This document shows positions 1 through 42,659 of a stretch of 42,659 nt of DNA, in pieces. The notes beneath the pieces are model-generated. The model was given only the letters and a program-made list of their open reading frames with translations. It ran no database searches and had not been told where the DNA came from. Every line of letters begins with the position of its first letter. Within the stretch, counting starts at the first letter, position 1. Both the position numbers and the translations under genes were made by a program. Source of the stretch: an uncultured Lentisphaerales bacterium (GTDB taxonomy: Bacteria > Verrucomicrobiota > Kiritimatiellia > RFP12 > UBA3636); the NCBI GenBank assembly GCA_964618405.1, contig CAZUAY010000001.1, forward strand, positions 1-42,659, read 5' to 3'.

Positions 1-300
1 TTGTGAGTTGCGAGCTGGGAAAACTTTGTCGTGAGCTTTGTCGCTAACTTTGTCGAGAGAGTGGGATCTTTTAGACCGGATTACAAGATTTTCCGGATGC
101 AGTGTTGGGAGAAGTTGTGAGTTGCGAGTGGGCGAGCCTGTAGCCGCGATCGGTGATCGCGGACGATTCCGGCCTCGCCGAGGCCAGCCACAGGGGAGAA
201 AAACCTGTAGCCGTTGATGATCGGTCAATGAGTCGTGAATGCGTCCCCAGTCGCTGACCGATTACAGTCGCGAGTCGTGAGTGGACTTGACAGATCTGGG
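1..300. repeat. Mosaic intergenic repeat locus A
   Basis: No credible CDS here. Contains CTTTGTCG words at a 12-bp period (24-31, 36-43, 48-55). GAGAAGTTGTGAGTTGCGAG lies at 109-128. Hairpin CCGCGATC-GGT-GATCGCGG at 144-162 and hairpin GGCCTC-GCC-GAGGCC at 171-185. A 47-bp module at 154-200 recurs at 42059-42105. CTGACCGATTAC at 254-265 is followed by AGTCGCG/AGTCGTG/AGTGGAC heptads. Confidence 0.8.
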
Positions 301-395
301 TTTTCGGCGTGTTTTTCTCGTCGCCGCGAGCCTATCTTATGCGGAGATCTCTCGTTTGTAATGAGCTTGGCTCGGCCATCTTTGCCAGTCAAGCC

Positions 396-1013
396 TTAAA
401 CGAGTCTTTGGAAAAAATCATTCATTTCGGTGATGCGCGATTCCAAGGTGAGGCGGGAGCTTTCGAAGTTAAGCGAGCGCCTCGCATCGGCGCGCCAGGT
501 CACCATGCGTGGGGCTTCGAACCATTCTTGGCGCGCGAGGGCGGGGGAGAATTTCTTCTGCACCGCCCAGTGCATGGAAAGCCAGATTCCTGGAATGCCG
601 AAATGATCGAGGACATCGGCATCTTGTACAACCAAGATTTCCGTGCTCCACAAGGGTTTTGCTTTGTTTGCAAACCATCTGCTGTTGGGGCGTTCATAGT
701 GGTGTTCCACAATTTCAGCGACCTTGGTTCGTTCGTCAGGCGTCATCAAGTCGGCAAACAGCTCCTTCACCATCTGGGCTCCCCGACCGCCGTGCGATTC
801 GCCTGGGGCGGCACTGGACTTACCGATGTCGTGCATGAGTGCGCCGAGGGCGAGAGCTTCGCGGTCGACAGTAAGTCCCTCGGTATCGGCAATCTCCATG
901 CAGAGCGTCGCCGTTCGTCCTCCGTGGTGGAGTCGATATCCGGGCTCGTAGGGTAGCTCGATGGTGTCGGCCATCAGTTCGACCGCTCGTTCTCGGATTG
1001 CATCTGTATTCAT
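396..1013 (-). CDS. HD-domain metal-dependent phosphohydrolase
   Basis: 205-aa ORF. Contains the H...HD signature (LHHGGRTATL ... LMHDIGK) plus a later VQDADVLDH motif. Overlaps the upstream gene's stop by 4 bp, so it is probably an operon member. Confidence 0.8.
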   Translation of the reverse strand: MNTDAIRERAVELMADTIELPYEPGYRLHHGGRTATLCMEIADTEGLTVDREALALGALMHDIGKSSAAPGESHGGRGAQMVKELFADLMTPDERTKVAEIVEHHYERPNSRWFANKAKPLWSTEILVVQDADVLDHFGIPGIWLSMHWAVQKKFSPALARQEWFEAPRMVTWRADARRSLNFESSRLTLESRITEMNDFFQRLV

Positions 1014-1774
1014 AGCGCGTCGTACTCCCCCCGTACTACATGCCCTGCGATCGCCAGTGCCGACACGACGTTGAGAGAGTTTTTGATTCCACGCGCTTGA
1101 ATAATCACGGCCTCATCTACCATTTCGACGATTTCGGGATCGAGACCAAAGCGTTCATTGCCTACGATCAAGGCAGCGGGGAATTCATAGGCACACGCAG
1201 TCACATCCTGCGCCCACTCAATGGTTTCGAGTGCGTAGAGGTGAATGCCGTTTTGATGAAGCTCGGTCAGAGCATCACGGATGTTTTCAAACCAGCGCCA
1301 CGAGACCATCTTCTCCGCACCCATGGCAGACCGTGCCACGTGCGGATGCTCCGGTGTGGCAGAGTACCCACACAGCCACAAGGCCTCTGCGCCGAGGAAC
1401 TCGGCCGTCCTAAACAGGCCGCCGATGTTGACCGCCGAGCGGATATTATCGGCTACCACGATGAGCGGGAAGGTAGCGGGTCCGACGGCGTAGGAGTCGT
1501 GTGAGGTTATGCCCATATCGGCATCGGTGATGCGTTCGCGCGCCGCGACGCGCTCCACCGGCACGAGAACGCAAAGCAATTGCTTGTCCGTAATCCCGGG
1601 CATCAGAAGGCGAGCCAGCTTTTGAAGGCGTTCGACGACGGATCCCGCAAAGAAATCATGCGCCTCGTTGATTCGCCCGACCCGAGCAGCGGCATTCTCC
1701 GGCAACGCCGCAATCTGTCGCAGCAGACGCAGCGCTATTTTCCAATCGCGTGGAGTGTCGGGTTTATTCTGCAT
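1010..1774 (-). CDS. SpoU/TrmH-family RNA 2'-O-methyltransferase
   Basis: 254-aa ORF. Carries SPOUT motifs NIGGLFRTAEFLGA, LIVGNERFGL and SLNVVSALAI. Confidence 0.85.
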   Translation of the reverse strand: MQNKPDTPRDWKIALRLLRQIAALPENAAARVGRINEAHDFFAGSVVERLQKLARLLMPGITDKQLLCVLVPVERVAARERITDADMGITSHDSYAVGPATFPLIVVADNIRSAVNIGGLFRTAEFLGAEALWLCGYSATPEHPHVARSAMGAEKMVSWRWFENIRDALTELHQNGIHLYALETIEWAQDVTACAYEFPAALIVGNERFGLDPEIVEMVDEAVIIQARGIKNSLNVVSALAIAGHVVRGEYDAL

Positions 1775-1783
1775 GGCGATAAA

Positions 1784-2950
1784 TTAAATCAACTTGTAGG
1801 TTTTGGGCAGGCCAAAGAAGAGTTCTGGGATTTTTGTCGAAACAATTTTAAAAAATGGGCCTTTCTCAACAACACGTTGGTTCTCTTTCCGTTTGATCAA
1901 ATGGTCGAGTGTGATGTCGCCTGAAGACAGGAGCCTTTCAAACTGCGGAACATTGGGGCGGCGCGTATGCATAACGGAGTTTAACTTGAAACATTCCGTC
2001 CCTTTGATTATTTCCGTGGTGGCATTAATCCAAAAGGTTTCGTTATGCTTCTGTTGAAGTTTTTTCTCCAATGTTTCAATTCGCCAAATAGCCACGGGAA
2101 CATCGGACTTACTTGTTCTGTGAAGTTCATTCAGCAATCTTCCAACTTCGTCGACGGAGAGGACTAAATTTTGACTGTTGGCATGTTTTGTAGAGACAGT
2201 GCAGTACAATCGGAAAACAGATTCACGCCAGTATCCGAATTTGTCGAGAATTTCAGAAGAACTTTTACACTGGCTGATTTTCCAGTCTGGAACACAGGCG
2301 AAAAGTGAATTTCGCGTAGTTGATTTTTCTCTTTTCGCTTTGAGTTCAATCCCTTTATAGTCTGGCAGACAGCTTGAATTGATAGCGATCCCAAGAGCAG
2401 TCTCAACACTTCTTCCTATGGCGGTGCTACCCTTGCAGGTTGCGGGAATCGGGTTCTTAGCGATTTCTTTCAGCATCGCAAGAAGTTCAAGAGCAACTGC
2501 GGATTTTTCGGCAAGAGCGTTCTTAAAATAAGTCGATACAAATGGGCTTGAAAAGTCAAGCGTGCTCAGATTGACCGCATGAAGCTTTCTTTCATGCATG
2601 AAAAGGGCTAAGACATTGTCGCCTTGTATATATTTCCTCGAATTTAAAAACCAAAGACGCGGATCCCCTTTTTTGCTTGCAGGTCTATAGAACGACATGC
2701 TGAGTGTGTCAACGCCCTGAGAATGCACCATTGCAATATCTTTTACAATTTTGTTTTCAGGCCTTTGACCTTGTTGAGAATAGTCATGGATTGCATTCTT
2801 GAAAAGAAAAGCGCGAATTGGAGCGGTCGCATCGCAAATCGATTTCTCAAAACCTGTTCGTGTAAGAAAAAGGAGTACGCTTTCCAACTGGCACTCATTA
2901 AGTTTTGCGAGATTAACGGCTTCGGTTTGCGACAGTGTTCGTTCGCTCAT
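1784..2950 (-). CDS. Type II restriction endonuclease: MvaI/BcnI (MutH-like) catalytic domain with an extra N-terminal domain
   Basis: 388-aa ORF that overlaps the C5-MTase gene by 38 bp. The C-terminal half has the pattern GSTAIGRSVETALGI..LPDYKGIELKAKR...SLFACVPDW...EKGPFFKI. This parallels BcnI as I recall it (VGQILERQFGV..LGDLGEFELKG...LTLFHKKP...RGPHLRI). The first ~170 aa have no match I can name. The DNA is visibly more AT-rich than its flanks. Confidence 0.7.
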   Translation of the reverse strand: MSERTLSQTEAVNLAKLNECQLESVLLFLTRTGFEKSICDATAPIRAFLFKNAIHDYSQQGQRPENKIVKDIAMVHSQGVDTLSMSFYRPASKKGDPRLWFLNSRKYIQGDNVLALFMHERKLHAVNLSTLDFSSPFVSTYFKNALAEKSAVALELLAMLKEIAKNPIPATCKGSTAIGRSVETALGIAINSSCLPDYKGIELKAKREKSTTRNSLFACVPDWKISQCKSSSEILDKFGYWRESVFRLYCTVSTKHANSQNLVLSVDEVGRLLNELHRTSKSDVPVAIWRIETLEKKLQQKHNETFWINATTEIIKGTECFKLNSVMHTRRPNVPQFERLLSSGDITLDHLIKRKENQRVVEKGPFFKIVSTKIPELFFGLPKTYKLI

Positions 2951-4259
2951 TTTCTACCTCGATTTCATGACTTAGAATTTTGGCGAAATGTTCCCCAACT
3001 CGTCTTGCAAGAAGAACAGGGACAGCGTTCCCAATTTGCGTATAGCGAGGTACATCGCGTGTCCAGATCCCCGCTGAGGGGTCGCCTGCACGCCTACGCC
3101 CACCGGTTGTTCTGGCTCCTTTGAAAATATACCAATCAGGAAAAGTTTGAATTCTTGCCCATTCTCTCACGGTGGGCCCGCGCGGTTGTTCATAATGGAC
3201 GTAGTCTTCAGGCAGTGAACATGCCGTTATATTCGGGCCATCATTTCCCCAAGTGGTCGGGAAGACGCGCTGGGCAAATTTCTTCGTTTTCTTGTCCTCT
3301 GGAATCTCCCCGTTGTTCGCAATCATGTAGGCAAATTTTTCGCGAATATAGTCCGAGTGGTTCGAATATTCCTGCTCTGAAAGTGGTGCTCCTTTGCCCA
3401 TAATTTTTCCTGATGGCAAAGTCCGCAATTCCTTCTGGATTTGACTTTGAGGAGCGCTACCATAGTGAGTCGTGGCTTTTTTACTCAAATAGTTTGGGTC
3501 GACTAGGTCTGAAAGAAGTTCGACTAGAGTGGGCGCATTGCCCGACGGCTTGGGAAGGTACCCGCATTTGACCGCTGTTGGATTGTCAAAGGTTACCGAT
3601 TCATTTTCATCTTCGAGAAGCATCATTTGTGTTTCTGGATGCAAGATGTCGTATCGAATTCCTACCATTAAAATGCGGGGTCTGTTTTGAGGAACGCCAT
3701 AGTCCTTTGAATGGATCAGGTTCCACCGTACAGAGTAGCCCGGGATGGACTTAAATTCATTGAGAACATCTCGGAATACTTCGCCATTGGTTCCGGCCGC
3801 ATCCCATTTGGAGTTAATCAAACCGCGGACATTCTCGAAGAGGAACATCTTTGGCTTGATACATCGGATAACTCGTGCCATTTCTTGAAATAAATGATTT
3901 GAGGGAATATCCTTCTTGTCGAGGTTGAACGTTCTACGATGCCCGATGCCACTAAATCCCTGACAGGGCGGTCCTCCGCAGACCAGATCAATATCTGTAA
4001 TGCCTTTGTTATATTTCCAATACAGCTTTAGAATTTCCAGATTAGCATCCGTGAGGCTATAGATATCTCCGACAGGAATAATATCTTTCCCTTCTCGGTT
4101 GGCGATATAGGTTTCAGCAGCATTCGCGTTGAGTTCGCTAAAAAGTAGCGGCGTGAATCCGGCCTGTTCGAGCCCAAGCGAGAGGCCTCCACATCCAGAA
4201 AATAAATCGATGCAGTAACGCGGGGCTTTCGTTTGGGATTCTTGATCGTATGCACTCAT
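2913..4259 (-). CDS. DNA (cytosine-5)-methyltransferase
   Basis: 448-aa ORF with the canonical C5-MTase motifs: I DLFSGCGG, IV GGPPCQGFS, VI ENV, VIII QNRPR, X GNAVP. Confidence 0.95.
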   Translation of the reverse strand: MSAYDQESQTKAPRYCIDLFSGCGGLSLGLEQAGFTPLLFSELNANAAETYIANREGKDIIPVGDIYSLTDANLEILKLYWKYNKGITDIDLVCGGPPCQGFSGIGHRRTFNLDKKDIPSNHLFQEMARVIRCIKPKMFLFENVRGLINSKWDAAGTNGEVFRDVLNEFKSIPGYSVRWNLIHSKDYGVPQNRPRILMVGIRYDILHPETQMMLLEDENESVTFDNPTAVKCGYLPKPSGNAPTLVELLSDLVDPNYLSKKATTHYGSAPQSQIQKELRTLPSGKIMGKGAPLSEQEYSNHSDYIREKFAYMIANNGEIPEDKKTKKFAQRVFPTTWGNDGPNITACSLPEDYVHYEQPRGPTVREWARIQTFPDWYIFKGARTTGGRRRAGDPSAGIWTRDVPRYTQIGNAVPVLLARRVGEHFAKILSHEIEVENERTNTVANRSR

Positions 4260-4268
4260 GAGGATGGC

Positions 4269-6290
4269 CTAGCCGATAGGGTCGCCAGGTTTGGCATTGC
4301 CGGCGGGGGAGATGACGCAGAGTTTCGAGGTGTCGGAGCCGGCGGAGAGCACCATGCCTTCGGAGATGCCGAAGCGCATCTTGCGGGGCTTGAGGTTGGC
4401 GAGCAGCACCACGAGTTTGCCGTTGAGCACCGTGGGGTCTGGGTAAGAAGCACGGATGCCGGAGAACACGTTGCGCGTGCCGAGCGGGCCGAGGCTGAGC
4501 GTGAGTTGGATCAACTTGTCGGAGCCTTCAACGGTTGTGGCGTTTTCGACACGCGCGACGCGCATATCGGAAGCGGCGAAGGCGCCGATTTCGATTTCGG
4601 ATTTTAAGGGCTCAACGGCGGGTTCGGCGGCAACCGGCACGTCGGTCACTTCTGGTTTGGACGCTTCTACCATGCCTGCGACGTGTTCGGGCAGAACGCG
4701 GACGGCGAGGTATTCGTAAGGAGCGACGGCGCGATTTTCGAGGACAACCTTCAGCGATTCCCACGTGTAGGAATCTTCCCCGAAAAGCTTTTCAACCTTT
4801 GTGGCATAGTGCGGAAGAATCGGTTTTAGGTAAATGGCGAGAAGGCGGAAGAGGTTGAGAATCGTGGTGAGCACCTTGCGCGTGGCTTCTGCATCGGTCT
4901 TGATCGTCTTCCAAGGTTGCACGGCATCGAAGTATTCGTTCGCGGCATCGGCGAGCTTGCAGACCTCTACAGGAACTTGCGAGAAGCGGCGGGCTTCGTA
5001 GTGTTCCGCAATGATGTCGGCTCTGGAGAGAAACATCGCGACGAGTCTTTTGCCGTCTTCATCCATTACGCCCATGGTGCCATCAAGGCTTTTGTGGAGC
5101 ATCTGAGCGCCGCGCGAGGCGAGGTTGGTGATCTTGCCCACAAGGTCGCTGTTGACGCGCTGCGAGAAGTCGTCGAGGCTGAGGTCGACATCGTCTGTGG
5201 TATTGTTGATCTTGCAGGCGTAGTAGTAGCGGAGGAAGGCGGGGTCGAGGTGATCGAGATAGGTTCGCGCATTGATGAAGGTGCCGCGCGACTTGCTCAT
5301 TTTCTCGCCATTGACCGTCAGAAAGCCGTGGACAAAAACTTGGTCGGGGCCCTTGAAGTCGGCCGCATGCAGCATCGCGGGCCAGAAGAGGCAGTGGAAG
5401 CGCACGATGTCTTTACCGATGAAGTGATACAATTCCGCATCGGGGTTATTCCACCAGCGATCGAATTTCTCGCCGTTCTTGAGGCACCAATTCAGGAGCG
5501 AAGCCATGTAGCCGACGGGAGCGTCGAGCCAGACATAGAAGAACTTGCCGGGGTGGTCTGGAATTTCGAATCCAAAGTAGGGGGCATCGCGCGAAATATC
5601 CCACGGCAAGAGCTTGGCATCATCGGAAAACCATTCGAGAAGTTTATTCGCGACGTCTGTGGCGACGTGTTTGGACAGCCAGTTCTTGAGGTAGTTGCGG
5701 AACTGATCGACATCGAAGAAGATGTGCTCGCTGTTGCGCTCTTCGGGCTTGGCCTTGCCGCAGACCGCGCAGTGGGCGTCCTTCATTTCGATGGGGGCGT
5801 AGGTGGCACCGCACTTCTCGCAGGAGTCGCCATACTGGTCGGGGGCGTCGCACTTGGGGCAGGTGCCGCGGACAAAACGGTCGGGCAAGAACATCTTGTC
5901 GTCGGGGCAGTAGAGCTGGGGGATGTCTTTGCAAAACAGAGCGCCGTTTTTCTCGAGACGTTTGAAGATCGTGTTGCAGAAGTCTCGGTTTTCGGGCGAG
6001 TTCGTGGTGTAAAAATTATCGAACTCGATTTGGAAATCGGCGAAATCTTTTGTGTGGCGTACGTAGCTGGCTTCGATCAACTCCTCTGGCGTGATCCCGT
6101 CCTTTCGGGCGCGGATCATGATGGGCGTGCCGTGGGTATCGTCGGCGCAAATATAGAGGCATTCGTGGCCACGCATTTTTTGGAAGCGCACCCAAAAGTC
6201 GGTCTGGAGGTATTCGACCAGATGACCAAGATGGATATCTCCATTGGCGTAGGGAAGGGCTGCGGTGACGACGATGCGGCGTTTTTGCAT
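4269..6290 (-). CDS. metG: Methionine--tRNA ligase with C-terminal tRNA-binding (Trbp111/EMAP-like) domain
   Basis: 673 aa. HIGH-type motif (DIHLGHL), KMSKS motif and Zn knuckles (CPKC..CEKC, CAVC). Confidence 0.97.
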   Translation of the reverse strand: MQKRRIVVTAALPYANGDIHLGHLVEYLQTDFWVRFQKMRGHECLYICADDTHGTPIMIRARKDGITPEELIEASYVRHTKDFADFQIEFDNFYTTNSPENRDFCNTIFKRLEKNGALFCKDIPQLYCPDDKMFLPDRFVRGTCPKCDAPDQYGDSCEKCGATYAPIEMKDAHCAVCGKAKPEERNSEHIFFDVDQFRNYLKNWLSKHVATDVANKLLEWFSDDAKLLPWDISRDAPYFGFEIPDHPGKFFYVWLDAPVGYMASLLNWCLKNGEKFDRWWNNPDAELYHFIGKDIVRFHCLFWPAMLHAADFKGPDQVFVHGFLTVNGEKMSKSRGTFINARTYLDHLDPAFLRYYYACKINNTTDDVDLSLDDFSQRVNSDLVGKITNLASRGAQMLHKSLDGTMGVMDEDGKRLVAMFLSRADIIAEHYEARRFSQVPVEVCKLADAANEYFDAVQPWKTIKTDAEATRKVLTTILNLFRLLAIYLKPILPHYATKVEKLFGEDSYTWESLKVVLENRAVAPYEYLAVRVLPEHVAGMVEASKPEVTDVPVAAEPAVEPLKSEIEIGAFAASDMRVARVENATTVEGSDKLIQLTLSLGPLGTRNVFSGIRASYPDPTVLNGKLVVLLANLKPRKMRFGISEGMVLSAGSDTSKLCVISPAGNAKPGDPIG

Positions 6291-6375
6291 AGTGGGAATC
6301 CTGTATTCTGATAACGTTTATAAGCGTGCGTAATCGTATCAAAAGCAGCACGAGAAGTCAAAAACGCCGAATCCT

Positions 6376-8211
6376 TTATTTGAGGGGATTCGTGGTGAGG
6401 TCATTTGAGAGCAAGGCGACATCCTCGGGGGAAGCCATGAAAACAGCATCCAACCCCTTGACTTTGATAGGGGCAGAGCCATCGGCGAGGATGTTGCCGA
6501 CGAGTACGATCACGACAGGAGTTTCTGGTATTTTCGTTGTGATGATGAATTCGATCGATGCTGGGTTGAGGCCGTATCCGTTGGTGTCCGGCGAGAACAG
6601 GGTCGATACGCGTAGCGCTTTGAAGTTAGCAAATAGCCTAGCAAGGGCATCGAGAGAAGTCTTGTTTGCGACAATGGGGAGTGGTTTCGCGGAGAACCAT
6701 TGGCCATCACGACCGAGAATGGCGGTCTCTTCGCGGGATCCTACGCGGCGTGTGATAGCGGAGAGCATTTCGGTTGGAATCGATGAAATTGTTTTATCGC
6801 GCATCGAGGCGAACCAAGCAGGCTCGAGGAAGTTTGTGGGAAGACTATCTGCGGGGATTCGATGCCGGAGTTTCCTTTCAGGAACGGAAATTTCGAATGC
6901 AACGGTTTTCCCGTCTGCATCTCGTTTGACAGTTGCAAATGCTCTTATGATTTCAAGCGGTGGAACGGGTGTGATTTCGATCTTAACAGTTTCGATACCC
7001 CCTTTCTCAAGAGTTTGCGCTTCTTCCTCAGATAGGGTTGTGACGTTTTGATCTTCGATGTGAAGAAGTTCTTCGAGAAATTTTGCGGCGGCCTTCTGAT
7101 CGACGGGTTGGTTGGACGGACGTGAGATCGTCCACGCCGTGAGGGTGTTGTTGAGGTGCATGGCGAATGAGGTGTTCGCGCTGTTGCAAGAGATCGAGAT
7201 CACTTCGGAAGTGAGAAGCGGGAAGATACGGCGTTCGCGGAGGACGTCGGCATCCAGTTGCAGTGCATCAATGATAATTTTGCTAACGGTGAAAATGCTG
7301 TTGTCTAGAGACGAGACAACAAAGATCGAATCAGGTGAGTCAGGGTCGAGACCTCCGAAATTAAAGGTGACAGTCGATTCGTCGGCGAACTTGATGCTTG
7401 CGATGAGTTTAGACTCGTCTGCTGAGATTCCTAGTGAGGTGCAGGCATCTTCAAGTAGGTCGTTGCCTGTCTGACGCTTCGATGGAGTCCAGACGAACTT
7501 TTCGATGGTGGCGTTCGCCAAGGATCCTAGGAGTGCGTTGACGGCTGGCATGGAGGCACTAATCTCGAGAGGACTTGTCATTTTCCAGCTCGAACCTGTT
7601 TTCATGAGCTTGACAAGGCTTTTGCCTGGCTGGCGTATTTCGATGCCATTAATGTCCTGAGATACTGGGACGAGCGCTCGGTCTCGGAAGTCCTCGACAG
7701 ACGTTGGGAGGAGGTCTAGGAGCATTCTATCGACAATATAGACGTCGTATGAGCCAGAGGCCATGACGAAGACTCCATCGCCAGCCGGTGTGTCCGCACC
7801 CATGCTCAGGGTCGATGTGCCGTCACGTCCTTCTAATGAGACGACGGCCTTTGGGCTGATAAGACCATAATCAACCAGACCCAGGCCTCGGTTTTTCCTC
7901 TGCCGCAGGGAAACGCGGTCGCGCGGGGTTGTTCGAGCGATCGTCTCAAGCATAAAATCGATTTGACTTGAATCAGCTCTGCACTGAATCGGTTCCTTGA
8001 TTTCCCATTGATTCTGGTGTCGCGAAAATTTGATCGTGGTGTTAGGGACTTTTATGGTGATTTGGTCTGTGCGGGTGATTTCACCGGAAAAAATGGAAGA
8101 CGGAATTGCGCCGAGGCCACCCGATGGAAGATGCCGCTTCTCGAACCACGCAGCGGCCGATACCAAGGCGAGAAGAATGAAGAGCCACAAGGTAGTTTTG
8201 CTCGAAAGCAT
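6376..8211 (-). CDS. Membrane-anchored hypothetical protein (possibly DUF4340-like)
   Basis: 611-aa ORF with a single N-terminal TM/signal-anchor (TLWLFILLALVSAAAWF). The rest looks like repeated beta-rich modules. The family assignment is only a guess from architecture. Confidence 0.6.
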   Translation of the reverse strand: MLSSKTTLWLFILLALVSAAAWFEKRHLPSGGLGAIPSSIFSGEITRTDQITIKVPNTTIKFSRHQNQWEIKEPIQCRADSSQIDFMLETIARTTPRDRVSLRQRKNRGLGLVDYGLISPKAVVSLEGRDGTSTLSMGADTPAGDGVFVMASGSYDVYIVDRMLLDLLPTSVEDFRDRALVPVSQDINGIEIRQPGKSLVKLMKTGSSWKMTSPLEISASMPAVNALLGSLANATIEKFVWTPSKRQTGNDLLEDACTSLGISADESKLIASIKFADESTVTFNFGGLDPDSPDSIFVVSSLDNSIFTVSKIIIDALQLDADVLRERRIFPLLTSEVISISCNSANTSFAMHLNNTLTAWTISRPSNQPVDQKAAAKFLEELLHIEDQNVTTLSEEEAQTLEKGGIETVKIEITPVPPLEIIRAFATVKRDADGKTVAFEISVPERKLRHRIPADSLPTNFLEPAWFASMRDKTISSIPTEMLSAITRRVGSREETAILGRDGQWFSAKPLPIVANKTSLDALARLFANFKALRVSTLFSPDTNGYGLNPASIEFIITTKIPETPVVIVLVGNILADGSAPIKVKGLDAVFMASPEDVALLSNDLTTNPLK

Positions 8212-8216
8212 GTCGC

Positions 8217-8669
8217 TCAGTTCCGTCTTTCAGAAATGAAGGTTTGGATGAAGTAGACCAGAATGCCAAGGAAAATGGCTGTGTCCGCGATATTGAACGT
8301 AGGGAACGTGTAGACCGTAGACCAGTGAAAGTCTAGAAAATCGATAACGGCTCCACACTTCAGGCGATCGATCAAATTGCCGATGATGCCGCCTGTCAAA
8401 AGTCCTATTCCGATCTGTGCAAGGCGGCCGGACTTGGTGAATTCAGCGCGATTATACCAGAGGAGGCCCAGCATGCTAACGGAGACGCTGACTAGCAGCG
8501 CTCGCTGTCCGGAGAGCATTCCCCAAGCCGCACCGGTGTTAAACACTCTGCGCAGACTGAAAAAACCAGGAATTATCGTGAGGTGATCGTAAGCACCCAA
8601 TTTAATGCAGACCAGCCATTTTGTTAGCTGGTCAAGAAAAGTCACGATTATTGTTAGGGCGAGCAACAT
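8217..8669 (-). CDS. lspA: Lipoprotein signal peptidase (signal peptidase II)
   Basis: 150 aa with four TM segments. Motifs NTGAAWG, IDF and FNIAD. Confidence 0.92.
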   Translation of the reverse strand: MLLALTIIVTFLDQLTKWLVCIKLGAYDHLTIIPGFFSLRRVFNTGAAWGMLSGQRALLVSVSVSMLGLLWYNRAEFTKSGRLAQIGIGLLTGGIIGNLIDRLKCGAVIDFLDFHWSTVYTFPTFNIADTAIFLGILVYFIQTFISERRN

Positions 8670-8691
8670 GTCGGTGCGCAGTTCCAGCAGG

Positions 8692-9696
8692 TCAGTCTAG
8701 CAGGTCCGTGGAGGGTTTTCTACGGTTGGTATCGCCTTCCAGCTCGGACTGGCATTTAATGCACATTTCAGCAAAGGGTAATGCATTAAGACGGGGGCGT
8801 TCGATTTTTTCTCCGCAACTTTCGCAGAGTCCGTAAGTGCCTTTTGTGATGGTCAGAATTGCATTGTTGATCTGGTTGATCTGCGATTGGTCGGTGCTGG
8901 CGCGGTCGAGACTGGTGACCCGTTCGAATGCATCCGTTCCGTCTTCATCTTGATTGACCTCATCATGGCGGAGGAGCGATTGTTCTCGCAATTCACTGAC
9001 TTGCGCGGTAAGGCGTTCGCGTAGAGCAAGCATCGTGGCGTAGAAGACATTCAGTTCTGCAGGTGTAAAATGTTTTGTTGTTTTTTTTCGGTTTTTTTTA
9101 GAAGGGGTGGATACTTTTTCGGGTTTAATTGTTACCGGATCCGGGGACGCTTTCGGTAGGAGAACAGGCTTTTTTACAGCGTCTTTGGGTGCCTTTGTGG
9201 TAATTTTGGCTTTATCCGCGGTTTGGGTCGTCTTGGTTGAAGTTGGTTTTTTGACCGTCATCTTTTTGTCAGGTGGTGTCACTTTTTTTGATGCTTTTCC
9301 GGACCGCTTAGCTGCAGCTTCTTCCACCGGCTTTGCAGCCGTTTTATGGGAAGGAGTTTTCGATGTTGCGGCTTTAGGATTCGTTTTTTTTACTGCTGTT
9401 TTTGCAGATTTAACGGTACCGCTGCTGCGTTTGGGGTCTTTTAAGCTTTTTGAAGAGGGCGAGATCTGCTTGGTGGCAGGAGAATTTGGAGAGGCTTTCG
9501 TTTTCGCGACGGCTTTTTTTATGGGAGAAGCTACAGTTTTGGACCGAGCGACAAGAGGCTTTTGGGAGTTTAAAAGCGCTACCTTTTTTGAAGGGATTGC
9601 CTTTTTGTCCGAGCCAGTCTTCGACTTTCCCGAACTTATTACTGCCTTTAATCCGGGCTGTATCTTGGTTTTGGAAGCTGTTTTTTTAGCGGTCAT
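8692..9696 (-). CDS. DksA/TraR C4 zinc-finger protein with a long lysine/alanine/proline/threonine-rich (histone-H1-like) N-terminal extension
   Basis: 334 aa. The C-terminal ~120 aa have a coiled-coil followed by CESCGEKIERPRLNALPFAEMCIKC (CxxC-N17-CxxC). The N-terminal ~200 aa are low-complexity K/A/P/T/S. Confidence 0.85.
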   Translation of the reverse strand: MTAKKTASKTKIQPGLKAVISSGKSKTGSDKKAIPSKKVALLNSQKPLVARSKTVASPIKKAVAKTKASPNSPATKQISPSSKSLKDPKRSSGTVKSAKTAVKKTNPKAATSKTPSHKTAAKPVEEAAAKRSGKASKKVTPPDKKMTVKKPTSTKTTQTADKAKITTKAPKDAVKKPVLLPKASPDPVTIKPEKVSTPSKKNRKKTTKHFTPAELNVFYATMLALRERLTAQVSELREQSLLRHDEVNQDEDGTDAFERVTSLDRASTDQSQINQINNAILTITKGTYGLCESCGEKIERPRLNALPFAEMCIKCQSELEGDTNRRKPSTDLLD

Positions 9697-9886
9697 TTCT
9701 CATCGTCTCTTAGGTTACGAAGGCTCTTTTTGTCTGATTAGAAATGCGCAGATGCTAGCACAAGGACATAGGAGAGTCAACTCCGCACTTGACTTGCGTG
9801 GGTAGTTTCTGTAAAAGTATCGGTCGTTCGTTCGGCTTCTTTATAAATCGGGTGGACATTTTAACAATAAGTATTTTGGAGATAAA

Positions 9887-11182
9887 ATGACAGACAAAGA
9901 AGTTGCGGTTCTGAATTACCACCTCGGTGGCAAGGTGTCACTCGGGATGCCGAAAGCGCTGAAGACGGTCGATGATCTCTGCCTCGCTTATACACCAGGC
10001 GTGGCCGTGGCTGTCAAGCAAATCGCTGCCGACCCAGAAAAGGTATTCGACTATACGGCGAAGGGTGGGCTTGTGGCGGTCGTCACGGACGGCACGGCGA
10101 TTCTCGGTCTCGGCGATCTCGGTCCGACCGCCTCGATCCCCGTCATGGAAGGCAAGGCCGTTCTGTTCAAGTCTTTCGCCAATGTCAATTCTTGGCCTGT
10201 GGTTCTCGATCACTGTCGCGAGGGCGGCTTGTCGACAGGACCAACGGATCCGCAACGTATTATCGACGCCGTCATGGCGATCGCTCCGATGTACGGCGGG
10301 ATTAATCTGGAAGATATCGCTTCGCCGGCATGTTTCGAAGTTGAGGATCGGCTGGCAGAGATGTTGGACATCCCAGTTTTTCATGACGACCAGTGGGGCA
10401 CGGCCATCATTGTTCTGGCAGGGACGACAAATTTCGCATGCCTCCGCGGGAGCGAAATGCGCGATCTGAAGGTCGTGATTAACGGAGCAGGGGCAGCCGG
10501 CACGCGGATCCGTGAGATGCTTCTGGCTGGCGGTGTTCGTGACGTTACCATGTGCGATAGCAAGGGTGTGATTTATAAGGGGCGGTCGATTAACAAGGCT
10601 CGTCACGAGCAGGTCGCCGTCGAAACGCCATTCCGAACTCTGGATCAGGTGATGGTTGGTGCCGATGTCTTTATTGGTGTTTCGAAGGCGGACTGTGTGA
10701 AGCCAGAATGGATTGCTTCGATGGCGCCGCATCCAGCGATTTTTGCGCTGGCAAATCCCGATCCTGAGATCTGCTATGAGGCCGTTGCTGAGGTGATGGG
10801 CGACAAGCCGTTCGTGATGGCAACGGGCCGTTCCGACTATCCAAACCAGATCAACAACGTCCTCTGCTTCCCGTTCCTCTTCAGAGGTGCACTCGATGTC
10901 CGAGCTCGCAAGATCACGCCACGCATGAAGGTCGCGGCGGCAGAAGCGCTTGCCCAGGCGGCTCGACGTCCTGCCGGTGCCGAGACGAAGGCGCTGTACC
11001 CAGGGGAGCCGCTGGAGTTCGGTCCGAAGTACATCATCCCGAAACCGTTCGACAAGGATATTTTCGCAGAGGTCTCTCTGGCCGTTGCGAAAACAGCAGT
11101 CGAAGATGGAGTCGCCCGCATCGAGAATTTTGATCCCGTGGCCTACAAGGCAAAGCTTATTGCTGACCGCGCACGTTTCTAA
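9887..11182 (+). CDS. NAD(P)-dependent malic enzyme (short form, no PTA-like domain)
   Basis: 431 aa. N-terminus typical of MaeB-type enzymes (LAYTPGVA), NAD-binding GAGAAG motif, and LANPDPE. Confidence 0.9.
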
Positions 11183-11226
11183 AGAGATAGCAATTCTGAT
11201 TTATGGCGATTCGCTACAGAGTGGAA

Positions 11227-11266
11227 GCGGCGTCCTTGCTGCTTTCTCACGCGGCGAGGACGCCGC
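11227..11266 (+). promoter_or_regulatory. Strong hairpin between the malic enzyme and PurH-like genes
   Basis: GCGGCGTCCT (11227-11236) is the perfect reverse complement of AGGACGCCGC (11257-11266), with a 20-nt loop. An alternative local stem CGCGGCG-AGGA-CGCCGCG (11250-11267) overlaps the 3' arm. There is no U-tract. Confidence 0.45.
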
Positions 11267-11297
11267 GTCTACAACAAACACAACCCATCTCCTCATT

Positions 11298-12563
11298 ATG
11301 GACTACAAGGCAGCTTATAAGACGATTATGGACGACCACTTTACGCCCGAAATGGAAATTTCTTTCATTGATGGCATCAATCGCCAGACCCTCCGATACC
11401 AAAAAGTATCGTGGGTGATCGATGGCGAAAATAAAGGGCTCCGCTATGGTGAGAATCCTGGTCAAGAAGCGGCCGTCTATAAGCTTGTGAATGGGAATCT
11501 CGTGCTGGGCGATGTTGAGATGCTCGCGCCGGGCAACACGTTGGCGTCCGAGCCAGAACTGTTGCAGTCCGGAAAACATCCGGGTAAGACCAACTTGACG
11601 GATGCCGACAATGCGCTCAACATTCTGCGCTATCTGGTGGATAAGCCTTCCGCTGTTATCGTGAAGCATAATAATCCGTGTGGCGCCGCCGTGGGATCAT
11701 CGCTTCAGGATGCGTACTATAAGGCGAACAAGGCCGATCGCCTAGCCGCCTTCGGTGGGTGCATCGCCGTCAACCGCGAACTCGACATTGACACAGCGAA
11801 GATGATCGCCGAGAACTATGCCGAGGTCGTCGTGGCTCCGGAGTTTGCCCCAGGAGTCATGGATATTTTTGCTACGAAAAAGAACTTGCGGGTGATGCGC
11901 ATCCGCAATATGGCGAGGCTCTCCGATTTCGTCGCCAAACGCGTTGTCGATTTCAAATCGCTCGTGGATGGGGGTGTTGTGGCGCAGTGGTCGTTCGTGC
12001 CGGAGGCGAGGACGGTGGACAAGCTGATGCCCGCGGAATGTAAGATGAAGGACGGAACGGTTCATCGCATCAAGCGTATGCCGACGGCAGCCGAGAACGA
12101 CGATCTCATTTTTGGTTGGCTCGTTGAAGCGGGTGTGACGAGCAATTCGGTGCTCTACATCAAGGACGGCGTTACGGTCGGTATTGGCACGGGCGAACAG
12201 GATCGAGTTGGCGTGGCAGAGATCGCTCGCGACAAGGCTTACCGCAAGTTGGCCGACTGGATTTCTTGGGAGAAGCATGCGACGCCGTATAATGATTTAA
12301 CGATGAAGTTCGGCGATGAAGGGAAGCGATGGGTCGCAGAGATTGACGAGATCGTCAAGGAGCGCAAGGGCGGCTTAATCGGCTGTAGCATGGTTTCCGA
12401 TGCGTTTTTCCCATTCCGTGATGGCGCTATGGTCGGCATTCGCGAGGGCATCACGGCGATCGTGCAACCCGGCGGGTCGATCAAAGATTGGGATGTCATT
12501 GATTGCTGCAACGAGGCCGACGTGGCGATGGTGTTCACCGGCCAGCGGTCGTTCAGACACTAA
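11298..12563 (+). CDS. AICAR transformylase-domain protein (PurH-like, no MGS/IMP-cyclohydrolase domain)
   Basis: 421 aa counting from the ATG at 11298 (MDYKAAYK). Motifs GENPGQ and KHNNPCGAA, with a typical PurH C-terminus (VFTGQRSFRH). The upstream part of the 10950 ORF overlaps the malic enzyme gene and was discarded. Confidence 0.85.
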   Translation: MDYKAAYKTIMDDHFTPEMEISFIDGINRQTLRYQKVSWVIDGENKGLRYGENPGQEAAVYKLVNGNLVLGDVEMLAPGNTLASEPELLQSGKHPGKTNLTDADNALNILRYLVDKPSAVIVKHNNPCGAAVGSSLQDAYYKANKADRLAAFGGCIAVNRELDIDTAKMIAENYAEVVVAPEFAPGVMDIFATKKNLRVMRIRNMARLSDFVAKRVVDFKSLVDGGVVAQWSFVPEARTVDKLMPAECKMKDGTVHRIKRMPTAAENDDLIFGWLVEAGVTSNSVLYIKDGVTVGIGTGEQDRVGVAEIARDKAYRKLADWISWEKHATPYNDLTMKFGDEGKRWVAEIDEIVKERKGGLIGCSMVSDAFFPFRDGAMVGIREGITAIVQPGGSIKDWDVIDCCNEADVAMVFTGQRSFRH

Positions 12564-13931
12564 GTGAAGAAAAAGTTTATACAAGGCGGATTCCGGGAGA
12601 TTCTGACCATTGCTGTTCCTTTGGTGATTACCAACTCGGCCTTCACCGTGATGCAGTTTTGCGACCGCATCTTTTTGGCGCGTTACGATGACCTCGCAAT
12701 TCAGGCGGCACTTCCAGCGGGGATTTTAGCCTTTGCTTTAATGTGTCTGTTCATTGCGATTGGCGGCTATTCGGGCACGCTGGTTGCACAGTATTTTGGG
12801 GCTGGCGAACGGCTTAAATGCGTTCATTCGACGGTGCAAGGCATCTACTTCAACCTTCTCTGCCTGCCGATATTTATTGCGCTCATTCCTTTGGGGTATT
12901 GGCTTATCGACTGTTTCGGCCATTCGGCAGAACTGGTCGTACAGGAACGGATGTACTTCGCCTGGATGATGTTCAGCGCCGTACCCGTGGGCTTGGGATG
13001 GGCTATCAGTGGTTTCTTCACGGGCCGGAGTCGGGTACGTCTCAACACCATCTCGAACGTGATCGGGTGTGTTATCAACATTGTGCTCGACTATGCTTTG
13101 ATCTTCGGGAAATTTGGACTCCCAGAGTGGGGGCTTAAAGGTGCAGCGATTGCAACCTGCATCGCATCCTGCGTGTCACCGACAATCCAGTTGGGTTTCA
13201 TGCTTCGCTCGAAAATTGTGCGCGAACTTGGGTATCGGAAAGCGTTTACGCCCGATTGGCCGATCATGGGGAAACTGATCCGGTTTGGGGTGCCCTCTGG
13301 CGTTCAGAACATGCTCGATGTCGGTGCATTTGCATTTTTCGTCATGATGACAGCCCGACTCGATTCCGTATCGCTGACAGCCAGCAACGTGGCGTTGAGC
13401 ATCAATTCGCTGGCCTTCTCACCGCTCATGGGCTTTGGTGCGGCGGCATCGATCAAAAGTGGTCAATACAAAGGGGCGGGGGAATTCGATTACGCGATGA
13501 AGTCCGGTTGGTCATCGCTCAAGCTCGGCTTGTGTTATATGGCCATTATCGGCTCGGTATTTGTCCTGCTTCCCGAGACGCTTCTCTCCCTATTCTTCTC
13601 TCAGGGTGAAACGGGGTTGGATAAGGCGGCATTTCTGCGCACAGGGACGATGCTCATGTACCTGATGACCGTTTGGGGCATTTTTGACACGGCAACCATC
13701 GTGCTTATCGGAGCGCTGAAGGGCGTGGGCGACACACGTTTCGTCATGGTCTACCTTTCGCTGATGGCTTGGTTCTTCTGGATTCCTGGTGAGCTCCTTA
13801 TCTTCAAGTTCGGCGGCGGAATCGTCCACGCGTGGATTCTGTTGGCCTTCTATATTTCAGTGCTCTCCTTTGGCTTCGCCAAACGCTGGCATGGTGGCAA
13901 GTGGATGGCAATACGCGTGATTGACCCGTGA
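12564..13931 (+). CDS. MATE-family efflux transporter
   Basis: 455 aa with about 12 predicted TM helices. MATE-type N-terminus (REILTIAVPLVITNS...DRIFLARY). The GTG start directly abuts the upstream stop codon. Confidence 0.88.
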   Translation: MKKKFIQGGFREILTIAVPLVITNSAFTVMQFCDRIFLARYDDLAIQAALPAGILAFALMCLFIAIGGYSGTLVAQYFGAGERLKCVHSTVQGIYFNLLCLPIFIALIPLGYWLIDCFGHSAELVVQERMYFAWMMFSAVPVGLGWAISGFFTGRSRVRLNTISNVIGCVINIVLDYALIFGKFGLPEWGLKGAAIATCIASCVSPTIQLGFMLRSKIVRELGYRKAFTPDWPIMGKLIRFGVPSGVQNMLDVGAFAFFVMMTARLDSVSLTASNVALSINSLAFSPLMGFGAAASIKSGQYKGAGEFDYAMKSGWSSLKLGLCYMAIIGSVFVLLPETLLSLFFSQGETGLDKAAFLRTGTMLMYLMTVWGIFDTATIVLIGALKGVGDTRFVMVYLSLMAWFFWIPGELLIFKFGGGIVHAWILLAFYISVLSFGFAKRWHGGKWMAIRVIDP

Positions 13932-13937
13932 AGGCGC

Positions 13938-14020
13938 GAGGAGAAGTCGCTAGGAGAAGTCGCTAGTCGCTAGGAGAAGTCGCTAGTCGCTAGTCGCTAG
14001 TCGCTAGTTGCTAGTAGTGA
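13938..14020. repeat. Heptanucleotide array (GTCGCTA)n with GGAGAA spacers (locus B, part 1)
   Basis: GTCGCTA starts at 13946, 13959, 13966, 13979, 13986, 13993 and 14000. Degenerate copies GTTGCTA and GTAGTGA follow. GGAGAA inserts lie at 13953 and 13973. Confidence 0.9.
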
Positions 14021-14026
14021 CAAACC

Positions 14027-14128
14027 AGCGTCAAAGTATCAAAGCGCCAAGTAGTCAAAGCTGCCCATTTTTTGCTGCGCTGAGGTTGGGCGGTGTGACA
14101 CTTTGATACTTTGTTGCTTTGACGCAGG
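14027..14128. repeat. Imperfect long inverted repeat of TCAAAG words (locus B, part 2)
   Basis: Left arm CAGCGTCAAAGTATCAAAGCGCCAAGTAGTCAAAGC. The right arm GTGACACTTTGATACTTTGTTGCTTTGACGC reverse-complements to GCGTCAAAGCAACAAAGTATCAAAGTGTCAC. Confidence 0.8.
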
Positions 14129-14182
14129 AAAAACTAACGCGGCTCTAGGGCTGGCCCACTCGCAACTTCTTGGTTCGACAGA

Positions 14183-14250
14183 GTTAGCGACAAAGCTAAC
14201 GACAAAGGTTTTTACTAACGACTAGCGACTTCTTGGCAGCGACAAAGGTT
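14183..14250. repeat. CGACAAAG word repeats, 12-bp period (locus B, part 3)
   Basis: CGACAAAG occurs at 14188, 14200 and 14240. It also contains CTAACGACTAGCGACTTCTT, the reverse complement of the AAGAAGTCGCTAGTCG(C/T)TAG-type words in part 1. Confidence 0.85.
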
Positions 14251-14263
14251 TTTCAAACGGGGT

Positions 14264-14372
14264 CTGGGGTGCCCCCCAGCGGAACCTACGCCCTACGCCC
14301 TACTCCCTACTCCCTTCTCTCCAACCTCACAACTCGCAACTCGCAACTCACTACTCGCGACTGTAATCGGGT
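14264..14372. repeat. G4-loop-C4 hairpin followed by a 12-unit in-phase heptad array (locus B, part 4)
   Basis: Hairpin CTGGGG-TGCC-CCCCAG at 14264-14279. In-phase heptads from 14286 read CTACGCC x2, CTACTCC x2, CTTCTCT, CCAACCT, CACAACT, CGCAACT x2, CACTACT, CGCGACT, GTAATCG. Confidence 0.9.
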
Positions 14373-14455
14373 ACTAATTTTTGATGCATTTTTATCCGAA
14401 AAATGGCACAATTAAAGGATTCATGTAACCCCATTCAGCAGAAAAGTAAACATCC

Positions 14456-15679
14456 ATGATTCTTGCAAACTCCCACTTCTCGAAAATCCAAGCTTCTTAT
14501 CTCTTCTCGAACATTGCCGCCAAGGTTAAGGCATTTACAGTTGCCAATCCTACGGCTTCTATCATTAAGCTCGGTATCGGTGACGTGACGCGTGCGCTCC
14601 CTCAGGCTTGTGTGGATGCGATGGCGGCGGCCACGCAGGAGATGGGAGCGGATGATACATTCCGCGGCTATGGTCCCGATTACGGCTACGACTTCCTCCG
14701 CGAGGCGATTGCACGCGTCGACTTCCAGTCACGCGGTGCGGCGATTGATGCCGACGAAATCTTCATCAGTGATGGCGCGAAATGCGATACGGGGAACTTC
14801 CAAGAATTGTTTGCAACGGACGGCATTACGATCGCCGTGCCCGATCCCGTCTATCCCGTTTATGTCGACACGAACGTCATGGCGGGTCGCACAGGCCAAG
14901 CGGTTGACGGACGCTACGAGGGGCTCGTTTATTTAGAATGCAACGAAGCGAATGGATTCTTCCCGGCACTTCCGTCGGAGCAGGTCGACCTCATCTATCT
15001 CTGTTTTCCCAACAATCCGACTGGCGCCACCGCCACCAAGGAACAGCTTAAGCAGTATGTGGATTATGCTCACGCGCACAAGGCGCTGATTCTCTTCGAT
15101 GCGGCGTACGAGGCCTTTATCCGCGACGAATCGCTTCCGCATTCCATCTACGAAATCCCAGGCGCGAAAGAAGTCGCGGTGGAGTTTCGTAGTTTCTCAA
15201 AGACGGCCGGCTTTACGGGAACACGTTGCGCCTACAGCGTGGTTCCCAATGAATGTCGCATTTTTTCCGAAGACGGCTCGCCCGTGCTGCTCGCTCCGCT
15301 CTGGCGTCGCCGGATGAGTACAAAATTCAATGGGGTTTCTTATCCCGTCCAGCGCGCCGCAGAGGCGATCTTCTCGGCTGAAGGACAGAAGCAAGCGACG
15401 GCCTTGATTGATGGCTATCTGGCCAACGCAAAGCACATCCGCGAACGGCTCAATGCCAAGGGATTTAAGACAACAGGAGGCGACAATTCTCCGTATATCT
15501 GGTTCAACACGGGCATGGATTCGTGGGCGTTCTTCGACAAGCTTCTCGCCGAGGCGAACGTGGTGACGACGCCGGGTTCGGGCTTTGGACGTTGTGGAAA
15601 TGGCTACATCCGTATCAGCGCGTTTAATTCGTTCGACAACGTTGTCAAGGCGATGGATCGCATCTGCAAAATTATCTAA
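14456..15679 (+). CDS. dapL: LL-diaminopimelate aminotransferase
   Basis: 407 aa. N-terminus N..F.K...SYLF..I...V is typical of DapL. PLP-lysine context is [15 protein letters not shown]. Confidence 0.88.
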
Positions 15680-15758
15680 TTTTAGCGCCCTAAGAAGACG
15701 AACACAGTTCCGACGCAAGACGGGAAATCACGAAACATCAGTCAACGAGAATTTCACC

Positions 15759-16646
15759 ATGATTATAGACGGGAAGGCCATATCGGCGCAGATTCGATCG
15801 GAAATCGCAATTGAATCCGCGAAACTAGCGGCGGCGGGAATGATTCCGGGCCTTGCCGTGATCCTCGTGGGTGAAAACCCGGCGTCCGTTTCTTATGTTA
15901 CGGCGAAGGAACGCGCCTGCCAAGAAACGGGTATCCGTTCATTTCCCATTCGCATGGGAGTCGAGACAACGCAGGCAGCACTTCTCGCCGAAGTGGCGAG
16001 GTTGAATGCCGACCCTACGGTCCATGGTATTTTGATCCAGTTGCCGCTGCCGAAGCATATCGCGGAGTCGGAAGTCATCACGGCGATTCTCCCTGAAAAG
16101 GACGTGGATGGATTTCATCCCGTGAGTTTGGGTAAACTGTTGCTTGGCGAGGATACGTTTGTTTCCTGCACGCCAGCGGGAATACTCGAACTGCTGAAGC
16201 GCAGTGGGGTTGAGACATCCGGCAAGCACGTCGTGGTCGTTGGCCGCAGCAACATTGTGGGTAAACCCGTTGCGAACTTGCTCTTTCAAAAACGCGCCGG
16301 TGCGAATGCGACGGTTACAATCTGCCATACAGGCACTCCCGACATGGGCGTATTCACACGTCAGGCGGATATTCTTATTGTCGCTGCAGGCCATCCGAAT
16401 ACCGTGACAGCAGACATGGTGAAGCCGGGCGTCGTTGTCATCGACGTTGGCGTGAACCGAATTCAAGATGCTACAAAAAAATCTGGTTTCCGCTTGGTCG
16501 GCGATGTCGATTTCGATGCGGTGGAGCCCATTGCCTCCGCGATTACGCCCGTCCCTGGCGGCGTTGGCCCCATGACCATCGCCATGCTTCTTTCCAACAC
16601 ACTCAAATCGGCTCGCCACTTTAGCGAGCTTCGGAAGAAAGTTTAA
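15759..16646 (+). CDS. folD: Bifunctional methylenetetrahydrofolate dehydrogenase/cyclohydrolase
   Basis: 295 aa from the ATG at 15759 (MIIDGKAIS). Motifs [21 protein letters not shown] and PGGVGPMT. Confidence 0.95.
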
Positions 16647-16655
16647 GTTCTAGCT

Positions 16656-17960
16656 ATGCGAATGAAAATAGCCCACGACGGCATTAAAAACCTTCACTAC
16701 GAAATCCGCGAGATCGTCGATTTCGGTAATGCCCTGCAGAAGCTCGGCATCCCCATTACGTGGGAGAACATCGGCGATCCTATTATGGCCGGTGAGAAGG
16801 TTGCGCCGTGGGTTAAGGAGACGGTTCGCAACATCCAACTGGATGATTTCTCGTGGGCTTATTGTCCGAGTCGCGGTGTGTTAAAGACTCGAGAGTTCCT
16901 TGCTGACCTCGCATCGAAGCGTCCTGGTGGGCTAAAGATCGGCCCAGACGACATTCTTTTTTTCAATGGTATTGCGGATGCCGTTGACAAAATCTACGAT
17001 CTCATTCAGAAAGACAAACGCGTTCTGATGCCCTCACCATCGTACCCGACGCACACATCGAATGAGGGCAAGCGTGGCGACTACTGTCATCTCCAATTCC
17101 AACTTAATCCGCGAAACGATTGGCAGCCGGATCTCGCGGAGATTGAAAACAAGATTAAATACAATCCGCAGGTTGTGGCTATCGCGATCGTGAATCCCGA
17201 CAATCCAACGGGTTCGGTTTACAAGCGCGAGACACTCGAAGGGATTGTGGCGATTGCGCGGAAATACGGCATCTTCATCATCTGTGATGAAATCTACTCT
17301 CAGATCTGTTACAACGGTGCGGAGACACTTCACATATCTGAAGTCCTCGGTGATGTTCCGGCGCTGGCGCTTCGTGGTATCTCGAAGGATTTCCCTTGGC
17401 CAGGCTCGCGCTGCGGTTGGATCGAAATGCTCAACCGTAACTCCTCCGAATATTTCCGCGAGTATTGCGATGCCCTCGTGAAGAGCAAGATGATGGAGGT
17501 TTGCTCCACCACGCTGCCACAGATGGCTATTCCAGCCGTTTATGGCGACCCGCGTTTTCCTGCGCTTAAAGCCGAACGTGCCAAAATTTTTGAGCGTCGC
17601 TCGAATCAAGTCTATGAGTATTTCCGAGACAATGTCCCCGGGACGATCGTGCGCCGCACGCAGGGAGCGTTTTATTTCTGCGTTGTTTTTGAAGATGGCA
17701 TTCTGAACGATAAACAAACACTTCCGATCGCAGACCCAGTCGTTCGCGCATTTGTAGAAAAGTCTGTCGAAGGCGTTGCGCTCGATAAACGCTTCGTCCA
17801 CTATATGATGGCTTCTGAAGGCGTCTGCGTCACGCCATTAACTGGGTTCCATACGGAAATTTTGGGATTTCGAATTACGACGTTAGCCTCGGACGACAAT
17901 CATCGCGCTGAGGTGCTCGTGCGCATCGGGAATTCTATCAAGCGTTACCTTGCGAGCTGA
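16656..17960 (+). CDS. Class I/II PLP-dependent aminotransferase (alanine aminotransferase-like)
   Basis: 434 aa. YEIREIV near the N-terminus, NPDNPTG, and PLP-lysine context SKDFPWPGSRCGW. Confidence 0.85.
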   Translation: MRMKIAHDGIKNLHYEIREIVDFGNALQKLGIPITWENIGDPIMAGEKVAPWVKETVRNIQLDDFSWAYCPSRGVLKTREFLADLASKRPGGLKIGPDDILFFNGIADAVDKIYDLIQKDKRVLMPSPSYPTHTSNEGKRGDYCHLQFQLNPRNDWQPDLAEIENKIKYNPQVVAIAIVNPDNPTGSVYKRETLEGIVAIARKYGIFIICDEIYSQICYNGAETLHISEVLGDVPALALRGISKDFPWPGSRCGWIEMLNRNSSEYFREYCDALVKSKMMEVCSTTLPQMAIPAVYGDPRFPALKAERAKIFERRSNQVYEYFRDNVPGTIVRRTQGAFYFCVVFEDGILNDKQTLPIADPVVRAFVEKSVEGVALDKRFVHYMMASEGVCVTPLTGFHTEILGFRITTLASDDNHRAEVLVRIGNSIKRYLAS

Positions 17961-18038
17961 GACACAGGGGAGAGCGTAGCGCTAAAATAACAGGACTAGC
18001 GTGAGCCCAATCGGGTAGTTGTCACGAGAGTCGTATTC

Positions 18039-18557
18039 ATGATACGCTTACTGGCGATGAAACATACGGATGAACAAAAGGGTCTCCCTTATCCTGCGGA
18101 TGAGGATTTGTTGGAATCCATTCGTGCTTACTTAGAAGGCTTTGGGAATAGTCCCGAAGTTAGGAATCCGATTGTCTGCGATCCTTCAGCCGATCTGGTT
18201 GGTTATCTTGCGCACGCCGACTTTACCTTCTCTCGTCGGTTGTTTCAGCTCATCCGAGAAAGCGGAATTGGCGAAGTAGAAGTCTATAAGCGTGCTCATG
18301 TCGATCGAAAACTCTTTTCGAAAATTCGGAGCGATTCCGCTTATCAACCGAAGAAGACCACCGTTGTTGCTTTTGCGCTGGCGTTGCGTCTCTCGCCTGC
18401 TCAGGCGCAAGCCCTTCTGGAATCGGCTGGTTATTCGCTTTCCAGAAGTGCTCACTTCGACCTGATCGTCCGCTACTTCCTTGAGCGAGGGATCTACGAT
18501 CTTCTTAAGATCAACGATGCGCTTTTTGAATTTGGGCAGCCGCTCTTGACGGTCTGA
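18039..18557 (+). CDS. Helix-turn-helix (XRE-like) domain protein
   Basis: 172 aa. The central segment FSRRLFQLIRESGIGEVEVYKRAHVDRKLFSKIRS...KKTTVVAFALAL.LS..QAQALLESAGYSLS resembles a widespread HTH family. The start could instead be the internal Met at residue 7. Confidence 0.65.
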   Translation: MIRLLAMKHTDEQKGLPYPADEDLLESIRAYLEGFGNSPEVRNPIVCDPSADLVGYLAHADFTFSRRLFQLIRESGIGEVEVYKRAHVDRKLFSKIRSDSAYQPKKTTVVAFALALRLSPAQAQALLESAGYSLSRSAHFDLIVRYFLERGIYDLLKINDALFEFGQPLLTV

Positions 18558-18671
18558 AAATGTCGCTCGTCAAGCGACACTTTCCGCTTCAGCTCATGAT
18601 AGGCTAGGGTTGTTTTCAAGGGATGCTCGGCATTCCAAACGTAAAACAAAAAATAAAACAAGGAGGCAGAT

Positions 18672-19289
18672 ATGAGCAATAACAATACGACAAATGAACA
18701 GGCTACAAACTATCGTCCTAAACTTTCGTTCTATCATGCGAACGGAAAAGGAACGGGCAGCGTCGCGAGCTTTGAGGTTGTCCCCGCCACCGGTGATCGT
18801 GATGGATCCGTTTTTCTAACACTCGCCCAGCAGAAGAGCGTGGCGTCGGGATCCAACGACCAAGGGAACCGTCAACATGCTACGTTTGACTGGATGAACC
18901 GCGTCACCGTCAAACTCAACTTCGGTGATCTTTGCCAAATGCTTCCCGTTTTCAAGGGGCTGGCGGTGAACGTCAACGAAGGTAAGGGGCTCTACCACGA
19001 CAGCCGTAGCACGACGACGATCATCAACCTTGTTCATCAGCTAGATCCGTATCCAGGGTATGCCCTCGACGTCTCGCGCCGTAGCAAGACTGGAGGTGAT
19101 CCTGCGCCGCGCATCCGCATCCTCTTTAATGCGGCCGAAGCGTATGGCCTGAGCGTGGTTTTGGAGCAGGCATTAGGGCTGCTTGCCTTCGGCATTCCGC
19201 GCGAATACCGTCCGAATACAGAAACGACTCCGACAGAGTCGGAGTCGGTCTCGAGGGAAGCGGATGACGACGAACCTGTCGGGTTCTAA
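18672..19289 (+). CDS. Hypothetical protein, possible Whirly-like ssDNA-binding protein
   Basis: 205 aa. A strong RBS AAGGAGG lies 7 nt upstream of the ATG. By eye the sequence parallels plant Whirly proteins (see finding). The C-terminal tail is acidic. Confidence 0.75.
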   Translation: MSNNNTTNEQATNYRPKLSFYHANGKGTGSVASFEVVPATGDRDGSVFLTLAQQKSVASGSNDQGNRQHATFDWMNRVTVKLNFGDLCQMLPVFKGLAVNVNEGKGLYHDSRSTTTIINLVHQLDPYPGYALDVSRRSKTGGDPAPRIRILFNAAEAYGLSVVLEQALGLLAFGIPREYRPNTETTPTESESVSREADDDEPVGF

Positions 19290-21283
19290 TCGGCGAGTAG
19301 GGCTCGGGCCTTTGCGACGACGTTTTCGACCGTAAAGCCGAAGTGCTGCTCCAGTGCTTCGGCGGGGCCCGATTCGCCAAAGGTGTCGAGCGTGACAGTT
19401 GCACCGTTGAGGCCAATGTACTTCGCCCATCCGAAGGAAGTGCCCGCTTCGACGACCATACGCTTCGTACAGCGTGGGTCGAGGACGCCGTCACGATAGG
19501 CCTGGGTCTGCTTCTCAAAGAGTTCCCAGGAGGGCATGTTGACGACCCGGACGTTGATGTCCTTTAGTTCAGCAGCGGCTTTAAGTGCCAGCGAAACTTC
19601 GGAGCCGGTGGCGATGATGATCAGCTCTGGGAGGCCTTGGCCGTTCTGGAAGAGGGTGTAGGCACCCTTCTCCAGCATCGCGGGTGCGGTGGCATCGGTG
19701 CGTTCAAGGACTGGCAGATTCTGTCGTGTGAACAACAGCGTGGTGGGGCCGGTTGTGTTCTTAAGGGCGGCAATGAACGCGGCACCCGTTTCGGAGGCAT
19801 CGGCGGGGCGGATGACCGTCATGTTAGGAATCGCGCGCATGGCGGCGAGGTGTTCGACCGGCTCATGCGTCGGGCCGTCTTCGCCGACATAGAAGGAATC
19901 GTGGGTGAAGGCATAGATCGCGGGCAGGTGGGAGAGGGCGGCGATGCGAGCGGCGGGGCGCAGGTAGTCGGAGAACACGAAGAACGTGGAGACGAAGCTG
20001 CGGAGACCTCCGTAGACGAGTAGGCCGTTTTGAATTGCTGCCATAGCGAATTCGCGTACGCCGTACTGGATGTTGCGACCGGAGAAATCAGTAGGCGTGA
20101 TAGCGGAATAACCTTCAAGCCAGGATTTGTTGCTCGGTGCTAGGTCGGCGGATCCGCCGACGAAGTTGGGCAGAGCCTTGGCGAGGGTCTGGATGACTTT
20201 ACCGAACGAAGCGCGTGTCGCGATCGGCTTATCGAAGGTTGGGAATTGGCTTTCCAGGTCGGCAGGGAGTTTTGAATCGTAAAAAGCATTCCATTTTGCT
20301 GCCAATTCTGGGTTGGCGAGTACGGCCGTTTCGTGGAGACGTTTCCAGCGACTGGCCAACCGTTGAGAGGCGGCATTTCGAATTGCGAAAATGTCGTAGA
20401 CGGATTCGGGAACGTAGAAATCTAACTCGGGTGGAAGGCCGAGGGCAAGTTTGGTGAGTTTAACCTCTTCTGCGCCCAGCGGTTCGCCGTGGGCCTTGGC
20501 TGAACCGGCTCTATTCGGGCTGCCCTTGCCAATGGTCGTTTTACAGAAGATGAGAGTCGGGGCGTCGGCGGTGCGCTTAGCCTTGAGGATGGCTTTGTCG
20601 ATCTGAACATAGTCGTGGCCGTCGATTTCAATTACTTTCCAGCCGTAGGCTTTGTAACGCGCTTTGACATCTTCGGTGAACGTGGCATCCGTGGAGCCTT
20701 CGATACAGATTTTGTTGGAGTCGTAGAACAGGATTAGCTTGTTAAGCTTCAAGTGCCCGGCAAAGGAAGAGACTTCGTGGCTGACGCCCTCCATCATGTC
20801 GCCGTCGCCGCAGAAGGCGTATGTGTAGTTATTGAAGAGTTCGGCTCCGGCTGAGTTGAAATGGGCCTCCATCATTTTTTCGGCGATAGCCATGCCCACG
20901 GCATTGCCGATGCCTTGGCCCAACGGGCCTGTCGTGGTCTCGACGCCTACGGTCTGTCCAACTTCCGGGTGTCCCGGGGTGTTGGAGCCTAATTGACGGA
21001 AGTTCTTGAGGTCGTTGATTGAGACAGGGAATCCTGTAAGATGCAGCAGGGAGTAGAGCAATGTGCAGCCGTGTCCACCCGAGAGTACAAAGCGGTCGCG
21101 GTTGGGCCACTTTGGATTTACCGACGTAGCGTTGAGGTGTTTCAACCAGAGGACGGCGGCGACATCGGCCATTCCGAGAGGAAGACCGGGGTGTCCTGAA
21201 TTTGCCTTTTGGACTGCGTCTATTGAGAGTCCCCGGATAACATTGGCCGCCAATTGATAGTCTGCTGTGCTAAAACCGCGCAT
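19286..21283 (-). CDS. tkt: Transketolase
   Basis: 665 aa from the Met at 21283 (MRGFSTADYQ). Motifs SGHPG and the TPP-binding GDGDMMEGVSHE. Its stop codon overlaps the stop codon of the convergent 18672-19289 gene. Confidence 0.95.
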   Translation of the reverse strand: MRGFSTADYQLAANVIRGLSIDAVQKANSGHPGLPLGMADVAAVLWLKHLNATSVNPKWPNRDRFVLSGGHGCTLLYSLLHLTGFPVSINDLKNFRQLGSNTPGHPEVGQTVGVETTTGPLGQGIGNAVGMAIAEKMMEAHFNSAGAELFNNYTYAFCGDGDMMEGVSHEVSSFAGHLKLNKLILFYDSNKICIEGSTDATFTEDVKARYKAYGWKVIEIDGHDYVQIDKAILKAKRTADAPTLIFCKTTIGKGSPNRAGSAKAHGEPLGAEEVKLTKLALGLPPELDFYVPESVYDIFAIRNAASQRLASRWKRLHETAVLANPELAAKWNAFYDSKLPADLESQFPTFDKPIATRASFGKVIQTLAKALPNFVGGSADLAPSNKSWLEGYSAITPTDFSGRNIQYGVREFAMAAIQNGLLVYGGLRSFVSTFFVFSDYLRPAARIAALSHLPAIYAFTHDSFYVGEDGPTHEPVEHLAAMRAIPNMTVIRPADASETGAAFIAALKNTTGPTTLLFTRQNLPVLERTDATAPAMLEKGAYTLFQNGQGLPELIIIATGSEVSLALKAAAELKDINVRVVNMPSWELFEKQTQAYRDGVLDPRCTKRMVVEAGTSFGWAKYIGLNGATVTLDTFGESGPAEALEQHFGFTVENVVAKARALLAD

Positions 21284-21391
21284 GTGAAACCTTTCTATAA
21301 TGTGAAGTGCGAAAACGTTCAAAAACAAATTATAACTATACCAAAGACATAAATAAAAATCAAACCTCCAGATTTACTTTTGTTATTTTCA

Positions 21392-21417
21392 CCCCTCGAA
21401 AACGGGGCGTTTTTTTT
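21392..21417 (+). terminator. Terminator-like hairpin plus T8 tract in a divergent intergenic region
   Basis: CCCCTCG-AAAA-CGGGG followed by CG and TTTTTTTT (T run 21410-21417). No + strand gene lies upstream of it. Confidence 0.3.
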
Positions 21418-21543
21418 AAATCGGTTTTTTTGTAATTTTTCATTTGAGTTTATCGGAGAATTAAGATAATATCATCCCTAATTCACGGCATACGGGTTTC
21501 CGTGGTCCTTCAAGTAGACTCAAGCAAAGAGGATATAAACGAT

Positions 21544-22170
21544 ATGAAACATGTACACAACAGATTTGCAGCGAGCTTGGCGGCGTGCCTTCTTGCCATG
21601 CTTTCGTCAAGCGGAGTCTACGCTCAGCAGCCAGCTCCGCAGGCGGCGGAAATTCTTCGGATTAAGAGCGTGACCGATCTTGGGCGAGAGTACCAACAGC
21701 GTGCGATAGGCATGGGAGCCAAAACGGCACGGCCTAAGACTTGGGGCGTTTTCGATGTCGTCTTTGATACGGCTCCTCTTTGGATTAATGAGTTGACCAT
21801 CACTTACAGTCTGATGCTGTTCAACGATAAGGCGAATCAGGGTGAGAAGGCTTTGTCGCTTATGAAGCTCACCGTTGAGTATCGAGATATTGCTCAAGGG
21901 CGCGAGCATCGGGCAGGGGTTGTGCTCCCCGCTGTGGCGCTTGAGCGTTATGGAAAGCCGATTGGTTTTGCCGCCCAACTTTTTATTGGCGGCAATCTCG
22001 TCGCTGAATCTGGTGTTGTTGACGGGTCGTTGAGAGGGCAGGAGCGGTGGTGGGCTAATCCCATTGTTATCGACAACCCGCTGGTTGAGAAGCGAGACGG
22101 CTACCTAGTTGAACGATCTAAATCTGTTTTCAGCTTGGTTGACATTGACAGTTACGAGGCAGGCCGATAG
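21544..22170 (+). CDS. Secreted hypothetical protein, first gene of the pilus-like cluster (positional equivalent of Amuc_1102)
   Basis: 208 aa from the ATG at 21544. Sec signal peptide (AACLLAMLSSSGVYAQQ). Its stop overlaps the start of the PilM-like gene. Confidence 0.75.
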   Translation: MKHVHNRFAASLAACLLAMLSSSGVYAQQPAPQAAEILRIKSVTDLGREYQQRAIGMGAKTARPKTWGVFDVVFDTAPLWINELTITYSLMLFNDKANQGEKALSLMKLTVEYRDIAQGREHRAGVVLPAVALERYGKPIGFAAQLFIGGNLVAESGVVDGSLRGQERWWANPIVIDNPLVEKRDGYLVERSKSVFSLVDIDSYEAGR

Positions 22171-23858
22171 TGTTTGCAAAAGATAGAATCCTTACGCTAG
22201 ACATCGGTGTAAGCAAGATCGTCCTTGGGGAGTTTTTAGTAAAGAATTCCTCCATGCCGATTCTTACTCGTTTTGTCGTACGCCCATCCAATCCGTTTGC
22301 AGCGGAAGCCGGCATTCCAACGATGGAATCGATAGCGGATCTCATCCGAGAGATGACGCTAGAAGGCGGTATCAAGGCGGCTCCACTTTACGTTATGCTT
22401 TCTGGGCAGGCGATTTTCCCCCGGTTTGTGAAGTTGCCGCCAGTTTCGTCTGACAAGATTGATGAGATGCTTCGATATGAAGCTTCTGAGAATCTCCCTT
22501 TCCCGATTGAAGAGGTTGTCTGGGATTATCAAGTTGTGTCTGCTGATGACGAGACCGAGCTTGACGCGCTCATTGTCGCGACCAAAGGTGAGACGGCGCA
22601 AGATGCGGCCGCGTGCGCTGAAAGGGCTGGGCTGCAATTAGCGATGGTCGATGCGATGCCGTTCGCCCTCTACAATTGCATCCGCTTTAATTCGTCTGAC
22701 AATGGAAAGTGCACGATGTTGCTCGATATCGGTGCACGTTCGACTGATCTTGTTTTCGTTGAAGGCAGTAAGATTTTTACTCGAAGCATTTCCGTTGCTG
22801 GCAATACGATCACAAACGAGATTGCTCGAAGTCTCGCTGTCTCCCCTGAAGAAGCAGAGAGGATCAAGAAAGATATCGGTTTCGTTGCTCTAGGTGGAAC
22901 CTACGCTGTAGTGGATGACGAAACGGCAGACAAGGTTTCTAAAATTATCCGGAATGTGGCCACGCGTCTCCATTCCGAGGTAAACCGATCTGTGAACTTC
23001 TATCGTAGCCAGCAAGGTGGGTCAGCTCCTGAAAAGTTGTTTTTAACAGGCGGTGCGGCACTGACCCGGCACATGGACACGTTTTTCCGCGAGAAGCTAG
23101 GGGTTGAGGTCGAATACCTAAATCCGTTTGCCAATGTAGCGGTTGCACCGGAACTTCAAGGCGAGACGGAAGCTCTTTTCCTCATGGCACCGTCGGTTGG
23201 GCTGGCCTTACGGGGAAGCATGAAGTGTCCCATCGAGATTAACTTAATGCCTCCAGCGGTACTCGCCTATCAGCGGTTTGCTAAGCGTATTCCGTTCTTC
23301 GCCGTATCGGTTGTAGGACTTATTCTGACACTATTGTGTTGGTTCTCGTATGCGAAAAATCTTCAGTCTGCTTACACGTCTCAGCACGAAATGGTCAAGC
23401 ATAGGCTTGACGAGCGTACCCGGTACCAACGGCAGATCGACACGGTCAACGTTAGCAGTAAAGCGCTAGAGGAAAAGATAAACTACATGTCGGCCCTGGT
23501 TGCGTCTCGAGCTTCGATCCCAGAGGCACTTTCTGCCGTTCGTGAAGCCATGATCAAGGACACCTGGTTGACGAGCATGACCTTCGACAAGGAAGATGAT
23601 AACGCAGCGTACATGAATCTCGTCGTTTGTGGGTTTAAGAGGGAACTCGACGAGAAGGTGACCAATAAATCTGCTGGCGAATTGCTCTTAGCCAATTTGC
23701 TTGAGTTGAAGGATCTGTTTCTGAAAGAGGGTTCTAGAGTCGAGCAAGAACGCTCGATCGAAAATGATCGGCTCAGTGAGCTTCATATCCGGCTGAAGCT
23801 CTCCAAGAAACTTGGGGCCATTGACGAAAATAGCCTGGCGGAGACGGCCACGAAATGA
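22170..23858 (+). CDS. PilM-like actin-fold ATPase fused to a PilN-like TM/coiled-coil segment (Amuc_1101-type)
   Basis: 562 aa. PilM/FtsA-like motifs LTLDIGVSKIV, MLLDIGARSTDLVFV and SVAGNTITNEIA. This is followed by a TM helix (FFAVSVVGLILTLLCWFSY) and a coiled-coil region. Confidence 0.85.
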   Translation: MFAKDRILTLDIGVSKIVLGEFLVKNSSMPILTRFVVRPSNPFAAEAGIPTMESIADLIREMTLEGGIKAAPLYVMLSGQAIFPRFVKLPPVSSDKIDEMLRYEASENLPFPIEEVVWDYQVVSADDETELDALIVATKGETAQDAAACAERAGLQLAMVDAMPFALYNCIRFNSSDNGKCTMLLDIGARSTDLVFVEGSKIFTRSISVAGNTITNEIARSLAVSPEEAERIKKDIGFVALGGTYAVVDDETADKVSKIIRNVATRLHSEVNRSVNFYRSQQGGSAPEKLFLTGGAALTRHMDTFFREKLGVEVEYLNPFANVAVAPELQGETEALFLMAPSVGLALRGSMKCPIEINLMPPAVLAYQRFAKRIPFFAVSVVGLILTLLCWFSYAKNLQSAYTSQHEMVKHRLDERTRYQRQIDTVNVSSKALEEKINYMSALVASRASIPEALSAVREAMIKDTWLTSMTFDKEDDNAAYMNLVVCGFKRELDEKVTNKSAGELLLANLLELKDLFLKEGSRVEQERSIENDRLSELHIRLKLSKKLGAIDENSLAETATK

Positions 23859-24850
23859 GTAAACAACGGACCTATTTACTAATCGGCGCGGCGGTGTCAG
23901 GCATTCTTGTTCTCGTCACGGCGGGAATTACGGCTACTGGCATCAATAAAGCCACCGCGCTTCGGGACGAGATGAAGAGTTCGTATTCGAAGCTCGAAAA
24001 TTTCTTCAAAAAAAATCCGTTTCCCAGCGCTGAAAACGTTGCGACCGAGGAAAAAAACTTAGATTTATTGAAAGAACGCTATGCCACGCTCATGAAGGAA
24101 CTCTCGAAGAATGAAGTGGTTGTCAAAGGTGTCCATACGCCTGGAAGTTTCTCAAAGACATGCGAAGAAACGGTTAATGCTCTTCGTAAAGATGCGCCAC
24201 AGGGAGCCGGCGATGCGTCGGTTATTGTCCCAGGATTTAATTTCGGATTTCAAAGGTATGACATCTCTAAAGAGGGAAAGCCTGCTGATCAGAAGAATGT
24301 CTCTCGGCTTTTATGTCAGCTTCGGATGACGGATATGCTAGTCCGCTTTTTCTACGATGCTGGGATCCTTAAACTTGACAGTGTTCTCCGAGAAGAATTT
24401 GACGCAGCGTCTGACGATACGGGAGCATCAAGAGGGCGAGGCAGGGTAGGCAGAGGCAGATCCGCGAGTTCGAGTTCAAGTGATGTTACCCTCGACAAGA
24501 TTGAAGAAGAACCTATTTTGGACGCTCCCTTTGCATTGGATCGGCAACGTTTCGGTTTCGTTTTCCTTGCCAAGGAGTCCGCCCTTTTCTCTTTAATGGA
24601 TAAAATTAACTCGATGTGGCCCTTTGCGCAGATTTCCAATTTTGAGTTTATAAAGAACGGCAAAGATGTCATTTTCCCTTTGAGTGCGGGTGAGGTAGCA
24701 GCAGCCACTGAAGTGGCGGGCATTATTAAACCGCCTGCAGGAGTTACGACCCGAATTGTTTCAGGTGCACTGCGAGAAGCTCCTGTCAAAGTAATCATGA
24801 CGATTGACATTTACACCTTCGGAGCCGAGAAAGACGAAGAACCCGAGTGA
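23855..24850 (+). CDS. Amuc_1100-family pilus-like protein (PilO-like topology)
   Basis: 331 aa with an ATGA start/stop overlap to the upstream gene. It has an N-terminal TM helix, a coiled-coil and an acidic C-terminus (..IDIYTFGAEKDEEPE). This layout matches Akkermansia Amuc_1100 as I recall it. Confidence 0.75.
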   Translation: MSKQRTYLLIGAAVSGILVLVTAGITATGINKATALRDEMKSSYSKLENFFKKNPFPSAENVATEEKNLDLLKERYATLMKELSKNEVVVKGVHTPGSFSKTCEETVNALRKDAPQGAGDASVIVPGFNFGFQRYDISKEGKPADQKNVSRLLCQLRMTDMLVRFFYDAGILKLDSVLREEFDAASDDTGASRGRGRVGRGRSASSSSSDVTLDKIEEEPILDAPFALDRQRFGFVFLAKESALFSLMDKINSMWPFAQISNFEFIKNGKDVIFPLSAGEVAAATEVAGIIKPPAGVTTRIVSGALREAPVKVIMTIDIYTFGAEKDEEPE

Positions 24851-24863
24851 GGGGCATACTATC

Positions 24864-25904
24864 ATGGCAAGATCACAGAAAAAAAACATAATTAAGCTGC
24901 ACTACGATAAAATCATCGTCGTGGTGGTCTTGCTTGCCTTGTTGCTTTCATTGGCTTTTTTAATCAAACTGTCGAGTTCACAGCGCACGAATGAAGCAAC
25001 GTTCAATATGAAGCTACAGGCACTCAGGCCAGATTATGAAAATGCGGAAGGCTTAGGGTCTGATTTATTTCAGGCGACTCAGGCCGCCCTAGAAAAGCCG
25101 TACACAATTGGAACAGCGAGCGTGCTGGTCGCTGCCGAACGCGCGGCCTGTATTGCCTGTGGTTTGCCAATCAAACTCGACGAAAAAATATGCCATTTTT
25201 GTAATACGCAACAGCCTGACGGTTCTGTCGCTGCAGATTGGGATTCCGACAAGGATGGTATGCCGGATTCTTGGGAGAAGCTCTACGGGCTAAACCCACT
25301 TGATCCCTTGGATGCATCCGGTGATCTGGATAAGGATAACTTCACCAATCTAGAAGAGTTCCTTGCAGGAACGAATCCTACTGATCCGAAGAGCAGACCG
25401 CCGTTGATCGATTTCTTGAAGGCGCAGAAGATTAATGCTATTCGTTTCCCTTACGAGCTGAAGAGCAAGTCGTCATTGGGCTCGGGGGCGTACTCGTTTC
25501 AAATAAACGAGGGAACTTCCAGGACGTATTTCATAAAAATTGGCGACGAAGTGAATAAATCTGGCTATAAAGCGGTTTCGTTCACCAACACAATGGTCGC
25601 GGTGAAAACCAAGGGCATGGCAGACAGAATGAAAGAAGTCATTGTGCTCAAGCTCTCTAACGGCGAAGACGAGGTTGAACTTATAGAGGATGGCGGCCCT
25701 GTATGGAACAGCTTTGAAGTTACGTTGATCTGTGAAAAAGAACGAGGAGCAGAACCGATCATCGTGAAACAGAGAGAGGCTTTTACCTTTGATGGTGAAA
25801 AATATACGATGGTACGGATTTCGAAAAACGATAGTTCTGGAGACGGAATAGTCGTCATAAGAAATGAATCAACTCAGCGGGAGATTAAGATCCCTAAATT
25901 ATAA
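24864..25904 (+). CDS. Membrane-anchored protein with a zinc ribbon and calcium-binding (thrombospondin type-3-like) acidic repeats (positional equivalent of Amuc_1099)
   Basis: 346 aa from the ATG at 24864. TM helix IIVVVVLLALLLSLAFLI, zinc ribbon CIACG..N9..CHFC, and DWDSDKDGMPDSWEKLYGLNPLDPLDASGDLDKDNFTNLEEFLAGTNPTDP. Confidence 0.75.
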   Translation: MARSQKKNIIKLHYDKIIVVVVLLALLLSLAFLIKLSSSQRTNEATFNMKLQALRPDYENAEGLGSDLFQATQAALEKPYTIGTASVLVAAERAACIACGLPIKLDEKICHFCNTQQPDGSVAADWDSDKDGMPDSWEKLYGLNPLDPLDASGDLDKDNFTNLEEFLAGTNPTDPKSRPPLIDFLKAQKINAIRFPYELKSKSSLGSGAYSFQINEGTSRTYFIKIGDEVNKSGYKAVSFTNTMVAVKTKGMADRMKEVIVLKLSNGEDEVELIEDGGPVWNSFEVTLICEKERGAEPIIVKQREAFTFDGEKYTMVRISKNDSSGDGIVVIRNESTQREIKIPKL

Positions 25905-25963
25905 AAGCATCGGCGATTTGTTTCAGTCTTTAAAAAAAACGATTTCAAGGAGTAGTTCTTAAT

Positions 25964-28900
25964 ATGAAAGTAATCAAGGCGTGTAGTATAGGTGTTGCTG
26001 TCGCAACAGTTTTGTGTGCAGCATATTCATTTGGCCAGAGCCAGAAGGCGATTCTAAACGCCAAACAGCTTGGAATCGAGGATCTAGATTTGGATCTAGG
26101 CCTTGAGGAGGACTTGGTGGTGCCAGCAAAGCCTGCCGACACGGTTTCCTCAGGTGTGGAAGTCTCACCGGCAGATGAAACCGTCACGGACGCATCGGCT
26201 TCGGAAGCCACGGAGGAAACGGTTCGGCAGGTAAGTGATGGGAAGGCTGAGGCTCCTTCTGTGGATAACATTGAGGAAACAAATGGAGCCGTTGTTGAAG
26301 ACCCTGTAGTCGACTCCGTACTTGGAGATCCCGTTGTCGATGCCGTTCTTGAAAATCCTGCCACGGTTGTCGAGCCAGCGGTGGACACACCTGCCACTAA
26401 TAATGGCTCGCTGCAAATCAAGGATCTCTTGGATCAGGCTGACATTGACGAACCTGTTGCCGTTGTCGAAACCGCTGACGAGCCTGTTGCCGTTGTCGAA
26501 ACCGCTGACGAGCCTGTTGCTGTTGTCGAAACCGCTGACGAGCCTGTTGCTGTTGTCGAAACCGCTGACGAACCCGTTGCCGTTGTCGAAACCGCTGACG
26601 AGCCTGTTGCCGTTGTCGAAACCGCTGACGAACCCGTTGCCGTTGTCGAAACCGCTGACGAACCTGTTGCCGTTGTCGAAACCGCTGACGAGCCTGTTGC
26701 TGTTGTCGAAGCCGCTGATGAGCCTGTTGCTGTTGTCGAACCCTTAGTTGTGGAAGTAGAAGCTCCTGTACCGACTAGCGAAGACGTGGCCGTTTCGGAG
26801 CTCGCGACGCTTGAAAACGCTCGTCGCCGATTGTTTGAGCAGCACGGGCGTGATTCCTTGGCACAAGGACAGACCGCCTTGCTGACAGGCAACTGGGATC
26901 GCTCTGCGGATAAGTTCAAAGAAGCCCTGAAGTTCCTTGTTGAAAAGGATACAACAATTCCGCTCCGCAAAGAGGCTGAAGCGGGTCTTGCTGAAGCTTA
27001 TTATCGCAAGGCACTTGAGCTGAGATCGATTAATAACTTGGAAGAATCGTTGAAGTCGGCGCGCGAGGCCAGAATTTATCAGCATCCGAAAGCAGAGAAA
27101 CTCATTACCGCGATCCAAGATCAGCAAGAGAATCCCCCCCCGCCCCCTCCGCCGAAGCATGAGCGTCGATGGAACCAGCTTGAGTACCAAAACAACGTCG
27201 TCGATATCAATGCGCGCATGAAGATCGCCAAGGAATACTATGCGACGGACGAACTCGCCAAATGCCGCGAGCAGGTCGAACTGATTCTTCGCGAATATCC
27301 GTGGTATGAAGATGCCGTAAATATGCTCCGCAAGATTAACATAGCCGAACACAAGTATGTGGACAACGAACGTTTGACGGCTCGTGAGTTGATGATGAAG
27401 GATGTGACAAAGGCGTGGGCTCCTCGTAACTACGGGATTGATTTTTCCGCTGGCCCTGAGAAGCTTCCGGCTGACCCAACAAATCCATCCGGTCTTGGGG
27501 GGACGGCCGAAATGAAGATTCTTGATAAGATGCGCAGTATTACGATTCCTGAAATTGACTTCCGGCAGGCTAACATTACCGACGTTGTGACTTTCCTTAG
27601 CGAAGCGTCTCGCGAGCACGACCGTCAGGATATTCCGCCCGAGGAACGTGGCGTAAACATCGTTCTCAACCTTGGTGGCACTGTGGACGCACCTGCGGCG
27701 GCCGCGACCGCGGATGATCCCTGGGCCGCTGCTGTTTCAGCTCCCGCTGCCTCTTCCGGAAACGTTCCTCCGTTAACCATCAACGCTCGATTCTTGACGA
27801 TGCTGAGTGCCCTTGAAATGATTATGGATTTGGCTGATCTTAAGTATCGAGTCCGCGACAATGTTGTGCTGATTATGGAAGCGAACAAGCCCGATGGGCA
27901 ATTGATTCATCGCATGTACAATGTACTGCCTAGCATTAATGAACGCGTGGTTTCGATCGCCGGAACAAGCGGGAATGCTGGAGCTGCCGCGAACCCATTT
28001 GGTAACGCTATTGCGGGTGGTGAAACAACGGAAACAACCGACTGGAAGAAGTTCTTCGGCGATCTCGGCGTCAATTGGCCCGATGGATCGACTGTCCAGT
28101 ACATGTCGTCGATTGGAAAGATGGTTGTTTTGAACACCTCCAAAAACCTTTCGACCCTCGAAGAAGTTCTCGCTGTTCTTAACGTGACACCGAAGCAAGT
28201 TGAAATCGAAGTCAGATTCGTTGAAGTCGGCCAGTCTGATCTTGATTCGCTCGGGTTCGAATGGACGCTTAATGACGACTGGGAAATGGCGGAAATGAAA
28301 GCTGACGCCAATCTTCCGCCCGCTGCGCGTCGCCGCGTCACCATGGGTGCTGGCTCCGTGACCAGGGGCTTCAACTACCTCAGCAACAACAACTCTAAGG
28401 ACATCAACGATGGCTCATCTGTCATGGACAATGTCGCGACGTTCACGTCAATTCTGACGAATCCTGAGCTTTCTGTTGTGCTTCACATGCTCTCTTCGAA
28501 GCAGAATACCGATCTTCTTTCGGCGCCGAAAGTCGTTGCACAGGCTGGTGTTAAGGCGACCATTAAGGTGGTAACAGAATACATCTATCCAACGGAATAC
28601 GATGTGGAAATGTTGGAATCAACCAGTGGCAATAGCGATACCACAACCTACAGCGGTGCGGTTGTTGAGCCCCAAAACTTTACGATGCGTGAAGTCGGTG
28701 TTATTCTTGAGGTGACACCCGAAGTGACTCCGGATGGATCGATGATCAACCTCAGTCTTACACCGTCTGTTGTCTCCGAACCAACATGGAAGAACTATGG
28801 TTCAACCTATCCGGTTTCGACTGCTACGGGGACTGATCTTCTCGGTAACCAGACCTACCAGACTGAATATGTGCAACTTCCAATGGAGCAGCCATTCTTT

Positions 28901-29173
28901 CCAGTCCGTTCGCTTGCAACCAGCGTTCAGATCTACAACGGGGCAACGGTCGTGATGGGTGGGATGATTACTGAACAACGCTACACGAACGAAGACAAGA
29001 TTCCGTTCCTAGGCGACATCCCGATTCTCGGACAATTTTTCCGAAACAAGTATGAGCTCAGCGAAAAGCGCAATTTGTTGCTCTTCGTTACCGCCCGTCT
29101 TGTTGATCCGGCCGGCCGCGAAGTCAAAGAATCTGCTGCTAATGCGGTTTCATTGCTGGGAACTGGAATGTAG
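25964..29173 (+). CDS. Secretin-family outer-membrane channel (PilQ/GspD-like, Amuc_1098-type) with a long repetitive acidic N-terminal region
   Basis: 1069 aa. RBS AAGGAG lies upstream and the protein has a signal peptide. The C-terminal secretin domain shows DLLSAPKVV, VGVILEVTPEV.PDG.I.L, IPFLGDIPILGQFF and LLLFVTARLV. Confidence 0.9.
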   Translation: MKVIKACSIGVAVATVLCAAYSFGQSQKAILNAKQLGIEDLDLDLGLEEDLVVPAKPADTVSSGVEVSPADETVTDASASEATEETVRQVSDGKAEAPSVDNIEETNGAVVEDPVVDSVLGDPVVDAVLENPATVVEPAVDTPATNNGSLQIKDLLDQADIDEPVAVVETADEPVAVVETADEPVAVVETADEPVAVVETADEPVAVVETADEPVAVVETADEPVAVVETADEPVAVVETADEPVAVVEAADEPVAVVEPLVVEVEAPVPTSEDVAVSELATLENARRRLFEQHGRDSLAQGQTALLTGNWDRSADKFKEALKFLVEKDTTIPLRKEAEAGLAEAYYRKALELRSINNLEESLKSAREARIYQHPKAEKLITAIQDQQENPPPPPPPKHERRWNQLEYQNNVVDINARMKIAKEYYATDELAKCREQVELILREYPWYEDAVNMLRKINIAEHKYVDNERLTARELMMKDVTKAWAPRNYGIDFSAGPEKLPADPTNPSGLGGTAEMKILDKMRSITIPEIDFRQANITDVVTFLSEASREHDRQDIPPEERGVNIVLNLGGTVDAPAAAATADDPWAAAVSAPAASSGNVPPLTINARFLTMLSALEMIMDLADLKYRVRDNVVLIMEANKPDGQLIHRMYNVLPSINERVVSIAGTSGNAGAAANPFGNAIAGGETTETTDWKKFFGDLGVNWPDGSTVQYMSSIGKMVVLNTSKNLSTLEEVLAVLNVTPKQVEIEVRFVEVGQSDLDSLGFEWTLNDDWEMAEMKADANLPPAARRRVTMGAGSVTRGFNYLSNNNSKDINDGSSVMDNVATFTSILTNPELSVVLHMLSSKQNTDLLSAPKVVAQAGVKATIKVVTEYIYPTEYDVEMLESTSGNSDTTTYSGAVVEPQNFTMREVGVILEVTPEVTPDGSMINLSLTPSVVSEPTWKNYGSTYPVSTATGTDLLGNQTYQTEYVQLPMEQPFFPVRSLATSVQIYNGATVVMGGMITEQRYTNEDKIPFLGDIPILGQFFRNKYELSEKRNLLLFVTARLVDPAGREVKESAANAVSLLGTGM
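26447..26740 (+). repeat. In-frame 30-bp tandem repeat, about 10 copies, encoding (DEPVAVVETA)n
   Basis: Units start every 30 bp from 26447 to 26717. Across the first eight units the only variation is synonymous (GAA/GAG, CCT/CCC, GCC/GCT). The last two also carry GCC for ACC (Thr to Ala) at 26711-26713 and a synonymous GAC/GAT change, and the array then ends in CCC (Pro) at 26741-26743. Confidence 0.95.
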
Positions 29174-29204
29174 TCTGGCTTCCAGGCGAATCGAATCATT
29201 CACC

Positions 29205-29242
29205 GGGGAGGAGGGCATGTCGCCATCCTCCCCGTTTTATTT
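29205..29242 (+). terminator. Rho-independent terminator after the secretin gene
   Basis: GGGGAGGA (29205-29212) pairs with TCCTCCCC (29226-29233). The loop contains an extra GGC/GCC pair. It is followed by G and TTTTATTT. Confidence 0.8.
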
Positions 29243-29253
29243 AGGAGGAGAGT

Positions 29254-30855
29254 ATGCCGCTTGCGAAGATCATGTCAGGTGCAATATCCGGTATCGATGC
29301 ATTTCCGGTTGAGATTGAAACAGACGTCGGTAGCAGCGGTGATCCACAGATTGTCACGGTAGGACTTCCCGATGCGGCGGTTCGTGAGAGCCAGCATCGG
29401 GTGTCGACTGCGATGACCAACTGTGGTTACGAGCCGTTTCTCGGGCGAATCACCGTGAATCTGGCACCGGCTGATATCCGCAAGGAAGGGCCGTTCTTCG
29501 ACCTCCCGATCGCCATGGGCATTCTCATTGCTTCGGGGGCCGTGGATATGGAAGGAACGAATCGTCGCCGTCGTCCCGGACAGCCAGCTCCTCGCGTGCT
29601 CCAGCCCATGAACCTAGAAACGGTGGCGATGATTGGGGAGTTGTCGCTAGGCGGCGAAGTTCGGCGTGTTCGTGGTGTGCTTCCGATCGCGATGAAGATG
29701 CGGGAAATTGGCATCAAGACTTTTCTAGTGCCTGAAGCGAATGCTGCGGAGGCGGGCGTTGTCGAAGGGCTTGATGTTTATCCTATCGCGAATTTACGGC
29801 AAGCGGCGCAGATTTTAACAGGAGAGGATACCATCACGCAGCCCGTACGGATACGAATGGAAGACCTCTACGTTTCCCGTCCCGTGAGCGAACCCGATTT
29901 TATCGAGGTCAAAGGGCAGGAGATGGCAAAACGTGCCATTGAAATTGCCGTCGCCGGTGGGCACAACATTTTGATGATCGGCCCGCCGGGGACCGGAAAA
30001 TCGATGCTCGCGAAGCGCGTTCCATCTATCCTGCCGCCGATGTCCTTGGAGGAGGCGTTAGAGGTGACGAAGATTCACAGCATTGCTGGGATGCTGCCTT
30101 CGGATAGTCCGTTGATGTTCGAGCGCCCCTTCCGCTCGCCGCATCACACCGTCTCAGACGCCGGACTCCTGGGCGGCGGAACACATCCTGCTCCGGGCGA
30201 AGTCACGCTCGCCCACCTTGGCGTGTTGTTTCTCGACGAACTGCCAGAGTTTCATCGGAGCGTTTTGGAAGTCATGCGCCAACCGCTTGAAGATGGGTAT
30301 GTGACGATTTCACGAGCGGCAGGTAGCTCAGTCTTCCCAAGCCGAACGATTCTTGTTGCAGCGATGAACCCCTGCCCCTGCGGATATGCAGGCGACCCAA
30401 ACCACGGATGCCGATGTACGCAAGCGCAGAAACAAAATTACAGGAATAAAATTTCCGGACCCTTGCTCGACAGGATTGATATCCATATCCTCGTTCCGGC
30501 CACACGTTTTCAAGATCTTCAAAGTATGCCGAATGGGAATTCAAGCACGCTCATGCGCGCGACCGTTACCCAAGCACGTGCCGTGCAAACGCGGCGTTTT
30601 GGTGCTGAGACGAAAATTCGAACGAATTCTGGTATGGGACGACGTGATATCGAGAAATACTGCCATCTCGATGCAGAGTCCCTCGAAGTTTTAAACTTCG
30701 CGATGAACGAGATGCACTTCAGTCCTCGCGCCCATGATAGAATTCTCAAAGTTGCGAGAACAATTGCCGACATTGAGGGCAATACAGAGATTCGCCCTTC
30801 TCATCTCCAAGAAGCGTTACAATACCGTTCGCTTGATCGCACGATGTGGATTTAG
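29254..30855 (+). CDS. comM: YifB/ComM-family Mg-chelatase-like AAA+ ATPase
   Basis: 533 aa. N-terminal Lon-protease-like domain, Walker A GPPGTGKSM, GVLFLDELPEF, and the C-terminal ChlI-like region. Confidence 0.92.
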   Translation: MPLAKIMSGAISGIDAFPVEIETDVGSSGDPQIVTVGLPDAAVRESQHRVSTAMTNCGYEPFLGRITVNLAPADIRKEGPFFDLPIAMGILIASGAVDMEGTNRRRRPGQPAPRVLQPMNLETVAMIGELSLGGEVRRVRGVLPIAMKMREIGIKTFLVPEANAAEAGVVEGLDVYPIANLRQAAQILTGEDTITQPVRIRMEDLYVSRPVSEPDFIEVKGQEMAKRAIEIAVAGGHNILMIGPPGTGKSMLAKRVPSILPPMSLEEALEVTKIHSIAGMLPSDSPLMFERPFRSPHHTVSDAGLLGGGTHPAPGEVTLAHLGVLFLDELPEFHRSVLEVMRQPLEDGYVTISRAAGSSVFPSRTILVAAMNPCPCGYAGDPNHGCRCTQAQKQNYRNKISGPLLDRIDIHILVPATRFQDLQSMPNGNSSTLMRATVTQARAVQTRRFGAETKIRTNSGMGRRDIEKYCHLDAESLEVLNFAMNEMHFSPRAHDRILKVARTIADIEGNTEIRPSHLQEALQYRSLDRTMWI

Positions 30856-30863
30856 TTCAGAAA

Positions 30864-30896
30864 AGTCGCGAGTTGCTAGTGGCTCGTCGCGAGTAA
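30864..30896. repeat. Short heptad repeat (locus C) between convergent genes
   Basis: AGTCGCG AGTTGCT AGTGGCT CGTCGCG AGTAATT. These use the same AGTNGCN words as loci A, B and E. Confidence 0.7.
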
Positions 30897-30920
30897 TTCC
30901 CTGTTGGAATGGCTGGTTTA

Positions 30921-31277
30921 TTAGAATAGTGCTGCAAGGATGGGGCTCTTCTCGGCGATGACTTTTCGAGCTTCGGCTGGGGTGATTTTTCGGAGCAGTT
31001 TAAACCCTCCTTTATTCCAGCACATGACGGCTAGCTCGTATAAGTCCCCCTCAAAGCGGCCAATGCCTTCCCAGCGCGAAAGTTTCATCCGTCCTACAGG
31101 TGTTGTGAATTCTGCTGGCTCTGGTTCGCTCAGTTTAATGCGAATGGTCACATCCGTATCGGGCGCGTGATCGCCATCTCTGTTGAAGAAAATTGTCTCG
31201 GTGAACGTACGGCTGTCTGCGTCCTCCCAATTAAGGCCGTCGTCCATCGTTTTATCCACTGGTTTAGTCTCGTCCAT
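30921..31277 (-). CDS. Hypothetical protein
   Basis: 118-aa ORF in an otherwise empty gap, with flank-like composition. I recognise no motif. Confidence 0.55.
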   Translation of the reverse strand: MDETKPVDKTMDDGLNWEDADSRTFTETIFFNRDGDHAPDTDVTIRIKLSEPEPAEFTTPVGRMKLSRWEGIGRFEGDLYELAVMCWNKGGFKLLRKITPAEARKVIAEKSPILAALF

Positions 31278-31452
31278 AGTCGCTGCTCCTCTGTTGAAAA
31301 TGGTTTGTCAAGTTAAAAGCATATTTCGAGCCAAAATTAGAAGGCAGGTCACTTTTTGCTTTATTTTGAGTCTAATTTTGGTGTATCATGGGATTATTCC
31401 AGACGAGTAAGGCTCACTTAGTTGAAGCAAAACCATAAAATTCTATTTCTTT

Positions 31453-33768
31453 ATGACTCCAGATTATTCAGTAGCGATGGCAAAGGACATGGGGATTCGC
31501 CCTGTGCAGGTTCAAGCGGTAATTTCTCTTCTTGCGGAAGGCGCAACGGTTCCGTTTATCGCTCGGTACCGAAAAGAGGCGACAGGGGAGTTAGACGAAG
31601 TTCAGATTTCGGCTATCCGTGACACACTGGCGAGACTTACGGAGCTGGATGCGCGTCGAGAGGCGATCTTGAGCTCTCTCAAGGAGCGCAACCTACTGAC
31701 GGACGAACTCACCGAGAAGATTGTGGGTGCCGAAACCATGACGGCGCTTGAAGACATTTATTTGCCCTTCCGGCCCAAGCGCCGCACGCGGGCGATGATT
31801 GCTCGCGAGCGGGGGCTTGAGCCTTTGGCCTTGTTAATTTTCGCGCAGGATGGTGCAGGGTCTGCCGAGGAAATTGCGGCCCAGTACGTGGATGCCGCCA
31901 AGGAGGTTCAGGACGTCGATGCCGCCCTCTTGGGCGCTCGCGATATCATCGCCGAGATGATCAACGAGGATGCTGATGCGCGTTCAGAGATTCGATCTTT
32001 CTTTGAGAGCGCCGCTACGGTGACGACAAAGGTTGTCGAAGGCAAGGAAGAAGAGGGCGCGAAGTTTCGTGATTATTTCGATTGTGCCGACCCGCTTCCG
32101 AAGCTGTCGGGACATCGGCTGTTGGCGATGCTCCGCGGTGAGAAGGAAGGATTCCTGAGCCTAGGCGTCCGCCCTTCGCGCGAAGAGGCGATTGATCTGT
32201 TGAAAAGACGTTTCGTAAAAGGCGAGTCGTCATTTTCTGAACAGGTGGCATTGGCGGCAGAGAGTGCCTACGTCCGTATGATGGCGGCGTCGATGGAAGT
32301 TGAAATTCGCACCAAAGCGTTTACGCAAGCCAGCAGTGAAGCCATCGGCGTTTTCGCCTCGAACCTGCGTGAGCTCCTGATGGCGTCGCCGCTTGGACGA
32401 AAGTCGGTGCTCGCCATCGATCCCGGCATCCGCACAGGATGTAAGGTGGTGTGTCTTGATCCACAAGGTAAATTACTTTTCGATTGTGTCATTCAGCTTT
32501 CACAGTCTGATGCGATGCGTCGTGAAGCGGCGGGTGCAATTGTGGCACTCTGTAAAAAATTTGAGGTTGAAGCCATTGCCATCGGCAACGGAACTTATGG
32601 TCGCGAGACGATGGAGTTCGTGCGCTCGCTTCAGTTGCCTGCCAACATTATGGCGACGTTCGTGAATGAAAGTGGTGCCTCGATTTATTCGGCCTCAGAT
32701 GTGGCACGTGAAGAATTTCCGGATAAGGATTTGACGGTTCGTGGCAGTGTCTCGATTGGCCGCAGGTTGATGGATCCGCTTGCCGAACTCGTCAAGCTCG
32801 ACCCGAAGTCGATCGGCGTGGGCCAGTATCAGCATGACGTGGATCAGACACGGTTGAAGCAAGGACTTGACGATATTGTGATGTCGTGCGTGAACTCGGT
32901 CGGTGTGGAAGTGAACACGGCCAGCAAGCAATTGCTGACGTATGTTTCTGGCCTTGGGCCTTCGCTTGCTGAAAACATTGTGCGTTTCCGCGATGAGCAT
33001 GGGCCGTTCAAAAGTCGTAAGGAAATTCTCTCCGTGCCGCGGCTCGGTCCCAAGGCTTTCGAGCAGTGCGGAGGCTTCTTGCGTATCGCTGGCGCTACGA
33101 ATCCGCTCGACTCCAGCGCGGTGCATCCGGAACGCTACTCGGTCGTCGAGAAGATGGCGTCGGACATCGGATGCGGCGTCGCTGATCTGGTGCATGACGC
33201 GCAGCTTCTTGCTAAAGTCGATATCAAGGCGTATGTCTCGGATAACTTGGGACTTCCCACGTTGCGCGACATTATGGAAGAGTTGACGAAGCCCGGTCGT
33301 GATCCTCGTAAGGAATTCGAGGCGTTTAACTTCGCCGAGGGTATCATGAAGCTGGAAGACTTGAATCCAGGCATGAAACTTCCGGGCATCGTGACGAACG
33401 TGACGAATTTCGGAGCGTTTGTGGATGTCGGCGTTCATCAAGACGGACTTGTCCACATCAGCGAATTGAGTGATCGATTCGTGTCGGACCCCAACACCGT
33501 GGTGAAGGTTGGACAGAAGGTGCAAGTGACGGTGAAGGAGGTTGATTTGCCGAGGCATCGGATTGCGTTGAGCATGAAGACGGGGGCGGCGGTGCCGCGA
33601 AGCGGTGACGCTGAGTCTGAGCGTCGCCGACCTCAAGGGGGCGGCAGGCCAGACTCGAACCGTGGCGGCGGGAGCAGCGGCGGAGATCGCAATCGCGGCG
33701 GGAGTCGCGGGCCTACGTCATCAGGTGGTTTCAACAGTGCTTTCAACGATGCGTTTTCGAAGCTCTGA
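31453..33768 (+). CDS. tex: Tex-family transcription accessory protein (YqgF/HhH/S1 domains) with an RGG-rich C-terminal tail
   Basis: 771 aa. N-terminus VPFIARYRKE, YqgF region LAIDPGIRTGCKV, and S1 domain GIVTNVTNFGAFVDVGVHQDGLVHISEL. The tail reads RGGGSSGGDRNRGGSRG. Confidence 0.93.
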   Translation: MTPDYSVAMAKDMGIRPVQVQAVISLLAEGATVPFIARYRKEATGELDEVQISAIRDTLARLTELDARREAILSSLKERNLLTDELTEKIVGAETMTALEDIYLPFRPKRRTRAMIARERGLEPLALLIFAQDGAGSAEEIAAQYVDAAKEVQDVDAALLGARDIIAEMINEDADARSEIRSFFESAATVTTKVVEGKEEEGAKFRDYFDCADPLPKLSGHRLLAMLRGEKEGFLSLGVRPSREEAIDLLKRRFVKGESSFSEQVALAAESAYVRMMAASMEVEIRTKAFTQASSEAIGVFASNLRELLMASPLGRKSVLAIDPGIRTGCKVVCLDPQGKLLFDCVIQLSQSDAMRREAAGAIVALCKKFEVEAIAIGNGTYGRETMEFVRSLQLPANIMATFVNESGASIYSASDVAREEFPDKDLTVRGSVSIGRRLMDPLAELVKLDPKSIGVGQYQHDVDQTRLKQGLDDIVMSCVNSVGVEVNTASKQLLTYVSGLGPSLAENIVRFRDEHGPFKSRKEILSVPRLGPKAFEQCGGFLRIAGATNPLDSSAVHPERYSVVEKMASDIGCGVADLVHDAQLLAKVDIKAYVSDNLGLPTLRDIMEELTKPGRDPRKEFEAFNFAEGIMKLEDLNPGMKLPGIVTNVTNFGAFVDVGVHQDGLVHISELSDRFVSDPNTVVKVGQKVQVTVKEVDLPRHRIALSMKTGAAVPRSGDAESERRRPQGGGRPDSNRGGGSSGGDRNRGGSRGPTSSGGFNSAFNDAFSKL

Positions 33769-33820
33769 AATTGCGTTGGGCGTTTTTTTATTTTTAATAC
33801 AAGGAGCAAAGTAGGATAGT

Positions 33821-35446
33821 ATGTCGGGTACGTCGATGGGCTTGTCGCAGCAGATGCGACAGAAACAGGTTCTCGCGCCACAGATGAGGCAGTCCCTTGA
33901 AGTGTTGCAACTTCAGGTGCAAGACCTCTGTATGCTTGCGCAACAAGAACTCGACCAGAACCCGACGTTGGAAGCGATCGAAGAGCCCTCGATTTCCATC
34001 GAAGCTGAGCGTGAGGATTACGAAGGCGATGCGAACAAGCAGGAGCCTGATTTTGAGACGCCCGAAGCGGATCCCGAGTTTGATCGACCAACTGCAGATC
34101 CTGAGGGAGTCGAAGCAGGAAGTTCTGATCCAGCCGAACCGTTCGAAGCTGAATATTCTATCGAGTCGCAGCGTGATGATGATATCGATTCCGGATCGGA
34201 TTTTGAAGGCCATGCTGAGGATGTGCCGGATTCGGTTGAGGGGATTCCGATCGATGATTTTCGCGTGCTATCTGAACTGGATGATGCTGATTATTTCTAC
34301 CAAGACGGTGGGAACAATGAATACAATCCCGATCTTGAGGAACGCCGTCAGTTCATGTTCGACTCCATCGAAGTACATGAATCGCTGCAGGAACATCTGG
34401 TCAAGCAGCTTGAGCTCTCCGAGCTCGAGGAAGACGTGCTGCCCATTGCCGAACAAATCATCGGCAGTATTTCCGATGATGGGTATTTGCGAACACCCAT
34501 TGCGGATGTGGCTCAGGTGGTTCCTGATGCAACGATGGAGATGTGCGAACGCGTGCTCAAGGTCATTCAAGAGTTTACCCCATCCGGCGTCGGCGCTCGC
34601 GATCTGCGCGAATGTCTTTTGATTCAGCTCAATCAGCGGTCTTTGAATCGTTCGTTGGCGGCGCAGGTTGTACGGGATCACTTAGATCTTTTGGCAGCTC
34701 GCCAGCTTACGAAAATTGCTAAACTTTGTAATGTGACCCGTGAGGAAATCGAAAGCGCAATCACGGTTCTTTCGAGACTTGAGCCGCGGCCTGGCGCTGC
34801 CTTCGATAAAGTCGTACCGACATACATCGTTCCAGAAATCGATGTGCGCAAGGTTGACGGTCGTTACCAAGCCTTCGTGGAAGATTCTAACATTCCTCAT
34901 TTGCGCATTTCAAAAAAATATAGTGCGCTTCTTAAATCGGCGGATGTTCCGGAGGAGACGCGCGAGTATATTCATGGCAAGATCCGGTCGGGGATTAATT
35001 TGATCAGGAGCATTGAACAGCGCCAAGAGACGATCCGCAAGGTGGCGCAGGAGATTATCGATGCGCAGCAAGAATTTTTTGACAAAGGCGTTAGCGCGCT
35101 TCGTCCGCTGGTGATGGCTGAGATCGCGACGGCGGTCGGTGTCCATGAAACGACGGTTAGCCGTACGGTCTCGAACAAGTATATGCGATCACCCCAGGGT
35201 ATTCATGAAATGCGTTTCTTCTTCACGGGCGGCATCCCGACCGATAGTGGTGAAGCGGTGTCTAGTGAACATGTGAAGATGATTATCAAGAACATGGTTG
35301 ATGCGGAAGATCCCTTGAACCCCTTAGCTGATCAAGACATTGAAAAGCAACTCGCCGCGCAGGGCATTAACATTGCTCGTCGCACCATCGCCAAGTATCG
35401 AGGACTTTTAAAGATCCAGCCCTCGCATCTGCGGCGGCACCAATAG
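33821..35446 (+). CDS. rpoN: RNA polymerase sigma-54 factor
   Basis: 541 aa. Region I is Q/L-rich (QVLAPQMRQSLEVLQL), followed by an acidic linker. Also has the HTH and the RpoN box ARRTIAKYR. Confidence 0.95.
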   Translation: MSGTSMGLSQQMRQKQVLAPQMRQSLEVLQLQVQDLCMLAQQELDQNPTLEAIEEPSISIEAEREDYEGDANKQEPDFETPEADPEFDRPTADPEGVEAGSSDPAEPFEAEYSIESQRDDDIDSGSDFEGHAEDVPDSVEGIPIDDFRVLSELDDADYFYQDGGNNEYNPDLEERRQFMFDSIEVHESLQEHLVKQLELSELEEDVLPIAEQIIGSISDDGYLRTPIADVAQVVPDATMEMCERVLKVIQEFTPSGVGARDLRECLLIQLNQRSLNRSLAAQVVRDHLDLLAARQLTKIAKLCNVTREEIESAITVLSRLEPRPGAAFDKVVPTYIVPEIDVRKVDGRYQAFVEDSNIPHLRISKKYSALLKSADVPEETREYIHGKIRSGINLIRSIEQRQETIRKVAQEIIDAQQEFFDKGVSALRPLVMAEIATAVGVHETTVSRTVSNKYMRSPQGIHEMRFFFTGGIPTDSGEAVSSEHVKMIIKNMVDAEDPLNPLADQDIEKQLAAQGINIARRTIAKYRGLLKIQPSHLRRHQ

Positions 35447-35464
35447 CGCTTTAAGGAAAGCAAA

Positions 35465-36586
35465 ATGGAACCGATACAAAGCAGAGTTGTTCTCGACATC
35501 GATCTGAAAATTCTCGCGGAAAACTTCCGCAAAATATCGCAATCCGTATCACCCTTGAAGACCATCGTCGTCCTCAAGGCCAACGCCTACGGACTCGGCA
35601 TGATGCCAATCGCCCACGCACTTGCGGATGCTGGGGCCACCGCCATCGCAACGGCCGAAATCGCCGAAGCTCTCGCCGTCGCCGAGATCAACCTGCCGGT
35701 TATCCTCCTCGGCACCGTCTTGCCAAGCGAATTGAAATTAGCCCTGCGCGCAGGCATCCGAATTCCGGTCGCCGGGTTGGCAGAAGCGTCGATGATCAAC
35801 GAAATGGCAAGACAACTCGGCATGAAGGCGAAATGCCACATCGCCCTTGACACGGGTATGGGCCGCGTCGGCATACGCCTCGACGAGGCACTCACCATGA
35901 TCCTGCAAATAGCCGCACTCCCGCATCTCGAGCTCGAAGGTTTGTATTCTCACTTCCCATCCGCCTCTATCGAAAACGACGAGGGCACTCCGAAACAGAT
36001 CGAAGCTTTCAAGCGACTGGTCGCAGACCTGCGTGAGCGCGGCGTGTCCATCCCTTGGCTCCATATCGCCAACAGCGATGCCATCAACAACTTCCCCCCA
36101 GCGTGGCGGGCTCCATTCACGCATGTCCGCACGGGTATCAACCTCTATGGTTCTTTCGACAGCATCGGCAACCGTCGGCTGCATCTGCGCCCCGTGCTGA
36201 CGCTGCGTGCGCATCTCGCGCAAGTGCGTACGCTCACGGCGGGTAGCACCATTGGATACGGCCGCACCTTTGTCTGCCCTCGCGATATGCGCGTGGGTAC
36301 CGTAGCGGCTGGTTATGCCGACGGCATTCCCCTCGCACTCTCCAATCGCGGCAGCCTACTCATCCGGGGCCGCCTCTGTCGTGTGATCGGCCGCGTCTCG
36401 ATGGACTACACCAATGTAGCGCTTGACCCAGTCGATGACGCCGTCGCAGGCGACGACGTCATCTGCGTCGGAAGTGAAATGCCGAACGCTGCCTCGGTCG
36501 AAGACTGGGCAACGCTGAAAGGTACGCACCCCTACGAAGTCCTCTGCTCCATCGGCAGCCGCGTCCAGCGGCGCTACGTCGAGTAA
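35465..36586 (+). CDS. alr: Alanine racemase
   Basis: 373 aa. PLP-lysine motif VLKANAYGLG and a C-terminal beta domain with MDY. Confidence 0.92.
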   Translation: MEPIQSRVVLDIDLKILAENFRKISQSVSPLKTIVVLKANAYGLGMMPIAHALADAGATAIATAEIAEALAVAEINLPVILLGTVLPSELKLALRAGIRIPVAGLAEASMINEMARQLGMKAKCHIALDTGMGRVGIRLDEALTMILQIAALPHLELEGLYSHFPSASIENDEGTPKQIEAFKRLVADLRERGVSIPWLHIANSDAINNFPPAWRAPFTHVRTGINLYGSFDSIGNRRLHLRPVLTLRAHLAQVRTLTAGSTIGYGRTFVCPRDMRVGTVAAGYADGIPLALSNRGSLLIRGRLCRVIGRVSMDYTNVALDPVDDAVAGDDVICVGSEMPNAASVEDWATLKGTHPYEVLCSIGSRVQRRYVE

Positions 36587-36605
36587 TCTTCTTGCCGAGT
36601 GTTCT

Positions 36606-36632
36606 GTGCATGGGTGAACGGGGTGCAACTTG
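36606..36632 (+). repeat. REP-like unit upstream of the RAYT gene
   Basis: GTGCATGGGTGAACGGGGTGCAACTTG matches the GGTGCAACTTGCGCATGGGTGAGCGG units that are repeated downstream of the gene. Confidence 0.65.
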
Positions 36633-36696
36633 TTGGTTGATGGAACTGTGGGGTTTTGCTTGCAGTGCATTTTGAAGCGTAGTAGAATGCGGCAGT

Positions 36697-36740
36697 GTTG
36701 CAAAGCAAGTTGCATCAAGGCTGTTTACAGCCGCATCGCG
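36697..36740 (+). repeat. 44-bp direct repeat, copy 1 (5' leader of the RAYT gene)
   Basis: GTTGCAAAGCAAGTTGCATCAAGGCTGTTTACAGCCGCATCGCG. My manual alignment gives 37 of 44 identities with 37845-37888. It contains the hairpin GGCTG-TTTA-CAGCC. Confidence 0.75.
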
Positions 36741-36752
36741 AAGGAGGGAAAA

Positions 36753-37682
36753 ATGGAGCACAAGCTGCAAGGAATACGCAGCCAGTACCAAGACTACCGC
36801 GAGCCCAGCTTTTACATGGTAACGATGGCGACGTGGCAGCGGGTGCCGTTGCTCGCCACTTGCCATGCTAACACCTCATTTCCAACGGAGGACGGGCGGC
36901 TCGTCGAGGCGCTTTGGCGAGACATTCCCCGAACGTACCCGCAAGTGGAGGTTTCCACTTTTGTGCTCATGCCAGATCATTTTCACGGTATTGTCCGCGT
37001 GAAGGCGCACATGGAGAAGCCGTTGGGCGTACCGCTCAGGGCATTTAAATCTCAGGCGACAGGTGCCATCCGAAGGCGTCATGGCAATGAGACGATGGCG
37101 GTATGGACACCCGGTTACCACGATCTTTGCGTCTGGCGTCGTGGCTCTCTGGCGGCGTATACGAAATACATCCGCGACAACCCTCGGCGCTATTGCATGA
37201 AGAAGGCCGAACCTGAGTTGTTTACGCGCGAGAACAACTTGCGCCATGTGCGCTTGCCGGCGTCAGAGACTTGGGCAGGCTATGGCAATTTGTTTTTGCT
37301 TGATCGACCCGAAATGAGTTGCATTCAAATATCGCGGCGAGCATCAGAAGGTGAAATTGCAGAAACGAAGCGTTGTGTGTTGGCGGAGGTTGTACGTGGC
37401 GTGGTGGTAGTGTCTCCCTTCATTTCCCTGGGAGAGAAAGAAGTCGCAAGGGCTGTGCTAGAGAGCAAACGCGGAGATGTCATCTTGATGAAGCCAGAGG
37501 GATTCGGTCCGTATTTCAAGCCGCATGGGCACTACTTCGACCTTTGCGCACAAGGGCGCCTGCTGATTCTGGCGTGTCGCCCACCTGTTGAGGTGAAGAC
37601 CCCACTCACGCGGGATATGTGCCTCAGCATGAACGCATGGTGCAAGGCCCTTGTAGAAGGCGATGTGCTGGACCGCCTGTAA
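36753..37682 (+). CDS. REP-associated tyrosine transposase (RAYT / IS200-like Y1 HUH) with an additional C-terminal domain
   Basis: 309 aa from the ATG at 36753, preceded by the RBS AAGGAGGG. HUH motif MPDHFHGIV, then W.PGYHD and the catalytic-Tyr context YTKYIRDNPRR. Residues ~165-309 lie beyond the usual Y1 domain. Confidence 0.85.
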   Translation: MEHKLQGIRSQYQDYREPSFYMVTMATWQRVPLLATCHANTSFPTEDGRLVEALWRDIPRTYPQVEVSTFVLMPDHFHGIVRVKAHMEKPLGVPLRAFKSQATGAIRRRHGNETMAVWTPGYHDLCVWRRGSLAAYTKYIRDNPRRYCMKKAEPELFTRENNLRHVRLPASETWAGYGNLFLLDRPEMSCIQISRRASEGEIAETKRCVLAEVVRGVVVVSPFISLGEKEVARAVLESKRGDVILMKPEGFGPYFKPHGHYFDLCAQGRLLILACRPPVEVKTPLTRDMCLSMNAWCKALVEGDVLDRL

Positions 37683-37690
37683 ACAGGTGG

Positions 37691-37817
37691 GGTGCAACTT
37701 GCGCATGAGGGAGTGGGTGAGCACGGTTCCTATTGCATCGCCCGGCGTATCCCACGGTGCAACTTGCGCATGGGTGAGCGGGGTAGCCTGAGGCGGGGTG
37801 CAACGTGCGCATGAGGG
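37691..37817 (+). repeat. Three direct REP-like units downstream of the RAYT gene
   Basis: GGTGCAAC(T/G)TGCGCATG(A)GG starts at 37691, 37756 and 37797. Each holds a small palindromic core, TGCAA.TTGCG. Confidence 0.8.
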
Positions 37818-37844
37818 AGCAGGGTGGCGAGGTGTAGGAGCGTG

Positions 37845-37888
37845 GGTGCAAGGCGAGTCGCATCGAGCCTGTTTAGAGCCGCATCGCG
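37845..37888 (+). repeat. 44-bp direct repeat, copy 2
   Basis: GGTGCAAGGCGAGTCGCATCGAGCCTGTTTAGAGCCGCATCGCG, the partner of 36697-36740. Confidence 0.75.
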
Positions 37889-37945
37889 CGGATGGCGTGT
37901 AGCCAGAAAACGGCAAAAAAATTGGAAAAAACAGCTGCGAAGCTT

Positions 37946-38070
37946 GTAATCGGTCAGTGACGGGGGGGCCGTTCCCCGATGCCCATCTGGATGGGACCCT
38001 GTCGGCTCTTTCGCAGGAGCAGTACTCGCGACCAGCCACTCGCAACTCGCGACCGACTACCGCCTTCGCC
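37946..38070. repeat. Mosaic intergenic repeat locus D
   Basis: GTAATCGGTCAG at 37946-37957, G-run/C-run hairpins, and CCCATC-TG-GATGGG. Heptads from about 38023 read ACTCGCG ACCAGCC ACTCGCA ACTCGCG ACCGACT ACCGCCT. Confidence 0.7.
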
Positions 38071-38215
38071 CGTTTTTCTCTTGCCATTTTGGGGTCTAAT
38101 GCTGTATACTATTCTGGCGTTGGAGCTGACGGGCGGTTTTGTATCGCGTGAGCGCCGACGAGGAGATTAGTGCTGATGATCACAAAGCCGTTCATGCGTT
38201 CAAGAGGAAATCACG

Positions 38216-39433
38216 ATGATTAAGCGACCCGAAAGGAGCATCTCCGTATGGGGTGAATACGACGTAGCCGTTGCAGGGGGCGGCATCGCGGGTGTTGCGG
38301 CTGCATTGGCTGCGGCGCGCAATGGAGCTAAAGTATGCCTGATTGAGAAATATGCTGGCCTCGGCGGGTTAGCCACGCTGGGTCATGTGATCATTTATCT
38401 GCCGCTGTGTGATGGGCAGGGGCGTCAGGTCAGCTTCGGCATTGTTGAAGAGTTGTTGAAATTGCCGCTGCAATACAGCCCTTGCAAGCCTAATGGTGCT
38501 TGGGACTCTCCGTTGGAAGCCACTCCCGAAGCGCTTCGGAAGACGCGGTATCAGCTTCATTACGATCCTGGACCGATGTCGATCGGCCTCGATGCGGTTC
38601 TCGAGGCGGCGGGGGTGGAGATTATCTTCGATACGCTCATTGTCGATGTGGTGAAAGCTTCGAATGGAGCGATTACGCATCTCGTGGTAGAGAACAAGTC
38701 GGGTTGCGGCGCGTTTGCGGTTCAATCCGTCGTCGATTGCACGGGCGAGGCGGACGTTTGCCACCTGTGCGGCGAAGAAACCGAAACCTACACGAAGAAC
38801 GTGAGAAGTGCTTGGTATTACAATGTTGATGAAGAACGTAAGCTCACGCTCGGTTATGCGGTTGATGATTATTCGAAGGTAGATGACTATCCAGACATGA
38901 TGCGTTTTGACGGCACGGATTGGCGCTCAGTATCGCGGCAGATTATCGAGTCGCGTAAGCTGATTGTTGAAAATGTCGCGATACTCAACGAGCACCGACA
39001 GGAAACGGGCCTTTCGCCGCTGTATCCGTTCTATGTGCCCTATTTTCATGGTTTTCGTAGGACCCGCCACCTTGTCTCCGATTATGTGATGACGCCTGCG
39101 GATCTGCATCGGTGGCATGAAGACGCCGTAGGGATCTTTTCGGACTGGCGGAAGGCTGGGCCGGTCTATTCGCTACCACTGCGTTCGTTGCTGGCCGTCA
39201 AGACCCCCAATCTCGCTACGGCGGGGCGTTGTATTTCGTCGACAGGCGATACGTGGGACATCACGCGTGTGATCCCCGTTTGTGCGGTGTCTGGCGAGGC
39301 AGCGGGAACCGCGGCGGCGATGGCCGTTGTGGCGGGATGTAACCTGCGCACGCTGCCTATCGGGCTTCTGCAGTCTAGGCTTGCCCAGAACGGGGTCGTG
39401 CTCGATCCCGCTTTCGTTAAGGAAATCGCGTAG
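38216..39433 (+). CDS. FAD-dependent oxidoreductase (FAD_oxidored/GIDA-like fold)
   Basis: 405 aa. Dinucleotide-binding motif VAVAGGGIAGVAAALAAARNGAKVCLIEK, and a C-terminal GEAAGTAAA typical of this family. Confidence 0.8.
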   Translation: MIKRPERSISVWGEYDVAVAGGGIAGVAAALAAARNGAKVCLIEKYAGLGGLATLGHVIIYLPLCDGQGRQVSFGIVEELLKLPLQYSPCKPNGAWDSPLEATPEALRKTRYQLHYDPGPMSIGLDAVLEAAGVEIIFDTLIVDVVKASNGAITHLVVENKSGCGAFAVQSVVDCTGEADVCHLCGEETETYTKNVRSAWYYNVDEERKLTLGYAVDDYSKVDDYPDMMRFDGTDWRSVSRQIIESRKLIVENVAILNEHRQETGLSPLYPFYVPYFHGFRRTRHLVSDYVMTPADLHRWHEDAVGIFSDWRKAGPVYSLPLRSLLAVKTPNLATAGRCISSTGDTWDITRVIPVCAVSGEAAGTAAAMAVVAGCNLRTLPIGLLQSRLAQNGVVLDPAFVKEIA

Positions 39434-39553
39434 ACACTCGTCAAAAGCAACATCTCGTTTCCGGAGAAACAATCCGCAGCATCCCGTTTCAAATCATAGA
39501 TCGTTTATCCTTCCTCATTTCTTTTTATAGCCCACCCGAGAACCCAGAATTTC

Positions 39554-41977
39554 ATGAGCAAGTCTCCCCTCTCTTCCCGAGTCATCCGGCAAAGCCTTGA
39601 TTCGTTTTATAAAGCGAACGTCTTGTGGGCGGTATATGGCATTTGCACCTACGGCGCGCTTTATACCGGCATGCTACTTTCGCTCGGCATGAGCCAAGCA
39701 CAGATCGGCTTAATCATGGCGGTGCCGATGGTTACGCTACCCGTGCAAATTATCGGTGCTGTTTTGCAGCAACGCTATTTCAACCGAAAGCGGTTTTGGG
39801 TTACGGCACTGAGCTTCTTTATCCTGATGTTCGCCTTGATGGTTCTTCTCATCGCAATCTGGCCTGTGCTGCCACCAACGGCAGCAGTTCCGCTTTTTGC
39901 TGGCGTTTTGATTTTGTCTTATATTGGATTCCAGCTTCATCGTCCGGTGCAGCTCGCTTGGCAGACGGACATCGTGCCGGATCGCGACGTGAGCATGTTC
40001 TGGAACCGGCTCACGGCGCAGGGGATGGTCGCCAGTGTGGCCGCCGGTTTCGTCATGGGCTGGATTGCTGATAAGCTGGGACGCGACAACCGGTTGACCT
40101 TTGTGTACATCTTTGGGTTTAGTCTCATTTTTGCAGCGATGTCGCTGAGGATGAACTCGCGGGTTCCCGATCCCGATCCCGATCCCGGCGCCGAGGAGGG
40201 CATCCTCGTGAGTATCATGACGGTGCTGAAAAACAGCAACTTCCGAAGACTATCGGCCATTTTTTCAATTCAGTCGATGTCGGCATGGCTTTTCGCCGCC
40301 TTTATCTTTGTACACCTCCAGCGCGTCATGGGATTCACGATGGTGCAGATGCAGATTCTTGCGGGTGTCAGTTGCACGGTCAGTTTCGCGTCCGGTCGCC
40401 TCTTCGGAATCGTGGGCAAGCATTACGGGCGTAAACCGGTCTTGCTAATCTGCACGCTTGTAAAAAGTGTGGAGATTTTCTTGTGGGGGATCATGCGCCC
40501 AGGCGATCATTGGCTCGACCTGGCGGTTCGACAGGCGACCACCTCACTCGTGGGCGAATGGGCGACCTTGCCGACTGGGTTTGCCAGTGTCATTCCGGTT
40601 TTTATTCTAGCCGGTTTCGTTAATGTTGGCATTGCCTCGATGCAACTTGCGTTTATGCGGAATATCGGAACGCGGCACAACCAGACGCTTGCTATCAGCC
40701 TGTTTCTTTCGCTGTCTGGCGTCGTGGGCGGTGTCTCGGCGGCTATGAGCGGATGGTTCTTTAACCTGCTCGCCACGCCTGGATTTGGTCCGGATAGCCT
40801 CCGACGGTTGGCAGGGGGCTTCGGATTGACGCCGTTCAACATCTTGGCCCTTGCCAGTGCGGTCGGCTATGCGACCTGCGCGTTTTTCATTCGTTTCTTG
40901 CGCGAGGATGGTGCGGCACCGACGATGCACGTGGTGCGAATGCTTCTTGCCAACAATCCCGTGCGGGGCGTCTACCACGCCCAGTCTCTGGGCAACTCGC
41001 TTACGGAAGCCACACGGATGAATATCCTCAGCCATGCTCGTGGTGGACTGGTCGAGAGTGAGCTCGTGCGCGGTCTCTACAGTTGCTCTTCGCAGGTGCG
41101 TGATGGGGCCATGCGAAACCTTGCCAGTATGGGAGCCGAGATGGAGACGGCCGTGGCGGAGGAGCTTGTCAAGCTATTGGCCATGCCCGAGCTTGGCCTC
41201 CAAATCGAAGCAGCCAAGGCTCTGGGCCGTAGCCGCTACAAGCCTGCACTTCCTCAACTGACCGCTTTTTTTGATAATGAGGATGCTAATCTCGCCGTTG
41301 CGTCGATCTATGCCGTGGGGCTGATCGGCGATAAGTCAGTACTACGAGATCTCCGGCGCATACTTGAACTCGAGGACACGCTTCCAGTGGCGAAGGCACA
41401 AGCGGCCGAATCGTTGAGTCGGCTCTGCGACCCTAGCGACGCGAGACTCATTTTCTCCGCGTTTACGCAAAACACCAATCCTGTGCTCCTAACCCAGTCG
41501 TTGGTGTCGATTTGCCGTTGCATGGAGGACGGACCCCATGTTTACAAGGTGTTCGAGGCAGAGTTTCGAAATCCAGGAACGCTCACCGTTTCGCTTTTCG
41601 AATCCATTGCCCAGCGGTGGCAGGGTCTGGACATTGACACCATGGTCGATAGCCTCGACGGGGGGCGCTTCCATGAAGTTGCGACCTCGGCGATTTCGCC
41701 TGCACTTGAGTTTTGTCTACCCTGCGTCCGCTCGCCCGATATTCTGCCGACGCCTTTTCTTCAATCGCAGTTTCTTGAGAATGGAAGTTTTAAGGACGAT
41801 AGGCTAGAGGGTGGCGACTACGTTGCCACGAGCTTGTGGCTTCAGCTCAGGCTTTGGGCCTATCTTGAATACGCCGAGGGGGATCAAGATCGGTTTGTCC
41901 TGCTAACAATTCTTTTCCTTTGTGATCGCCTTGCTAAACGACTCGACCCTAAACATCCGCGTACACGTCCAGGATAG
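39554..41977 (+). CDS. MFS transporter fused to a C-terminal HEAT-repeat domain
   Basis: 807 aa. The first ~450 aa contain about 12 hydrophobic helices. The last ~330 aa are soluble with HEAT/PBS-lyase-like repeats (VRDGAMRNLASMG...; LQIEAAKALGRSRYKPALPQL...; NLAVASIYAVGLIGDKSVLRDL...; AKAQAAESLSRL). Confidence 0.8.
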   Translation: MSKSPLSSRVIRQSLDSFYKANVLWAVYGICTYGALYTGMLLSLGMSQAQIGLIMAVPMVTLPVQIIGAVLQQRYFNRKRFWVTALSFFILMFALMVLLIAIWPVLPPTAAVPLFAGVLILSYIGFQLHRPVQLAWQTDIVPDRDVSMFWNRLTAQGMVASVAAGFVMGWIADKLGRDNRLTFVYIFGFSLIFAAMSLRMNSRVPDPDPDPGAEEGILVSIMTVLKNSNFRRLSAIFSIQSMSAWLFAAFIFVHLQRVMGFTMVQMQILAGVSCTVSFASGRLFGIVGKHYGRKPVLLICTLVKSVEIFLWGIMRPGDHWLDLAVRQATTSLVGEWATLPTGFASVIPVFILAGFVNVGIASMQLAFMRNIGTRHNQTLAISLFLSLSGVVGGVSAAMSGWFFNLLATPGFGPDSLRRLAGGFGLTPFNILALASAVGYATCAFFIRFLREDGAAPTMHVVRMLLANNPVRGVYHAQSLGNSLTEATRMNILSHARGGLVESELVRGLYSCSSQVRDGAMRNLASMGAEMETAVAEELVKLLAMPELGLQIEAAKALGRSRYKPALPQLTAFFDNEDANLAVASIYAVGLIGDKSVLRDLRRILELEDTLPVAKAQAAESLSRLCDPSDARLIFSAFTQNTNPVLLTQSLVSICRCMEDGPHVYKVFEAEFRNPGTLTVSLFESIAQRWQGLDIDTMVDSLDGGRFHEVATSAISPALEFCLPCVRSPDILPTPFLQSQFLENGSFKDDRLEGGDYVATSLWLQLRLWAYLEYAEGDQDRFVLLTILFLCDRLAKRLDPKHPRTRPG

Positions 41978-41985
41978 TATTTTTC

Positions 41986-42025
41986 GTAATCGGTCAGGCA
42001 CAGGGGGCTGTGCCTGACCGATTAC
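41986..42025. repeat. Perfect 18-bp-arm palindrome immediately after the MFS-HEAT stop codon
   Basis: GTAATCGGTCAGGCACAG-GGGG-CTGTGCCTGACCGATTAC. The arm holds the 12-mer CTGACCGATTAC that is also found at loci A, B, D and E. There is no U-tract. Confidence 0.9.
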
Positions 42026-42395
42026 AGTCGCTAGTCGCTAGTGGCTAGTCGCTAGCACTGATCGCGGACGATTCCGGCCTCACCGAGGCCAGCCACAGGG
42101 GAGAAGTAGCGAGAAGTTGCGAGTTGCGAGTAGTGAGTTGCGAGTTGGTTACTCTTCGCTGAGCTAACGGAGAGGGGACTTTCTTGTCCCCCATTCGCAC
42201 GGGGACAGGACAGGAATGTCTCCGCTCCTGTGAGATTCGACAAAGGTAGCGACAAAGTTAGCGACAAAGTCCTCACGGCTCGCCCCAGTCTCGCCCCCAA
42301 AGGTAGAAACGGGGCATGGGGTGTCCCCATCGGAAACTACTCCCTACTCCCTACGCCCTGCTCCCATCTCTTCTTCACTGACCGATTACCATTTT
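42026..42395. repeat. Mosaic intergenic repeat locus E
   Basis: AGTCGCT heptads at 42026-42056. The 47-bp module at 42059-42105. GAGAAGTTGCGAGTTGCGAG... at 42111-42146. Hairpin GGGGAC-TTTCTT-GTCCCC at 42174-42191. CGACAAAG at a 12-bp period (42238, 42250, 42262). Hairpin ATGGGG-TGT-CCCCAT at 42316-42330. CTACTCC/CTACGCC heptads at 42337-42364. CTGACCGATTAC at 42378-42389. Confidence 0.85.
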
Positions 42396-42507
42396 TTTCT
42401 TTTTCACCCCTTGTCTATCAGATGCCGTTGTGGTAATATTCGTGACTCGTCTGGTACTAGGTTCTGGCCTATCCTTTGCGCCAAGGCTCCAAACAGGAAC
42501 GCACATC

Positions 42508-42659
42508 ATGATCAACTTTAACAAATCTAAAGATTTTTACCGCTTAGCGTTTGCGGTATGTTTTGTATTGGCGCTCATTTCAAGTTCGTTTATCGGTGCT
42601 GCACAGGGAGCGATTCCCGATGCGGTTCCTGTGTTTCCGACGGCCGCTTTTAGCCAATT
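42508..42659 (+). CDS. Partial CDS (5' end only): secreted protein with a signal peptide
   Basis: ATG at 42508, open to the window edge. It reads MINFNKSKDFYRLAFAVCFVLALISSSFIGAAQG..., which looks like a Sec signal peptide. Confidence 0.45.
   Translation, partial: MINFNKSKDFYRLAFAVCFVLALISSSFIGAAQGAIPDAVPVFPTAAFSQ

Follow-up and report, generated by a model that had tools for sequence, protein, structure and literature searches.

The 525-bp gap between a MATE gene and dapL (13932-14455) in an uncultured Kiritimatiellia/Lentisphaerae-type MAG is probably a nested pile-up of non-autonomous modules and slippage-grown arrays at a synteny breakpoint. The gap is one member of a modular family and not a solitary case; at least five spacers of the 42.6-kb contig, as well as related MAGs, contain its modules in varying order and orientation. 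The window referred to below is the whole stretch of 42,659 nucleotides that was analysed. In the pile-up, modules would move as units between spacers, namely the CGACAAAG 12-mer triplet, the G4/C4 hairpin with its CTACNCC heptads, the GAGAAGT+AGTYGCK units and the terminal word GTAATCGGTCAG, and slipped-strand mispairing would expand short words and diversify them gradually and in phase, often starting beside the terminal word. Two sister spacers give direct evidence of block transfer, as comparison with relatives shows them to be precise insertions.

Composition and modules of the MATE-dapL gap

The gap is real non-coding DNA. In line with the claim that it contains no plausible gene, only two short ORFs (40 and 60 aa) were found in it, neither with a Pfam match at E ≤ 0.1. 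Hidden small genes lying over the repeats were rejected, since ORFs of 40, 60, 92 and 209 aa were all without a Pfam match. Exact-protein look-ups of two flanking genes gave no match. Known RNA families were not found at the gathering score in the whole window, two spacers giving mere noise at E ≤ 1, and a consensus scan of the two main spacers revealed neither sigma-70 promoters nor intrinsic terminators. The gap is not a CRISPR array either, its units being 7-12 nt long and contiguous, not 23-47-nt repeats with unique spacers. As regards phase variation, the arrays sit outside ORFs and upstream of a conserved 78-nt promoter-proximal region.

The words of the gap were 20-80 times commoner in intergenic than in coding DNA of the window. 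AGTCGCT was counted 13 times in intergenic and twice in coding sequence (3.8 vs 0.05 per kb; p = 5e-13), CGACAAAG nine and three times (p = 2e-8), and GACCGATTAC and GGAGAAGT five times each in intergenic and never in coding sequence. The claim of heptads specific to intergenic DNA thus stands. TCAAAG was dropped as a family word, being without enrichment (5 intergenic, 31 coding). Lag-7 autocorrelation over the whole gap reached z = 6.7 against dinucleotide shuffles, and Tandem Repeats Finder (TRF) returned period-7 arrays of 8.4, 4.4 and 5.3 copies. From left to right, the gap and its flanks comprise the following features.

12564-13931: left flanking ORF, Pfam MatE, with the stop codon TGA at 13929-13931
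13938-14019, plus strand: left array, beginning 7 nt past the MATE stop codon
14025-14128, no strand assigned: central imperfect palindrome of (G/A)TCAAAG-type words
14149-14173, plus strand: word GGCTGGCCCACTCGCAACTTCTTGG, which carries GCAACTTCTTGG; inverted copy of 120-138
14174-14247, plus strand: W12 module, TTCGACA(G/A)AG followed by two copies of CGACAAAG at a 12-nt period (14174-14207)
14210-14236, minus strand: inverted left-array unit ACTAACGACTAGCGACTTCTTGG (inverted repeats I12 and I18), pairing with 13955-13994
14253-14284, plus strand: M3 hairpin module AAACGGGGTCTGGGGTGCCCCCCAGCGGAA, stem CTGGGG 14264-14269 / CCCCAG 14274-14279
14286-14362, plus strand: eleven in-phase heptads
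14363-14370, plus strand: partial terminal word GTAATCGG (nt 1-8 of the 12-mer GTAATCGGTCAG)
14378-14455, plus strand: dapL-proximal conserved DNA of 78 nt, the right border of the variable block and not a repeat
14456-15679: right flanking ORF, a class I/II aminotransferase; 'dapL' is the label of the original prediction

The left array consists of three GGAGAAGTCGCT(AG) units alternating with AGTCGCT heptads and ends in a tail of AGTTGCT AGTAGTG; the CTAG of each unit places TAG in all six reading frames. The predicted (GTCGCTA)n or AGTCGCT array with GGAGAA inserts was recovered by TRF as the 8.4-copy period-7 array (13958-14015) together with periods of 20 (3.5 copies) and 13 (2.8 copies). 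Its lag-7 z-score was 5.7, and it matches 42026-42055 at 96.7%. The ~100-bp inverted repeat of TCAAAG words was also recovered: the arms of the central palindrome (14027-14049 and 14096-14118, I19) are 83% complementary, and 14020-14130 folds at -48.7 kcal/mol (z = -5.4). A second copy of this palindrome was not found in the window or in the compared loci. Its uniqueness speaks against the pile-up as an account of the entire gap, since this part is not dispersed DNA. The word at 14149-14173 is 95% complementary to 120-138 (I20).

In the W12 module, a fourth CGACAAAG lies at 14240-14247. The claimed 12-bp period is present but weaker than the heptads, with 2.7 copies by TRF and a lag-12 z-score of 2.8. 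The module matches 24-56 on the reverse strand at 94% and 42236-42269 at 88%, and the W12 triplet also occurs in the related loci L006, L003 and L310. Words on the right side of the gap are, as proposed, reverse complements of words on the left (13955-13978 vs 14210-14233, 88%; 13975-13994 vs 14214-14233, 95%), and 14210-14236 closes a nested hairpin of ~290 nt with 13955-13994. The minimum-energy fold of the whole gap amounted to -166 kcal/mol (z = -4.3) and nests 13946-14236. A single long cruciform or hairpin had been suggested for the whole gap; this holds for the ~290-nt nested hairpin but not for the right third (14250-14455), which lies outside the main fold.

The expected G4/C4 hairpin was located in M3, further copies of which are at 42305-42335, in L006 at 12375 and 16034, and in L027. 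Its 6-bp stem is fully paired in five sequences and shows one compensatory pair (CG to AU, two sequences), a weak covariation that was equalled in 46 of 500 shuffles. The heptads that follow read CTACGCC twice, CTACTCC twice, CTTCTCT, CCAACCT, CACAACT, CGCAACT twice, CACTACT and CGCGACT, the last six being reverse complements of the AGTNGYK family. They are in phase and change gradually, as described, with a lag-7 match of 79% (z = 8.3), but number eleven instead of twelve; this gradual in-phase change is a signature of slippage. The first ~40 nt are homologous to 42337-42372. Among the 42,582 78-nt segments of the window, the tract at ~14285-14362 (50% C, 8% G) has the strongest C>G skew, and the C-rich array has essentially no structure, with -7.3 kcal/mol over 96 nt. 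It abuts GTAATCGG, and the same junction recurs on the opposite strand at 265/266 and 42025/42026 (I9, 25 nt, 96%). The conserved 78 nt beyond contain a candidate promoter (TTGATG-17 nt-TGGCACAAT) and a leader, recognised by inspection where the consensus scan found none.

Rut sites are C-rich, G-poor and unstructured stretches of RNA of ~70-80 nt, and 14285-14362 fits this in its composition and lack of structure. As likely consequences, the MATE transcript would be capped or terminated by the nested hairpin of ~290 nt, the array with TAG in six frames would stop stray translation, and the 78-nt C-rich tract, with its Rho-loading composition, would keep read-through away from the dapL promoter in the last 78 nt. 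In a small tally oriented by hand, C-rich arrays preceded a start codon, on its sense strand, in ~9 of 11-12 cases. Should hairpin and C-rich tract indeed have a terminating or insulating effect, a transcription boundary would travel with the element.

At its edges the gap is not an artefact, since both were reproduced in independent short-read contigs: Logan contigs of SRR8925788 are identical to 9564-14007 (L208) and 14342-16307 (L001) of the window, and both break inside arrays, where the exact agreement extends over 76 nt (left array) and 21 nt (right array). For the interior (14008-14341) and for exact copy numbers, this assembly is the only source, and repeats mis-joined or collapsed by the assembler could in principle account for it, as the short-read contigs stop within the arrays. 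We regard such an artefact as highly improbable, since the edges are exact, MAGs of other projects contain these modules too, and the interior modules have homologs elsewhere in the contig.

Sister spacers, insertion borders and relatives

The related spacers of the window are listed below.

41985-42390, plus strand: sister element, a 406-nt insertion relative to an empty site in the related locus L309
37946-38069, plus strand: second insertion of ~124 nt, starting with GTAATCGGTCAG and carrying a GGGG/CCCC hairpin
1-283, minus strand: third mosaic, cut by the contig start
30864-30895, plus strand: short array AGTCGCG AGTTGCT AGTGGCT CGTCGCG, 9 nt past the stop codon of a Mg-chelatase/ComM-like gene

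The 406-nt block has perfect 12-nt inverted termini, GTAATCGGTCAG at 41986-41997 and CTGACCGATTAC at 42378-42389. It is flanked by TATTTTT and CATTTTT, where L309 has a single CATTTTA, so that ATTTTT is duplicated (a T-rich target of 6-7 nt). Its interior starts with an inner second CTGACCGATTAC forming an 18-bp hairpin, four AGTCGCT and a 60-nt M5 unit, and continues with GAGAAGT plus five AGTTGCG, a unique stretch, three W12 words, M3 and CTACNCC heptads. The block folds with z = -5.25 and looks like a MITE, i.e. a small non-autonomous transposon. Another reading of this locus, in which an insertion with a 12-nt duplication had separated a terminator hairpin from its T-tract, was overturned by the empty site: the hairpin lies inside the insertion and the 12-mers are its termini.

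The ~124-nt block ends with the C-rich heptads CGCGACC AGCCACT CGCAACT CGCGACC beside GTTTTT. It is absent from L309 and L310, which share the empty site. That it is one-ended, with neither a right terminus nor a clear target duplication, is a point against the pile-up, as is the gap itself having a partial terminal word at one end and none on the MATE side. On the minus strand, the mosaic at 1-283 reads CACGACT CGCGACT followed by GTAATCGGTCAG and M5, then CGCAACT CACAACT TTCTCC, three W12 words and CTCGCAACTCACAA. The short array at 30864-30895 is 94% complementary to 38023-38053. Between spacers, the block of hairpin and CTACNCC heptads aligns base for base (14253-14322 vs 42305-42372) and M5 is shared over 47 nt at 98%. 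Each of the hairpin modules (M3, M5 and the 12-mer pair) is extragenic and has 2-5 copies in the window. Calling these blocks insertions, and not deletions in the relatives, follows parsimony from two or three MAGs, and their absence from relatives may in part be an assembly effect, since short-read MAG contigs are biased against repeat-rich spacers.

The exact 12-mer GTAATCGGTCAG occurs five times in the window, always in intergenic DNA, with ~0.005 copies expected. At four places a tandem array begins directly after it, i.e. after ...GATTAC. The three closest MAGs have zero copies in ~59 kb, and the more distant L006 and L032 have one each; such a patchy distribution is typical of mobile DNA. 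Uptake sequences of the Neisseria/Haemophilus kind often form inverted pairs in terminators. An uptake function of the 12-mer, with the rest of the gap as unrelated filler, would agree with its exact conservation in three genomes, with the inverted pair forming the 18-bp hairpin directly 3' of a gene and with a DprA-like domain encoded nearby. It is nevertheless extremely improbable, considering the lack of copies in ~59 kb of the closest relatives, the density of 0.12 per kb in the window, restricted to intergenic DNA, and the position of the copies at insertion borders.

The contig of the closest relative (L002) is collinear with 14378-25585 of the window at ~85% identity (blastn). Homology resumes at 14378, 8 nt past the partial 12-mer of the gap, and the contig ends 183 nt upstream of dapL. 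Adjacency of MATE and dapL is not conserved, as the neighbours of each differ in relatives, and the gap sits at a synteny breakpoint. Among the relatives examined, an empty site for the gap itself was not obtained, which is a further point against the pile-up.

Across loci in three genomes, whose DapL proteins are 78-80% identical, the W12 triplet and the block of hairpin and heptads align in a constant order of W12, hairpin, C-rich heptads and start codon, which supports the pile-up. An alternative reading is a selected regulatory cassette, retained upstream of genes for its function, e.g. as an array for protein binding (three 8-mers with a pitch of 12 nt), as an RNA hairpin or as a Rho-loading or S1-binding unstructured leader; such a cassette overlaps with mobility and does not exclude it. 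The order and orientation towards the downstream start codon are kept in 5-6 spacers, the C-rich words reach to 16-20 nt from the ATG in L006 and L003, and the extreme C>G skew of an unstructured tract and the compensatory pair in the hairpin stem point the same way. Against this, the downstream genes have no common function (dapL, folD, a secreted protein and a prenyltransferase-like protein), the cassette is missing at the same sites in close relatives, the tract of the gap lies upstream of the conserved promoter region and hence outside the leader, the covariation is weak and W12 also occurs reversed (24-55 of the window; L310). Taken together, selection for a regulatory role is possible but rather doubtful as the main explanation.

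Origin of the arrays and candidate enzymes

Tandem arrays were compared between 204 kb of loci from the lineage and 1.06 Mb of other bacteria. Arrays of period 7 were enriched 3.7-fold (p = 2e-6), of period 8 12.5-fold (p = 5e-10) and of period 12 5.2-fold; periods 6 and 9 were not enriched. Period 7, which had been singled out, is therefore not special. Other array words in these spacers and genomes were GTCCAAA, CTAATCC, TTGGAAC, TTTTGCGT, TGGTTTCA and GCCACTA.

A metagenome scan for AGTYGCK arrays yielded at least 120 contigs with a GC content of 29-73%. A cross-phylum AGTYGCK family was rejected: viral contigs contained 24 stretches vs 13, 44 and 18 for three composition-matched scrambles, and the other modules did not co-occur, which indicates generic background. 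A common 'AGT/ACT core' of bacterial heptamer arrays was discarded as well, its frequency (34-37% vs 21% expected) being alike in hit and control loci. In the metagenome loci, array orientation relative to genes showed no bias, a comparison with confounded ORF calls, as any ORF ends in an AGTCGCT array whereas AGTTGCG arrays have no stop in any frame; RAYT-family genes were not found near these arrays.

According to a purely local reading, STRR-type arrays slipped in place, the spacers resemble each other by convergence or shared mutational bias and nothing moves. The gradual in-phase drift of the heptads, the many different words across spacers and genomes, the lineage-wide enrichment of periods 7 and 8 and the similar abundance of composition-matched heptads in triplicate in the viral contigs (24 vs 13, 44 and 18) would all fit. 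However, non-repetitive modules are shared too (M5, the hairpin with its flanks, the exact 12-mer in five copies), array and hairpin align base for base between loci, and whole blocks have precise borders relative to empty sites. The proposal that the arrays are purely local is thus largely refuted for the sister loci, and as an account of the family we consider it quite unlikely. For the pile-up of modules, the default expectation is mobilisation by a transposase recognising the 12-nt termini; an autonomous element or transposase matching these termini was not seen in the 42.6-kb window.

The window does encode another candidate enzyme, 22 kb from the gap.

36753-37682, plus strand: RAYT-like Y1/HUH transposase fused to a DprA-like fold
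37684-37888, plus strand: cognate repeats beside the RAYT-like gene, comprising a small hairpin CCTGTAAACAGG that overlaps the stop codon and then three copies of GGGGTGCAACTTGCGCATGAGGGAG

The protein of 309 aa matched NCBIfam REP_Tyr_transpos with E = 5.5e-14 and 52.3 bits (cutoff 80) and scored 22.5 in Pfam (cutoff 23). It contains the motifs DHFHG and YxxYIRDNP (HUH and catalytic Tyr). Its AF2 model (pLDDT 87.7) matched in Foldseek ISDra2 TnpA (E ~ 5e-6), the RAYT 4er8 (rmsd 3.0 Å), DprA 4ljk (E = 1.3e-4) and also 2xma and 2vjv. The structural model thus indicates a divergent relative of RAYTs with an added DprA-like domain. A 42-nt unit within 37684-37888 is repeated upstream of the gene at 36699-36740 (D7, D12), and the repeat flanks were also seen in L202/L203, L309 and L310. 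The cognate unit GGGGTGCAACTTG was not found elsewhere in the window or in the compared loci; the only sequence common to the gene's flank and the gap is the 12-nt degenerate word GCRACTT[CG]TTGG, which occurs three times in the window (14162, 14225 and 36625) with ~0.02 expected. A conserved GTAG/CGTC tag on M3 was not found across its copies: in the two copies of the window the stem has GTAG at a distance of 5-6 nt, GGAG takes its place in both L006 copies, and the 12-mer hairpin starts with GTAA.

If this enzyme drove a REP/BIME-type system with the hairpin modules as substrates, nicking beside hairpins, e.g. after ...GATTAC, would seed the tandem arrays. The gene lies in the same contig and has its own flanking tandem repeats in four genomes, the degenerate word is present in its upstream flank and at two sites of the gap, AAGTYGC words occur within its 42-nt flank unit, the DprA-like fold suggests handling of ssDNA, and arrays start right after GATTAC. 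Yet we consider such a system unlikely. The cognate unit lies beside the gene only, the dispersed 12-mer flanks the gene as part of an insertion that relatives lack and not as a conserved element, and Y1 transposases leave no target duplication, whereas the 406-nt block has one. Moreover, the GTAG tag is not conserved, the match of the 12-nt word is post hoc, and gene-bearing relatives lack the modules in the sequence sampled. The RAYT/DprA-like protein is a weaker candidate for the mobilising enzyme than a transposase of the 12-nt termini.

A more far-reaching idea, which we regard as very unlikely, is that the arrays were seeded enzymatically at the ends of hairpin modules and not by ordinary slippage. 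Here, the Y1/HUH nuclease fused to a DprA-like ssDNA-binding domain would repeatedly nick ssDNA after the ...GATTAC foot, and repair or re-ligation would add units of 6-8 nt. An array in L006 (GATTAC GATTAC GGGAAC GCGAAC...) keeps the phase of the word itself; of the arrays of period 6-9, 5-6 of 73 in the lineage and 3 of 280 in the control have GATTAC at a distance of no more than 12 nt (p ~ 0.01); and the enrichment of periods 7 and 8 coincides with the lineage that carries the conserved RAYT/DprA-like fusion protein. To our knowledge, the excess of 7-nt units in bacterial intergenic DNA (STRR-type) has been unexplained since 1990; enzymatic seeding, if true, would give STRR-type arrays a mechanistic origin.

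Relation to known repeat systems

The predicted likeness to cyanobacterial STRRs applies to form: these are 7-bp tandem units, hairpin-capable and of unknown function (PMC2670836). Intergenic heptamer arrays are also known outside cyanobacteria, in Beggiatoaceae and Bacteroidetes (TAACTGA; PMC4679880) and in Xanthomonas (GGGAATC; PMC4692102). Shared traits are 7-nt tandem units limited to intergenic DNA, several words per genome that are often mixed within a spacer, length and sequence varying between close relatives, and contigs breaking in the arrays (PMC2670836, PMC4679880, PMC4692102). Unlike in STRRs, the canonical units (STRR1 CCCCAGT etc.) are absent and AGTYGCK and CTACNCC are found in another phylum, periods 8 and 12 are also enriched, the arrays are physically linked both to a 12-mer terminal word and to non-repetitive modules, and at least some of them travel inside insertions with defined borders. 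The statement that no PVC equivalent had been described was borne out in so far as the searchable literature gave nothing comparable for Kiritimatiellia or the exact strings; a string search for the heptads and the 12-mer returned unrelated primer-type matches only.

The 406-nt block resembles MITEs (Correia, ERIC, Nezha) in being non-coding, in its perfect 12-nt termini and AT-rich 6-7-nt duplication, in the empty site in a relative and in its long-hairpin fold. It differs in that its interior is a shuffled mosaic with tandem arrays and an internal extra terminus, and in the existence of one-ended copies; in the gap itself, a single terminus is present with 8 nt (14363-14370). In PVC bacteria, REPs carrying the GTAG tag have been described together with RAYT transposases (PMC3733652). 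REP, BIME and REPIN elements share with the spacers the extragenic hairpin modules arranged in mosaics after genes and the RAYT-like gene with its own repeats in the contig. However, the GTAG/CGTC tag is not conserved, the dispersed modules are unlike the repeats flanking the gene, a target duplication is present, and the protein stays below the NCBIfam equivalog cutoff and has the extra DprA-like domain.

BOX elements of Streptococcus pneumoniae are modular (boxA-boxB(n)-boxC), with one module iterated variably and stable RNA structures. The gap resembles them as a modular intergenic element with a variably iterated module but has no sequence relationship to them, its units are 7-12 nt as compared to 45 nt in BOX, and its module order is not fixed.

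The spacers thus constitute a new repeat family of familiar kinds (STRR-like arrays, MITE/REP-BIME-like mosaics) and not biology of a new kind; basic concepts are unchanged, since all three classes (intergenic heptamer arrays, MITEs, REP/RAYT systems) were already known. What the locus offers is the joining of STRR-like tandem words and MITE/REP-like hairpin mosaics within single bordered insertions, and with it a concrete system for the origin and spread of tandem words. Repeat spacers are also the break points of short-read assemblies in the lineage and coincide with changes in gene order; therefore, they shape the contiguity of MAGs and may drive rearrangement.

Composition of the spacer between the MATE gene and dapL

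The window (42,659 bp, GC 53%) is a complete contig of a metagenome-assembled genome (MAG). For DapL, the identity is 96% with an 'uncultured Lentisphaerales' MAG and 74-80% with Lentisphaerae/Kiritimatiellia MAGs. The gap 13932-14455 follows a MatE-family gene and precedes a class I/II aminotransferase gene, called dapL in the original prediction; as stated there, the gap is non-coding, without a credible ORF. The following elements were found.

Elements of the gap 13932-14455
13938-14019: GGAGAAGTCGCT/AGTCGCT array, leftmost element
14025-14128: imperfect palindrome, unique
between the palindrome and the 12-nt triplet: word ending ...CTCGCAACTTCTTGG
14174-14207: 12-nt triplet of CGACAAAG, with a fourth copy at 14240
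14210-14236: inverted copy of the left unit
14253-14284: G4/C4 hairpin
14286-14362: eleven C-rich heptads, in phase
14363-14370: GTAATCGG
14378-14455: 78-nt stretch common to the window and its closest relative (conserved)

Both predicted periodicities were recovered by autocorrelation, that of 7 bp over the whole gap (lag-7 z=6.7) and most clearly in the right array (z=8.3, match 79%), that of 12 bp in the middle of the gap (lag-12 z=2.8). The in-phase heptads are present, but eleven and not 12 were counted. AGTCGCT indeed occurs mainly in intergenic DNA (3.8 vs 0.05 per kb in coding DNA, p=5e-13), as does CGACAAAG (p=2e-8), and GACCGATTAC and GGAGAAGT gave 5 intergenic vs 0 coding occurrences; TCAAAG was not enriched in the intergenic over the coding count. 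The words of the gap are, with the exception of TCAAAG, specific to intergenic DNA.

Folded as RNA, the gap was more stable than all shuffled sequences (z=-4.3). A nested hairpin of ~290 nt (13946-14236) was formed instead of the proposed cruciform comprising the whole gap, and the C-rich array was unstructured. That the arrays are an assembly artefact is contradicted at the gap edges: Logan contigs of SRR8925788 are identical to the window as far as 14007 and again from 14342 on, both ending within the arrays. Therefore, the edges are real; the interior 14008-14341 and the exact copy numbers are those of the present assembly.

Recurrence of the modules and insertions at sister sites

Modules of the gap recur in the window at 1-283, 30864-30895, 37946-38069 and 41985-42390, with order and orientation shuffled between the spacers. 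A 60-nt unit is found at 141-200 and 42046-42105 (47 nt 98% identical), the 12-mer CTGACCGATTAC is joined to AGTCGCK heptads at three places, and all five exact copies of this 12-mer are intergenic. The hairpin with its CTACNCC heptads at 14253-14322 can be aligned to 42305-42372 at every base; this array was copied as a unit. All stem pairs are formed in 5/5 copies of the hairpin, with one compensatory change, which for five sequences is only suggestive. The order of modules recurs in related MAGs, where a CGACAA(A/C)G triplet is followed by the hairpin, C-rich words and a start codon (L006, DapL 78%) or by C-rich words and a start codon (L003, DapL 80%). The three closest MAGs contained no modules in ~59 kb, while L006 has modules and L032 has the 12-mer; their distribution is patchy.

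For site comparison, three related MAGs (L308, L309 and L310) provided orthologs of the gene 39554-41977. In L309, the spacer after this gene comprises 117 nt with an uninterrupted '...GGGTAGCATTTTATTCTTTTCACCCC...'; at this empty site, 406 nt are inserted in the window. The termini of the insert are perfect 12-nt inverted repeats (GTAATCGGTCAG ... CTGACCGATTAC), with TATTTTT on one side and CATTTTT on the other; in L309, CATTTTA is present once at this position. Judged by its sequence, the block (41985-42390) bears the classic marks of a MITE and would be assigned to this class. L308 and L310 carry different fillers here, that of L310 with a reversed CGACAAAG triplet. A second block of 124 nt (37946-38069), which begins with the 12-mer and ends in C-rich heptads beside GTTTTT, is missing in L309 and L310, which have the empty site in common.

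An empty site for the gap itself was not found among the relatives compared. The gene after MATE differs from that of the window in L311 and L314, and the gene before dapL differs in L003-L006, so that synteny, too, breaks at the gap. A different heptad array (GCCACTA x3.9) comes after the MATE stop in L314.

In the closest relative (L002, 60-105), '...GTCGAGATTACAATAGTGCG...', a GATTAC-like word followed by the heptad-like AATAGTG, stands just upstream of the resumed homology (window 14363-14377), in opposite orientation to '...CGCGACTGTAATCGG' of the window; this site may hold another element there, or an inverted one. In the close relative L035 (DapL 96%, 3141-3527), ~390 nt with many word arrays (e.g. 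CCCTCGAC x3) replace the 78-nt spacer (window 17961-18038) behind the second aminotransferase gene and are followed by a gene that looks Fur-family by eye and is not in the window, another repeat-associated change in gene content. The 300-nt purH-MATE spacer of L314 (3701-4000; MATE 73% identical) is filled with TTAGGGGTGCG-type words and contains GTCACGGA x4; in the window both genes abut. The longest folD ORF (TTG at 15585) would overlap dapL by 95 nt, and since its Pfam match begins at residue 61, folD probably starts near 15760. The dapL-folD spacer of the window would then be ~80 nt long and free of repeats; the spacers of L006 and L003 at this position are repeat-filled.

A RAYT-like gene and known repeat systems

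The ORF 36753-37682 matches the NCBIfam 'REP-associated tyrosine transposase' (E=5.5e-14, below the equivalog cutoff), and its protein has the HUH and Tyr motifs. The confident AlphaFold model (pLDDT 87.7) matches ISDra2 TnpA, IS608 TnpA and the E. coli RAYT 4ER8 (rmsd 3.0 A), but also DprA and ShosA. The conserved protein (309 aa) combines a Y1/HUH (RAYT-like) transposase fold at its N-terminus with a DprA-like fold. The latter is probably the C-terminal half, placed by its secondary-structure pattern since this half has no Pfam match. To our knowledge, such a fusion has not been described; at least 677 homologs are present in MAGs of Kiritimatiellia, Lentisphaerae and Verrucomicrobia. The gene (+ strand) has the flanks 36590-36745 and 37684-37888, and in four genomes it is bordered by tandem copies of its cognate unit, which consists of a small hairpin and GGGGTGCAACT(T)G. 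Its link to the gap is weak, because the cognate unit is not dispersed, the dispersed 12-mer does not flank the gene in a conserved way, and Y1 enzymes make no target duplications. What connects them is a shared degenerate 12-nt word and a modest association of GATTAC with arrays (p~0.01).

In another Kiritimatiellia genome (L205/L206/L207, 10001-11041), a homolog is located between rpsG and fusA in the otherwise conserved str/S10 ribosomal cluster, adjoined by a Gp49/HTH toxin-antitoxin-like pair, and its stop codon lies within an array of GTAATAG heptads.

In form, the arrays are similar to STRRs and to further heptamer arrays of intergenic DNA (PMC2670836, PMC4679880, PMC4692102), and the hairpin mosaic is similar to BIMEs. 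PVC bacteria are known to have REP/RAYT systems (PMC3733652), but the GTAG tag that defines them is not conserved here, and the repeats beside the RAYT-like gene are not the dispersed ones. The searchable literature gave no mention of these strings or of such repeats in Kiritimatiellia.

Lineage-wide arrays and a possible role

The heptads drift gradually and in phase, and arrays directly follow the 12-mer at four sites, one being 'GATTAC GATTAC GGGAAC GCGAAC...' in L006. Arrays of at least 2.8 copies were counted in 204 kb of about ten related genomes and in 1.06 Mb of 70 other bacteria. Period 7 was enriched 3.7-fold in the lineage (p 2e-6), period 8 12.5-fold (p 5e-10) and period 12 5.2-fold (p 0.003); periods 6 and 9 were not enriched in this comparison. 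The array words vary from genome to genome. The phenomenon is one of short non-codon words in spacers and not of heptads specifically. AGTYGCK x3 was also present in at least 120 metagenome contigs (GC 29-73%), but composition-matched scrambles were equally common in viral contigs; these matches are therefore background, and a cross-phylum word was rejected.

Each unit of the left array contains CTAG, so that right behind the MATE stop all six frames have a TAG, and the MATE transcript would end in the nested hairpin. No other 78-nt stretch of the contig is as C>G-skewed as the right array (C 50%, G 8%), the equivalent tract at 42335 ranking third; a Rho loading site would be expected to have this C-rich, G-poor composition. 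The array closely precedes the conserved 78 nt, which probably contain the dapL promoter; TTGATG-17 nt-TGGCACAAT is the candidate by eye, with no call from a consensus scan. In ~9 of 11-12 spacers, oriented by hand, the sense strand of the gene that follows is the C-rich one. We favour the view that the modules are selfish and tolerated, and perhaps useful as transcription boundaries.

Other features of the window were as follows.
1784-4259 (-): type II restriction-modification pair of an MvaI/BcnI-family endonuclease (E=6e-56) and a C-5 cytosine methyltransferase (E=8e-63), beside a SpoU methylase and an HD-domain gene
21502-29173: pilus-type cluster with a PilM-like ATPase-fold protein, an Amuc_1100-family pilus-like protein (NCBIfam E=4e-16, below cutoff), a TSP3-repeat protein and a secretin
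26446-26740: 30-nt unit x9.8 (94% identity; degenerate copies 26386 to 26803) in the gene of the 1069-aa secretin (ORF 25964-29173), so that the secretin has a 10-residue tandem repeat in its N-terminal part

Follow-up and report, generated by a model that had tools for sequence, protein, structure and literature searches.

Our analysis indicates that the window, i.e., the whole 42,659-nt stretch of DNA from an uncultured Lentisphaerales bacterium that was analyzed here, probably contains a REPtron-type locus, in which two inverted doublets of a private hairpin element surround a resident Y1-DprA-like gene. The RAYT-like gene itself is present as a CDS of 309 aa at positions 36753 to 37682 (+ strand), and, according to repeat and unit alignment in the studied genome (G000), the parts of the locus are arranged in the order R0 (forward), a putative promoter, L (reverse), the CDS, R1, R2, and R3 (all forward), and L' (reverse). 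That the gene lies embedded among its own locus-specific repeats had been proposed in an earlier sequence-only reading and was borne out. The locus is probably a REPtron-type unit of an apparently undescribed RAYT-like subfamily, and our literature searches for a RAYT/Y1-DprA fusion returned nothing relevant. Among species-representative genomes, this subfamily numbers 536 loci or more, which are spread over Kiritimatiellia, Lentisphaerae, Verrucomicrobia, and Bacteroidales.

The Y1/HUH signatures previously read from the DNA were confirmed in the CDS, namely, PDHFHGIV (aa 74-81), VWTPGYHD (117-124), and YIRDNPRR (139-146), and the 42 family sequences compared all share residues H76, H78, Y139, and N143. 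Assignment of the gene to the RAYT type likewise held: the NCBIfam model REP_Tyr_transpos (NF047646) was matched by 42/42 members (best E-value 2.5e-16), all of them under the curated cutoff, with the studied protein scoring 52.6 bits relative to a threshold of 80 bits that it does not reach, and E. coli TnpA-REP (4er8) was the best match by both profile and fold. More specifically, 4er8 ranked first in a PDB profile search (E = 1.5e-4), in which DprA also appeared (~7e-3). Foldseek analysis of the AlphaFold model (pLDDT 92) retrieved Y1 transposases (E ~1e-6), among which 4er8 gave the lowest rmsd (2.8 A), and for the C-terminal half it retrieved the HpDprA structures 4ljr, 4ljk, and 5mll (E 1e-4 to 1e-3, rmsd ~4.5 A). 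The Pfam model DNA_processg_A (DprA) matched the C-terminal half of 0/42 members at E <= 0.01. The protein is thus predicted, on the basis of its modeled fold, to be a RAYT-like Y1 HUH nuclease domain (residues ~1-155) fused to a DprA-like Rossmann domain (~160-305).

We then characterized the repeats surrounding the gene. The three same-orientation units reported 3' of it were recovered as GGTGCAACTTGCGCATG matches at 37691, 37756, and 37797 (0, 0, and 1 mismatches, respectively; + strand throughout), i.e., 3 observed versus 0.21 expected, with at least 3 being reached in 0/100 shuffles. The single unit reported on the 5' side is a partial copy, GGTGCAACTTG at 36622-36632, with a sequence resembling the unit tail, TGTGCATGGGTGAAC, just before it (36605-36619). 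The supposed duplication of the 5' leader, described as a "44-mer," was also confirmed, as a 42-nt direct repeat (36699-36740 versus 37847-37888; 86% identity, z = 18.7 against shuffles), the homology of which continues 5' for another ~20 nt and enters the -10 region (GTAGAAT versus GTAGGA). In addition, 36705-36733, which lies within the "44-mer," and 37674-37702, which covers the stop-codon hairpin and the first unit, were found to form an inverted repeat of 29 nt with 79% complementarity. The "44-mer" and the GGTGCAACTTG unit are one element in opposite orientations (L versus R), consisting of a stem of 5-7 bp with a T(A/G)AA loop, followed by ~4 nt and the foot TGCAACTTGC. When R copies and reverse-complemented L copies from G000 and the relatives G001 and L032 were aligned, all shared the order hairpin, 4 nt, foot, and their stems displayed compensatory changes (GCCTG/CAGGC, GCTTG/CAAGC, and GGCTG/CAGCC). 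The thermodynamics of the hairpins are unremarkable and not significant (z ~ -1 to +0.6), and therefore our argument for them is built on these comparative data. No tandem array was called by TRF in G000, because the spacing is irregular.

Consequent on this identity of the two repeats, the supposed departure of the layout from classical inverted-REP flanking is not supported: the CDS is bracketed by the inverted pair L/R1, and R0/L and R1..R3/L' form two BIME/REPIN-like inverted doublets in direct orientation relative to each other. The direct pairs L/L' and R0/R1 are also present and are equally explained as the arms of these two doublets.

In the 5' doublet, R0 (36605..36632, +) retains in G000 only the unit tail TGTGCATGGGTGAAC and the foot GGGGTGCAACTTG; its hairpin is gone here and intact in relatives, G001 and L032 carrying CCGCCTGTGAACAGGCGG / CCGCTTGTGAACAAGCGG plus the foot at the matching position. 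A putative promoter (36660..36688, +) comprises TTGCAG, 17 nt, and TAGAAT; TAGAAT and its surrounding sequence are conserved between G000, G001, and L032, and a sigma-70 consensus scan left this candidate uncalled, its -35 element matching at 3/6 positions only. The inverted unit L (36699..36740, -), identified from repeat comparison, fold, and the unit table, occupies the presumed 5' leader, with its foot GCAAGTTGCA at 36705-36714 and its hairpin GGCTG-TTTA-CAGCC at 36719-36732. It is positioned ~25 nt 5' of the ATG, and the 12-nt gap between its end and the ATG holds the SD AAGGAGG (36741-36747). In the 3' doublet, R1 (37673..37713, +) starts with the hairpin CCGCCTG-TAAA-CAGGTGG (37673-37690), the loop of which contains the stop codon TAA (37680-37682), followed by GGGG, the foot (37693-37702), and a tail. 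R2 (37756..37779, +) is reduced to a foot without hairpin (GGTGCAACTTGCGCATGGGTGAGC), and R3 (37785..37820, +) has a collapsed hairpin (AGCCTG....AGGCGG) and the foot GGGGTGCAACGTGCGCATGAGGGAGC; both are foot-only copies that arose by genus-specific local amplification, there being 3 such tandem copies 3' of the gene in G000 and at least 6 in G001. The second inverted unit, L' (37847..37888, -), closes this doublet, and its hairpin is broken in G000 (GCCTG-TTTA-GAGCC) and intact in G001, so that the earlier statement that the GGCTG-TTTA-CAGCC hairpin is intact in the upstream copy only is correct within G000. An A-rich tail after L' (GGATGGCGTGTAGCCAGAAAACGGCAAAAAAATTGGAAAAAACAGCTGCGAAGCTT; 37889..37945, no strand assigned) was delimited by its conservation relative to G001.

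The doublet layout R0/L plus R1..R3/L' is conserved in G001 and L032, and the same grammar was found in one Prevotella member as well as in relatives that share 52-89% protein identity. We tabulated 31 anchored units from 14 loci; the 100% pairing in this table arises partly by construction, since units were selected for paired stems. The loops of L units fall between -23 and -30 relative to the ATG in 6 loci (elsewhere at -8, -74, and -93), and the stop codon lies within the R loop in 6 loci. Enrichment depends on both orientation and position, T(A/G)AA occurring at the stop in 5 loci in 4 kb versus 3 in 87 kb of CDS, and TT(C/T)A just 5' of the gene in 9 loci in 10 kb versus 8 in 87 kb. Beyond the clade at >=52% identity, only a few others show the T(A/G)AA grammar, and hairpin type follows protein clade (identities of 58-89% within and 29-48% between clades). 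A loop-agnostic foldback test on 90 loci was not discriminating (z > 6 in 14/90 upstream and 20/87 downstream regions versus 11/92 CDS controls).

The private hairpins have not spread and are kept only at the locus, so that they lack the dispersal through the genome by which REPs are defined. The unit was said to be absent elsewhere in the window; a mismatch scan found none there, and exact and mismatch scans together with an nhmmer profile found none outside the locus in the 3.8-Mb assembly, a MAG of 397 contigs and 92% completeness in which any copies located at contig ends might have escaped detection. Counts of the 16-mers that belong to the unit are 1-2 in the genome, and exactly 2 unit copies are present in the closed genome (6.1 Mb) of a 57% relative. 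Accordingly, a genome-wide dispersed REP was rejected as the nature of the unit, which is not a common genome-wide motif. Only one 16-mer in the flanks is abundant (121 copies), and it is part of a later, unrelated insertion; the modules at 37946-38053 are an insertion missing from the G001 locus. A link between the unit and the abundant 12-mer GTAATCGGTCAG (369 copies; its 16-mer, 121) was also rejected, this 12-mer lying near 2/9 paralogs, which is approximately chance.

Comparison of synteny, which had been suggested as a check, revealed that orthologs sit beside alr (in G001, L032, L149, and contig P0002, with all four C1-type orthologs at the alr locus) and that the neighboring gene order is variable. 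The gene evolves like rpoN and alr (dN/dS 0.10, dS ~1), its paralogs in G000 share at most 55% protein identity, and relatives carry up to 16-20 paralogs in one genome. In G010 and G015, paralogs share at most 76% DNA identity and orthologs are syntenic at 90-97%. These sequence comparisons mark the gene as resident and vertically inherited, with one copy per type. Separately, it appears frameshifted in the nearest strain contig. In G002, which was checked for an empty site, the contig ends in other dispersed repeats (MAG 59% complete). Despite the synonymous sites being saturated (dS ~1), the noncoding promoter plus L is 88% identical between G000 and G001, and L' plus its tail (60 nt) is 89% identical over 118 aligned nt; these units are therefore under selection and are not relics. 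Decay of the hairpins is complementary, that of L being intact in G000 and deleted in G001, and that of L' being intact in G001 and broken in G000.

This conservation bears on whether L', with part of the promoter, was left behind by a second, tandemly duplicated unit of R, promoter, L, and gene, the CDS of which was lost or replaced. Such an origin would account for the extension of L/L' homology into the -10 region, for the copy of the promoter module (GGTAGAATAGGGCGGCAT) that follows R1 and precedes a nitroreductase gene in L032, and for the duplication of an entire 141-nt doublet on both sides of the gene in Prevotella L053. However, the second CDS leaves no trace, L' plus tail has been maintained rather than decaying, and a 3' L' is also found in relatives at 37-57% identity. 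We therefore regard a degraded second copy, one of two origins offered by the sequence-only reading, as unlikely; moreover, it addresses the origin of the second doublet and not its nature, and is compatible with the REPtron-type interpretation.

The other origin offered, a cassette-like insertion, is retained as a minority possibility; gene order around the gene does differ among close relatives. As a further alternative, the locus would be an IS200/IS605-like insertion sequence, with L/L' and R0/R1 as left and right subterminal hairpins, moving by peel-and-paste through a single-stranded circle. The ends of IS200/IS605 elements carry similar hairpins on the same strand, i.e., in direct orientation (structures 2vjv and 2xm3), and, like IS608 and ISDra2, the locus combines a Y1 HUH fold with same-strand hairpins near both gene ends that may or may not be subterminal hairpins of this kind. 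Furthermore, significant direct repeats tightly bracket the gene in 24/90 family loci, the 5' copy often stopping just before the ATG and the 3' copy overlapping the stop, and the nitroreductase and RAYT-like genes stand in opposite order in two relatives with 90% protein identity, contig P0002 having the swapped order. In contrast to these elements, near-identical copies are absent from all genomes examined (on which ground an active IS was rejected, given the paralogs of G000, G010, and G015), and the gene keeps a conserved chromosomal position, its orthologs remaining beside alr across species at dS ~1 with housekeeping-like evolution. The protein is also twice the size of TnpA (309 aa versus ~130-155 aa), NCBIfam IS200 is matched by 2/42 members only (studied protein, 12 bits), and the motif YIRDNP (Y...NP) is of class 2, the RAYT type, versus the Y...Q of IS200 (Quentin 2018, PMC6006769). 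An insertion sequence is thus a rather improbable explanation.

Finally, the repeats could be purely regulatory, with the hairpins and the palindrome TGCAA(C/G)TTGCA at the core serving as operator or RNA elements for transcription, translation, or mRNA stability of the RAYT-like gene and its neighbor, rather than as DNA-cleavage substrates. REPs are mRNA stabilizers, which provides a precedent, and the core reads as a 4+1+4 palindrome, L is placed downstream of the presumed -10 and upstream of the SD, R1 spans the stop codon, and the conserved noncoding tail after L' is otherwise unexplained. Against this, hairpin type covaries with clade within a family of hairpin-binding nucleases, the catalytic residues never vary, foot-only tandem copies (as counted above) fit operators poorly, and no Rfam family was matched; we consider this explanation quite improbable.

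The E. coli REPtron, attributed to Ton-Hoang and to Messing in 2012, reportedly consists of TnpA-REP (RAYT, YafM; PDB 4er8) flanked by REP/BIME pairs. Such a layout, with REP/BIME inverted pairs on the flanks of the gene, is described by Quentin 2018 (PMC6006769). Our locus resembles it in (i) a Y1 HUH gene that is vertically inherited and single copy per type; (ii) several cognate hairpin-plus-foot copies in inverted pairs of two subtypes (cf. Y and Z2); and (iii) the best profile match and best-fitting structure being 4er8. It differs in having 0 copies elsewhere, versus hundreds of REPs; in lacking the GT[AG]G foot, the conserved parts being instead the loop T(A/G)AA and, 3' of it, the foot AACTTGC; in placing a stop codon inside one hairpin and another hairpin in the leader; and in carrying an additional DprA-like domain of ~150 aa, with a score under the curated RAYT cutoff. 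In Pseudomonas, inverted REP doublets (REPINs) likewise lie on either side of RAYT genes (PMC3116915, PMC5581495), and the likeness extends to the presence in one genome of several diverged paralogs that each have a repeat type of their own, and to housekeeping-like evolution; the differences are the 1-2 copies of own-unit 16-mers and the larger number of paralogs per relative genome (up to 16-20). RAYT groups 1 and 4 are also without abundant REPINs, a precedent for nondispersal (Bertels 2017, PMC5581495). TnpA-Y1 subclasses 2.1 and 2.3 have a large conserved C-terminal domain and no REP (Quentin 2018, PMC6006769, in which DprA is unmentioned); our family shares with them the class-2 core, a large extra C-terminal domain, and the lack of dispersed REPs, but has DH[FL]H and YI.DNP instead of NH[VYF]H and YIELNP or YVDLNP, occurs in PVC and Bacteroidales, and possesses local hairpin doublets. 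With DprA (H. pylori 4ljr/4ljk/5mll) it shares, according to the model, a Rossmann fold in the C-terminal half, which here is fused to a nuclease and gives no Pfam DprA match in 42 members.

If the REPtron-type interpretation is correct, the Y1 domain would recognize the T(A/G)AA-loop hairpin in single-stranded DNA, on the top strand at R and the bottom strand at L, and may cut and rejoin near the conserved AACT(T)G foot, and the DprA-like domain may hold single-stranded DNA or recruit RecA. The overlap of the hairpins with the leader and the stop codon probably also gives the protein control over its own expression. A highly doubtful extension is that the Y1-DprA protein acts together with its private doublets as a module for local single-strand recombination that captures, swaps, or inverts adjacent genes at hairpins, i.e., an integron-like platform driven by an HUH enzyme rather than a repeat disperser; hints in this direction are accessory genes that differ on both sides among close relatives, a nitroreductase gene before or after the RAYT-like gene, a doublet promoter copy that putatively drives the neighbor in L032, the precise inversion in G000 of alr beside R0, an FAD-oxidoreductase gene present at the locus in G000 only, and a serine-hydrolase gene cut down to a 5' stub. 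In other genera, no RAYT-like gene stands beside the FAD-oxidoreductase orthologs.

RAYTs are textbook "domesticated transposases," and to our knowledge it has yet to be explained how they benefit the host. The subfamily departs from the classical picture in three respects: (i) the nuclease is predicted to be fused to a DprA-like fold, i.e., that of a single-strand-DNA-binding RecA loader; (ii) the hairpins are under selection at their own gene only, instead of spreading; and (iii) they are woven into the leader and stop codon of that gene. As the cultured Prevotella lacticifex JCM 34664 carries a member (locus L059), the biochemistry and genetics of the system are testable. The finding separates "RAYT maintenance" from "REP proliferation," and points to a job that is done at the gene's own locus or begins there, which may be autoregulation, local recombination, or single-strand-DNA processing.

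The RAYT-like gene (309 aa; 36753 to 37682, plus strand; Shine-Dalgarno sequence AAGGAGG 5 nt 5' of the ATG) is framed by the repeats that a sequence-only reading had described. Downstream, GGTGCAACTTGCGCATG occurs three times, at 37691, 37756, and 37797 (0.21 expected by chance; no shuffle reached three); upstream, the repeat search placed a partial plus-strand copy that has lost its hairpin (R0, 36605 to 36632); and a 42-nt direct repeat of 86% identity (z = 18.7) joins 36699 to 36740 with 37847 to 37888. A window search showed that neither the unit nor the direct repeat lies anywhere else in the window. Both members of the direct repeat are inverted units, and, as had been observed, only the upstream one (L, 36699 to 36740) keeps its hairpin (36719 to 36732), that of the downstream one (L', 37847 to 37888) being broken. 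A 29-nt inverted repeat (79% complementary) additionally pairs 36705 to 36733, within the leader repeat, with 37674 to 37702, at the gene end and first unit. The locus thus reads R0, presumed promoter (predicted, TTGCAG-17-TAGAAT), L, CDS, R1 (37673 to 37713, plus strand, with a loop that opens with the stop codon TAA), R2 and R3 (plus strand, foot-only or with collapsed hairpins), L', and a conserved, A-rich non-coding tail (37889 to 37945), possibly a 3' UTR, small RNA, or UP-like element.

Units from this genome, from G001 (a genome of the same genus), and from the metagenome contig L032 were aligned after reverse-complementing the leader copies. Once so inverted, all aligned units share one grammar, namely a T(A/G)AA-loop hairpin, ~4 nt, and then TGCAACTTGC, with compensatory stem changes among them (GCCTG/CAGGC, GCTTG/CAAGC, GGCTG/CAGCC); R0/L and R1 to R3/L' are therefore two inverted doublets, placed in direct orientation relative to each other. 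L is closer to L' than either is to the R units, comparable to the Y and Z REP subtypes of E. coli BIMEs. The locus had been thought to depart from the classical flanking by inverted REPs, but two inverted doublets are the REPtron layout described around TnpA-REP genes (Quentin et al. 2018, PMC6006769).

The protein scored 20.4 bits against Pfam Y1_Tnp (gathering score, 23), 52.6 bits against NCBIfam REP_Tyr_transpos (cutoff, 80), and only 12 bits against NCBIfam IS200. The RAYT model matched all 42 aligned members and the IS200 model 2 of them; H76, H78, Y139, and N143 are invariant in these members, and the tyrosine motif YIRDNP is of class 2 (RAYT-like), unlike the Y...Q of IS200 (motif classes tabulated in Quentin 2018, PMC6006769). 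A PDB profile search returned E. coli TnpA-REP (4er8) as top match, and DprA for residues ~167 to 270. Likewise, with the AlphaFold model (pLDDT 92, pTM 0.82), Foldseek matched the N-terminal half to Y1 transposases (best rmsd 2.8 Å, to 4er8) and the C-terminal half, which no Pfam domain covers, to Helicobacter pylori DprA and ShosA. The protein thus has the fold of a hairpin nuclease and retains its catalytic residues. Our literature searches turned up no description of a RAYT/Y1-DprA fusion.

The G001 ortholog (83% aa identity) occupies the same position. There, R0 is intact (CCGCCTG-TGAA-CAGGCGG plus foot), L has lost its hairpin by deletion, and R1 is complete, its loop containing the stop codon TGA. 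Six or more foot units of 26 nt follow in tandem across a contig break (end of C53 to start of C85); the hairpin of L' is intact, and the tail seen here comes after it. L032 (83% aa identity) carries R0, L, and R1. Decay is complementary between this genome and G001, in that a hairpin decayed in one is intact in the other, and both retain one or more good hairpins of each orientation. Between these two genomes, the gene shows a dN/dS of 0.10 (dS 0.98), similar to rpoN (0.085) and alr (0.11); under purifying selection, it therefore co-diverges with these housekeeping neighbors. Two non-coding stretches, promoter plus L (88% identity) and L' plus tail (89%, although synonymous sites are saturated), far exceed the identity expected at saturated neutral sites. 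This conservation argues against the suggestion that the downstream repeat is a degraded second copy; L' is kept by selection and is no decaying remnant left by a lost gene copy. That the second doublet is a relic of tandem duplication would explain its origin and would be compatible with a REPtron-like reading, but we regard this as unlikely, given that L' is maintained between the genomes and not decaying.

The same arrangement is found at loci whose proteins share 52 to 89% identity with each other. On the 5' side, one hairpin with a T(A/G)AA loop lies 80 to 220 nt before the ATG, and another has a TT(C/T)A loop, located at -23 to -30 relative to the ATG (6 loci). A further T(A/G)AA hairpin contains the stop codon (6 loci), and the last, with a TTTA loop, is 36 to 80 nt downstream. 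All four are present in one Prevotella member (L053, 38% identity). Enrichment over a CDS control was orientation- and position-specific (~10-fold upstream, >30-fold at the stop codon). Flanks and CDS were not distinguished by a loop-agnostic foldback test, and pairing percentages from the 31-unit table, which was preselected for paired stems, are not independent evidence. Significant repeats between upstream and downstream flanks were direct in 24 and inverted in 15 of 90 family loci. Hairpin type tracks protein clade (58 to 89% identity within clades, 29 to 48% between), as would be expected of a protein and its cognate site. An AACT(T)G-containing foot lies 8 to 12 nt 3' of the hairpin; E. 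coli TnpA-REP reportedly cleaves at CT, and by analogy the foot is a candidate cut site. Downstream of the gene in a relative (L037, OW818680.1, 56% identity), tandem ~29-nt foot-containing units (GGCAAGTCGGGCTTCCTGCACCGCCACAC) follow a stop-codon hairpin, paralleling the foot amplification in this genome and G001.

The genome encodes ~8 paralogs (29 to 55% protein identity), several with different repeat arrays of their own. Two are embedded in far larger direct-repeat arrays, one (C183:1250-3150) with a repeat of ~95 to 200 nt and a run of N within the array, the other (C37:7560-9300) with a 77-nt unit bearing CTTGCGGGCTGTCTCAGCCGGCAAG hairpins; modules of the latter array occur on ~10 other contigs, and its repeats are therefore mildly dispersed. 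Two genomes of another genus in the family (G010 and G015) have 16 to 20 protein-family matches each, an unusually large RAYT-like set; their paralogs share at most 76% DNA identity, while orthologs are syntenic at 90 to 97%. Recently transposed copies are thus absent, and the gene does not appear to be an IS; an IS200-like element is accordingly improbable.

A genome search for further copies of the unit and of the leader repeat, proposed earlier, found none besides this locus in the 3.8-Mb assembly (a fragmented MAG), so that no common genome-wide motif was seen: the nhmmer profile matched here only, and the unit's 16-mers occur once or twice. A 57% relative with a closed 6.1-Mb chromosome has exactly two copies of the L unit, one to each side of its gene. 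Dispersal, the defining property of REPs, was thus not observed; RAYT groups 1 and 4 have few flanking-repeat copies (Bertels et al. 2017, PMC5581495), and the lack of dispersal therefore has precedent. The sole abundant flanking 16-mer, GTAATCGGTCAGTGAC (121 copies), was rejected as a cognate dispersed repeat, because its modules (37946 to 38053) are an insertion relative to G001. Two dispersed modules, GTAATCGGTCAGTGACGGGGGG (~82 BLAST copies) and one of 80 nt (~30 copies), jointly make up this ~110-nt insertion and are associated with RAYT-like paralogs no more than by chance; exact copies of the 12-mer GTAATCGGTCAG number 369, spread over 220 contigs (its 16-mer, 121).

The gene's neighborhood differs among close relatives. 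Relative to G001, G002, L032, and the P0002 contig, alr is inverted here and in L149, an independent Logan contig (SRR34069003) from a near-identical strain that confirms the layout (regions: window 35447 to 36604; L023, 9500 to 10700; L147, 3780 to 4920). The inversion is precise, including a 17-nt leader, and leaves rpoN and the RAYT-like gene unchanged in orientation; no inverted repeats were seen at its breakpoints, the right one lying ~20 nt from the remodeled R0. In that strain, the closest one, the gene (L149, 239 to 1165) has frameshifting indels (e.g., ACTTGGGC to ACTGGGC), reflecting either real pseudogenization or assembly error; its called product of 187 aa shows 94% aa identity. 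A Fer4-nitroreductase gene, absent from this genome, G001, and G002, is found downstream of the RAYT-like gene in L032 and upstream of it in the P0002 contig; in L032, the promoter module of the doublet is duplicated 5' of the nitroreductase gene. Here, a serine-hydrolase-like gene that is intact in L032 is reduced to a stub at 38073 to 38215, comprising its promoter (TTGCCA-18-TATACT), its leader, and its 10 initial codons; the stub directly precedes the ATG (38216) of the FAD-oxidoreductase, itself absent from G001 and G002. Such variation could be ordinary flux; it could also hint at local recombination promoted by the hairpin-doublet module, a very unlikely reading.

That the repeats are purely regulatory is a quite unlikely alternative. 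We consider a REPtron-like locus probable. The Y1 domain would bind T(A/G)AA hairpins in single-stranded DNA (top strand for R units, bottom strand for L units) and would cut and rejoin at the foot; the DprA-like domain may bind single-stranded DNA or RecA; and occupancy of L and R1 may feed back on expression as autoregulation. What the sequence comparisons show is a clade-specific, cognate element of hairpin and foot that selection maintains around the gene in a constant arrangement, leader and stop codon included, with the foot amplified locally and the element not dispersed.

Follow-up and report, generated by a model that had tools for sequence, protein, structure and literature searches.

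Background

Several described systems resemble the intergenic repeats analyzed here. Among them are MITEs and the non-autonomous derivatives of the IS66 family, with an ISBst12-like organisation; BIMEs and the REP-RAYT systems of Enterobacteria and Pseudomonas, in which short motifs, some palindromic and some not, are combined into extragenic mosaics; and the STRRs of cyanobacteria, which are intergenic heptanucleotide repeats. The intervening sequences of 23S rRNA have an anatomy of their own, in that an ORF of PF05635 (S23p / four-helix-bundle, Avd-like) lies between inverted repeats, and we know of no enzymatic activity for this protein family. PF05635, the 23S rRNA intervening-sequence protein family, is homologous to Avd of diversity-generating retroelements (PMC10053308). 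Intergenic heptamers were also reported as TAACTGA in Beggiatoaceae, Cyanobacteria, and Bacteroidetes (PMC4679880), and as GGGAATC in Xanthomonas and Nostoc (PMC4692102). ISDge4, an experimentally active element of the IS66 family, has TIRs starting with GTAAC/GTGAC and an 8-bp direct repeat (PMC12898284).

The locus described here, locus E, occupies positions 41986-42389 of a 42,659-nucleotide stretch of DNA from an uncultured Lentisphaerales bacterium (contig CAZUAY010000001.1, G+C ~53%), which is referred to as the window. Like MITEs and non-autonomous IS66-family derivatives, E is short (404 bp), intergenic, and devoid of a transposase, has ends that match TIRs starting with GTAA, as those of IS66-family members do, and corresponds to an empty site in a relative; an imperfect duplication of ~8 bp may accompany it. 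Unlike MITEs, it was found as a unit only once in the window and ~1.3 Mb of relatives, one of its ends is a fused TIR-TIR palindrome, and its interior is pieced together from other repeat families and is not a deleted IS. With BIMEs it has in common an extragenic mosaic of short palindromic and non-palindromic motifs; in addition, GTAG stands beside the palindrome in its hairpin and 64-nt modules, as in REP elements, and a RAYT-like gene is present in the window. Unlike BIMEs, it contains no alternating REP pairs, and its unit of mobility appears to be set by DDE-transposon ends.

The heptads of E and its relatives, like the known intergenic heptamers, are tandem 7-nt units that are intergenic, often lie by start codons, and vary in unit sequence and copy number. 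They differ in coming from another phylum, in their units (AGTNGNN and many others), in a strand polarity with respect to where genes start and end, and in their linkage with IS66-type ends and 12-nt arrays. These 12-nt arrays flank a cassette of PVC bacteria which, like the 23S intervening sequences, is a PF05635 gene inside inverted repeats and is dispersed and multi-copy. Unlike those sequences, it has protein-coding genes on both sides at all loci examined, encodes two fused domains, and has triple 12-nt arrays with an invariant 8-mer as its inverted repeats.

A first-pass annotation of the window interpreted E, together with loci A (1-290) and B (13932-14371), as a BIME-like mosaic built from small modules, as opposed to a single element that was copied intact. 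All three loci are intergenic. The mosaic part of that interpretation is supported; its exclusion of a whole element is not. Judged from sequence comparison, locus E (403-404 nt) is probably a single 404-base non-coding insertion with IS66-type ends and an interior composed of short repeat modules, each of a type that is widespread in this lineage.

Results

Anatomy of locus E

The ends of E read GTAATCGGTCAG...CTGACCGATTAC, and on either side lies a copy of an apparent, imperfect target duplication of 8 bp. Its cargo is a four-part mosaic of AGTNGNN heptads, 47 nt out of a palindromic 64-nt module, a hairpin with C-rich heptads, and (CGACAAAG-N4)x3. The features, in order, are as follows.

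41978-41985, plus strand: left target-duplication copy TATTTTTC, directly 3' of the TAG stop codon (41975-41977) of the MFS-HEAT gene
41986-42025, no strand: perfect palindrome with an 18-bp stem, two fused IS66-type TIRs, GTAATCGGTCAGGCACAG-GGGG-CTGTGCCTGACCGATTAC; the left arm is the left end of E
42026-42056, plus strand: G-rich heptads (AGTCGCT)x4.3, detected by TRF, directly abutting the inner TIR on its outer side
42059-42105, plus strand: 47-nt module TGATCGCGGAC GATTCC GGCCTC-ACC-GAGGCC A GCCACAGG GGAGAA, which is the 3' part of the 64-nt module
42101-42150, plus strand: G-rich heptads of the GAGAAGT/AGTTGCG/AGTAGTG family, detected by TRF
42151-42237, plus strand: spacer with small hairpins, e.g., GGGGAC-TTTCTT-GTCCCC at 42174-42191
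42238-42269, plus strand: solo triple array (CGACAAAG-N4)x3, a PVC-wide family
42307-42340, plus strand: conserved hairpin module AAACGGGG-CATGGGG-TGT-CCCCAT-CGGAAACTAC, whose reverse complement begins with GTAG
42337-42365, plus strand: C-rich heptads (CTACTCC/CTACGCC)x4.1, detected by TRF
42375-42389, plus strand: right end of E, the outer 15 nt of an IS66-type TIR (TCACTGACCGATTAC)
42390-42397, plus strand: right target-duplication copy CATTTTTT; the leader that runs from there to the ATG at 42509 is conserved in relatives

There is no credible gene in E; all ORFs that overlap it are short (<=92 aa). The palindrome at 41986-42025 has a folding energy of -22 kcal/mol (z = -12). The array consists of exactly three 12-nt units, CGACAAAGGTAG CGACAAAGTTAG CGACAAAG, with an invariant 8-mer and a T at unit position 10. 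Copies of the spacer (42151-42237) were not found elsewhere. TTGTCT-17-TAATAT was considered as a promoter of E; it is a mere 8/12 match and was not relied on.

IS66-type ends

The 12-mer CTGACCGATTAC occurs in five exact copies in the window, at 254 (plus), 37946 (minus), 41986 (minus), 42014 (plus), and 42378 (plus), against a chance expectation of ~0.005 for exact 12-mers. A scan of metagenome contigs recovered 68 stretches of the extended motif CCCCNGTCNCTGACCGATTAC. Beyond ...GATTAC, the sequence is unrelated among all 68, and the motif is thus the end of something. Inverted copies of it enclose 1.5-2.0 kb in contigs L145 (1990-3483), L127 (300-2318), and L126 (76-2073). The large ORF of L127 encodes an IS66-family DDE transposase (PF03050, E 1.3e-33; zf-IS66) and is preceded by a small DUF6788 ORF. 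The TIR consensus of the full-length elements, GTAATCGGTCAGTGACAGGGG, begins with GTAA, as does one TIR of ISDge4; it is matched at 19/21 positions by the left arm of the palindrome of E, and over the outer 15 nt only by the right end. Because a tblastn search with the IS66 transposase found no such gene in the window, the five copies there are solo or fused ends. E would be MITE-like by virtue of ends that match those of transposase-carrying IS66-family elements.

The ends are repeatedly joined to heptads. The same junction, GATTAC followed directly by AGTCGC(T/G), is present in A (265/266), in B (as the reverse complement, 14362/14363), in E, and in seven Ga0172378 contigs. A short version in a related metagenome (L154) consists of a palindrome, AGTCGCT heptads, a 60-nt spacer, complementary heptads, and a second palindrome. 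IS66-type ends were also found without heptads.

An empty site in relatives

Gene content and close homologs place the window in Lentisphaerales, within the PVC superphylum. The closest relative of the window is the Lentisphaerales MAG CAZKJH01 (GCA_964553035.1), whose LL-diaminopimelate aminotransferase is 96% identical to that of the window; more distant homologs are named Lentisphaerae or Kiritimatiellia. In contig L189 (CAZKJH010000085.1), where the MFS-HEAT ortholog is 86% identical in amino acids, the exact position of E is an empty site. There, TAG is followed directly by CATTTTATTC (onward, TAG and then CATTTTATTCTTTTCACCCCTTGTCTATG...); the window at the same site reads TAG TATTTTTC, then GTAATCGG, and, at the far side of the 404 nt, CCGATTAC followed by CATTTTTTTCTTTTTCACCCCTTGTCTATC. 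The breakpoints were read from blastn HSPs. Two HSPs were obtained, the first ending at window position 41983 and the second restarting at 42387, within 3 nt of the right end of E, and nine query bases common to both HSPs map to either side of E. Removal of E plus one flanking 8-mer restores the L189 sequence. The flanking 8-mers, TATTTTTC and CATTTTTT, are identical at 6/8 positions; three inspected full-length IS copies have no clear duplication. A second relative (L188) also lacks E. In L190, a CTTTGTCG triple array in the opposite orientation stands 35 nt past the same stop codon and is an independent mosaic at the intergenic site of E, and L186 has a different mosaic upstream of dapL.

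Breakpoints exactly at two IS66-type ends, together with an apparently duplicated target, point to the gain, or the loss in the relative, of one bounded element as the last event at this site. Formally, precise excision from the relatives may also have produced the empty sites, instead of a gain in this lineage. The same kind of boundary recurs at two other loci, with homology breaking at or near IS66-type ends at E, B, and D, so that the unit of gain or loss appears to be bounded by such ends. The feature at locus D is:

37946-37966, minus strand: IS66-type TIR CCCCCGTCACTGACCGATTAC; homology with L189 stops exactly here

These observations bear directly on the assertion that no element was copied as a whole. 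A BIME-like mosaic could instead have been built in place by repeated recombination or insertion of small modules, with no transfer of a whole element. Several findings agree with mosaics drawn from a common module pool: individual modules are present elsewhere on their own or combined differently, the module content of B is not that of E, and the orthologous intergenic sites of relatives carry different mosaics. The interior of E must also have been assembled somewhere by such steps. Nonetheless, L189 lacks all 403 nt at once, with two transposon ends as breakpoints and an apparently duplicated target; for assembly in place, all of the modules would have had to come in after the split and to land exactly between those two ends. 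We therefore regard construction in place as unlikely, and the denial of whole-element copying as unsupported for the last step at this site. The insertion of one bounded element need not imply a family of such elements. The window and ~1.3 Mb of fetched relatives yielded no second full-length E, the matches being at the module level only (<=60 nt), and E as a multi-copy MITE family is thus unsupported.

A chimeric join of repeat-containing reads was also considered. Contigs do break at these repeats: the only same-strain sequence (L001) is identical to the window and starts inside the heptad tract of B, and two further contigs, L184 and L185, begin next to the B site, ~160-180 nt upstream of dapL. 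Such an artefact is nevertheless scarcely conceivable, given that an independent Logan assembly is 100% identical over 14342-16307, including the edge of B, that the same module junctions recur in unrelated assemblies, and that the flanks of E are clean and align to relatives on both sides.

Modules in common with loci A and B

The modules that were said to be common to A, B, and E are all present at or near the places first assigned to them, far above chance as judged by shuffles. Loci A and B contain the following.

24-55, minus strand: solo triple array of A, reverse-complemented
110-129, plus strand: G-rich heptads of A, GAGAAGTTGTGAGTTGCGAG
137-200, plus strand: complete 64-nt module of A, CCTGTAGCC-(CCGCGATC-GGT-GATCGCGG)-AC-GATTCC-(GGCCTC-GCC-GAGGCC)-A-GCCACAGG-GGAGAA
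217-284, plus strand: degenerate TIR palindrome of A (ATGATCGGTCAAT ... CCCCAGTCGCTGACCGATTAC, 217-265), then AGTCGCG heptads (266-284)
13932-14020, plus strand: G-rich heptads and 13/20-nt tracts of B (GGAGAAGTCGCT, AGTCGCT), from the stop codon of the MatE gene
14176-14207, plus strand: triple array of B, first unit CGACAGAG; an additional single unit lies at 14240-14247
14255-14362, plus strand: hairpin module of B (14255-14292), then CTACGCC/CTACTCC (14285-14319) and CTCGCAA (14326-14362)
14363-14371, plus strand: 9-nt IS66-type TIR remnant of B, GTAATCGGG

The AGTCGCT heptads of B are at 13958-14015, and a heptad of the same sequence is found inside the TIR of A (CCCC-AGTCGCT-GACCGATTAC). 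Homology with the dapL leader of L184 begins at 14378, 6 nt after the TIR remnant of B, and both B and E are located just upstream of leaders conserved in relatives. The module orientations were correctly described: the 12-bp-period module is forward in B and E and reverse-complemented in A, and the GAGTTGC heptads are reverse-complemented in B, where AGTTGCG of E (42115-42147) has its complement CTCGCAA. Over 42101-42150, the heptads of E are 85-96% complementary to the inverted tract in B.

The order of modules around the 47-nt module was described as reversed between A and E with orientation retained. The orientation is indeed the same; the reversal is mostly apparent, because AGTTGCG and AGTCGCG/T, which are a single base apart, are members of one AGTNGNN family, so that both loci read heptads-module-heptads. 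Where A and E do differ is in the placement of the IS66-type end and in the placement and orientation of the 12-nt array. All three loci were assembled from one pool with the same loose architecture, hence the modules that A and B have in common with E.

The two copies of the 47-nt module are at 154-200 and 42059-42105. Its 40-nt core gave two matches against none expected in shuffles, and the extended copies, of 60 nt, show 90% identity. In a relative (L019), a related copy of the 64-nt module has an identical left part (28/28 nt) and a different second hairpin; metagenome contigs contained no match to the 47-nt module. The 64-nt module folds into two hairpins and a closing stem, at z = -1.5, which is not significant.

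As had been noted, the GGGG-loop-CCCC hairpin followed by CGGAA(A/C)CTAC and heptads is common to B (14259) and E (42311), the CTACNCC heptads lying at 14285-14319 and 42337-42365. It belongs to a family of 11 copies from the window, Lentisphaerales, and Kiritimatiellia. The stem is CTGGGG/CCCCAG in most copies and ATGGGG/CCCCAT in E, a compensatory change, and the loop varies; the E hairpin is thermodynamically weak (z = -1.5). C-rich heptads follow the hairpin in 11/11 copies. The module occurs once per locus in a single orientation, with the GTAG tag on the opposite strand. Hairpins were also found without arrays, and 12-nt arrays without hairpins.

Heptad tracts and their polarity

In B and E together, TRF detected five arrays of period 7; relatives contained others. 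Across 114 PVC loci, period 7 dominates all tandem repeats, with a heptad density of 1.12/kb within 150 nt of arrays, 0.59/kb in other intergenic DNA, and 0.04/kb in coding DNA. Modules recur in the polarity G-rich heptads, array, hairpin, C-rich heptads, and the outer end of the IS66-type TIR repeatedly adjoins AGTCGCN heptads; the shuffling of modules is therefore not free. Intergenic heptamers of PVC bacteria were not found described in the literature that was searched.

The heptads are also polarized with respect to genes. Within 30 nt upstream of gene starts, 14 cases are C-rich and two are G-rich on the coding strand; within 30 nt after gene ends, 19 are G-rich and seven are C-rich. B and E follow the same rule. 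This polarity would agree with the repeats being selected regulatory sequences, in which heptads and hairpin act at the promoters or in the mRNAs of neighbouring genes (e.g., as G-poor unstructured leaders, Rho/RNase sites, or tunable spacers), with modularity reflecting shared function instead of mobility. C-rich heptads that reach start codons in L100, L057, and L062, in two cases after a hairpin module, and the position of E and B just upstream of conserved leaders agree with such a role. We consider this explanation very unlikely, since E is dispensable: the closest relative keeps the downstream leader and gene without it. In addition, the 12-nt array shows no orientation bias with respect to co-directional genes (31 vs 27), no promoter-like or terminator-like sites passed a scan of 41900-42659, and Rfam gave nothing above noise, either at gathering thresholds on the window or in permissive scans of B and E.

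The triple 12-nt array and the PF05635 cassette

The window contains six overlapping matches to (CGACAAAG-N4) arrays, compared with none in 100 shuffles. Exact matching against one genome per species located arrays at more than 114 loci. Among the 114 records listed, 80 were labelled PVC, comprising Lentisphaerae, Victivallales, Kiritimatiellae, Verrucomicrobia, Akkermansia, Pirellulaceae, and Tepidisphaerales; 27 were unlabelled, and seven carried other labels, some of these being coding repeats. Viral contigs, used as a negative control, gave 19 matches, 17 of which were coding repeats such as DDKD or ATKP. With gene context taken from a codon log-likelihood gene caller, 125/145 arrays among the matches listed were intergenic. 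Exactly three units were present in 136/141 arrays among the matches listed (unit consensus CGACAAAG-N-T-Y-R), and this near-constancy favours a fixed binding architecture over simple slippage. Triple arrays may serve as protein-binding sites, possibly for the PF05635 protein.

In L038, L050, and L069, a (-) array and a (+) array enclose a gene of ~260 aa encoding a double-domain PF05635 protein. The upstream array is 9-17 nt before the ATG, the downstream array 7 nt past the stop codon, and the whole cassette ~0.9 kb; these three genes have extra array units in their inter-domain linkers. A protein search with the double PF05635 returned 420 homologs, most of them on ~1 kb contigs. Four further loci (L210, L215, L216, and L218) were fetched by protein identity alone, and the cassette geometry was present in 4/4, with one side decayed in two. 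The triple array is thus the terminal repeat of a cassette that occurs across the PVC superphylum and codes for a four-helix-bundle protein with two PF05635 domains. Most arrays have no PF05635 gene and are inverted pairs or solo copies. The order within inverted pairs, which are also present in the cultured species Akkermansia muciniphila (L033 and L061), is always (-) then (+). In gene-less pairs the spacer lengths vary and some are zero, so these are not simple deletion derivatives. A, B, and E each have one array, and tblastn found no PF05635 homolog in the window; the arrays there are solo cassette ends at most.

Other roles for the array were tried and set aside. Among 195 genes beside arrays, the only enriched families were PF05635 (three genes) and AAA_14/DUF4143 ATPases (five genes), and a regulon operator was rejected on this account. 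An RNA element was rejected because the array has no preferred orientation relative to genes and is unstructured. Full-length ISs with arrays as their ends were not found, L111 being two palindromic copies around an ordinary gene.

No description of the array motif, of these PVC repeats, or of an association between array and PF05635 was found in the literature searched, and the association appears to be undescribed. It is possible, if tentative, that the array is the terminal repeat of an undescribed PVC cassette family which, with its gene-less inverted pairs and solo ends and together with heptads and IS66 ends, forms a long-lived system shaping intergenic DNA, with PF05635 as the array binder and the cassette either mobile or, in the manner of an intervening sequence, excised as RNA.

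A RAYT-like gene in the window

The comparison with BIMEs holds as an analogy only: alternating-orientation REPs were absent from the loci examined, and the RAYT-like gene in the window is associated with different repeats. This ORF (36753-37682) has a HUH motif and matches NCBIfam REP_Tyr_transpos at E 5.5e-14 and 52 bits, under the cut-off of 80. It is syntenic in L190 (83% amino-acid identity), and in both genomes hairpin repeats of its own, CCGCCTGTRAACAGGCGG-GGTGCAACTTGCG, stand on either side of it; the modules of E are not among these. Membership of E in the REP/BIME class is for this reason unsupported, and the RAYT was likewise rejected as a driver of the E modules. A tblastn search with the RAYT-like protein against all array loci found no match, which is uninformative because RAYTs are single-copy.

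Discussion

The arrangement of E is best explained as a non-autonomous, MITE-like element with IS66-family TIRs that likely inserted in a T-rich target and duplicated ~8 bp of it. The insertion would have taken place past the MFS-HEAT stop codon and ahead of the conserved leader that belongs to the following gene, mobilised in trans by an IS66-family transposase presumably encoded elsewhere in the genome. This transposase would use the outer left end of the fused palindrome and the solo right end 400 bp away, carrying along the DNA between them. Heptad tracts may expand and contract by replication slippage, and the other modules may have arrived through earlier nested insertions or local duplication. 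Such functions as the modules may have are likewise ones that we infer.

With an empty site, known ends, and a known transposase family, the repeat mosaic E is now a bounded and testable object. More generally, the intergenic DNA of PVC bacteria, a little-studied superphylum that includes the gut bacterium Akkermansia, appears to have a small repeat vocabulary with rules of its own, dominated by heptads. These repeats break short-read assemblies, and public MAG contigs end in or beside them, which affects analyses of gene context. For PF05635 proteins outside diversity-generating retroelements, the link with the array of exactly conserved 8-mers provides a candidate DNA or RNA partner. If the tentative reading of the array as the end of a cassette family is true, that system would span Lentisphaerota, Kiritimatiellota, Verrucomicrobiota (including Akkermansia), and some Planctomycetota.

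Repeats around the RAYT-like gene

The window's RAYT-like gene, which encodes a REP-associated transposase-like protein, is accompanied by repeats on both sides.

36753-37682, +: RAYT-like Y1 (HUH) transposase gene, 309 aa, with flanks at 36620-36752 and 37670-37900
36705-36733 and 37674-37702: 29-nt inverted repeat around this gene

Three copies of GGTGCAACTTGCGCATGAGGGAG flank the gene. The ortholog in L190, one of the related loci fetched for comparison, is 83% identical at the amino acid level with synteny kept, and there 3-4 copies of CCGCCTGTGAACAGGCGGGGTGCAACT lie on either side. Another relative, JAXDEL01, carries three copies of the 26-mer GGCGTGCTCGGAGAGCCCGCCCTACC together with ATTCCAT heptads upstream of dapL (L186 4300-4520). 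Because this 26-mer, read on the opposite strand, is an imperfect palindrome tagged with GTAG, it appears REP-like.

Palindromes, heptads and arrays

Further repeat modules occur in the intergenic mosaic of locus B and in loci C and D.

14025-14135: additional locus B module, an imperfect palindrome of (G/A)TCAAAG units, GTCAAAGTATCAAAG...GTCAAAG / CTTTGATACTTTGTTGCTTTGAC
30862-30895: heptad tract (tandem 7-nt units) of locus C
38023-38053: heptad tract of locus D

On folding, the (G/A)TCAAAG palindrome, a (+,-)-ordered variation on the CAAAG theme, gives a long hairpin. Across 31 nt the heptad tract of locus C is 94% complementary to that of locus D; locus C lies between convergent genes.

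In verrucomicrobial MAGs, (-,+) array pairs are housed in a palindromic element of ~150 nt (L031, L107, L113, L011 and L111) whose outer inverted repeats are TTAGAGCCTGTCCCAAAAG / CTTTTGGGACAGGCGCTAA-like, an outer shell unlike that found in the lineage of the window. Triple arrays, which consist of three 12-nt units with an invariant 8-mer, also adjoin five AAA_14 + DUF4143 ATPase genes (L023, L045, L072, L074 and L103), in four of the five cases on the 5' side of the gene.

Other features of the window

21502-24850: three genes, for Amuc_1102, PilM/FtsA-like and Amuc_1100 family proteins
26446-26740: 30-nt tandem repeat, 9.8 copies, 94% matching, within a 1069-aa ORF (25964-29173)

The three genes are assigned to these families by synteny with L184, using Pfam names, and match the pilus-like cluster known from Akkermansia. 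The 30-nt tandem repeat is coding and corresponds to a 10-residue unit. Against a background G+C content of ~0.53, local dips to 0.42 and 0.46 are found at 2001-3000 and 9001-10000, respectively.

Assembly breaks and gene turnover

Public short-read contigs of the source strain and its close relatives end within or beside mosaic repeats (L001 1-30, L184 1-105 and L185), so the mosaics fragment MAGs and have too low a representation in them.

Homology to the closest relative, L189 (43-225), ceases exactly at the IS66-type end, a terminal inverted repeat, at window position 37946. Relatives vary in the genes that separate the RAYT-like gene from the MFS-HEAT gene, which lies directly upstream of the locus E mosaic.

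Window: FAD oxidoreductase
L190: beta-lactamase and FAD oxidoreductase
L188: beta-lactamase, preceding the MFS-HEAT gene in a locus without the RAYT-like gene
L189: neither beta-lactamase nor FAD oxidoreductase

The interval between the RAYT-like and MFS-HEAT genes is a rearrangement hot spot adjoining the transposon end.
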